Source of the DNA: Candidatus Lokiarchaeum ossiferum
Lineage (GTDB): Archaea > Asgardarchaeota > Lokiarchaeia > Sigyniarchaeales > Promethearchaeaceae
DNA: 32,000 nucleotides
Assembly: GCA_025839675.1 (NCBI GenBank)
Contig: CP104013.1
Coordinates: 2,460,001 to 2,492,000 of the forward strand
Direction: 5' to 3'
Of the stretch, positions 1-32,000 are shown one piece after another. Within the stretch, counting starts at the first letter, position 1. Each line of letters opens with the position of its first letter. Both the position numbers and the translations under genes were made by a program. The notes beneath the pieces were generated by a model that did not search any database, was not told where the DNA came from, and worked only from the letters and a program-made list of their open reading frames with translations.

Positions 1-23
1 GCCAATACGACTAATCACAACAT

Positions 24-1484
24 ATGAGTAGTCAAGAAATATATAGTCAGTTCCTTCTCCCCACACCAGTCTCGATCTCAAAGGGTTCAGTAGATCAATC
101 CGTTTCACTCTCAGGGAATTGGACTATTTCAACAAATTGTCCATCTGATAGGTTAAAAAATCATGTCTATACATTACCCAAAAAAGTATCCACTTCCAAC
201 CCCAATGATCAATTCGATTTTGCTTGGAATTCAACATTTGAAGGTCAAATAGATGAATTCTATAACAGAAAAAATATTGGTGTATTTCAGCCTCGAGATC
301 CCCTTTTTCTATTAATCTTACCTGATGGACTTGAGATCAAACCAGAATTAATAATAAAAAATATTCAATGGCAAACGGACTGGAATATAAACGATTATTG
401 CTCTACCGATGAATATCATCTTTTAATAGGCAAATTTATCCAAATTAGCTCTAGAACAGAGCGAGGATTATTTTATGGCCTTCAATCCTTAAAATCACTG
501 ATTAAATTTTCCAAAAATAACATCCCTTTACAAACAATCCAGGATTCCCCAAAAACGAGTCAACGAACCATTTTATTAAGTATTCAAACGGATCCGATTA
601 ATGATGAATTTTTTGAGGATGTAATGCATAAAATGGCCAGTTATAAGATTAATTCAATTATTCTTCAAGGTGGAAAGCTCACAGAAAATCACTTTAGCTT
701 GTTGAACAATCTTTATATTGAACAAATTCAACGACCAGAAAAACCATTGTTATCCTCGAGGTTCTCCCAGTGGGCCATAAAAAATAAAGCTTGGCCAATT
801 CTCATCCATAATTTCGCATCTCAAGCGGAAACAACATGGACAGGCAAATCACCATCTGATGATTTTTCTATGAAATTTTGGCAAAATTTCTTTTTTGCAA
901 CTTCAATAAAAGAAAATATCGATGAAATTCAAAATTTAAAACCATTTTTTGATATAGTTGGTTATTTGAAGGCAAATTTTGAAGAATTGCAGCAAAAATT
1001 CCAAGAAAATCAAAATATCAGGAGTAATATCACGATTGAAGGGATGCATGTGGAAGATCTTCAAACGAAGCTACTGCTTTTAGAACGATCTTTGTATAAT
1101 TTAGAATCCAAAGTGAGATGGAATAAAGATTATTTTGAATCTTTCCAGATGCTCCTTTCTTATCAAATTATTTTACTGAAAACTATTAGTGTTATTCCAA
1201 CAATAGAACAAATCGGTAGTAGCCTTACAGAAGACACTGAAATCCACCTTCCTTCCATTAATTCTCTTTCAAAAGAACAAGAAAGCTTGCAATACTTGAA
1301 ACAAAGTCTAGATCTCTTACAACTCCGGATTTTTAAGTATAATGAATGGGCTTCTGGAACTCCGAATTTCCAGAGCATTTTTCAAACTGAACTAAATCAT
1401 GTTAAAAATCAAGCTGAAACTTCCATAACAAAGTTTTCTACCCTAATTCAAGCTTTACGCGATTTTATCTCAGGTGTAAAATAG
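24..1484 (+). CDS. Protein with a hexosaminidase-type N-terminal alpha/beta domain (GH20b/GH84-N-like) and a helical C-terminal half; probably not catalytic
   Basis: ATG at 24, 486 aa. DEYHLLIGKFIQISSRTERGLFYGLQSLKSLI...IQDSPK resembles the domain that precedes the catalytic barrel in GH20/GH84 enzymes (G-x-F-Y-G-x-Q-[ST]-L, then I-x-D-x-P). No catalytic D-E or D-D motif and no full-length barrel follow. The last ~190 aa are heptad-rich. Confidence 0.4.
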   Translation: MSSQEIYSQFLLPTPVSISKGSVDQSVSLSGNWTISTNCPSDRLKNHVYTLPKKVSTSNPNDQFDFAWNSTFEGQIDEFYNRKNIGVFQPRDPLFLLILPDGLEIKPELIIKNIQWQTDWNINDYCSTDEYHLLIGKFIQISSRTERGLFYGLQSLKSLIKFSKNNIPLQTIQDSPKTSQRTILLSIQTDPINDEFFEDVMHKMASYKINSIILQGGKLTENHFSLLNNLYIEQIQRPEKPLLSSRFSQWAIKNKAWPILIHNFASQAETTWTGKSPSDDFSMKFWQNFFFATSIKENIDEIQNLKPFFDIVGYLKANFEELQQKFQENQNIRSNITIEGMHVEDLQTKLLLLERSLYNLESKVRWNKDYFESFQMLLSYQIILLKTISVIPTIEQIGSSLTEDTEIHLPSINSLSKEQESLQYLKQSLDLLQLRIFKYNEWASGTPNFQSIFQTELNHVKNQAETSITKFSTLIQALRDFISGVK

Positions 1485-1495
1485 ACGCATTTTGC

Positions 1496-1504
1496 TTTTT
1501 TTTT
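1496..1504 (+). terminator. Oligo-T tract (T9) just downstream of the 24..1484 stop; candidate archaeal termination signal
   Basis: A T9 run starts 12 nt after the TAG stop. Archaeal RNAP is known to terminate at oligo-T tracts, but T-runs are common in this AT-rich sequence. Confidence 0.35.
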
Positions 1505-1727
1505 ACTTTTAGGACATGGAATTATTTCTTCTCCAACTAAAGTTTACAGACAGATAACTTCTGCCTATAATGGACTAGAACACTATGATTTATTTTCTTT
1601 AATGATATATTATAAAAAAACAAGAATTATAAGGACAAAAAATACAAGAATTATAATACACTATTTGTAGATTAAAAGGAATAGAAAAACATCATAATCA
1701 AACTAAAAAAAATGATGATTTCATAAA

Positions 1728-4025
1728 ATGAATCAACCCAAGGCTTTAGTCCAAGATCTCTCTGAGAATGAAAAATTCTATCATTCAAACAAAGAGAAAT
1801 TTGAATATTTATTTAAAAACATGTCAACTGGAGTAGTATATCATGCTGCAAATGGAAAAATTGTTTCTGCAAATCGATCCGCAGCAAGAATATTGGGATT
1901 GACAATGGATCAATTGCTTGGAAAAACAACTATGGATCCACGTTGGAAAATGATTCATGAAGATGGAACTCTAGTGGATGGGACTATGCATCCATCAATG
2001 ATAGCTTTAAAAACAGGAAAAAAGATAGGTCCTGTAGTTAGAGGTGTTTTCCATCCAGAGAAAGATACGTACTTATGGTTACAAATCTCAGCAACTCCAT
2101 TATTTAAAACTGGTACCACTTCTCCCTATCAAGTATTTGTCACTTTTGATGATATATCGGATCGTGTTAAAGCTGAAAAAAGATACCAATCCTTATTTAC
2201 AAACGCGCAGGTTGCTCTTTTTCGAACTGGAATCACTGATGGAAAGTTATATGAAATTAATAAACAATATGCTGAGATGGCAGGGTATTCAAGTATTGAG
2301 GAATGCATGGCAAATTTCAATGCCAGTGAAGCATGGGTCGTTCCAGACGAACGACTAAAACTAATTCAAGAATTGCGAGAAAAAGGGCATGTATCTGACT
2401 TTGAGACCCAAATTGTTCGTAAAGATGGTTCTGTGATCTATATTTTATTTTCAGCAACAATATACCCGAATAAAGGGTTCATAGAAGGATCAATTGTAGA
2501 TATTACTAAGCGAAAAGCTGCTGAAGATGAGATTACAGTGGCCCATCAAAGATTAAGAACTATTCTTGATAAAATGGATGCTTTAGTGTATGTTGCAGAT
2601 ATGGAAACATACGAAATACTGTTTGCCAATCATCCTTTAAAAAATCAAGTTGGAGAAGTGGAAGGAAAAATATGTTGGAAAGCCTTACATCCAGAGCAAG
2701 ATGGACCATGCGATTTTTGTACAAATCAGAAGTTATTTGATGAAAATGGGAACCTTAGTGGAGTATACCGTTGGGAACACTTTAATTCATCAGTCGGAAA
2801 ATGGTATGCTTGTCAGGATATGGGGATTACATGGACAGACGATAGGATTGTCAAGTTAGAAATTGCGACAGATATCAATGAACGCAAAAATTCGGAAGCT
2901 GCAATTCTAAAAAATCAAGTGTTAAGTGCAATGGGCGAGATCGCTTATGGAGTTGCACATGACTTCAATAACTCATTACAAGGAATATTTGGAAATTTGG
3001 AACTTGCTTCAATGGAAAATTTATCCGATGATGCGTTAAAATATATTAAAACTGCGAAATCTTTGGCAAGTGATGCTGCATCAAGGGTTAAACAACTACA
3101 ATTTTATGGCAAGAAGTCGAATGATCCTACTAATTATATTTCAATCAATATTTGTGATGTGGTCAATGAATCTATAGAACAAACCAGACATCTATGGAAA
3201 GATGAATCTGAGAAATTAGGAATAACTATAAAAGTTACCGCAAGTTTAATTGAAGATCGATTTATTTTGGGAAATCAAGCAGAATTAAGAAGTGTATTTT
3301 ATAACATAATTAAAAATAGTATTCAAGCGATGCCTGATGGAGGAATTATAGATATTAAAGCAAAAGATGATGGTAATTTCATATCTCTTACTTTTTCAGA
3401 TACGGGTATAGGAATGAAGGAATACGTAAAACAACATGTTTTCCGACCCTTTTTTTCAACAAAAGGGTTTGAACAAGGAAAGGGGTTAGGATTGAGTATT
3501 GCCTACTCTATAATTCGAGATCATAAAGGAGAATTAAATATAATTAGTACTGCAGTTGGGAAAGGCTCTACGTTTGAAATTCGACTACCTTTATCAACAC
3601 ACCAGAAACCTCCTTTAAATAAAGTGACAACAAAATTAAATGCTAATCTCAATATATTGTGGGTTGACGACGAAAAATCGATTCTCAATTATGGTAAAGT
3701 TATGCTTTCTCAGCTAGGTAATCGAGTAGAAGTGGCACTTTCTGCCGAAAGGGCTTTGAAATTGTTAGAAGATCATTCGTATGATCTGCTAATTACTGAT
3801 ATTGGAATGCCGGGTATGAATGGATGGCAACTTGCAGATCAAGTAAAAGGAAAATATCCCAAAATGAAAATTGCGGTAGTTACGGGATGGGGAGATTATA
3901 TTTCAAATGAACAGAAAATTAAAAGTGGGGTTAGTTATTTGCTTGGAAAACCAATTTCAAAGGATGAGATTCAGGATATAATCAATTCAGTTATAACAAT
4001 GAAAGGTAATACACTAAATATATAG
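1728..4025 (+). CDS. Hybrid sensor histidine kinase (multiple PAS domains, HisKA, HATPase_c, C-terminal receiver)
   Basis: 765 aa. PAS-like repeats, some ending in DITKRK/DINERK. H-box AHDFNNSLQGIFGNLELA. ATPase boxes NIIKNSIQAM, DTGIGM, GKGLGLSI. Receiver ILWVDDEKSIL...DLLITDIGMPGMNGWQL...GKP. Confidence 0.9.
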   Translation: MNQPKALVQDLSENEKFYHSNKEKFEYLFKNMSTGVVYHAANGKIVSANRSAARILGLTMDQLLGKTTMDPRWKMIHEDGTLVDGTMHPSMIALKTGKKIGPVVRGVFHPEKDTYLWLQISATPLFKTGTTSPYQVFVTFDDISDRVKAEKRYQSLFTNAQVALFRTGITDGKLYEINKQYAEMAGYSSIEECMANFNASEAWVVPDERLKLIQELREKGHVSDFETQIVRKDGSVIYILFSATIYPNKGFIEGSIVDITKRKAAEDEITVAHQRLRTILDKMDALVYVADMETYEILFANHPLKNQVGEVEGKICWKALHPEQDGPCDFCTNQKLFDENGNLSGVYRWEHFNSSVGKWYACQDMGITWTDDRIVKLEIATDINERKNSEAAILKNQVLSAMGEIAYGVAHDFNNSLQGIFGNLELASMENLSDDALKYIKTAKSLASDAASRVKQLQFYGKKSNDPTNYISINICDVVNESIEQTRHLWKDESEKLGITIKVTASLIEDRFILGNQAELRSVFYNIIKNSIQAMPDGGIIDIKAKDDGNFISLTFSDTGIGMKEYVKQHVFRPFFSTKGFEQGKGLGLSIAYSIIRDHKGELNIISTAVGKGSTFEIRLPLSTHQKPPLNKVTTKLNANLNILWVDDEKSILNYGKVMLSQLGNRVEVALSAERALKLLEDHSYDLLITDIGMPGMNGWQLADQVKGKYPKMKIAVVTGWGDYISNEQKIKSGVSYLLGKPISKDEIQDIINSVITMKGNTLNI

Positions 4026-4137
4026 AAATCTTCTTGATCCGTAAAGATTCAAGATAAAATGAAGAGAAAACTATTCAGATAATTGTAAAGAAAATACAAT
4101 TTTTTTAGAATAATTATTCATACTTAAGGTTCTTAAT

Positions 4138-5898
4138 ATGAAATTTCCTATTTTGAGTAGGAATTTAGGGATAGAAGAATATCTTATAACGATGCATTTT
4201 CGATTATCAAAAGTTGGGTTAAAATCTAAAATTTTAGTTTATATTGTTTTTGTGTCAATCATTCCTATGGTAGCTGTCTCCATTGAATCGAGTCAAAATC
4301 TTCAAAATATAATTTTTGAAGAAAAAAGAACAGCTCTGAAAGCACATGCAGATATTTGTTTGTCCCAATTAAACTACACCTATTCCCAATTTTTAAATGG
4401 TGCATTTGATAATGAATCAGAAGCCCAAAAAAGTGCCTTAAGCGCTATACGTGAATTTCGATATGGAAAAGACTTCCAAGATTATTTCTGGATCCAAGGT
4501 GAACGGAATGAAACAGCATTTATGATAATGCATCCCTATTTTCCAGGACTTGCTGATGACCTCGAAACTGAAATGAGCGAGGAAGCAAACTTAGTTATGA
4601 GTATTGCGTTGAATGAAGTTAACGAGGTTGATGAAGATCCTAATGAAGGATTCATTGAATATGACTGGCCTCTATATAATGATTCCACTGTTCTTGTCCC
4701 TAAACTAAGCTTCATAAAACATTTTCTTCCTTGGAATTGGGTGGTAGGAACTGGCGTTTATATTGATGATGTGGATATAATAGTTCGTTCAAATTTAATT
4801 GATAGGTTAATTTTTATTTTTTCAATCTATGTGGTAATAGGAACTGTCATAGTCGTGTTAATTTGGCGTGATTTGCATGAACGAGATCTTGCTCAAAAAT
4901 CGAAATTGCGACTTACCAAAATATTGGAAACAACCAGCGATCTTGTTGCAATGGCGACGACGGATTTAAAAATATCTTTTATTAATAAAGCAGGGCGAAA
5001 TTTGATTGGATTAGCTGAAGATGAAGATATATCCTCACTAGTAATCCCTAATTTTCATCCTCCTGAAGTATCCAATTATATCAAAGAAACACTTATTCCT
5101 ATAGCAATTCAAAAAGGCATGTCAGTGGGAGAAACACGATTATTAACCAAAAAAATGCAAGAAATCCCAGTTTCACAAGTTATCATGGCCCATAAAAATC
5201 CAAAAGGAAAATTAGAATATCTGTCGACGATTATTCGGGATATTTCCGACCTAAAAAATTCAGAAACAACTTTAAAACAAGCACTTCATGACAAGGATGT
5301 TCTTTTACGTGAAATCCACCATCGGGTAAAAAATAATCTCCAAATTATTTCCAGTTTGATCCGATTACAAAAACCTGCAGTAGACCTTACCAATGTGAAG
5401 CAATTCAATCAAGATTTTCAAAATCGAATTCGCACTATGTCCCTACTTCACGAAATACTTTATAACTCGTCAGATTTTGAAATTATTTATTTGGATGAAT
5501 ACGTAAACTTGCTAGTTAAATATTTGCAGGACTCCTATCCCGAAAATTCACAAAATGTCACTTTTCAAACTATAATTGATCCAATTGAAATTGATTTAAG
5601 CCAGGCAATCAGCTGCGGACTTATTATCAATGAAATCATTTCAAATTCTATAAAATACGCTTTTCCTAATGGAGAAAAGGGCGTAATTGAAATTAAAATT
5701 TGGCTGGAAAATAAAAATGAAATTTATATGGAGATACGAGATTATGGGAAAGGAATAAACCCAAAAATAAATTTCCCAAATGATTCTACACTTGGATTAC
5801 AATTAATTGCAGGATTAACAAATCAATTAAATGGAACGGTAAGTTTAGATAGAGAAAATGGAACTTGCTATAAGATTGAGTTTAAAAAAAGTATTTAA
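4138..5898 (+). CDS. Membrane sensor histidine kinase (N-terminal TM, Cache-like sensor, TM, PAS, HisKA_2-type H-box, HATPase_c)
   Basis: 586 aa. Hydrophobic segments ILVYIVFVSIIPMVAV and LIFIFSIYVVIGTVIVVLIW flank a Cache-like signature DYFWIQGERNETAFMIMHPY. H-box EIHHRVKNNLQIISSLIRLQ. ATPase region LIINEIISNSIKYAF...RDYGKGI...LGLQLI. Confidence 0.85.
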   Translation: MKFPILSRNLGIEEYLITMHFRLSKVGLKSKILVYIVFVSIIPMVAVSIESSQNLQNIIFEEKRTALKAHADICLSQLNYTYSQFLNGAFDNESEAQKSALSAIREFRYGKDFQDYFWIQGERNETAFMIMHPYFPGLADDLETEMSEEANLVMSIALNEVNEVDEDPNEGFIEYDWPLYNDSTVLVPKLSFIKHFLPWNWVVGTGVYIDDVDIIVRSNLIDRLIFIFSIYVVIGTVIVVLIWRDLHERDLAQKSKLRLTKILETTSDLVAMATTDLKISFINKAGRNLIGLAEDEDISSLVIPNFHPPEVSNYIKETLIPIAIQKGMSVGETRLLTKKMQEIPVSQVIMAHKNPKGKLEYLSTIIRDISDLKNSETTLKQALHDKDVLLREIHHRVKNNLQIISSLIRLQKPAVDLTNVKQFNQDFQNRIRTMSLLHEILYNSSDFEIIYLDEYVNLLVKYLQDSYPENSQNVTFQTIIDPIEIDLSQAISCGLIINEIISNSIKYAFPNGEKGVIEIKIWLENKNEIYMEIRDYGKGINPKINFPNDSTLGLQLIAGLTNQLNGTVSLDRENGTCYKIEFKKSI

Positions 5899-5918
5899 CA
5901 TACAACTCTACACTTAAC

Positions 5919-7847
5919 ATGATGACTGATAAATCAGAAAATCTTGGTGATTGGTACGAACAAAATAAAAAACGAGAAATTCAATTAGACCAACTTCATA
6001 AAATAATTCAACCGGGCTCCCGAATTTTTATTGGATCGGGATGCTCTGAGCCCCAAATTCTCACAACTCAGTTAGTCAAAAAGAAATGGCGATATGCAGA
6101 TTGTGAAATCATCCATTTTCTAACTTTATCAGACAATAAATTTTTCGATGATCGGGACCCAAGTTTATTCCGTCACCATGCTCTTTTTATCGGACCCAGT
6201 ATTCGAGATGCGGTTAATCAAGGTAAAGCGGATTATATTCCAATTTCCTTATCAGATATCCCCCGTCTTTTTAAATTAGGTCGGATGCATGTTGATGTTG
6301 CACTCATTCAAGTAAGCCCCCCCGATAGGTTCGGCTTTTGTTCTCTAGGTGTTAATGTAGATATCAATCGTACGGTGACTGATGTAGCCCACACTGTTAT
6401 TGCTCAAATAAATCCCCAGATGCCGAGAACCATGGGTGATTCTTTTATTTTTATCCGAGATATAGATTATTTTATTTATCATGAAGCCCCCCTTATTGAA
6501 TTCAAATATCCACCTATGGACGCGCGATCTGATCGCATTGGTCAACACATTGCTCAGATTATTGAAAATGGATCCACGATCCAATTTGGCATTGGAAGCA
6601 TTCCAAACGCGGTGTTAAGTCACTTAAAATCGAAAAAAAATCTCGCAATTTATTCTGAAGTACTATCCGATTCTGCGATGGATCTTATTCAATCGGATGT
6701 GGTTAACTGCTCTAAAAATCAGTATCCCCATGTAATGACATCTTTTGTCATGGGGTCCCGCAAGTTGTATGATTTTGTGGATCAAAATCCCTTTATCGAA
6801 TTTCATTCGACAGAATACATAAATAATCTGTTCAATATCTCCCGCAATACGAAACAAGTTTCAATAAATGCCGCTTTATCGGTATCGTTGACAGGACAAG
6901 TTAATTCAGACAGTATCGGGTATGAGTTTTATAGTGGAATTGGAGGGCAAGCAGATTTCACAAAAGGCGCATCATTATCTTTAGGGGGAAAACCGATAAT
7001 TTGCCTCCCAAGTACTTCACGGGATGGAAAAACTTCCCGTATCGTAGCAACCTTGGATCCAGGAGCAGGAGTTGTTATCACCAGAGGAGATGTCCATTAT
7101 GTCGTCACAGAATATGGAGTAGCCTATCTTCATGGCAAATCAATTCGTGATCGTGTTTTACAGATGATTGGAATCGCCCATCCCAAATTTCGGCAAGAAT
7201 TACTTCAGAAGGCAAAAGAAGTTCACTATGTTTACGAAGACCAGTTATTACCTACAACTCAAGACGGAGTTGTTATTATCTATCCAGACCAATATGAATC
7301 CACCTATCAAACAAAATCTAAAGGGGATGTCTTTTTCCGGCCCATCAAACCAACCGATGAACGGATGATGCAGGATCTTTATTATAAATTAAGCGATTCA
7401 GACCGAGTGCTTCGCTTCTTTGCCCCACGTACGGCTTTTCCCCATAAAGAAACTCAACCTAAAGTAGTGGTTGATTATGAAACCACTTTTGTTTTAGTAG
7501 GGATCATCGGTGATGAAGAAAATAAAGAAATGATTGGAGCAGGCAGTTATTTCTTAGATCGGAGCACGAACTTAGCCGAAATCGCTTTTACTGTTACAAA
7601 AGAATACAGAGGACAAGGTCTTACGCGCTTCATGGTAAATAAATTGATCATAGTAGCACAAGAAAAAGGAGTCAAAGGGTTTGTGGGTGAAATTCTTTCC
7701 AATAACCAACCGATGCTGCACATTATTAAAACCCTCCCATATAAGGTTGAATTTCATAATTATGGCGATTCGTTAGAATTTTCCTTCAAATTTCAGAATA
7801 TCCGAAATATGTCTGATGAAAAAAAAGACAAGACAGACTCACAGTAA
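5919..7847 (+). CDS. Fusion protein: acetyl-CoA hydrolase/transferase family domain plus C-terminal GNAT acetyltransferase domain
   Basis: 642 aa. The N-terminal ~430 aa carry CoA-transferase family features (GSGCSEP, FGIGSIPNAV, SGIGGQADF, VVTEYGVA). The C-terminal ~190 aa carry GNAT motif A (EYRGQGLTRFMVNKLIIVAQEKG). It starts 20 nt after the upstream kinase stop. Confidence 0.85.
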   Translation: MMTDKSENLGDWYEQNKKREIQLDQLHKIIQPGSRIFIGSGCSEPQILTTQLVKKKWRYADCEIIHFLTLSDNKFFDDRDPSLFRHHALFIGPSIRDAVNQGKADYIPISLSDIPRLFKLGRMHVDVALIQVSPPDRFGFCSLGVNVDINRTVTDVAHTVIAQINPQMPRTMGDSFIFIRDIDYFIYHEAPLIEFKYPPMDARSDRIGQHIAQIIENGSTIQFGIGSIPNAVLSHLKSKKNLAIYSEVLSDSAMDLIQSDVVNCSKNQYPHVMTSFVMGSRKLYDFVDQNPFIEFHSTEYINNLFNISRNTKQVSINAALSVSLTGQVNSDSIGYEFYSGIGGQADFTKGASLSLGGKPIICLPSTSRDGKTSRIVATLDPGAGVVITRGDVHYVVTEYGVAYLHGKSIRDRVLQMIGIAHPKFRQELLQKAKEVHYVYEDQLLPTTQDGVVIIYPDQYESTYQTKSKGDVFFRPIKPTDERMMQDLYYKLSDSDRVLRFFAPRTAFPHKETQPKVVVDYETTFVLVGIIGDEENKEMIGAGSYFLDRSTNLAEIAFTVTKEYRGQGLTRFMVNKLIIVAQEKGVKGFVGEILSNNQPMLHIIKTLPYKVEFHNYGDSLEFSFKFQNIRNMSDEKKDKTDSQ

Positions 7848-7863
7848 TTCTTTTTTCTGTAAA

Positions 7864-9060
7864 TTAAATGTAAAACTCATCCCCTCCAGGAAGAGATTCC
7901 TGTTGAAGCTTCACAATTAATCCTGCAAAATTTTCAAGGGAAGGATCGAGTTTAACTTCACTATCAATTAATGTTGCAAGGGAAATGAGCATTTTCTGGG
8001 TGTTAGTTGCGGTAAATCGATTCTTCTTATGATAATCAGGCCCATAAAGTACAGTAAAAAAGTCCTTTATAGTTTGTTGGGTGTGTGTCAAGGTCACCTT
8101 TTGAGAAATTAATTCATCATAAATTACAATTATTTTTTCAAGTAACCCTTTTTGCTTGTTGGGTTTGATATAGATGTCGTTTGCAAATAAAGCTTGGATC
8201 TGGTCTTCAAGCCATTTCTTAATTATTTGATGAGTGTCTTCAACTGGAATTTGTAAATAATTTTTGATGAGTTTTGATCGCTTCTGCAAGGAACGTTTAC
8301 AATATTCCAGAATATCGTGCCAATTGTTCTTATTATTTGCTAGACAGATAAGGAAACTCAAAATAAGATTTTCAATAATATCTATCGAATAGGACAACTT
8401 AAAGTTTAATCTGAGATTTTCAAAGAACAATAAAAATTCATTATATTTCTTAGTGGCAAAGAGAAATTCACGAAACATTTCAAGTAAATTGACGCGCATT
8501 TCATATATTTGGGCAAAAGAAAGATGTTCCGATGAAAGAAGAATTTTAAATGTTCCAGCAAGAATAAAATGATCAAAATAGTTTACTAAAACATATTCTT
8601 CTATGAGATGTTCTAAATATTGCATGTACCTTTGATTTAATATAACCTCAGAATCTTTAAACTGAACAATATTCGCAAGTTCCGCACTCATATTAGAAAT
8701 TGAATTGATCACCATTTCTTGCAAAAAAAAAGGCAGCTTTAGAGATGCGGATAAGAATTCGCTAATCATTTGTTGGATATTTTGAATCATTTTGGGATTT
8801 TGAAGATCTTGGGTTTTTCCCTCCAACATTTCTCTCCAAAAATGTAGGTATACCGTACGAACTTCAGTTAAGGTTGTAATTACATCAAAATCTAAAGCAG
8901 TTTCTCCGAATATTCCCTTTAAATAATCCCCAATAATAAAATCAAAAAAATCTTGAAATAGAAGATTTATTTTAGACCAAAGAGAAGTTTTGATCATCGA
9001 GATTTTAGAGGTTTGCTTACTTTCAGCAGTTTTAGGGGACATAGAATTCACCAACAACAT
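7864..9060 (-). CDS. Hypothetical, predicted all-alpha protein with no recognisable motif
   Basis: Uninterrupted 398-aa ORF on the same strand as and downstream of the NOG1-type GTPase gene (125-nt gap). Amphipathic helical composition. No motif I can assign. Confidence 0.55.
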   Translation of the reverse strand: MLLVNSMSPKTAESKQTSKISMIKTSLWSKINLLFQDFFDFIIGDYLKGIFGETALDFDVITTLTEVRTVYLHFWREMLEGKTQDLQNPKMIQNIQQMISEFLSASLKLPFFLQEMVINSISNMSAELANIVQFKDSEVILNQRYMQYLEHLIEEYVLVNYFDHFILAGTFKILLSSEHLSFAQIYEMRVNLLEMFREFLFATKKYNEFLLFFENLRLNFKLSYSIDIIENLILSFLICLANNKNNWHDILEYCKRSLQKRSKLIKNYLQIPVEDTHQIIKKWLEDQIQALFANDIYIKPNKQKGLLEKIIVIYDELISQKVTLTHTQQTIKDFFTVLYGPDYHKKNRFTATNTQKMLISLATLIDSEVKLDPSLENFAGLIVKLQQESLPGGDEFYI

Positions 9061-9185
9061 TTTTTTTGCTTGTTATTAGTTGAATAGAGAAATATATAAA
9101 GATGATATCATAATAATTCGATAATTATCCAAAATCATTTAAGGAAAACAGAGAAAAAAAATTGCACCAGTTATTGCAAGAAAGA

Positions 9186-10232
9186 TTATCGGCGGAAATC
9201 TGTGTCTTTAAAAAAGGATAATAAAGAGGAAACAACAGAATCCACATTTTCCCCACCTTTTGCATTGGTAAGGATTACTTCATCCCGGTTCATTTTCAAT
9301 TCTGCCAATAAGGAGGAAATCTCTTCTTCAGTTGCAAAATCGATTTTGTTGATGACAATTTTAATCGGAATATCTAATCCTGCAGCAAAATTTGCTTCAA
9401 TTTCCCTCAATAAGGCAATTTGACTCGATACATCATATCCTGATGCTACAGTAGGATCAAAAACGAACAAAACAATGGTAGCAATGGTATTCAGAGCAAG
9501 AATGGCTTGTTTTTCAATATTGTTGCGTTTTATCATAGGTCGATCTAAAATGCCTGGTGTATCGATAACTTGAAAATATTTTGAGCCGTATTGATCCACA
9601 AAGGTGCCTAAATAAATCTGTTTAGTTGTGAAGGGATAATCAGAAACTTGAGGTTGAGCAGTAGATAATTGGCCCACAATTGTAGATTTCCCCACGTTTG
9701 GATACCCTGCGACAACTACGCTCGGTAAAGTAAGATTTACGGTAGGAACTTCTCGCAACTTTATACGACATTCTTCTAAAAAGGTTAAAATACTATTTTG
9801 CTTGCGCACAATGGAGGAACATCGCCCAAAAAACTGGGTTCGGGAATAGGCACATTGTTTTGCAGTTTCTTGTGATCCTATTTTTCGACGGTATTCTTTT
9901 TCTAATCGTTTGATTACCGGAATAATTCCATTAATTCGTCCGAGACTTTTCCGTAAATCATCATTATTGACGAGTAAATGACTTAAGCGCCGATAAAAAT
10001 CGGGAAGTTCATCTAAATTTGGGACAGATTTTACAATTTTTTCTAATTTTTCATTTAAAATTTTGACGGAATTTTCAATACGTTTGATTTCTTTCCGCTT
10101 TACCTTCTCAAGATTAGGCAAGAGTTTGGGTAAGGAGGCGGTTTTAGAGGAAGCTTTGGAAAAGGCAAAATCAAGTAACTCTTGGGCACTCCAGACACGG
10201 TAAAATTCTTCGAAGGGGTTTGAATTCTGCAT
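9186..10232 (-). CDS. NOG1-family GTP-binding protein (archaeal homologue of the ribosome-biogenesis GTPase)
   Basis: 348 aa. Helical N-terminal domain, then G1 GYPNVGKST, G2 region FTT, G3 DTPGILDRP and G4 NKID. This order and spacing are typical of NOG1/DRG-type GTPases. Confidence 0.85.
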   Translation of the reverse strand: MQNSNPFEEFYRVWSAQELLDFAFSKASSKTASLPKLLPNLEKVKRKEIKRIENSVKILNEKLEKIVKSVPNLDELPDFYRRLSHLLVNNDDLRKSLGRINGIIPVIKRLEKEYRRKIGSQETAKQCAYSRTQFFGRCSSIVRKQNSILTFLEECRIKLREVPTVNLTLPSVVVAGYPNVGKSTIVGQLSTAQPQVSDYPFTTKQIYLGTFVDQYGSKYFQVIDTPGILDRPMIKRNNIEKQAILALNTIATIVLFVFDPTVASGYDVSSQIALLREIEANFAAGLDIPIKIVINKIDFATEEEISSLLAELKMNRDEVILTNAKGGENVDSVVSSLLSFFKDTDFRR

Positions 10233-10312
10233 CGGTTAGGACGATAAATATTGCATCCCAAAAATCTTTTTCGATTTAAAAATAAAAATGGTAAAAAAAA
10301 GGACAAAAAAAA

Positions 10313-11068
10313 TTAATTCATAAATGAGCCTAAATTGATACTAGCGCCACCACTTCCACCACTACTGGATGATGGAGACATACGAAACAGCCATTGTGCA
10401 AATTCTTTAGGGTTACGACTTTGTAATATCACCTTCCCAGGCCCAGTTAATTGACAAATTACCCCTTCACCACTCATCATGGTAGATTTCCAGCCACCAA
10501 CTCGTTTAATATCCATATGCACTGAAGCCTCCATTGCCACTAAATGACCATTATCGCAATTCAATATTTGGCCCGCTTCTAAGGTCCATTCAATGAATGC
10601 CCCGTTAGCACCTACAAATAAATCCCCTGGACCTTCATTTGCTGTTATAGTTAGCACAAAAGCATTTTCACCACTAAAAAAACTCTTTTTGATGCCTTGA
10701 AACCCAGTGGCTTGCAATAAGTTAGTAGAACTTGCAATATACCCTCCAGAAAATACTATCCAAGATTGTCCTTGATTCATTGGAACATGCATTAGATCTC
10801 CCGCAAATGGTGGAGCAAGCAATAACCAACCGTTATGATTAGCATGAAAATAATTCATCAAAAAAGTCTCACCAGCAAATGTACGCTTGAGAGATTTAAA
10901 GAAGCCTTTCTCTGCTTTTTTTGTTTGGATTTCCAAGGTAGGTTCAAAAGCAAGCATATTTCCTCGCTCAGTTTTAATTTGTTGCCCCTGTTTTAGCAAA
11001 ACTTTTAGATAAGAAAAAGTTGGAGAAGCCTTTATTTCAAATTCGAATTCGTTTCCTTGTACAGTCAT
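10313..11068 (-). CDS. AIM24/TIGR00266 (DUF124) family protein
   Basis: 251 aa with family-typical blocks LLKQGQQIKTERGNMLAFEP, FAGETFLMNYF, LLLAPPFAGDL, CDNGHLVAME and LTGPGKVILQS. Ends in a Ser/Gly-rich tail. Confidence 0.8.
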   Translation of the reverse strand: MTVQGNEFEFEIKASPTFSYLKVLLKQGQQIKTERGNMLAFEPTLEIQTKKAEKGFFKSLKRTFAGETFLMNYFHANHNGWLLLAPPFAGDLMHVPMNQGQSWIVFSGGYIASSTNLLQATGFQGIKKSFFSGENAFVLTITANEGPGDLFVGANGAFIEWTLEAGQILNCDNGHLVAMEASVHMDIKRVGGWKSTMMSGEGVICQLTGPGKVILQSRNPKEFAQWLFRMSPSSSSGGSGGASINLGSFMN

Positions 11069-11235
11069 AATTACACCGTGTTAAAAATTATAGCTTTATT
11101 CCTTAAAAAATATGATCTAGGTGAAATTGCTGGAATCTTTTAGAAAAATCAGTAATGTAGAGAAAAAAAAGCAGAGTGATTTCTAGAAATTACAATAGAC
11201 TAAATTTTTCTCAGAATTCAGTAGGGAAACGATTT

Positions 11236-11709
11236 TTAAAATCGATCTTCAACAGATTTCTCTTTTTCAACTTTAACTTCATCCGATTTCTCATTTTCAT
11301 CTTTAACTTCATCAGATGTTGTGTTAGTTGTTTCATTATTTACTGTATTTACAGCACTTTGAGCTTTCATGATGCTGGCTTTTAGTAAATCTTCTTTTTC
11401 TTTTCGCTGTTCTTGAAGTTTTTGACGTTTAACAGGATCTTCTTCTACCTTTCGCCTTTGAGCTTCTTGTATTTCAGCGATTAAATTAGATTTATCGATT
11501 TCATTTACATTATCATCATTTTCTTTTTTAGCTCCCCCCCTCCCATCTGAGGGAGATTGAATTGATGAGGTTCTCGCGGAACTAGAGGTACTAAAAGCAC
11601 CATATTCTATACCAGTAATCGTTAAATTCTTTTCTACTTTTGCTATTTTCTCTTCAAGAGCATCAATACGCTTCATTATTTTAACCAGAACTTCTCCAAG
11701 TTTAACCAT
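11236..11709 (-). CDS. Hypothetical coiled-coil / low-complexity acidic protein
   Basis: 157 aa. N-terminal heptad segment IMKRIDALEEKIAKVEKNL, then a Ser-rich linker and a Lys/Glu-rich region. Ends in a tandem decapeptide SDEVKDENEK-SDEVKVEKEK. The composition makes coding status less certain. Confidence 0.45.
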   Translation of the reverse strand: MVKLGEVLVKIMKRIDALEEKIAKVEKNLTITGIEYGAFSTSSSARTSSIQSPSDGRGGAKKENDDNVNEIDKSNLIAEIQEAQRRKVEEDPVKRQKLQEQRKEKEDLLKASIMKAQSAVNTVNNETTNTTSDEVKDENEKSDEVKVEKEKSVEDRF

Positions 11710-12047
11710 TTTTATTATTCTCCAATAATTAGAACATTTCTTATATATCTGAAGTTTAATAATTTTGATTTTTTTTACCCTATATATGTTTGGTTTAACA
11801 CGATTTTTGAAGCATCAATTCATATACTATATTAAAAATTAGAACGTATCCTCTTTTTAGTTATGGAAAACCCACATTTCAGCGAAATTACATCATTATT
11901 TTTTGTCCAATATTGCAAAAAGCACTAATTCTTTCAAATTCTTTTTTATCTAGGCACTATCCCAATGATAAAACATTTATTCCCAACTTGAAAAATTTTA
12001 CATTTTCAAGGCAAACCTTTTACATTTTCAAGATATGATATTAGATT

Positions 12048-12503
12048 GTGATTACTCGTCAATTAATGGAAAACCTTAAGGATGCAAAAGCGGTCTCAAA
12101 AATAGTTATTCGGTGCTTAAAAGAAATTAATAGCCAATATTATCCCCCTAATGTAATCAATAGCATGATAGAAAATTACACACCGGAGAATATTATTAAG
12201 AGCGCAAAGGAGCAACTAGTTTTAGTTGCGGAAAATATTGCAGAGGAAATCGTTGGAATGGCCACATTTAGTAATGACATTTTTGGATCAGTTTTTGTAA
12301 ATCCCGACTACCATGGACAAAAAATTGGTGCCAAATTGATGAAAGCTTTAGAAAAATTGGCAAAGAAACAAGGTTCTTCCACTGTCACCCTCAATAGTAG
12401 TATTAATGCGGTGAATTTTTATATTAAACAAGGGTATACTAAAGGCAAAGAAGTTCAAGATGGAAAATTTGGCAAATCAATTCAAATGACGAAAACTCTG
12501 TAA
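12048..12503 (+). CDS. GNAT family N-acetyltransferase
   Basis: 151 aa. Motif A VNPDYHGQKIGAKLMKALEKLAKKQG and beta-bulge region. GTG start at 12048, alternative ATG at 12066. Confidence 0.85.
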   Translation: MITRQLMENLKDAKAVSKIVIRCLKEINSQYYPPNVINSMIENYTPENIIKSAKEQLVLVAENIAEEIVGMATFSNDIFGSVFVNPDYHGQKIGAKLMKALEKLAKKQGSSTVTLNSSINAVNFYIKQGYTKGKEVQDGKFGKSIQMTKTL

Positions 12504-12822
12504 ATAATAAATTCTCTGCATTTTTACAGACGTTTTTGTAAATTGAGTTGTATTTTTGCCGTTTATTTCCCTCAAAATGGAATAATTCTATTTTTTTTTC
12601 TACTCTTTATGGAATTTTTCCAAGTTTTCATTTGGAGTTTGGAAATATTTGATTCGGTTCATTTTTCATGTATAAAGAGCATAATATTCACCAATTTCTT
12701 ACTTAGGGGGAAAAATTAATTAAAAATCGATTAGCTTTATTTCAACGATTGGTTCTATAATGAATAAGGATATTTATCATCCCTTTTTTTGGGAGGGATA
12801 GATCAAATATGCAGGGATCCAT

Positions 12823-13128
12823 ATGTGCTACTATGAAAAAATCGTTCAGGAATTTCAATCGCAGTGTTTAGAACAAATGACTGGGGATTATGTGAAATTT
12901 GTTTCTGAGCAAATTATTACCTTGATGAAAGAATTGAAAGAGGCAGAGCAAAACAATCTTCCTAATCTAACGATGATTCGAGAAGATATTACCCATAATT
13001 TGGTTTTGCTAAATATTATGCTCAAATCAACAGAAGATCCCGATTATTACAAACAATCAAACCAATTATCCAATTGTGAACGTGATTTTCTCCGAAATGA
13101 GTTTATTCCCCTTATTTTTAATAGTTGA
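12823..13128 (+). CDS. Hypothetical small helical protein
   Basis: 101-aa ORF with no motif, isolated in a sparsely coding region. Confidence 0.3.
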   Translation: MCYYEKIVQEFQSQCLEQMTGDYVKFVSEQIITLMKELKEAEQNNLPNLTMIREDITHNLVLLNIMLKSTEDPDYYKQSNQLSNCERDFLRNEFIPLIFNS

Positions 13129-13996
13129 ACATTTTTTAGATGAAATCTTTTTTAGCTTGAAGTAGAAGGAAATTTCAGATGGTTCAGTATTAATTCGAAG
13201 AATTTTCTTGATCTATTTCAGAATATGCTTTGTCATGTCATTTATACATTATTAGATGAGAATACGCAAATGTGTTTGACTTTCTATGTCATTTCAACCC
13301 AACACTTCCAATATCCCACAAATATTTCTTAATTCTAAAACATTGAGAAAAAGACACAAACGAAAGGAAAAAAATATCCTCTTCTTGTATCTATGACATA
13401 ATATGATTAGATATGATGAATATACCTTTTTTTTGGAAATAGAAAGATTTATTCATATTTTTAGTCAAAAAAGATTACTTAGTGTTAGAAAGCTAAAAAA
13501 GTGTAATTCACTGATTTTCCAGAATTTTCCAGAATTTATGGGAAATCCGAATAGAGAACATTTGGAGGAGAAAAAAAGAAAATAAATTTTTGAAATGACC
13601 GGATATTGTGTTTGCCATCCCAATTTATGGAAAAAGGATATACTTGAAAGGATAATTAATAATTAAGCGTTTTCAGAATGATTACATTGTACACAATTGA
13701 TCGTCTTTTTGGAATATTCTTGTTTTTTTTTCGAATTATTTCTAGAAAAATTCCAATAGTTTTCAATATTTGAAAAAAAAAAGAAAAGAACTGAGATAAA
13801 AATTTCAATTTTGTATGAAACTAAAATTTTATTGCGTGATTTTAAAGAACTCGTGAGATTTTGTTTAGAAAAAATGTAATATTTCAATTTCTATACCAGA
13901 TAAAAATAAATTATGCCTATCTAATTTCAAAATCAATGTAAATACTTAAGTTGAAACGATTCAAGAGAAAGGGGGAAAAAAGATGCTTTTTACAGA

Positions 13997-14311
13997 TTAG
14001 AAAAGAGAAATTTCAAGTTTGCCAACTGCTAAACTGCATACTTTTCGAACACCATGACCACCTGGCTGATAATTGCAAGTAACCAAACCAGCCTTATGAA
14101 GTATCGCAATTTGTGCAGAGATGTTTGCTTCTGTTTGTTCTAAATGAGCTGCAATTCGTGATACATCCATAGATTCTTGATTTAAAATTTTTAAAATCTT
14201 CTGCCGTGTTGCACTAGATAATGCCTTGGCAATTTTCGTTAATTCAGGCGTGAGTAAGTTGAGGATCGCCCCATCGTTACTAACTGTTCCAATATCTTGA
14301 ACTATTTCCAT
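13997..14311 (-). CDS. ArsR/SmtB-type winged helix-turn-helix transcriptional regulator
   Basis: 104 aa. LSSATRQKILKILNQESMDVSRIAAHLEQTEANISAQIAILHKAGLV matches the ArsR HTH pattern (xxRxxIL..L....sv.eia..l..s...vS.Hl..L..AGLV). Confidence 0.8.
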   Translation of the reverse strand: MEIVQDIGTVSNDGAILNLLTPELTKIAKALSSATRQKILKILNQESMDVSRIAAHLEQTEANISAQIAILHKAGLVTCNYQPGGHGVRKVCSLAVGKLEISLF

Positions 14312-14417
14312 TTTTTTTCCCTCTTTTCTTTGCTTTGCAATTATGAAAAATATTATTTTTATTTAATATGTTAAAGGTTACTTGCCTATATAAGTCTGTG
14401 GATGTTTATCGTGAATA

Positions 14418-14446
14418 TTCATTGACATTCTTTGACGATCAATGAA
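14418..14446. repeat. 8-bp inverted repeat TTCATTGA-N13-TCAATGAA, with a third TCAATGA copy at 14473..14479
   Basis: Read directly from the sequence. Lies 107-168 nt upstream of the ArsR-type gene start (14311, minus strand). Confidence 0.5.
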
Positions 14447-14649
14447 CACTTTTAGAAAAATTGATTTTATGTTCAATGATCGTATGAATTCAATTTCTTA
14501 ATTTTTTATTAAAAATTTTATAAAATCTTAATAATTTGCTTAATTGAGTGTTTGATCAAACAACAATATACTTGATTATAAAGTATCACATAGAATATTT
14601 ATTTATACTTTGTGGACATTGTATTACATCTTTTTATCTCCATTTCAGC

Positions 14650-14718
14650 ACAGTTTTGCGCATTTAATACTAGGAAAAATTTACTTCTAAAAGCGGTCAT
14701 AATTTTTAGCAAAACTGT
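14650..14718. repeat. 10-bp perfect inverted repeat ACAGTTTTGC ... GCAAAACTGT (49-nt spacer), with further ACAGTTTT/AACAGTT copies at 14728 and 14850
   Basis: Read directly: ACAGTTTTGC at 14650..14659 and its reverse complement at 14709..14718. ACAGTTTT recurs at 14728..14735 and AAAACAGTT at 14850..14858. Confidence 0.5.
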
Positions 14719-15230
14719 CCTTAAGATACAGTTTTCAGAATTTCACAAAATTTATAAGCATAATCCTTTGAAAAAAGTATGAATTAGGTGAAAAGTTAAG
14801 TAGTTATATGGAAATGCAAAATAGTTATATATAAAAAAAATCAGTTTGAAAAACAGTTCAGTAAAGGGTGGTCTTACAACTAAGGTGATCTAAAAAAAAC
14901 TCCGATGAATTGGATATAAAACATATTTTAATGAAGATTATTGAAGATTACAAAAGCTTTGCAAAAAATAAAGACATTAAATTTTTTAATCAGCATTTAA
15001 CAAGCTATATGAAGTGATAGAACCCCAATTGGGAACTTTACTTGGAAACATTTCGCATGGAAAATGGAAGGAAAAGTAAAAAAAACTAGCAAACATTTCT
15101 TGTGATCTTGAAAATCACCCACAACGGATCAATTTATCTTTGTAAAAATCGATTTGTGGTGGTCTGAATAGTTTTTACTAATGGATTACTGCCCAATAGA
15201 TAAGAAGACCATATGGAAAGCAAAGAAAGC

Positions 15231-15277
15231 TTTAAATTTTGAGAAAATCATTGTATCGTCAGAATCACTAGTGATTC
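15231..15277 (+). promoter_or_regulatory. Candidate promoter/operator of the histone-fold gene: TATA-like TTTAAATT (15231..15238) and perfect 16-bp palindrome GAATCACTAGTGATTC (15262..15277)
   Basis: The palindrome starts about 24 nt downstream of the end of the TATA-like element, near the expected TSS, and ends 25 nt before the ATG at 15303. TATA-like strings are frequent in this AT-rich DNA. Confidence 0.3.
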
Positions 15278-15302
15278 ATCGTAGTTGAAAAGGTATTTCA
15301 TT

Positions 15303-15533
15303 ATGGTATATACAGCAAAATATGTAAGAATTTCAAAAATTAAGGAACTTCTCATTCATAACGACCAAAAAATCAGAGTTTCTGGTGATGCAAAAGAGAA
15401 GCTGGCAGAATTTTTAGATAAGGCAATTGAAAAAGCAGCTGAGGAAATGATTAATAAACTCCCAAGAAAAACTAAAGGGGAAGGAAAAGGACAATTAAAG
15501 AGAATCACATTTCAGCTTGAAGATTTTAAGTAG
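15303..15533 (+). CDS. Histone-fold-like small DNA-binding protein (archaeal histone / DUF1931-like)
   Basis: The ORF track starts at TTG 15285. I prefer ATG 15303, which has AGGT 8 nt upstream. Layout: alpha1 ISKIKELLI, loop, long alpha2 GDAKEKLAEFLDKAIEKAAEEMINKL, extended loop PRKTKGEGKGQLKR, then ITFQLEDF (compare RKTIKAEDI in archaeal histones). Confidence 0.5.
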   Translation: MVYTAKYVRISKIKELLIHNDQKIRVSGDAKEKLAEFLDKAIEKAAEEMINKLPRKTKGEGKGQLKRITFQLEDFK

Positions 15534-15570
15534 TTAAAATGTGGACCCAAGTATTTTCCGGATAACAAAA

Positions 15571-15578
15571 TTTTTTTT
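15571..15578 (+). terminator. Oligo-T tract (T8) downstream of the histone-fold gene
   Basis: T8 run 38 nt after the TAG stop at 15531..15533. Confidence 0.3.
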
Positions 15579-15909
15579 CTTATTAAACTAGCTTCACAGG
15601 CTTGGAACATAGACTTTTGCTCAAATTGTATGGATTCTATAGGAAAGAAAATAAATGATTACTCTATATCTATCAAAAATTGAGAGGTTAATTTCTTTTT
15701 TTTTTGATTGAAAGCGCCTTTTCAATTTTCATTGGAAAGTATTAAATATCCAAATTCATTAAAAAATGAAGAGAAAACGAAAACTTTCTTTTGCTCCATA
15801 AAGCCTTCACGCTAATATTCTGAACGAATAAACGGGTTTGAAGAATATTTTAATTTGTATCAGTCAGAACAATACTATAGCATTTAATTATATTTAAGTT
15901 CGCGAAGGA

Positions 15910-17139
15910 ATGATGTATTTTATGCAAAAATCTATTTTGCAAGATCGTGAGGAAATATTAAAAAATTCCAAGAAACACTACTTTTCTTTAGGTGTTGATG
16001 ATGGGGCAGCCAGTTTGTGTAAGAACAATTTTCAATATGGCTTGGCTAAGATGCATTATGTCCAAAATCAACTTGGTGGTGTTTCTGATGCAACATTTAT
16101 TTCTACTCCTGATGAAACGATATCCCGAAATCGAAAGCGTTGGGAATCAGGCTATGGATATGGTGGAAAATTGACATATGGGGATAAAAAAGATCCCTTT
16201 ATTTTCATCGATACCAAACCTAATGCATGCGGAATGCTTGTAGGCGGTTTAGACAAACTTCCAAAACCAGATGAAATAATAAAACAAATCAATACAATCA
16301 TCACACAAGACAGTTATATTGATGATATCAAACTACAATGGGATTTCAAGAAGGGAAATCATTTTATTGATGTATTCCAGACAGATCAAGAATTCGGAGA
16401 TCCCAGTAAATTCCCAAAATATATGTTTGTTATCCATGGTTCGGTTCCCGAGTTACGAAATGAAACCAGTAAAGGTCCTGGACTATATTATGATAGCTCG
16501 AAAACTCTTTACGATATGTGCAATAAAATAGAAACACCTTTTGGTCCAAGTTATTATTTGGATGGTACAAATGCAAGAGAATATTTTGAGTTTTTCAAAT
16601 ATGCTAAAAAATTTGCAGCCGAGAAACGAGAAAAGGTAGCAGAACTACTTTTTGGTAAATTCGATGTTATTTCCAACCCAATGCATCAAGGTTTACTATC
16701 TTATGGGGAGATATTGCTTGGAGCTCAACATATTACCGATGATTCAAGGAAACTTTTTCCTGTGGCATTACGATCAGATTTACCACTATATATTGTGTCT
16801 GCACTTCCTAATTTATCAGATGAACAGATAGATGATCTTGGGTTTGAAAATCGAGCGAAAAAATTGGGAGTCCTGCCACATTTACAAAATCTTAATGTTC
16901 TCCCACATGGGGGAGGTTATGCTTTGCCCCACATAAATTGTGTGAAGAAGGTTTTGGAAATTGATGGAGAACGATTCTTTGTTTGTGAGCAAGAAATGGA
17001 AGATGGAATAACAATCTTCTCCGATGTAGCAGAAACACAATTCTTGTATCGCGGAAAGAAAATCATTAATAAAATTGAATCCCTTTCACTAGGTACTATA
17101 GAAGCGAAGTTACACCCAAAATTTGTTTTAAAAATATAA
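15910..17139 (+). CDS. Uncharacterised protein with RtcB-like (RNA 3'-phosphate ligase superfamily) motif order; short divergent form
   Basis: 409 aa. In order: PNAC107GM (compare RtcB DIGCGM), KGNH151FIDV (GTGNHFIE), VIH176GS (LHSGSRG), NPMH259 (CHHN), LPH333GGG (SHGAGR). The Cys to first His spacing is much shorter than in canonical RtcB. Confidence 0.4.
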   Translation: MMYFMQKSILQDREEILKNSKKHYFSLGVDDGAASLCKNNFQYGLAKMHYVQNQLGGVSDATFISTPDETISRNRKRWESGYGYGGKLTYGDKKDPFIFIDTKPNACGMLVGGLDKLPKPDEIIKQINTIITQDSYIDDIKLQWDFKKGNHFIDVFQTDQEFGDPSKFPKYMFVIHGSVPELRNETSKGPGLYYDSSKTLYDMCNKIETPFGPSYYLDGTNAREYFEFFKYAKKFAAEKREKVAELLFGKFDVISNPMHQGLLSYGEILLGAQHITDDSRKLFPVALRSDLPLYIVSALPNLSDEQIDDLGFENRAKKLGVLPHLQNLNVLPHGGGYALPHINCVKKVLEIDGERFFVCEQEMEDGITIFSDVAETQFLYRGKKIINKIESLSLGTIEAKLHPKFVLKI

Positions 17140-17168
17140 TTTTTTTTTACTAACAGGAGATTGAATAA

Positions 17169-17714
17169 ATGATACCAAAATTTTTGTTTTTCACTAGAGG
17201 AGTTGGACGAAATAAAAAAGAACTCCAATCGTTTGAATCAGCATTGAGAGATGCAGGAATATCATTTTTGAATTTGGTTACAGTATCTTCGATATTTCCA
17301 CCAAATTGCAAAGAAATTTCACGGGAAGAAGGGATGAAAAGGATAAAGCCAGGACAAATAACATTTTGTGTAATGGCTCGACATTCTTCAAATGAAAAAA
17401 ATCGGCTCGTGTCTGCTTCGATTGGAGTCGCAAAACCAAGAGACGAAAATCACTATGGATACCTAAGTGAACATCATTCTTTCGGGCAAGATGAAGATAC
17501 AGCAGGTAATTTTGCGGAAGACTTAGCAGCATCCATGTTAGCAAGCACTTTGGGAATTCCTTTTGATATTGATGCGAATTATGATGATAAACGGGAGATT
17601 TTTCACTTGAGTGACAAAATCATCGAAACCAAAAGCACAACCGCAACAGCAATTGTTGAAAAAGATGGTGAATACACCACCGTTATTGCTGCAGCAGTTT
17701 TTATCCTAGAATAA
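17169..17714 (+). CDS. pdaD: Pyruvoyl-dependent arginine decarboxylase
   Basis: 181 aa. FFTRGVG near the N-terminus and the self-cleavage site context NLVTVSSIFPP (Ser-Ser). Overall collinear with archaeal PdaD. GGAG lies 10 nt upstream of the ATG. Confidence 0.9.
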   Translation: MIPKFLFFTRGVGRNKKELQSFESALRDAGISFLNLVTVSSIFPPNCKEISREEGMKRIKPGQITFCVMARHSSNEKNRLVSASIGVAKPRDENHYGYLSEHHSFGQDEDTAGNFAEDLAASMLASTLGIPFDIDANYDDKREIFHLSDKIIETKSTTATAIVEKDGEYTTVIAAAVFILE

Positions 17715-17744
17715 TCAATAAAGATTAATAAATTGGAGAAAAAA

Positions 17745-18749
17745 ATGACGAAACACCTGTTACGGTCAAAAGTAGAACCATTCGATCCTAAAAAAGTTAA
17801 AACTGTACAAGACGCGTTCGAAGCTTTATCACATACGTCTTTCCAAGGGCGAAATCTCGGAAAAGCATTGGATGTGATGTTCCAAATGGTGCAAGAAGAG
17901 TCATGTCTAAAAGTTCTGACTCTTTCGGGAGCAATGGTTCCAGCTGGAATGGAAGAAATTGTCTGCCAATTGATTGAACATCACATTATTGATGCTGTTG
18001 TCACAACAGGTGCAAACATTATTCATTCAATAGTAAATTCCTTTGATCCAACACCCGAACATCAAGCCCATTATATCGGAGCTGAAGGTGTTGATGATGC
18101 TGAATTGTATAAACACCGGATAAATCGAATTTATGATATTTTTTTACCCGAAGAGGGATATGGATATGCTGAAGATGGATTACTGCAAATAATTTCAGAA
18201 AAATTTAGTCCATCGATAAAACATGTTCTTACTCCTTCTGAACTCTTCGAATTTTTAGGGGAAAAACTACCCGGAAGAGGATTATTACAAGTAGCTTATC
18301 AAAATAAGACGCCAATATTTTGTGGAGCAACTTCCGATTCGGAGCTAGGTTTAAACTTGATGAAATACCGAAAACGCAACGATATTAATATCACCCTGGA
18401 TGAGCTTAAGGATATCGAATATTTTGCAAACTTGATCAGGAAGCACGAACACTATGGCACAATAATTATAGGCGGAGGAGTTCCCCGCAATTGGGCACAA
18501 CAAGTTTTCCCATATTTGGATCAAATGGATCAAGGTACGGGGGGAAAACAATACAATGGCTATCATTATAGTATAAGATTTCATACAGCAACACAATACG
18601 ATGGTGGCCTCTCCGGATGTACGATTTCGGAAAGTATTTCATGGGGTAAATATGCAAAGAACGCGACACATCAAAGTGTTTGGGTTGATGCCACAATTGG
18701 ATTTCCCTTAATTGTGACAGCACTTTTTCAGAAATTGGGATTGATTTGA
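17745..18749 (+). CDS. dys: Deoxyhypusine synthase
   Basis: The ORF track starts at TTG 17733. ATG 17745 is preceded by GGAG. Family blocks LSGAMVPAGM, TTGANIIHS, IGGGVPRNW and SWGK (active-site Lys region). Confidence 0.9.
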   Translation: MTKHLLRSKVEPFDPKKVKTVQDAFEALSHTSFQGRNLGKALDVMFQMVQEESCLKVLTLSGAMVPAGMEEIVCQLIEHHIIDAVVTTGANIIHSIVNSFDPTPEHQAHYIGAEGVDDAELYKHRINRIYDIFLPEEGYGYAEDGLLQIISEKFSPSIKHVLTPSELFEFLGEKLPGRGLLQVAYQNKTPIFCGATSDSELGLNLMKYRKRNDINITLDELKDIEYFANLIRKHEHYGTIIIGGGVPRNWAQQVFPYLDQMDQGTGGKQYNGYHYSIRFHTATQYDGGLSGCTISESISWGKYAKNATHQSVWVDATIGFPLIVTALFQKLGLI

Positions 18750-18772
18750 AAAACGTGATGTGAGGTGAGAAG

Positions 18773-18910
18773 TTGCCAAAAAAATCAAGAAAAAATTGGG
18801 ACTATGAAGCAAAAAAAAGAAGAATTAACCCCAAACATGTTCAAAAAAGAAAGGTTGATGACGATTTTGAAGATGGGGACGATCTATTTATAGATTATGA
18901 TCATGATTGA
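18773..18910 (+). CDS. Possible 45-aa small protein (basic N-terminal half, acidic C-terminal half)
   Basis: Not in the ORF track (<60 aa). TTG start 4 nt after GAGGTGA, 24 nt downstream of the dys stop. Translation LPKKSRKNWDYEAKKRRINPKHVQKRKVDDDFEDGDDLFIDYDHD. Weak evidence only. Confidence 0.25.
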   Translation: MPKKSRKNWDYEAKKRRINPKHVQKRKVDDDFEDGDDLFIDYDHD

Positions 18911-19163
18911 ATTTTTTGGAGTTTTTTTATATAATTTTTAAATGGAAGAACCCATTTACGGATTCAGAAGATAATGCATACCTTAGGATGATGTATTGAA
19001 ATATTTTCAACTCAAAAAGACAATTCAGCAGAACAATTCGAGAATTGATTCAAGCATTCAAATAATCCCTACATTTTCAAAGAAATTTTTTGATGACAAA
19101 ATATTTAAGGTCATTCTTTGTATATATCATAGCAACATTGAAAGCAAAAAAGGGGAAGGAAAC

Positions 19164-19898
19164 ATGGTAGCCGATAAATCAAAAAAAAATAGGGATGGTT
19201 CCAAGAATGATAAGGTGGATTTAAAAAAAGCCTTCACTATTCGTATCGAACAAAGCATTCTAGATAATTTGAAAAAAGCAAGCGATAATACTCGGTTACG
19301 TCAAGCGACTCAAGCACGGACTTATTTGCAGATGAGTCAATTTGTGGTCACCCAATCGAATTTAGGAATAGAAGCGTATGATAGATCTCCAATGGGATTA
19401 TACCCCAAAAAAATCTGGGGAAACTTATTAGAAAGTCTGCCAGAGAATAAACAATTTGAAGTGGGAGATTCTTTGGGCATGATGATTTTGACCAACTGTG
19501 GAATTATGCAAATTGAAAGTTTAGAATCAAAAATGGATTTTCTAGCGGGATTGGGATGGTTTGATATTCGGATGTTTCCAGAGAGAGAAGAGACAAATCT
19601 CGTAAATTATTATGGAATTTTAGCCCACGATTGGCCAATTAATGTAGTTCATGCCCTTTTATTTCGGATTCTCACGCAACATGAGTTTCCTTCGAAACTA
19701 ACAGTAAAAACAATCAAAAATTATTATGGAAAAACTGTTGAACAAATTCGATCCTTAAGCCGTCAAAAAAAAAATGCGGATATCTACAATACTCCAGAAC
19801 CATTAATCCAGTATATCGAAACTTTAGATGGACGGGAGCAAAATTATTCACCCGATTGCAGTTTTTACATTTTTAATAAGCTAAAAACTGAAGGTTAA
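19164..19898 (+). CDS. Putative ribbon-helix-helix (CopG-like) DNA-binding protein with an uncharacterised C-terminal domain
   Basis: The ORF track starts at 18996. ATG 19164 has GGGGAAGG upstream. After a Lys-rich tail, KAFTIRIEQSILDNLKKASDNTRLRQATQARTYLQM has a beta-strand/helix/helix RHH pattern. The remaining ~180 aa have no motif. Confidence 0.45.
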   Translation: MVADKSKKNRDGSKNDKVDLKKAFTIRIEQSILDNLKKASDNTRLRQATQARTYLQMSQFVVTQSNLGIEAYDRSPMGLYPKKIWGNLLESLPENKQFEVGDSLGMMILTNCGIMQIESLESKMDFLAGLGWFDIRMFPEREETNLVNYYGILAHDWPINVVHALLFRILTQHEFPSKLTVKTIKNYYGKTVEQIRSLSRQKKNADIYNTPEPLIQYIETLDGREQNYSPDCSFYIFNKLKTEG

Positions 19899-19945
19899 AC
19901 TTCTTTACTAATTAATTGTTTTCATCAAATATTAGAGAAAAAAAA

Positions 19946-21607
19946 TTAGTTCCAATATCGGCTGGCACGCTCATCTCGAATATGATATGGACTAGCGTGA
20001 AATAATTTTCCTTTAATAATCATATAAGTGATCCAAATTATAAATATGGTACACAGCGCCGAGAAAAATCCAGCAATAAGTCTTGCTACTAGCCCAGTTA
20101 GATCATTTATGATTAAACTAAATATCGTCGCATCGATTCCAATAAGGGTAACAATAAGAATAATTTTGAAATAAGGCGTTATTTTCTCCCTATTTTGCTC
20201 TCTAACCTTAGCATAATATCCAGTTCTAGATCGAATACGACTTTGCACTGGTTTCAAATCAGTTTCTTCAGTAGTTTTTCTTTTTGTCATTCCAAAAGTG
20301 GAATCTTTAGTTCTGATAAACTCATAACTATCCCTTACTTCATCTAATGCAATGTGCTTGATTCCATAAAATGCTAACAAATTCCATCCAATTGAAAAGG
20401 TTATTAAAAAGATCCGGACAGTTATATTGAGGGATATTGTTAATACAAAAATCATAAGTGCATCAAATGCAACAATTATCCACAGGAAAAATAAAGTGGC
20501 ATCCATTATAGAATAAAAATGAATTTTTGTTTTCGGAGGAAATTTATGTTTTAATATGGGGCGAAGGATTGCATAAAGCCAAGTAATATTCCATAATATA
20601 ATACAACTCAATATTATATAGTTAGGATCCTCAAATCCCCAAATTATATTCACCAATAACAACACTAAACCAAGCCCAAATAAAATCAAAGTACCTTGAT
20701 CAGGAACAACTTTAAACAAGGTAATTCCATCATTTTGCTCAACTGGGAAAACAATCTCAAGAGATTTTTCTTTATGGCAATAAGGACAAGATGCTGATAA
20801 GAATTCTTCTTCTTTTCTAAAAACTTTTGGAACACATTCATAGCACACAAGTTTTTTGCACGTGTTACACAAAACAGATTTTGTTTCAAAGAGATCATCT
20901 GAACATGTTCCACATTTTGGAATTTCTCCATGTGCATAAAATTCAATGGGAACTTGGTGAGTATAGGTAATAAATTCTTCAATTCGATGAATTTTACTTT
21001 TTTCTGCTTTTTCTTCAGACGATTCTTCTTCAGATTTCTTTTTTGTGTCAAATAAACCACTCAAAAATGGATGAATCAAACCCCCCACGATGTTGAAGAC
21101 AAAACCAAATAGAATTCCTTGATCCCAATCATTATTTAAATATAACATATATCCAATAATTGCTAAGCATCCTGCGTAAATCAAACCTAAAACTAAAGTT
21201 TTCAATATAAGTTTTGCGGGAGTGCCAGATTTCGTGTAAAATTTTTGTGCTTTGGTTTCCTCACTTGAAGGATCCTTATAAATTGTCATTTCTCCAGTGA
21301 GAAATCCTTTAAAATCCCGATATATGGACCATATTAAACCAAACCCCCAAATTGCCCCAATGATATAAGAATTACGGACACTAGCTTTAAATATAATTGC
21401 ATATGCTAAAAATACAAAAACAATTAACCAAAGAACTGCAAAAAATAAATGCTTCACTCTCTCAGTTTCTGATAAGTTTTTTTTACCTTTTGATCGTTTA
21501 AAAAATTGAGATGCAGTTAAATTTTCTTCCTCTTCATGGTTTTCAAGAGTCATTTCATTTTTAAATTGAATTTTTATTATTTTAAATCTACTGTATTTAT
21601 TTTCCAC
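19946..21607 (-). CDS. Multi-pass membrane protein with a central eight-cysteine RING-like (C4C4) zinc-finger loop
   Basis: 553 aa. About 4 hydrophobic helices precede and about 6 follow a soluble loop containing C-x2-C-x11-C-x2-C-x4-C-x2-C-x15-C-x2-C(H) (residues 232-278). An acidic KKKSEEESSEEKAEK linker precedes it. Confidence 0.6.
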   Translation of the reverse strand: MENKYSRFKIIKIQFKNEMTLENHEEEENLTASQFFKRSKGKKNLSETERVKHLFFAVLWLIVFVFLAYAIIFKASVRNSYIIGAIWGFGLIWSIYRDFKGFLTGEMTIYKDPSSEETKAQKFYTKSGTPAKLILKTLVLGLIYAGCLAIIGYMLYLNNDWDQGILFGFVFNIVGGLIHPFLSGLFDTKKKSEEESSEEKAEKSKIHRIEEFITYTHQVPIEFYAHGEIPKCGTCSDDLFETKSVLCNTCKKLVCYECVPKVFRKEEEFLSASCPYCHKEKSLEIVFPVEQNDGITLFKVVPDQGTLILFGLGLVLLLVNIIWGFEDPNYIILSCIILWNITWLYAILRPILKHKFPPKTKIHFYSIMDATLFFLWIIVAFDALMIFVLTISLNITVRIFLITFSIGWNLLAFYGIKHIALDEVRDSYEFIRTKDSTFGMTKRKTTEETDLKPVQSRIRSRTGYYAKVREQNREKITPYFKIILIVTLIGIDATIFSLIINDLTGLVARLIAGFFSALCTIFIIWITYMIIKGKLFHASPYHIRDERASRYWN

Positions 21608-21775
21608 CAGATTTGTCTTTTATCTAAAAAAAACTCTCAGCATCCAGCAGTAAAGATTTTTAACAACAAGAGAGCAGATTATACCACTCAATTCTCTGAT
21701 TATTAGAAAATGGCAAAAATATGAAAGTAAGAGTAATAAAATAAAAAATGAAAAGAATAAGAAGAGAGTTAACAC

Positions 21776-22015
21776 TTAATTTGCTTCGGGCTCGATAAAT
21801 AACACATTATTTCCACGGACAAATAGTTCTTCGAATTTTCCGGATTCTTCGTTATTGGTAAATTCAACAGCATTGGTTACGATGATATTCATAAAATTAT
21901 CATATTCTTTTAAATTCCCAACATATCGGGTGCCATCTTTTAACCGAACAACAATTTCTTGACCGATACGTTTTTGCAAAGCACGCAATGGATTTCGTGA
22001 GTTATTATAAGCCAT
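21776..22015 (-). CDS. Sm-like (LSm/SmAP) RNA-binding protein
   Basis: 79 aa. Sm1 IVVRLKDGTRYVGNLKEYDNFMNIIVTNA and Sm2 FVRGNNVLFIEP. Confidence 0.9.
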   Translation of the reverse strand: MAYNNSRNPLRALQKRIGQEIVVRLKDGTRYVGNLKEYDNFMNIIVTNAVEFTNNEESGKFEELFVRGNNVLFIEPEAN

Positions 22016-22101
22016 TATTAATTCTTCTCCCCTAGGGGTTGATATGGTCTAAATAAATGCTTCCATCCTTAAAACGTTTATAGGAAGAAAGTTTGTTTTT
22101 A

Positions 22102-22779
22102 ATGGAAAGGAAGGTTCAAAAAAAATATAATCAGGGAAAAAAATTGGAGAAAACAAAAAAGCAAAAGATGAAAGAACGGTATAATTCGCTCAGTTATGTA
22201 GAAACTTATGATCGTCGGTATTATAATTTGCAATTTGAAAAATTTAACAATCTTACACAGGAATATCCCATAATAGGTGAAAACATATTAGACTTTGGAG
22301 CAGGAACTGGATTACTCTGGGATTTTCTTCAAAAAAACAACTATCAACAACACCATATATCACAATCGCCAGATCCTATTCGTATTGTAGGAATAGATCT
22401 TTCTCGAAGTATGCTAAACCGATTTTACCATAAGATAGAAAATCACCTTACATCATCCGAGGCAATAGTAAAGGGTACCCATTTAATTTGTTGTGATGGA
22501 GAAAACTTACCCTTTAGATCAGCTTGCTTTTCGAATGTGTTCGCTCTTACAACTTTACAAAACTTACCCCATCTTGCTCAAGGGTTAAAAGAAATGCAAC
22601 GAATTAGTAAAAATAACGGAATTCAAAGAATTAGCTATCTTCGAAAATCAATCGAAAAAGAAGAATTAGAGCGCCATTTATCTGCAAAATTTGAGGAAGT
22701 CCAAGAAATTAAACCACATTCACCAGAAAAAATAGAATATTCTGAAGATTGGCTATTCATTGCCAAGAAGAAAGAGTAG
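22102..22779 (+). CDS. Class I SAM-dependent methyltransferase
   Basis: The ORF track starts at TTG 22093; ATG at 22102. Motif I ILDFGAGTGLL, post-I GIDLS, and CCDGENLPF (Methyltransf_11-like). Confidence 0.8.
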   Translation: MERKVQKKYNQGKKLEKTKKQKMKERYNSLSYVETYDRRYYNLQFEKFNNLTQEYPIIGENILDFGAGTGLLWDFLQKNNYQQHHISQSPDPIRIVGIDLSRSMLNRFYHKIENHLTSSEAIVKGTHLICCDGENLPFRSACFSNVFALTTLQNLPHLAQGLKEMQRISKNNGIQRISYLRKSIEKEELERHLSAKFEEVQEIKPHSPEKIEYSEDWLFIAKKKE

Positions 22780-22805
22780 ATTTAGATATAACGCAAAATT
22801 TTGAT

Positions 22806-23720
22806 TTAATATTTTTCTAACTGTGATCGTTCAGAACCAAACATTCTATCAAGAAATTCATCTACATCAAAGGTAACTTCATAATTTTTCAAGAAAAAGT
22901 GCTGAATATTTTGCAGATCTCGCGCCAGATAAGAGAGAGCATTTGGATGGGTAGACTCTTCCCATTGAGGAAAATCGATCAATTGAACTTGTTCATCGGC
23001 AGCCATTACAATATTGAATTCACCTAAATCACAATGAATTAAGTGGGCTTCGGTAAATAAAGCTTCAACAATGCGCAAAATTTGATTGACTACATCCATA
23101 GGGTCCGTTAACGGAGGGATCAAGCTTAAATCATTGCCATCGATCAATTCCATAACCACGATATGCCGGTTTTGGCCAAGAGCTTTTGGAACATTCAAAT
23201 TTAAAGGTTCAATTCGTTTCAATGCTTCATATTCGCTTTCAGCAGATAGGCGACTTACGTATAACCAAGAAATATGACGACGATTTTTCACATAATTGCG
23301 AAGTTTCCTTACTTTACGAAAACTTGTTTGACCAATACGATGAATTTTTAGAGCCACATCGTTTCCATCGGGAGTTTTTCCAAAAAAAACATCCGATTCT
23401 TTTCCCCGCCCGATAGCGTCACCTACGGCAACTACAATATTTTTTTCAACGAGTGCATTTAGTGCCAAAACATCGTAAGATTCAGAAATTAGTTGATAAC
23501 CGATATATCCCAACTGAGAACTTCTTTGTAAAATACCAATTTGATGAATTTTATCCAATCTAAATTGAGTTTCAGAACGATTAATTCGGGCATAAAAACT
23601 AATTTGTTCCACAGGGACAAATTGGAATCGGCGCATCCCCAATTCAATTCCAGTTAAAATACGAAGGTCTTCTTTATCCAATTCTCTTACAAGATTAGCA
23701 GCACGGAAAATTTGAGGCAT
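22806..23720 (-). CDS. rio2: Rio2-type atypical serine protein kinase (N-terminal winged helix plus RIO domain)
   Basis: 304 aa. The wHTH region RILTGIELGMRRFQFVPVEQI is collinear with archaeal Rio2. Also GRGKESDVF (P-loop-like), VALKIHRIGQTSFRKV, and catalytic IHCDLGEFNI followed by LIDFPQ. Confidence 0.9.
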   Translation of the reverse strand: MPQIFRAANLVRELDKEDLRILTGIELGMRRFQFVPVEQISFYARINRSETQFRLDKIHQIGILQRSSQLGYIGYQLISESYDVLALNALVEKNIVVAVGDAIGRGKESDVFFGKTPDGNDVALKIHRIGQTSFRKVRKLRNYVKNRRHISWLYVSRLSAESEYEALKRIEPLNLNVPKALGQNRHIVVMELIDGNDLSLIPPLTDPMDVVNQILRIVEALFTEAHLIHCDLGEFNIVMAADEQVQLIDFPQWEESTHPNALSYLARDLQNIQHFFLKNYEVTFDVDEFLDRMFGSERSQLEKY

Positions 23721-23800
23721 TTTAAGAATAACTCCTTAGAATTTTAGAATTTGGTTTGGTTGTTTGAAGAAAAGTACAAAAAAGATAGAAATCAATGGGA

Positions 23801-24250
23801 TCATTCAATTTGGGTGACTTTGGTCATTCGGTCGCCTTGTTTAATGGAAGTTATCAAATCAAGTCCTTCAACAACCTGTCCGAAAACTGTATGTTTACCG
23901 TCTAAATGGGCAGTGTGTTCGCGAGTTAAGACGATGAAAAATTGACTTCCACCTGTATCCTTGCCTGCATGCGCCATACTTAAAGCACCAGGTTTGTGGA
24001 TCAGCGGATTTCCATCAGTTTCACATTTAATCTTCCAACCGGGACCACCAGTACCAGTTCCATTTGGACATCCTCCTTGAATTACAAATTGAGGAATTAC
24101 TCGATGAAAAGTAAGACCATCATAAAATCCCTTATTGATCAACTTCAAAAAGTTTGCGACAGTTCCAGGGGCATGTTCTGGGTACAATTCTATCATTAAT
24201 GTGCCCTTATTTGTTTCCATTTTAACTTTAGGATTAACCATTTTTAACAC
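23801..24250 (-). CDS. Cyclophilin-type peptidyl-prolyl cis-trans isomerase
   Basis: 149 aa. [52 protein letters not shown]. Confidence 0.9.
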
Positions 24251-24382
24251 CTACCCAAATGAATGGAAGATCACCAAAAAAACTTCTGACCATGAAATTA
24301 AATTGTTATATCATAGGGTTATGAAAAGGGAAGAAAAAAGTAAAGGCATGATATGATTTATTAAGAAGTATGAAAAAAGAAA

Positions 24383-24700
24383 TTACATTCCACCCGAGTG
24401 ACTGGTCACTAAATCCAATTCTGCAACCACCACATTCTGATCTCCAACAGATTGAGACGTTTGAGCCAAATCTTTGAACAGATCCCCTTTTCGAATGGTT
24501 TTCCCCGAATTAAAAATTTGGTGCTGATCATACAGCTGTGAAAGTTGTTGACTCTCTAATGGTCGACCCGTATTCGTTAAAGTTTGAATCGCTTCAGAAA
24601 AAATTCTATCAATGCTCATATCAGGGTTACTGATTTTAACAAAGAACGGTTTGTTTGATAAAGCTGTATTAATCTTGACTACATAATTTTCTTCTGACAT
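24383..24700 (-). CDS. Ubiquitin-like (beta-grasp) small protein ending in Gly-Gly-Met
   Basis: 105 aa. HQIFNSGKTIRKGDLFKDL parallels ubiquitin RLIFAGKQLEDGRTLSDY. C-terminal VVVAELDLVTSHSGGM parallels STLHLVLRLRGG plus one extra residue. Confidence 0.55.
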   Translation of the reverse strand: MSEENYVVKINTALSNKPFFVKISNPDMSIDRIFSEAIQTLTNTGRPLESQQLSQLYDQHQIFNSGKTIRKGDLFKDLAQTSQSVGDQNVVVAELDLVTSHSGGM

Positions 24701-24921
24701 TTTAAATCCCTAATTAGTAATTAGTAAGAATTGCTATATATTATCTTTTGAAATTGCACCTTTAAAAAGTCAATGAAAAAATGAACTAATGGATTTAAGT
24801 TCATCGAAATTAGAAATTTATTGTATTTCTTCTTCCTTTTTATAAAAAAACTCTGAACTTTTGGGCATAAGACTAAGGGGTTACAAAAAATCATAAATTG
24901 TCTATTCTTATATATCTTAAG

Positions 24922-27348
24922 ATGAAAAAGATTTTTTACATTAGAATGATTTTCTTTGCATGCATTTTACTCCCATTCTTTATAGTAACAAATAGTCCAT
25001 CAATCTTTGATGAACAACAAGAATTGACACCGTTATCACATTCAGAATCAAACGAATGGACTTATCTCATATACCTTTGTGGTGATAATGATCTCGATCC
25101 TGAAGCGGTAGAAGATCTAAATGAAATGGAGAAGGGTTTCGTGAATGGTGCAAAAATAAACATTTTAGTTTTATGGGATCGTTATGAACAACCCGCAAAT
25201 TTATATCTTATATCTAATGATTATGATCAATTTCATTTTACAACTGTCGCCTTAAATTACCCTACAGAATGGAAATCTGAGCCTAATATGGGAGATAATA
25301 CCACATTGCAACAATTTATTCAATATGCGGAGATTAACTATCCAGCAAATCATTGGGGGTTCAATTTTTGGGATCATGGAGCAGGTCAATATGGTGTCTG
25401 TTTTGATGATTCTACCATAAATGAAACCGATGATACAAGTGAAGCTGATGGTTTGGAAATTGAAGAAATTCTCCCAGTATTCGAAAATTCAGGAATTCAA
25501 AAATGGGATTTGATTTCATTTGATTGTTGTTTAATGAATTTAGTAGAATGGGTTAATGAGTTTAAAGAATTTTGTGATTATTTTGTTGCATCTCAAGAAA
25601 GTATTCCAGGGCAAGGATTTGATTATGTTCAAATAGTACAAGGGTTAACTAATGGTTCCGTTCTCACAGGCTTGGATTTAGGACATTTAATTGTAAATAG
25701 TTACTATTCTTATTATACTTCCTTAAGCTCTCAAGTAGGCTACAATTTTCCAACAACAATTACTTTAATCTCTATGGCAGAAATTCAAAACTTGACTCAA
25801 GCTTTTGGAACCTTTACAACAGGATTATTGAATGGTTTAACACCTAAAAGCAGAATTGAGTTGCAACAACTGCGAGAAATTGCTTTAGAAATGGATTATC
25901 CATTTTTGATTGATTTAGGACATTTCCTCACATTGATTCAAGAGACATCTTCAAACTCCACTTGGAGAAATAATGCTAAAAATGTATTAATTGCCTACGA
26001 TCAGATGATTATTTCTTTCAAACAGACTAATATGAATAGCGCAACGGGCATGTCAATCTTCTTTCCGGGAACATATTCAGCGAGTATGATAGATTATTAT
26101 GAACAGCGCTATGATTTCGCATTTATGACAAATTGGACTTCTTTCTTAAAAGAATATCACAGTATGGCACATTTAGGGATCCAGTGGAGTGGTTTAAAGA
26201 TCATTGAAACTCAAAGTAGTAATGGCGATGGTAATTTGGATAGCGGAGAATCAGGTGATTTGATGGTTAATTTTACAAATATCGGGGATTTAACAATCAT
26301 AAATCCTTGCTTTAAATTATATATTAAAAATACATCATTAGCGTCAAGTAATTCAGAATGTATGATTGATGGGGTTTTTAGTCCAGATTTAACCATTAAC
26401 TTGTCATTTTCAGTCGATCTGTTTGAAATCGAATCAAATACAGAAATTGTATGTATTGTAGAAATTAATTTCGATTTAGTGAACTATACTGATATCGATT
26501 ACAATACATCAATTTTTTTCCTTAGTGATTTTAATGGGACATATTTAACCGGAGAAACAACTCTAAATACCGCGTATAAATTTACCCAAAATACAACATT
26601 TGCAGGAATGATGACCAATATCGTATCAAGTTTCATTGTGGAGGTGAATTTAGCCGAATATAACTTTGTACTGAACACATTAAATCATTTCGATTCAAGT
26701 GATTTTGATCTTTTCTTATATGGAGAAACAGAAGAAGGTGATGTAGAATTAATAGATTCCATGGAAACCTTCAATAACCCCGAAGTATTAGGGTATGATG
26801 CATATTCAAATGAAACCGTTTGGATACAAATTAAATCTTATGCTGGAGAAGGATTATTTATTTTAGAGGTATTATCTGGAGATGGCTTTGAGTTCCATAA
26901 AGAACCAGGCAGTTGGTTGGGTTATCCAATCGAAGTTAGTTCCAGCACCATTTTCACAGATTCAATTAACGGTCCCGGTTTTGGAGGAGTAACGTATTAT
27001 CTAATCTCTTTAAATGCTATTGCTGATATGCAAGCAGTCTTTGATTTACATGATAGTACTTCAGAAACAGGAGGAATGGCAGTATTTTATGGATATGCTG
27101 ATGATTTTTTAGAATCTGAAAGTGAAACCTACCCTTTAACCCTCTATTATCAAAATGTTGGTATAAGAAAAGAATATGTTGTTTTAGTTGTTATGCCAAT
27201 AAAGGGAGAAACTAAATACACCCTAAATATAACAATTTCAAAACAATTAATCGCTCCAATTGGTCAAATATCAATAGCAACCATCGCAATAAGCATTCTA
27301 ATTCTGAAATTACGAAATCGTTCCAAAAAACAAGAACAACCTTGTTAG
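24922..27348 (+). CDS. Exported clostripain-like (peptidase C11-type) cysteine protease homologue with a large C-terminal region and a C-terminal membrane anchor
   Basis: The ORF track starts at TTG 24898. ATG 24922 gives a signal-peptide-like MKKIFYIRMIFFACILLPFF. C11-like blocks YLIYLCGDNDL, ILVLWDR, FWDHGAG (His) and ISFDCCLM (Cys). More than a dozen N-x-S/T sequons by eye. Terminal helix ISIATIAISILILKL followed by RNRSKK. Confidence 0.7.
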   Translation: MKKIFYIRMIFFACILLPFFIVTNSPSIFDEQQELTPLSHSESNEWTYLIYLCGDNDLDPEAVEDLNEMEKGFVNGAKINILVLWDRYEQPANLYLISNDYDQFHFTTVALNYPTEWKSEPNMGDNTTLQQFIQYAEINYPANHWGFNFWDHGAGQYGVCFDDSTINETDDTSEADGLEIEEILPVFENSGIQKWDLISFDCCLMNLVEWVNEFKEFCDYFVASQESIPGQGFDYVQIVQGLTNGSVLTGLDLGHLIVNSYYSYYTSLSSQVGYNFPTTITLISMAEIQNLTQAFGTFTTGLLNGLTPKSRIELQQLREIALEMDYPFLIDLGHFLTLIQETSSNSTWRNNAKNVLIAYDQMIISFKQTNMNSATGMSIFFPGTYSASMIDYYEQRYDFAFMTNWTSFLKEYHSMAHLGIQWSGLKIIETQSSNGDGNLDSGESGDLMVNFTNIGDLTIINPCFKLYIKNTSLASSNSECMIDGVFSPDLTINLSFSVDLFEIESNTEIVCIVEINFDLVNYTDIDYNTSIFFLSDFNGTYLTGETTLNTAYKFTQNTTFAGMMTNIVSSFIVEVNLAEYNFVLNTLNHFDSSDFDLFLYGETEEGDVELIDSMETFNNPEVLGYDAYSNETVWIQIKSYAGEGLFILEVLSGDGFEFHKEPGSWLGYPIEVSSSTIFTDSINGPGFGGVTYYLISLNAIADMQAVFDLHDSTSETGGMAVFYGYADDFLESESETYPLTLYYQNVGIRKEYVVLVVMPIKGETKYTLNITISKQLIAPIGQISIATIAISILILKLRNRSKKQEQPC

Positions 27349-27432
27349 ATTGAATACTTTTATTATTTTTCTTTAAGTATAATAACTTGAAATGAAGGAG
27401 AAGCCATAAAAAAGAAATGTTATTCTATTTTT

Positions 27433-27858
27433 TTAATTCTGACGTAATTGCACAACCGTATCTTTGAGATGTTTAACTTTTTCAACATTTCTATCTTCTT
27501 CCAAGATTCCGCCAGCACACTCAGGACATTGAAAATTTAATTCCATCGCATCAATGAAGATATAACGTTGGGAACATCCATTATTACAATGGAAGAAATA
27601 ATTTTGATCTTCATATTTCATTCGGATTTCAAGTTTTTCAATCACTTCATTACCACGCTCTTTAATTAAGATAGGAAGATAATCAAAATTTTCATTCCAA
27701 TAATAGACAAACCACCCACTTCGTTTATCTCTGACCCGACGGAATATAGTCAATTTATTTTCATTTAAAATATAAAGAATTTTTCGCACTATATTTAATT
27801 TAATTTTGGTCAATTCTGCAATTTTTTCGTCAGTAGTTTCATCATCAGCGGTGAGCAA
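27433..27858 (-). CDS. tfe: Transcription factor E (TFIIE-alpha homologue); the true N-terminus very probably lies upstream of 27858
   Basis: Winged helix IVRKILYILNENKLTIFRRVRDKRSGWFVYYW (compare Sulfolobus TFE YRKTRDKDSGWFIYYW). Zinc ribbon C-x3-C...C-x2-C (FFHCNNGCSQRY...FQCPECAGG). The same frame stays open to 27960 and encodes TFE-like LKQVLKDFGNQEAIKIAKVLL. Confidence 0.85.
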   Translation of the reverse strand: MLTADDETTDEKIAELTKIKLNIVRKILYILNENKLTIFRRVRDKRSGWFVYYWNENFDYLPILIKERGNEVIEKLEIRMKYEDQNYFFHCNNGCSQRYIFIDAMELNFQCPECAGGILEEDRNVEKVKHLKDTVVQLRQN

Positions 27859-28136
27859 AACCTTGGCAATTTTGATAGCTTCTTGATTTCCAAAATCTTT
27901 TAGTACTTGTTTGAGTGTAGAACTGAGTTCTTTTTTTTCTGTGGGAATTCTATGGACACCTCAATAAAAAATAGTAAGTATTTAAAGATCACATTCGTAA
28001 AAAATTTTATTATAATTTGCTTTTTTCACCACTTTTTGCTATTTAAATTTTATTAAACTAAATCTTTAAGCACTCAACAATTACGTAAGATATATAGGAA
28101 TTCCTACGCTTCCAAGATTATAGGTGTAATATAACA

Positions 28137-28937
28137 ATGACTCATTACTTAATGAAAATAGTTGAAAATCCAAAACCAAAGGATCCAGTGAAAGATGCCC
28201 CCGATGTACATAAGCATTTTACTCGTTATTCAAAAGGAATGTTTGACGGCCCCGTATTTAAAGTATCTCAAACAAAAACAAAAATTTCTATTTGGTGTTC
28301 ATATGAATATGAAGATGTAGCAACCAAAATTGCGTTAAAATTAATTCCTGAAGATGAAATAATGGTGAAGGGAAATATCATTGGGGCCATGGATTTTAAA
28401 CCTTTGATAGAAAAAATAGGATTTTCAAAAGCTTGGTATCCAGTGAAGAGTAAAGGGAAAGCTGTGAACTATTCCGCCATAAATAAAACAAACGTTCCAG
28501 TTGCCAAAGAGATGTTAGTGGCTTTAGAAGAAAAAGGAACACCGTATGTTTATAATTTATTATCCTTTGCATCGAAAGATAAAACGGTAGATCTTAAAAC
28601 GAAAATGAAGCCTCCACGGCCATCAAGTAAAAATCCCGACGAAACTAGTCCCGGAGGTAAAATAAAGTTCTGCACATTAAAAATTCCAAACACTCCAGAG
28701 AATTTAGATTTAGTTCTTGATATGGTGGCTAAAGATTTCAAGGATGAAATCCCCCCAAAGTGGAAATCAATAACTATTTCAAATAGTTATGAAATTACAG
28801 ATCTTGAATTTCCTCCAAAGGATAAAAACCTAAATTCACGATTATTCCGCTTACATACTCTTCGAAAAGGAAAATTAAACCGCATCGCTGAAATCGATAA
28901 AAATAGTGTTACTAATACAATTGAATTCACTGCTTAA
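28137..28937 (+). CDS. Hypothetical protein (266 aa, Lys-rich, no recognisable motif)
   Basis: Clean ORF with ATG start, divergent from tfe and convergent with the small GTPase gene. No motif I can assign. Confidence 0.55.
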   Translation: MTHYLMKIVENPKPKDPVKDAPDVHKHFTRYSKGMFDGPVFKVSQTKTKISIWCSYEYEDVATKIALKLIPEDEIMVKGNIIGAMDFKPLIEKIGFSKAWYPVKSKGKAVNYSAINKTNVPVAKEMLVALEEKGTPYVYNLLSFASKDKTVDLKTKMKPPRPSSKNPDETSPGGKIKFCTLKIPNTPENLDLVLDMVAKDFKDEIPPKWKSITISNSYEITDLEFPPKDKNLNSRLFRLHTLRKGKLNRIAEIDKNSVTNTIEFTA

Positions 28938-28972
28938 GCAATAAAGTTCAATTTTTTATTTTTTTAACAAAT

Positions 28973-29521
28973 TTATGCTGTCATTGAAGAATCCAAAGTC
29001 ACTATTTGTAATTTCTCGAATAATTCGTTAAGCCCTTTCCCTGATTTTGCTGAAACAAATAAATGATCAATAAAACAATCATTATTCAAAAATTGAGATT
29101 TTATCTCTTCCCAATATGATTGGAATTCCAAAATAGTATCACTTTCTACTAAATCTGCTTTAGTTCCAGCAATTATAATCGGTATTCGAGGATTTTCATT
29201 CTGTAATAATTTATGCCAAGTAGTAATATTGTCGAAGGTTTGAAAACGACTTAAATCATATAAAATGATAGCAGCTTTAGTTCCTTTTATATATGCATCA
29301 TGAATAAAATGAAATCTTTGCTGACCCCCTAAATCAAAAGCTAAAAAAGCAGAATTATCTTCATCCTCTTCATTTTCCTCAAAGGGGACACACGCAAAGT
29401 CTACACCAATTGTCATTTCTGATGAATCATCAAAATTTTTATGACATTTTGCCCGAATGAGTGATGTCTTTCCTACACCCCCATCCCCGAGGATTGCAAT
29501 TTTGAATGTTCGAGTCTTCAT
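28973..29521 (-). CDS. Ras-superfamily small GTPase, Rab-like
   Basis: 182 aa. G1 GDGGVGKTS, switch I TIGVDF (Rab-type), G3 DLGGQQRF, G4 GTKADL, G5 SAKSGKGLNELF. An acidic insert FEENEEDEDNS lies between switch I and G3. No C-terminal Cys prenylation motif. Confidence 0.85.
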   Translation of the reverse strand: MKTRTFKIAILGDGGVGKTSLIRAKCHKNFDDSSEMTIGVDFACVPFEENEEDEDNSAFLAFDLGGQQRFHFIHDAYIKGTKAAIILYDLSRFQTFDNITTWHKLLQNENPRIPIIIAGTKADLVESDTILEFQSYWEEIKSQFLNNDCFIDHLFVSAKSGKGLNELFEKLQIVTLDSSMTA

Positions 29522-29713
29522 ATGGAGCCAAGTTAAATTGATTTATTGAAAAAACAAGTACTTCTAATTAAATTTCGATTTTTCTGTAAATAATTGTTTC
29601 TGTTCAATCGATTGGTGACAGATTTGTTACATATGGGATGTATTCAAGAAAAAATGAATGAAAAAAGGAACAGCTTAAGATTATTTAAATAAGATTTTTA
29701 TCAGAATAAAAGC

Positions 29714-30502
29714 ATGGGTAGAATAAAAATTAAGAAAGTGATTATTTTGTCCTTGACAATAACGTTATTTTTGAATTTTAATTTTGCTGGGGCAGAATCT
29801 CAAGCCGATGATAAGGAAAATATAGAGTATCCAGAATATTCCGCACTAATTCTTCTTGGAACGGGCTATGGTTGGAATTTTTATGATATAAAAGATATTT
29901 TAGAATCTTGGAATTGGAGTATAACTACGGCGAGTTTTTCAACAACTGTAAGCGGATGCTTTAACAGGGAAAGTCGGAGTGAAACATGTAATTTAACTAT
30001 ACCAAGTATTTCAAAAAGTTCTCTCAGACAATATGATTGTTTAATCGTACCAAGTGGAGGACATTGGGAAGGATTATCAAGCTCATCAACAGTTCAAGAT
30101 TTAATTCGCGCAGCAGATAATCGCGGATTAGTTCTTATGACAATTTGCATAGGTCAAGCAGTTTTAGCAAATGCGCATAATGTACTACGAGGGAAGGATG
30201 TGGCACTATTTGGAGGCAGTTATGCAATGGTTACAGAAGCAGGCGCAGACACAGTCACAGAACGAGTAGTGACCGATGGACGCATTGTTACTGGAGGGGG
30301 AGGAGGAGGACGGAACGGAGGAGGCTATACTCGAGCGCCAACCAATGAAACGTGTCTAGCAATGAGAGAGGCTATTTATAATTATAAATTAACCATGAAA
30401 CGAATAACTATAGGTAGTGCAATTGGAATTCCAATTTTGCTATCTGGACTTGGATATTTCATTTATTTGATTAAGTCCAACAAAATTTCTTTGAAGAAAT
30501 AA
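29714..30502 (+). CDS. Exported, C-terminally anchored DJ-1/PfpI (class I glutamine amidotransferase-like) family protein
   Basis: 262 aa. Signal-like VIILSLTITLFLNFNFAGA. DJ-1/PfpI blocks LIVPSGG, ICIGQAVLANA (nucleophile elbow Cys), VVTDGRIVTGGG. Gly run GGGGGGRNGGG. C-terminal helix IGIPILLSGLGYFIYLI plus a basic tail. Confidence 0.65.
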   Translation: MGRIKIKKVIILSLTITLFLNFNFAGAESQADDKENIEYPEYSALILLGTGYGWNFYDIKDILESWNWSITTASFSTTVSGCFNRESRSETCNLTIPSISKSSLRQYDCLIVPSGGHWEGLSSSSTVQDLIRAADNRGLVLMTICIGQAVLANAHNVLRGKDVALFGGSYAMVTEAGADTVTERVVTDGRIVTGGGGGGRNGGGYTRAPTNETCLAMREAIYNYKLTMKRITIGSAIGIPILLSGLGYFIYLIKSNKISLKK

Positions 30503-30507
30503 CTGAA

Positions 30508-30517
30508 TTTTTTTTTT
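30508..30517 (+). terminator. Oligo-T tract (T10) immediately downstream of the DJ-1/PfpI-like gene
   Basis: T10 run 5 nt after the TAA stop at 30500..30502. Confidence 0.35.
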
Positions 30518-30586
30518 ATTGTTTTTAAAACCAAAAATGGTAAATGGGTTTTCAATTTCTTATTATTAAGGATTCGAAAACGGAAT

Positions 30587-31636
30587 ATGTCGCGAGAATC
30601 GAAAAAAAACCGCATTAATCATTTTGGAAAAATCATTAAGGATCCCGATTTCATCATCTTTCGCCCAAATAATCATTATCGAATTAATTCTAACGTGATC
30701 TTAATCAAAACGGATGATGAAATGGCGTTATTGGAAAGTGGAAAAAAAGATAACCCCTCAATCCATAAATTAATTCATACTCTGAATAAAGAGCGAATAC
30801 CATTAAAAACAGTTAAATATCTCTTGATTTCACACGCCCATCAAGATCATTATGCAAACATTCGCCAAGTTCAACAAAATTTTCACCATATCAACACTTA
30901 TTGCCATGAAAAAGATGCCCGAGTAATTCGTCTTCCATTTTTGCTCCCAAAAACATGGAAGGAAGGATTGCACTACAACAACTGTAAAAAATCGACAATT
31001 AATCTATACGCTTTTTACTATTCAGTATTCAGTAATGTATATTTTCAAAGTATTCAATTTCCTAATCGAATCGATGGCACTTTTAAGCACGATATAAGAT
31101 TGAGGTTGGGAAATGAGAAAATAAATATTTTACACACTCCTGGACATACTGAAGGTCATATTTCAGTTTTAGATAGTAGAAAGAATCTCTATTTGGCAGA
31201 TTTTGTTCCAAATACCCCATGGATCGATCCCAATCCTTTTTCTCTTAATGCGATGATTCATTCAATTAAAAAAATAATATCTTTCGATTCTACCCAAATT
31301 CATCGAGCAATTCGAGGACATGGAGATATTCGGAGAGAACAACCAAATGAATGGGAAATTTCTAATTGGTGGGATGAAAAAGCCAGATTTAGAAAATTTT
31401 TAGAAACGATCAATTCTACCTTGGATTTAATCCCAACAAAACTTCAAGGAAAAAATATGAATGTGTATCAAATTACAAACTTATTTAATGAAAAATTTCA
31501 TCGATATAGCGCAATAATGCGTCGATTTTTTATCCCACCTGCAGTTACATGGGGTATAGCGTACACTTTGAAGCTTCACCAAGAAGGAAAAGTAAGTTTA
31601 GTAAAACAAAAGAGCAAATTTTTGTGGACTGCTTAA
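30587..31636 (+). CDS. Metallo-beta-lactamase-fold hydrolase
   Basis: 349 aa. HxHxDH motif ISHAHQDHYAN, a second metal site HTPGHTEGH, and a later RGHGD. Confidence 0.85.
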   Translation: MSRESKKNRINHFGKIIKDPDFIIFRPNNHYRINSNVILIKTDDEMALLESGKKDNPSIHKLIHTLNKERIPLKTVKYLLISHAHQDHYANIRQVQQNFHHINTYCHEKDARVIRLPFLLPKTWKEGLHYNNCKKSTINLYAFYYSVFSNVYFQSIQFPNRIDGTFKHDIRLRLGNEKINILHTPGHTEGHISVLDSRKNLYLADFVPNTPWIDPNPFSLNAMIHSIKKIISFDSTQIHRAIRGHGDIRREQPNEWEISNWWDEKARFRKFLETINSTLDLIPTKLQGKNMNVYQITNLFNEKFHRYSAIMRRFFIPPAVTWGIAYTLKLHQEGKVSLVKQKSKFLWTA

Positions 31637-31695
31637 ACGTTCGATATTATGAATGATTATGAAATGTTTATAAAATCAGATTCATTTAGGATATT

Positions 31696-32000
31696 ATGGA
31701 TTTTCGCACTTTAGATACTATATCTGTAGAACAAATTTTAGAAGCCCATAATGATGCTTTCTCAGAATATGAGGTTCCAATGGAATTTCCGATTGAAAGA
31801 TTTGAACAAATTAATAAATTGCGTGGTGTAAACTACAATTTATCAATTGGTGCTTTTGAGGATCAAAAACTTGTCGGGTTCATTCTTAATGGCGTTGGAG
31901 AATGGAATGGAGTTCTTACTGCATATGATTGTGGAACTGGAGTAATTCAAGGAAAACAAGGAAAAGGAATAGGAGGAGAGATGTTTAAACATTTAACACC
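31696..32000 (+). CDS. GNAT family N-acetyltransferase (3' end truncated by the window edge)
   Basis: ATG at 31696, open to the window end. LVGFILNG...GVIQGKQGKGIGGEMF contains GNAT motif A (Q-x-x-G-x-G). Confidence 0.6.
   Translation, partial: MDFRTLDTISVEQILEAHNDAFSEYEVPMEFPIERFEQINKLRGVNYNLSIGAFEDQKLVGFILNGVGEWNGVLTAYDCGTGVIQGKQGKGIGGEMFKHLT

Follow-up and report, generated by a model that had tools for sequence, protein, structure and literature searches.

Three tightly spaced genes lie on the plus strand between positions 15910 and 18749 of the window, by which we mean the whole 32,000-nucleotide stretch of Candidatus Lokiarchaeum ossiferum DNA that was analysed. The first, here called X, encodes a divergent protein of the RtcB superfamily; it is followed by pdaD and dys.

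15910..17139, plus strand: gene X, divergent RtcB-superfamily protein (open reading frame; 409 aa as read)
17140..17148, plus strand: T9 tract immediately 3' of the X stop codon, a possible archaeal terminator between X and pdaD
17156-17159, plus strand: GGAG Shine-Dalgarno-like motif, 9 nt upstream of the pdaD ATG
17169..17714, plus strand: pdaD, pyruvoyl-dependent arginine decarboxylase (181 aa; PF01862, E 2.5e-60; TIGR00286, 129 bits, passing the cutoff of 107)
17735-17738, plus strand: GGAG Shine-Dalgarno-like motif, 6 nt upstream of the dys ATG
17745..18749, plus strand: dys, deoxyhypusine synthase family (334 aa from the ATG; PF01916, E 3.1e-81)

The coordinates given in a preliminary description of this DNA, together with its spacers of 29 nt (X/pdaD) and 30 nt (pdaD/dys), were reproduced; both GGAG motifs that it reported were located, and the identities that it gave to pdaD and dys are borne out by the profile matches above. 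The best NCBIfam model for dys is deoxyhypusine synthase (NF002006, 262 bits against a cutoff of 434), the score lying under every NCBIfam equivalog cutoff, and a TTG at 17733 is likewise open as its start. For X the true start is probably the ATG at 15922 (M5), because the orthologues and the database gene call begin there; the product, described as 409 aa, would then have 405. Nor is the gene short overall: RtcB proteins of about 405 aa are nothing exceptional, the E. coli enzyme having 408 residues, and it is in the segments present that X departs from RtcB. Rfam, tRNA and bacterial promoter and terminator scans of the window returned nothing informative.

Co-transcription of the three genes had also been thought likely. 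Their common strand, short spacers and GGAG motifs speak for this; the T9 tract after the X stop codon weakens the case for a single transcript. In the window, runs of at least six T within 40 nt past the stop codon follow 14 of 28 genes, compared with a background of 7.8%, and are missing from tight same-strand junctions, the tight pair pdaD-dys among them. Because such tracts mark gene ends here and one stands at the X stop, co-transcription of X with pdaD and dys is less secure, and X probably has its own transcript end. The spacing varies among relatives: in P. syntrophicum the X-pdaD spacer is 16 nt without a T-run and a T10 separates pdaD from dys, and in other Lokiarchaeia the spacers reach about 60-75 nt.

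By sequence, the ancestry of X emerges only at depth. The protein has no match in Pfam, PF01139 being absent even at E≤1 (the gathering threshold is thus not reached), and no sequence match in NCBIfam or, by phmmer, in the PDB. A search of the PDB with a 34-sequence X profile (hmmsearch) gave no significant RtcB match, and shallow X profiles (Neff 2.6-3.1) aligned to RtcB by hhalign with a probability of only 3-5%. With a deep family profile (100 sequences, Neff 6.4) the same comparison gave 96.7% (E 4.4e-10, 278 columns). When the AlphaFold (AF2) model of X (pLDDT 90.7, pTM 0.89) was compared with the PDB using Foldseek, all 14 matches at E≤1e-3 were RtcB (1.8e-8 to 4.2e-6), the next match standing at E 0.3; TM-scores to these chains are moderate (0.43-0.49). 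Among viral structures the sole significant match was a phage RtcB (E 5.9e-10, TM 0.52/0.56). The structural matches and the deep profile alignment agree with the RtcB-like identity first proposed: judged from the model, X is a remote relative with the RtcB fold, at 10-12% sequence identity. Asgard COG cog.002090 probably labels the family "RtcB" already, and the family may already have been described in comparative genomics on divergent RtcB clades.

When a large database was queried from the RtcB side, with an alignment of that family, the sequences recovered were chiefly RtcBs of vertebrates and gamma-proteobacteria, with little added diversity. The PADLOC and PHROGs libraries and a scan of viral contigs were all empty for X, and a defence or phage role was dropped.

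Residues of X were matched to RtcB through the profile alignment (RtcB numbering is that of Pho), and conservation was measured in 34 orthologues and in a 100-member family set that reaches down to 21% identity. Percentages below refer to the 100-member family.

16111..16140, plus strand: D68 ... R77, counterpart of P-D-x-H; Asp 93%, His replaced by Arg77 (87%) past a 7-residue insertion
16222..16230, plus strand: N105-A-C107, counterpart of RtcB D95-I-N-C98; Cys 95%, the M2 Asp replaced by Asn (89% N, 5% D)
16357..16362, plus strand: N150-H151 (G-N-H-F), counterpart of RtcB N202-H203; phosphate/5'-OH contact and M2 ligand
16435..16437, plus strand: H176 (I-H-G-S), counterpart of RtcB H234, an M1 ligand; 100%
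16684..16689, plus strand: H259-Q260, counterpart of RtcB H329-N330; M1 ligand and gamma-phosphate contact (register uncertain by one residue; the motif comparison is our own reading)
16903..16920, plus strand: P332-H333-G-G-G-Y337, counterpart of RtcB H404-G-A-G-R; H333 is the predicted nucleotidylated His, and the motif Arg is replaced by Tyr
17047..17052, plus strand: Y380-R381, aligned to RtcB Y451-K452 (profile alignment and family conservation)
17131..17133, plus strand: K408, aligned to RtcB K480; without variation in the core clade, K/R at 72% across the deep family

The Cys and His residues to which attention had been drawn are all present, and the deep profile alignment agrees with their reading as the metal ligands and nucleotidylated His of RtcB. 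C107, N150-H151, H176, H259 and H333-G-x-G are invariant in 34 of 34 orthologues; across the 100 members H151, H176, H259 and H333 are each conserved at 100%, N150 and R240 at 97%, and P332, G334 and G336 at 96-99%. The segment from the Cys to the first His, said to be about half the usual length, is indeed so: it measures 44 residues in X, as against 90 in the E. coli enzyme and 105 in that of P. horikoshii.

In RtcB the M1 ligands are Cys98, His234 and His329 and the M2 ligands Asp95, Cys98 and His203, Cys98 bridging both metals; the guanine-specific contacts are Lys480, which touches O6, and Glu206 (PMC9745838). In X the M1 set is complete (C107, H176 and H259, the last with a register of +/-1). 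The M2 set retains C107 and H151, and its Asp column is occupied by N105, four residues downstream of a frequently acidic position (D/E101, 68%). The Glu206 column holds D154 in the core clade and varies among D, N, E and G across the family. From RtcB-GMP structures we take Y451, the counterpart of Y380, to stack on the base, and R240 corresponds to a helix Arg (E. coli R247). The Arg by which RtcB holds the 5'-OH strand at its first phosphodiesters (Arg238; E. coli Arg189; PMC8051266) is not retained, its column in X being P180 (P 32%, S 18%, R 9%); three residues further on, K/R183 is conserved (91%) and might substitute for it. The conserved residues suggest that X retains the binuclear-metal and nucleotide site of RtcB, with both metal sites, the nucleophilic His and the base-contacting Tyr and Lys in register, and it is apparently catalytically intact. 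Because the M2 Asp, the 5'-OH-strand Arg and the motif Arg are all lost, a polynucleotide substrate is not assured; with a pI of about 6.2 across the family, the protein is also not basic.

The family comprises about 350 clusters from Asgard and other archaea and from many anaerobic bacterial phyla. Most members are bacterial, and the distribution is patchy, covering only some archaeal lineages; members from Asgard archaea are 45-50% identical to those from a dozen phyla of bacteria. A small HD phosphohydrolase resembling YpgQ/YedJ (PF01966, E 1.5e-10; about 217 aa) is the dominant partner; its gene directly adjoins X in 33 of 80 loci from 13 archaeal and bacterial lineage groups and is absent from the 32,000-nt window. 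The nearest solved relatives of this partner are PDB 5dqv, 3gw7, 3djb and 2pq7, all weak matches (E 1e-7 to 1e-4); YpgQ itself is a Mn-dependent (d)NTP pyrophosphohydrolase (PMC8177086). Other neighbours recur less often: archease adjoins X in three of the 80 loci (L022, L023 and L064), PolX-PHP genes are found in four, TIGR00375 genes in six and a double metallophosphoesterase in four, and X also recurs in aminoacyl-tRNA synthetase or ribosomal-protein neighbourhoods. Neither RtcA nor RtcR was seen near X in these 80 loci. A metagenome scan added 19 loci of a distant subfamily, mostly short and with poor gene calls, and the HD partner was present in L107 only.

A scattered set of other genes is also seen. 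Lysine-2,3-aminomutase-type radical SAM and ATP-grasp genes flank X in Spirochaetota and in L006 and lie upstream of it in P. syntrophicum; a GDPD gene adjoins the HD partner in seven Lokiarchaeia loci. Genes for cationic amines and amide ligases recur near X in unrelated lineages, a weak pattern that an RtcB-like model leaves unexplained.

We consider it reasonably probable that X represents a discrete, strongly conserved branch of the RtcB superfamily of 3'-phosphate/5'-hydroxyl nucleic-acid ligases, with an RtcB-like mechanism, a probable part in end repair or processing, and the HD hydrolase as partner. Metal M1 would be held by C107, H176 and H259, and M2 by C107, H151 and N105 in place of Asp; N150 and Q260 would contact phosphates, and Y380 and K408 the base. 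X would load NMP covalently onto H333 in the P-H-G-x-G loop, drawing it from an NTP (in the core clade probably GTP) with the aid of a divalent metal, probably Mn2+. The NMP would then pass to a terminal phosphate, leaving an activated, pyrophosphate-linked end open to attack by a hydroxyl, with formation of a phosphodiester. More tentatively, X most likely acts on the ends of broken RNA or DNA, in repair or processing beyond tRNA splicing, since canonical RtcB and archease occur in the same genomes; the HD partner probably trims ends or removes the NMP cap.

Other accounts of the chemistry deserve comparison with this one. The fold and catalytic residues, and the probable "RtcB" label of cog.002090, would suit a shortened version of the organism's tRNA-splicing or general RtcB ligase. 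Yet a canonical RtcB is present elsewhere in the L. ossiferum genome: this species and P. syntrophicum both encode one (PF01139, K14415, arCOG04246) along with archease, and in L022 and L064 canonical RtcB shares a contig with X, no more than 3 kb away. Given also the rarity and patchiness of the family, we hold this account to be very improbable: X is not the tRNA-splicing ligase. Even less credit is due to a catalytically dead, RtcB-like scaffold. The exchange of the M2 Asp for Asn favors it, as does the finding that guanylylation by human RTCB needs all five metal ligands (PMC10944509). Against it stands the conservation of four His, the Cys and the Asn down to 21% identity, the signature of a working site. 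Moreover, Asn can coordinate Mn2+. Unlikely, though with a stronger claim than these, is RtcB-type chemistry on something other than a polynucleotide – a small phospho-metabolite, a lipid head group or a protein – with the HD enzyme reversing or editing the product and a functional link to amines (agmatine, homospermidine, beta-lysine, ATP-grasp ligases). Loss of the 5'-OH-strand residues and motif Arg at the aligned positions is consistent with such a substrate, as are the mild acidity of the family, the radical SAM, ATP-grasp and GDPD neighbours, and the occurrence near X of pdaD and deoxyhypusine synthase (DHS)-family genes, in Lokiarchaeia, in Planctomycetota and at a single Bathyarchaeia locus. 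However, we know of no RtcB relative that acts on anything but nucleic-acid ends; amine genes accompany X in a minority of lineages, those of Planctomycetota being oppositely oriented and two genes distant; archease, RtcB, PolX, TIGR00375 and translation genes point to nucleic acids; and the conserved basic residues K/R183, R77 and R381 could stand in for the lost arginines. A more doubtful proposal is that X and its HD partner form an RtcB-derived system in which His-NMP phosphate activation attaches or processes a group related to cationic amines (derived from agmatine, polyamine or beta-lysine) on RNA, a translation factor or a phospho-metabolite; this would explain why X stands beside pdaD/DHS-family or lysine-2,3-aminomutase/ATP-grasp genes in unrelated lineages.

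The preliminary description had gone further: X might fill a gap in aIF5A hypusination, for instance as deoxyhypusine hydroxylase, or serve as a ligase or modifier on the same translation-factor axis, which would account for its expression together with pdaD and dys. In favor of this, the genes of L. ossiferum and P. syntrophicum share a strand, with spacers of 16-29 nt and GGAG motifs, and the synteny anticipated in relatives does hold: the order X-pdaD-dys is kept in six Lokiarchaeia loci, the window included. It was not found outside Lokiarchaeia among the 81 surveyed loci, and X ahead of pdaD-dys is a Lokiarchaeia-specific arrangement. Either gene is near X in only 12-13 of the 81 loci, 68 having neither; the 12 with dys or a dys-like gene include six in which it is a bacterial polyamine synthase (in Planctomycetota, 1,9-bis(guanidino)-5-aza-nonane synthase), so that co-location with dys across hypusine-making taxa is not borne out. 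Paralogues of X in the same Lokiarchaeia genomes lie elsewhere, beside the HD partner; the arrangement probably descends from an ancestral HD<->X-pdaD-dys locus, duplicated and split at a later time. Most members of the family come from bacteria, which have neither aIF5A nor hypusine. Known deoxyhypusine hydroxylase is a HEAT-repeat di-iron protein with an oxygenase-type site; the fold and conserved residues of X are instead those of RtcB, a His-nucleotidylating phosphate ligase. The T9 tract and the wider spacers of other Lokiarchaeia weigh on the same side. Because the family spans archaea and bacteria, with an HD phosphohydrolase as usual neighbour, there is no sign of a missing hypusine enzyme; the suggestion is largely refuted by taxonomic distribution, and we regard it as very improbable. 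The negative is itself useful: the missing archaeal deoxyhypusine hydroxylase has no credible candidate in the X gene that adjoins pdaD-dys.

The RtcB-superfamily ligase that we favor would constitute a second, deeply divergent branch, missed by Pfam and NCBI annotation. Its divergence, wide conservation, retention alongside canonical RtcB and possession of its own HD hydrolase imply a distinct, selected function, and the family is directly testable, since its members are compact, soluble, single-domain proteins whose predicted catalytic residues are clearly defined.

Compared with RtcB (PF01139, COG1690; P. horikoshii, E. coli and human RTCB), X has the same fold and detectable profile homology. 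It keeps the metal-binding Cys and three His, the Asn-His pair, the H-G-x-G loop with the nucleophilic His, the helix Arg, the nucleotide-pocket Tyr and the C-terminal Lys. It differs in lacking about 45 residues of the stretch that leads from the Cys to the N-H motif, in a specific insertion at about residues 300-325, and in an N-terminal extension of about 40 residues with a conserved D31; P-D-x-H has become P-D-x8-R, the M2 Asp is Asn, and the 5'-OH-strand Arg (R238/R189) and motif Arg (R408/R341) have no aligned equivalent. In place of RtcA, RtcR or PrfH it has an HD hydrolase as partner, archease stands beside it in three loci only, and it coexists with canonical RtcB. RtcB2-PrfH (ribosome repair) and M. 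xanthus RtcB1-3 (capping) offer a precedent for extra RtcBs with specialised roles and a dedicated neighbour gene; those are canonical PF01139 proteins, whereas X branches off much more deeply and is paired with another gene. The closest solved relatives of that partner are stand-alone HD hydrolases of the YpgQ/YedJ type, although the similarity is weak. With known clusters of pdaD and deoxyhypusine synthase the window shares a tight pdaD-dys pair, and the Planctomycetota cluster near X is the polyamine version (pdaD, agmatinase and 1,9-bis(guanidino)-5-aza-nonane synthase). An RtcB-like gene is not a defining part of the agmatine/DHS-family clusters; X has been added in Lokiarchaeia only.

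The genes discussed here lie in the window as follows; the three open reading frames of the cluster, their strand and spacing, the GGAG motifs and the named Cys and His residues were all confirmed.

9186..10232: NOG1-type GTPase
15910..17139, plus strand: X, the divergent RtcB-like protein, an open reading frame of 409 aa
17169..17714, plus strand: pdaD, pyruvoyl-dependent arginine decarboxylase, an open reading frame of 181 aa (PF01862, E 2.5e-60; TIGR00286 above cutoff)
17745..18749, plus strand: dys, deoxyhypusine synthase family, an open reading frame of 334 aa (PF01916, E 3.1e-81)
21776..22015: small protein, Sm-like by eye
22806..23720: Rio2 kinase
24898..27348: clostripain-family (C11) peptidase, 816 aa

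The spacers measure 29 nt (X to pdaD) and 30 nt (pdaD to dys), with GGAG motifs 9 nt ahead of the pdaD start codon and 6 nt ahead of that of dys. Residues of X are numbered from 15910; orthologues and the database gene call begin at M5, and the start codon is therefore likely to be that at 15922. Upstream of the cluster, some 970 nt (14312..15284) hold no open reading frame of at least 60 aa in either orientation, and Rfam and tRNA scans found nothing there. The dys genes of Lokiarchaeia score well against PF01916, yet fall under every NCBIfam deoxyhypusine-synthase equivalog cutoff (262 bits in the window and 248 bits at 9834..10811 of the retrieved locus L018, against 434); they form a divergent lineage of deoxyhypusine synthases. 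In P. syntrophicum (8832..10634 region of L003/L018) a gene for an ATP-dependent DNA ligase converges on the end of dys, with an overlap of a few bp.

The preliminary description considered co-transcription of the three genes likely. Oligo-T is a termination signal for archaeal RNA polymerase, and a run of nine Ts starts one base past the stop codon of X (17140). Tracts of six or more Ts occur within 40 nt 3' of the stop codon in 14 of the 28 window genes (e.g., at 1496, 17140 and 30508), compared to 7.8% of random 40-nt windows, and are absent at the tight same-strand junctions 4025/4138, 5898/5919 and pdaD/dys. This distribution fits a role for the tracts in transcription termination in L. 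ossiferum. Given the T-run and the behavior of the polymerase, X probably has its own 3' transcript end; the better-supported co-transcribed unit would be the pdaD-dys pair, rather than all three genes. In P. syntrophicum, X and pdaD are 16 nt apart, with a GGAG motif and no T-run in between, and ten Ts stand between pdaD and dys; in other Lokiarchaeia spacers are approximately 60-75 nt. Apparently the order of the genes is conserved and their transcript structure is not.

X has zero matches in Pfam, NCBIfam and PDB sequences. A large protein collection contains 562 homologues, every one about 400 aa long and without a name. When 1.84 billion cluster representatives were searched exhaustively with a profile, 349 clusters scored E<=1e-3, and at this threshold canonical RtcB was not among them. 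This marks the family as small and discrete; it lies outside PF01139. The relationship to RtcB is supported independently by a fold search and by a deep profile comparison, both of which point to RtcB. The AlphaFold2 model of X, based on 34 orthologues, has high confidence (pLDDT 90.7, pTM 0.89); a Foldseek search of the PDB with this model gave 14 matches at E<=1e-3, all of them RtcB from human, zebrafish, Pyrococcus or Thermus (E 1.8e-8 to 4.2e-6, TM 0.43-0.49, 10-12% identity), the next match having an E of 0.3. The one significant match in a viral structure library is a phage RtcB (E 5.9e-10). Profile-profile comparison with shallow alignments gave a probability of just 3-5%; with a deep profile, to which 88 divergent family members were added (Neff 6.4), hhalign aligned X to RtcB over 278 columns with 96.7% probability (E 4.4e-10). 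The RtcB-like character first read from the sequence is borne out by both searches.

X is not the housekeeping ligase. The orthogroups tabulated in the L. ossiferum paper (PMC9834061, Supplementary Table 2) include, for both L. ossiferum and P. syntrophicum, a canonical RtcB, ORTHOMCL535 (PF01139, K14415), and an archease, ORTHOMCL555, which answers the question of whether a canonical enzyme is encoded elsewhere in the genome. P. syntrophicum MK-D1 holds two copies of X in addition to canonical RtcB DSAG12_00509 (COG1690, arCOG04246, K14415), and in L022 (Bathyarchaeia) and L064 (Spirochaetota) canonical RtcB lies on the same contig, less than 3 kb from X. The same table lists ORTHOMCL52, common to both species and without Pfam, KEGG or arCOG assignment, which carries the Asgard-COG label cog.002090 'RtcB, RNA-splicing ligase' (PMC9834061). 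As ORTHOMCL535 and ORTHOMCL52 are the only orthogroups in the table that mention RtcB, the latter is very probably the X family; the resemblance to RtcB is thus probably already on record in the Asgard-COG annotation, and the novelty of the finding is moderate. The low index of ORTHOMCL52 suggests several members, and each species may hold more than two X-like paralogues.

Scanning a single genome for each species yielded 143 relatives, and 80 loci were retrieved. Carriers include Lokiarchaeia, Hel-, Odin- and Thorarchaeia, Bathyarchaeia, Methanocellales, Thermoplasmata and a Korarchaeia-like genome among archaea, and Planctomycetota, Anaerolineae, Spirochaetota, Clostridia, Actinomycetes, Desulfobacterota-like genomes, Armatimonadota, Aerophobetes and others among bacteria; relatives in both domains share 45-52% identity with X. 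When all neighboring open reading frames were clustered without prior assumptions, the dominant neighbor proved to be an HD-domain protein of about 217 aa (PF01966, E 1.5e-10), whose closest solved relatives are YpgQ/YedJ-type HD hydrolases; YpgQ is an Mn-dependent (d)NTP pyrophosphohydrolase (PMC8177086). By an HMM-based count its gene directly adjoins X in 33 of 80 loci, spanning 13 lineage groups of archaea and bacteria. Recurrent at fewer loci are archease (PF01951, E 3.7e-46; L022, L023 and L064), a TIGR00375-family PHP protein (six Clostridia/Aerophobetes loci), and a double calcineurin-like phosphoesterase within a c22-HD-X module (four loci). Translation genes also recur: GluRS and ribosomal proteins in Methanocellales, MetRS in other Asgard archaea. 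Nothing in defence or phage libraries matched X, and it is absent from the viral contigs scanned.

Of 81 loci, 13 have pdaD close to X and 12 have dys or a dys-like gene there. The tight same-strand order X-pdaD-dys is kept in six loci (the window, L009, L011, L015, L018 and L037), and these are confined to Lokiarchaeia. At L011, L015 and L037 genes for GDPD and the HD partner also stand divergently upstream. X is duplicated in L. ossiferum (window/L002), P. syntrophicum (L010/L018) and one MAG (L009/L014), and the duplicates divide the neighbors: one copy occupies a conserved neighborhood of the L010 type and the other accompanies pdaD-dys. In P. syntrophicum and the MAG the L010-type neighborhood has GDPD and HD upstream of X; neither was called at L. 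ossiferum L002. In single-copy genomes GDPD, HD, X, pdaD and dys share one locus, and a rough NJ tree is consistent with one combined locus in the ancestor, which may have split later. At one Bathyarchaeia locus pdaD stands 2 kb ahead of X. At six Planctomycetota loci (L038, L044, L048, L054, L056, L058) pdaD, agmatinase and a dys-like gene lie on the strand opposite X, with a kinase-like gene and a TetR gene between; the dys-like gene encodes a 1,9-bis(guanidino)-5-aza-nonane synthase (596 bits against a cutoff of 500), which marks the cluster as a polyamine operon (agmatine to homospermidine route). In these loci X precedes genes for a PolX-PHP polymerase and a THEP1-type NTPase, PolX-PHP being counted directly downstream at four Planctomycetota loci in the neighbor clustering.

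These data do not support the earlier proposal that X supplies a missing step of hypusine formation: its predicted chemistry, its distribution and the dominant HD partnership all argue against it. X is best described as normally working with the HD hydrolase, its putative partner, and in Lokiarchaeia as parked ahead of pdaD-dys. Its putative substrate is most likely nucleic-acid ends. A minority reading, that X acts on something other than ordinary nucleic-acid ends, is kept alive by genes for cationic amines or amide ligation, which recur near X across several unrelated lineages. In addition to pdaD and genes of the deoxyhypusine synthase family, a gene for a lysine-2,3-aminomutase-type radical SAM protein and genes for D-Ala-D-Ala-ligase-like ATP-grasp proteins flank X at two Spirochaetota loci and L006; a conserved bacterial module of radical SAM, ATP-grasp, X, a 203-aa Cys-rich protein with no Pfam match and a second ATP-grasp is found in L063 (5453..10881), L081 and L006 (2117..8014, where HD replaces the Cys-rich protein); and in P. 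syntrophicum a pair of ATP-grasp genes, one of which carries a fused GNAT domain, precedes X-pdaD-dys.

The active site was compared with that of RtcB using the hhalign map from the deep profile, with P. horikoshii (Pho) and E. coli (Ec) numbering checked by HMMER alignments and residue roles taken from RtcB-GTP-metal structures (PMC9745838), a 5'-OH oligonucleotide complex (PMC8051266) and human RTCB (PMC10944509).

Predicted equivalences between X and RtcB
C107: Pho Cys98, bridges both metals
H176 and H259: Pho His234 and His329, metal site M1
H151: Pho His203, metal site M2
N150: Pho Asn202, phosphate and 5'-OH contact
Q260: Pho Asn330, gamma-phosphate contact
H333: Pho His404, nucleophile
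Y380: Pho Tyr451, nucleotide pocket
K408: Pho Lys480, guanine O6 contact
R240: Ec Arg247, invariant helix Arg

The register at H259 is uncertain by one residue; its invariance and the local motif (D-V-I-S-N-P-M-H-Q in X, D-I-V-Y-D-V-A-H-N in RtcB) make His329 the preferred counterpart. Conservation was measured over 100 family members, down to 21% identity to X: H151, H176, H259 and H333 are 100% conserved, and C107 (95%), N150 (97%), D68 (93%), R240 (97%) and P332/G334/G336 (96-99%) nearly so.

Elsewhere X departs from RtcB. The column of the M2 ligand Asp95 is occupied by Asn105 (89% N), the His of P-D-x-H is replaced by Arg77, past a seven-residue insertion, and the Arg of H-G-A-G-R by Tyr337. 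Pro180 stands in the column of Arg238 (Ec Arg189), the residue that grips the 5'-OH strand in RtcB, although K/R183 nearby is 91% conserved. The stretch from the Cys to the N-H motif is shorter by some 45 residues, and X has its own insertion (approximately residues 300-325) and an N-terminal extension with a conserved D31. X is best described as a member of a divergent RtcB-like family with its predicted nucleotidylation site intact and its substrate-binding residues altered; the pattern is consistent with a functional His-nucleotidylating metallo-enzyme that would hold its second substrate differently from RtcB.

Follow-up and report, generated by a model that had tools for sequence, protein, structure and literature searches.

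Several eukaryotic ubiquitin ligases, among them Hrd1, Doa10/MARCH6, the MARCH family and RNF121/RNF175, combine a multi-pass membrane scaffold with a RING-type module that faces the cytoplasm. In Hrd1, Doa10 and MARCH, this module is terminal. In humans, 49 transmembrane RING proteins are predicted (PMC4021871). The archaeal small RING E3s (Caldiarchaeum srfp, the Helarchaeia RING E3 and asCOG cog.003480) are small, soluble RING-H2 proteins that are encoded in or near ubiquitin operons, in hosts with eukaryote-like ubiquitin, E1 and E2, and that keep I30, W58 and R69. The Caldiarchaeum protein is the one archaeal RING E3 for which mutants have been studied, and the substitutions I30Q, W58A and R69A abolish or impair its activity (PMC5654768). 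Both an archaeal (PMC5654768) and an Asgard (bioRxiv 10.1101/2023.07.25.550441) E1/E2/RING cascade are functional in vitro.

Here, we analyze NEF87_002062, a gene of the Asgard archaeon Ca. Lokiarchaeum ossiferum B-35, located in a stretch of 32,000 nucleotides (the window) across which no tRNA or Rfam features were found. The host identity agrees with the original prediction of an archaeal multi-pass protein. The product is identical to UYP45777.1 and carries the automatic UniProt name "RING-type domain-containing"; a literature search found neither of the two locus tags cited in any paper. The open reading frame, of 553 aa at 19946..21607(-), opens with an alternative GTG start at 21607, whereas both NCBI annotations begin at M19, the ATG at 21553, and give 535 aa. 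Residues are numbered below as in the 553-aa ORF. The gene and the parts of its product are as follows.

19946..21553 (-): NEF87_002062 CDS, 535 aa from ATG (M19 of the 553-aa ORF)
21449..21607 (-): predicted N-terminal cytoplasmic tail, residues 1-53, with 12 K+R (hydropathy, charge count)
21053..21448 (-): TM1-TM4, two predicted helical hairpins, residues 54-185 (Kyte-Doolittle, AlphaFold helices, positive-inside counts)
20915..21052 (-): acidic Ser/Lys-rich linker and module lead-in, residues 186-231 (sequence)
20774..20914 (-): eight-cysteine module, residues 232-278 (motif, Pfam, PDB sequence match, Foldseek)
20696..20773 (-): residues 279-304, a short stretch joining the module to TM5, in which the AlphaFold loop model predicts a beta strand, LEIVF
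20366..20695 (-): TM5-TM8, two predicted helical hairpins, residues 305-414 (hydropathy, AlphaFold helices, charge counts)
20177..20365 (-): second large loop, predicted cytoplasmic, residues 415-477, with 15 K+R and dN/dS of 0.19
19946..20176 (-): predicted TM9-TM10 hairpin (478-530), followed by a basic C-terminal tail and the stop codon (hydropathy, charge counts)

An orthologue that is 97% identical is present in a second strain, and the gene is intact in both. The two copies differ by 41 substitutions, 23 synonymous and 18 non-synonymous, which corresponds to a whole-gene dN/dS of 0.20 (binomial p 9e-7). Because of this ratio and of its native GC3 and codon usage, with no foreign composition found, NEF87_002062 is a real gene.

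Hydropathy and the AlphaFold model agree on the placement of the helices, TM1-4 at residues 54-185 and TM5-10 at 305-530, as had been proposed for this protein (about ten helices, four plus six, around a central soluble loop); the full-length model has a pLDDT of 47.8 and is unusable. Lysines and arginines are distributed with a strong bias: the loops assigned to the inside hold 12, 6, 17, 4, 15 and 5 (59 in all) and those assigned to the outside 1, 0, 0, 0 and 0 (1 in all). By the positive-inside rule, the ten helices are predicted to leave both the N and the C terminus inside and the zinc module in the cytoplasm. The outer loops of the TM1-TM4 hairpins span only 5 to 6 residues. The acidic linker that was said to precede the module is indeed present at residues 186-231; this segment, which begins DTKKKSEEESSEEKAEKSK..., is acidic and Ser-rich and has a pLDDT below 50 in both AlphaFold models, each of which was built from single-sequence input because homologue searches gave no alignment. 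Beyond the zinc loop, there were no sequence matches in Pfam, NCBIfam or PDB, save a non-significant one of residues 454-515 to Pfam SLATT_1 (E 0.016), and similarity among the five TM hairpins was too low to be significant as internal duplication. Between the two strains, dN/dS is 0.14 in the TM1-TM4 region and 0.11 in the TM5-TM8 region, but it reaches 0.65 in the zinc loop, compared to 0.09-0.19 in the other strain-variable regions (Fisher p 0.036); the module core itself has accumulated three substitutions, including K261N on the helix that bears the Trp position of RING fingers. Constraint is highest in the membrane scaffold, for which no relatives are recognizable, and lowest in the zinc loop.

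The module matches the originally predicted pattern exactly: residues 232-278 (nt 20774-20914) read C-x2-C-x11-C-x2-C-x4-C-x2-C-x15-C-x2-C-H, or, with the letters of the knuckles, CGTC-x11-CNTC-x4-CYEC-x15-CPYC-H. This short segment contains 8 of the 11 cysteines of the ORF product (147, 232, 235, 247, 250, 255, 258, 274, 277, 335 and 519). When 11 cysteines were placed at random in 553 positions, none of 50,000 trials yielded 8 within 47 residues or four CxxC pairs, the maxima being 7 and 3, respectively. Among the ORF stretches of at least 90 aa in the window, no other contains two or more CxxC pairs, and a DNA pattern for the exact cysteine spacing in the GTDB genomes returned solely TGC/TGT simple repeats among the matches listed. 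Compared with the RING consensus C-x2-C-x9-39-C-x1-3-H/C-x2-3-C-x2-C-x4-48-C-x2-C, only the spacer between ligands 4 and 5 deviates (x4 instead of x2-3), and the same x4 spacer occurs in the TRIM37 RING in the HMMER alignment.

Several lines of comparison point to a RING-type fold, all of them below formal thresholds. The top Pfam match of the loop is zf-RING_2 (E 5e-4, profile positions 2-43 of 44), with 20.7 bits for the loop alone and 16.4 bits for the whole protein against a gathering cut-off of 27.3, and the Pfam families whose matches span the module (RING_2, C3HC4_3, FYVE_2, RING_5, FYVE, PHD and B-box) all adopt the cross-brace. Most matches to PDB sequences fall in RING, PHD and FYVE-like domains, the best being the TRIM37 RING (3LRQ; E 0.016), with a C-x2-C-x4-C-x2-C core in common. 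In the AlphaFold model of the loop, of low confidence (pLDDT 59.7), a beta hairpin forms around ligands 3-5 and leads into a helix, that is, a beta-beta-alpha core. In two libraries, nearly all Foldseek neighbors of this model (best E 3.6e-3, probability 0.99) belong to RING or U-box domains, including Ring1B, c-Cbl, Bre1/RNF20, TRIM37, BIRC7 and Rad18 in the PDB and giant-virus RING proteins in BFVD. With this moderate support from sequence and modeling, the module is likely a binuclear cross-brace zinc domain of the RING superfamily; this part of the original prediction stands as the best assignment, at subthreshold scores.

Two other cross-brace families were considered and rejected. The ligand spacing (2, n, 2, 4, 2, n, 2) matches that of FYVE and PHD fingers, and the Pfam FYVE_2, FYVE and PHD profiles all match weakly, FYVE and FYVE_2 below threshold and PHD at E 0.096 (13.2 bits; cut-off 24). 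FYVE fingers are marked by WxxD, R(R/K)HHCR and RVC, and PHD fingers by His at ligand 5 and Trp before ligand 7. The PI3P-binding FYVE motifs are absent from the module, where the respective segments read HGEIPK-C, KSVLCN and SASC. A PHD (C4HC3) finger requires His at ligand 5, which here is Cys255, and the Trp before ligand 7 is missing as well.

As a whole, the evidence is best explained, albeit tentatively, by an orphan ten-helix protein carrying a cross-brace zinc docking module that is not a canonical E3. The ten helices would pair into five tight hairpins, with the N and C termini and every long loop on the cytoplasmic side, and the TM4-TM5 loop would carry the module, ligand pairs 1+3 binding one zinc and pairs 2+4 the other. 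The acidic flexible linker of ~45 residues before the module and the ~25-residue linker after it could keep the module near the membrane. It most likely acts as a zinc-stabilized docking or dimerization device by which the membrane scaffold recruits a partner from the cytoplasm, and it is probably not a canonical E2~ubiquitin-activating RING because it has Thr234, Val262 and His278 where tested RING ligases depend on Ile, Trp and Arg/Lys.

Alternatively, the protein could be an active membrane-embedded RING E3 whose loop binds a ubiquitin-charged E2 and modifies itself or neighboring membrane proteins, as an independent analogue of ligases of the Hrd1, MARCH and RNF121 type. The RING-type signals in Pfam, PDB sequences and Foldseek and the predicted cytoplasmic location of the module are compatible with this possibility, which we consider unlikely. 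The C7-P-Y-C8 segment also resembles the CP-x-C motif of active RINGs, such as c-Cbl. Moreover, the archaeal and Asgard cascades that work in vitro have their counterpart here: orthogroups of L. ossiferum include ubiquitin (PF00240), a Uba1/5-like E1 and, as ORTHOMCL889, a UQ_con E2 (PMC9834061 supplementary table), so that cognate components are encoded in the same genome as NEF87_002062. However, with the E2~Ub-activating surface defined as Ile/Leu/Val before ligand 2, Trp or a large hydrophobic residue four positions after ligand 6, and Arg/Lys after ligand 8, the module deviates at all three positions, with T234, V262 and H278 in place of Ile, Trp and Arg in the TRIM37 alignment. The subthreshold zf-RING_2 score, the weak constraint on the zinc loop and the lack of linkage to ubiquitin-system genes, with no E1, E2 or JAB genes in the neighborhood, also argue against this role. 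Because the module lacks the three residues on which tested RING ligases depend, an E3 role, as judged from sequence, is doubtful, possible rather than likely; of the ligase likeness originally pointed out, the host machinery is real, but the activating residues are not there. Even less probable is a polytopic membrane RING ligase that works through a non-canonical E2-binding surface, using a host UBE2D-like E2 to mark membrane proteins.

The original prediction also drew attention to a nearby GG-terminated Ubl gene.

24383..24700 (-): GG-ended putative Ubl gene, C terminus ...SHSGGM

The gene exists, and its product is automatically named "Ubiquitin-like domain-containing" in UniProt. In 28 aligned homologues, S-H-[S/A/T]-G-G is conserved, with an invariant Gly-Gly followed by variable tails, but no similarity to ubiquitin was detected by Pfam, NCBIfam, PDB profile search or hhalign. 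Relatives that lack NEF87_002062 retain the conserved housekeeping block of TFIIE-alpha, Ubl, cyclophilin, Rio2, methyltransferase and LSm genes, and four genes in mixed orientation separate the GG-ended gene from NEF87_002062; therefore, the nearness of the two genes is coincidental, and the suggested link falls. Between TFIIE-alpha and Ubl, a clostripain gene is present here that is missing in the relatives examined.

The eight cysteines could also form two sequential zinc ribbons (C232/235/247/250 and C255/258/274/277), that is, a double ribbon with a generic role, structural or in nucleic-acid binding, of a kind often found on prokaryotic membrane proteins, a reading that the original prediction had kept alongside RING. 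Both CxxC-x11-CxxC and CxxC-x15-CxxC are typical ribbon spacings, and the fold evidence for the cross-brace is of low confidence. Conversely, no ribbon or double-ribbon profile spans the module in Pfam at E values up to 10 (a range in which HMMER filters drop most matches weaker than ~E 0.1), the sole ribbon match being one of 9 residues to Zn_ribbon_Thio2; no ribbon structures appear among the top 50 Foldseek neighbors in either of the two libraries; and knuckles 2 and 3 are just 4 residues apart. Zinc-ribbon knuckles are marked by a repeated CPxCG, which the module does not have. Two ribbons are accordingly improbable, and the RING-type cross-brace is the best available assignment.

NEF87_002062 is restricted to a single species, Ca. 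Lokiarchaeum ossiferum. An exhaustive phmmer search of 1.84 billion representative proteins and a word-indexed search of 5.8e9 clusters each retrieved only the protein itself, a search with the loop alone gave zero candidates, tblastn against the GTDB genomes and IMG/VR gave no match outside the species, and a tblastn search of six related loci showed the gene to be missing from five syntenic Lokiarchaeia loci. It lies between two convergent genes that are 1.9 kb apart here.

21776..22015 (-): LSm gene (Pfam LSM, 2e-21), upstream boundary of the lineage-specific insertion
18996..19898 (+): conserved gene of unknown function, downstream, convergent boundary of the insertion

Synteny of the LSm gene is conserved in the related loci L003, L005/L006, L007 and L130. 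The downstream gene, for which the annotation of the other strain gives 244 aa, matches L005:12825-13559(-) (30% identity, E 2e-39), and in L005, from a related Lokiarchaeon, it ends 9 nt from LSm. Thus, NEF87_002062 is a lineage-specific insertion between these two genes.

Mobile-element cargo or a conflict-system effector, for example, a fast-evolving, perhaps pore-forming membrane protein with a zinc sensor, would explain both the orphan status and the insertion of the gene between conserved neighbors, and it could accommodate the weak SLATT_1 match and the clostripain gene likewise missing in relatives. A 16-nt imperfect inverted repeat brackets NEF87_002062, but 21 other chance pairs in this 2.2-kb segment are at least as good. 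Against such an origin, which appears quite improbable, there are no PHROGs or PADLOC matches, no IMG/VR relative, no integrase or transposase nearby and no departure from native codon usage. Finally, a spurious or decaying functionless ORF, to which confinement to one species might point, is already disfavored to the verge of dismissal by 535 codons held open in DNA of 32% G+C and by intactness and purifying selection in both strains.

Were the protein an active ligase, it would be a prokaryotic multi-pass membrane RING E3 that couples the Asgard ubiquitin cascade to the membrane, with a bearing on the origin of ERAD-like and endocytic ubiquitin signaling, and an independently evolved counterpart, in a culturable Asgard archaeon, of the eukaryotic ERAD/MARCH-type ligases. 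On present evidence, it opens no window on eukaryogenesis: having no homologues outside its species, it does not bear on the ancestry of eukaryotic membrane RING E3s. Of the proteins that the L. ossiferum genome encodes, 2,256 are missing in its cultured relative (PMC9834061).

Compared with known systems, the module resembles RING fingers, especially all-Cys or long-spacer variants such as the TRIM37 RING and the C4C4 type of CNOT4, in its eight ligands and differs from RING fingers at large in having Cys as ligand 4. Prok-RING_1/2/4 and double zinc ribbons are also prokaryotic zinc modules, some of them attached to transmembrane helices, but the Prok-RING_4 match is as weak as E 0.48-3.6, and NEF87_002062 lacks a Ubl or JAB gene neighborhood. 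Unlike the archaeal small RING E3s, it has its module inside a ten-helix protein, all-Cys, unlinked to ubiquitin genes and without the activating triad. Membership in the Hrd1, Doa10-MARCH or RNF121 groups goes with membrane-domain homology or a RING-H2/RING-CH subtype, neither of which it has; there is no sequence similarity to these ligases in the membrane part, and the module is located in the central loop, not at either end of the protein. Because it is species-restricted, NEF87_002062 is at most an analogue of the eukaryotic membrane RING ligases, not an ancestor, and because it occurs in one species only, unlinked to ubiquitin genes and without the E2-activating residues, the better reading is that of a lineage-specific innovation that places a RING-fold zinc module in a new membrane scaffold.

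The gene carrying the eight-cysteine module in the window is a single open reading frame (ORF).

19946..21607, minus strand, ORF of 553 residues with a GTG start

Both public annotations begin the protein at the ATG of M19 (nucleotide 21553), yielding 535 residues; the numbering of the 553-residue ORF is used throughout. Nucleotides 20774-20914 correspond exactly to residues 232-278, which read CGTC-x11-CNTC-x4-CYEC-x15-CPYC-H. Eight of the 11 cysteines of the protein are found in this segment, and neither a cluster of eight within 47 residues nor a set of four CxxC pairs arose when eleven cysteines were placed at random 50,000 times, bearing out the original prediction of an eight-cysteine module with four CxxC pairs at this position. 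Among all ORF stretches of at least 90 aa in the window, this is the only one with two or more CxxC pairs.

The protein has the same sequence as NEF87_002062 (UYP45777.1) from Candidatus Lokiarchaeum ossiferum B-35, and an orthologue with 97% amino acid identity is present, in the same gene order, in a second genome of the species (GCA_041410205.1; locus L131). The two copies show 23 synonymous and 18 nonsynonymous differences, that is, a dN/dS of 0.20 (Nei-Gojobori; binomial p against neutrality, 9e-7), within the range of the neighboring genes (0.01-0.27), and its G+C content, GC3, and codon usage do not stand out from the rest of the locus. Thus, the comparison of the two strains and the native composition identify the gene as protein coding and under purifying selection.

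Profile, sequence, and structure searches, each of them weak individually, concur on the identity of the module. When the isolated loop between the fourth and fifth membrane helices was compared with Pfam, zf-RING_2 ranked first, with an alignment that covers positions 2-43 of the 44 in the profile (E 5e-4; 20.7 bits, below the curated cut-off of 27.3), followed by C3HC4_3, FYVE_2, RING_5, FYVE, PHD, and B-box, all of which are cross-brace binuclear domains. The best match among PDB sequences was the TRIM37 RING (E 0.016), with all eight ligands aligned and a common C-x2-C-x4-C-x2-C core; PHD, RING, and FYVE-like domains account for most of the remaining PDB sequence matches. AlphaFold, run on residues 210-296 as a single sequence, gave a model (pLDDT 59.7, pTM 0.46) in which helical turns follow a beta hairpin that surrounds ligands 3-5. 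Nearly all of the top 50 Foldseek matches of this model in the PDB are RING and U-box ligase domains, including those of Ring1B, c-Cbl, Bre1/RNF20, TRIM37, BIRC7, Rad18, and Prp19 (best E 3.6e-3, probability 0.99), and the named matches in BFVD are mostly giant-virus RING proteins. The ligand spacing is also compatible with FYVE and PHD fingers. FYVE domains are diagnosed by phosphoinositide-binding motifs and PHD fingers by a histidine at ligand 5, and the module has neither. The tandem zinc-ribbon alternative raised in the original prediction is less likely: no zinc-ribbon or double-ribbon family of Pfam aligned with the module at E <= 10, a search in which the HMMER filters discard most matches weaker than about E 0.1, and the sole ribbon match to the loop spans 9 residues.

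Hydropathy agrees with the helices of an otherwise poor full-length AlphaFold model in delineating ten membrane helices, arranged as five tight hairpins that show no significant similarity when compared with one another. On the presumed outer side, the loops have 4-7 residues each and just one K/R among them; on the presumed inner side, the tails and loops carry 12, 6, 17, 4, 15, and 5. The positive-inside rule would place the two termini, together with the 119-residue zinc-module loop, in the cytoplasm, which addresses the topology question that accompanied the original prediction; a Cys-zinc domain requires a cytoplasmic location. As a side observation, the last amphipathic helix and the TM9-TM10 hairpin (residues 454-515; window 20062-20248) weakly match Pfam SLATT_1, which serves as a 2-TM effector domain in conflict systems (E 0.016; 15.7 bits versus a cut-off of 26.3), probably as a composition effect.

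A canonical E3 ubiquitin ligase would find partners in this organism: L. ossiferum encodes ubiquitin (PF00240), Uba1/5-like E1s, a UQ_con E2 assigned to UBE2D, RING asCOGs, and JAB proteins (orthogroup table, PMC9834061), and E1/E2/RING cascades of Caldiarchaeum (PMC5654768) and Helarchaeia (bioRxiv 10.1101/2023.07.25.550441) function in vitro. However, the residues on which such activity depends are different here. Ubiquitylation by the Caldiarchaeum RING E3 is abolished by I30Q and impaired by W58A and R69A; at the last of these positions, according to the authors, every E3 RING protein keeps Lys or Arg (PMC5654768). In the TRIM37 alignment, these positions are occupied by Thr234 (preceding ligand 2), Val262 (four residues after ligand 6), and His278 (following ligand 8); therefore, all three are noncanonical, with F263 and K279 adjoining two of them. 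Furthermore, no part of the protein is under weaker constraint than the loop, which has 8 nonsynonymous and 3 synonymous changes between the two strains (dN/dS 0.65) compared to 0.09-0.19 in the other regions that differ (Fisher p 0.036). Changes in the module core are D238A, K261N, and L270F; all ligands are the same in both strains, which is little informative at such divergence. Nor does the 32-kb window contain an E1, E2, JAB, or ubiquitin gene. Given the noncanonical residues, the weak constraint on the loop, and the lack of linked ubiquitin-system genes, canonical E3 activity appears unlikely, and a working archaeal membrane RING ligase is more doubtful still. The preferred reading is a RING-fold module that would act in docking or dimerization, set in a membrane scaffold that is novel and under stronger constraint.

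The protein is an orphan. When 1.84 billion representative proteins were searched exhaustively with phmmer, it matched itself alone; a word-indexed search and scans of GTDB genomes and IMG/VR yielded no further relatives, and PHROGs and PADLOC gave no match. The corresponding regions of five other Lokiarchaeia were located through homologues of a 105-aa gene annotated as ubiquitin like (Ubl).

24383-24700, minus strand, 105-aa ORF NEF87_002067, member of a conserved Lokiarchaeial family

Four of the five (loci L003, L005/L006, L007, and L130) retain a Ubl-cyclophilin-Rio2-methyltransferase-LSm block, beyond which gene content varies and no target-like sequence was found. In L005, the gene beyond LSm is convergent with it, with 9 nt between their ends (L005 12815-12825), and is a homologue (30% identity, E 2e-39) of the gene at 18996-19898 in the window; in L. 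ossiferum, the corresponding distance is 1,877 nt (19899-21775), occupied by the target. The absence from related loci and the difference in spacing show that the gene was inserted or invented in this lineage. An imperfect inverted repeat of 16 nt (19894-19909/21649-21664) flanks the target on both sides and was rejected as an insertion mark, being at chance level, with many pairs at least as good in the local AT-rich DNA. The gene at 18996-19898 (plus strand) is itself conserved, with no match in Pfam, NCBIfam, PHROGs, or PADLOC; the 244 aa annotated in the other strain put its probable true start close to M57 in the 300-aa ORF. The same conserved block contains a second lineage-specific insertion, an 816-aa clostripain-family (Peptidase_C11) gene (24898-27348, plus strand) between TFIIE-alpha and Ubl that is missing there in L003, L005, L007, and L130.

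The original prediction also mentioned a nearby GG-terminated Ubl gene. Such a gene exists: NEF87_002067, automatically named 'Ubiquitin-like domain-containing' in UniProt, has 78 matches across Lokiarchaeia (57-87% identity), and the family ends in a conserved S-H-[S/A/T]-G-G with invariant Gly-Gly (alignment A1), beyond which come 0-6 variable residues or, in part of the family, a much longer extension. This pattern looks like that expected of a processed ubiquitin-like modifier, but NEF87_002067 has no match in Pfam, NCBIfam, or PDB, and hhalign against ubiquitin gave nothing. The family was observed at loci L001, L003, L005-L007, L129, and L130; in most genomes, the gene lies between TFIIE-alpha and cyclophilin/Rio2, and in P. 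syntrophicum there is a 4-nt overlap with a 166-aa gene. Because this housekeeping block occurs in genomes that lack the target and four genes of mixed orientation stand between the two, their proximity is coincidental.

Other features of the window were noted. Across 15900-31000, dS between the two L. ossiferum genomes is mosaic, namely, 0 for LSm and a 266-aa gene of unknown function, about 0.015-0.03 for Ubl, Rio2, cyclophilin, and TFIIE-alpha, and 0.20-0.26 for deoxyhypusine synthase and a Ras-like GTPase, which suggests interstrain recombination. In both strains, deoxyhypusine synthase is directly preceded by a pyruvoyl-dependent arginine decarboxylase (17169-18749, plus strand); this polyamine and hypusine gene pair looks ordinary. 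The Ras/Roc/Arf-like small GTPase (28973-29521, minus strand; Pfam Ras, E 8e-28) is one of the eukaryotic signature proteins typical of Asgard archaea, and L003 also has a gene for a Ras/Roc/Arf-like GTPase upstream of the Ubl block. Finally, 14312-15909 comprises 1.6 kb with no ORF of at least 90 aa and no tRNA or Rfam match; within it, an 82-aa ORF (15285-15533, plus strand; …IRVSGDAKEKLAEFLDKAIEKAAEEM…) looks by eye like a histone-fold protein, and a 76-aa gene is annotated at the matching place in the second strain.

Overall, the target is an orphan membrane protein of ten helices whose central, presumably cytoplasmic loop carries a zinc module that probably belongs to the RING superfamily. 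It occurs in a single Asgard species and already bears the automatic UniProt name 'RING-type domain-containing protein'. The observation behind the original prediction was confirmed, and its interpretation holds in part: RING-type domains lead the Pfam, PDB, and Foldseek results, but the module lies below the zf-RING_2 threshold and lacks the expected E2 residues. For these two reasons, it is not filed as an E3 RING, although it may function like one. Eukaryotic polytopic RING ligases have no sequence in common with the target outside the loop. By fold, the module is nearest to all-Cys or long-spacer RINGs, such as those of TRIM37 and CNOT4; by organismal context, its nearest counterparts are the RING-H2 E3s of Caldiarchaeum and Asgard archaea, which are small and soluble. 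In architecture, the protein resembles eukaryotic polytopic RING ligases; in human, 49 transmembrane RING proteins are predicted (PMC4021871).
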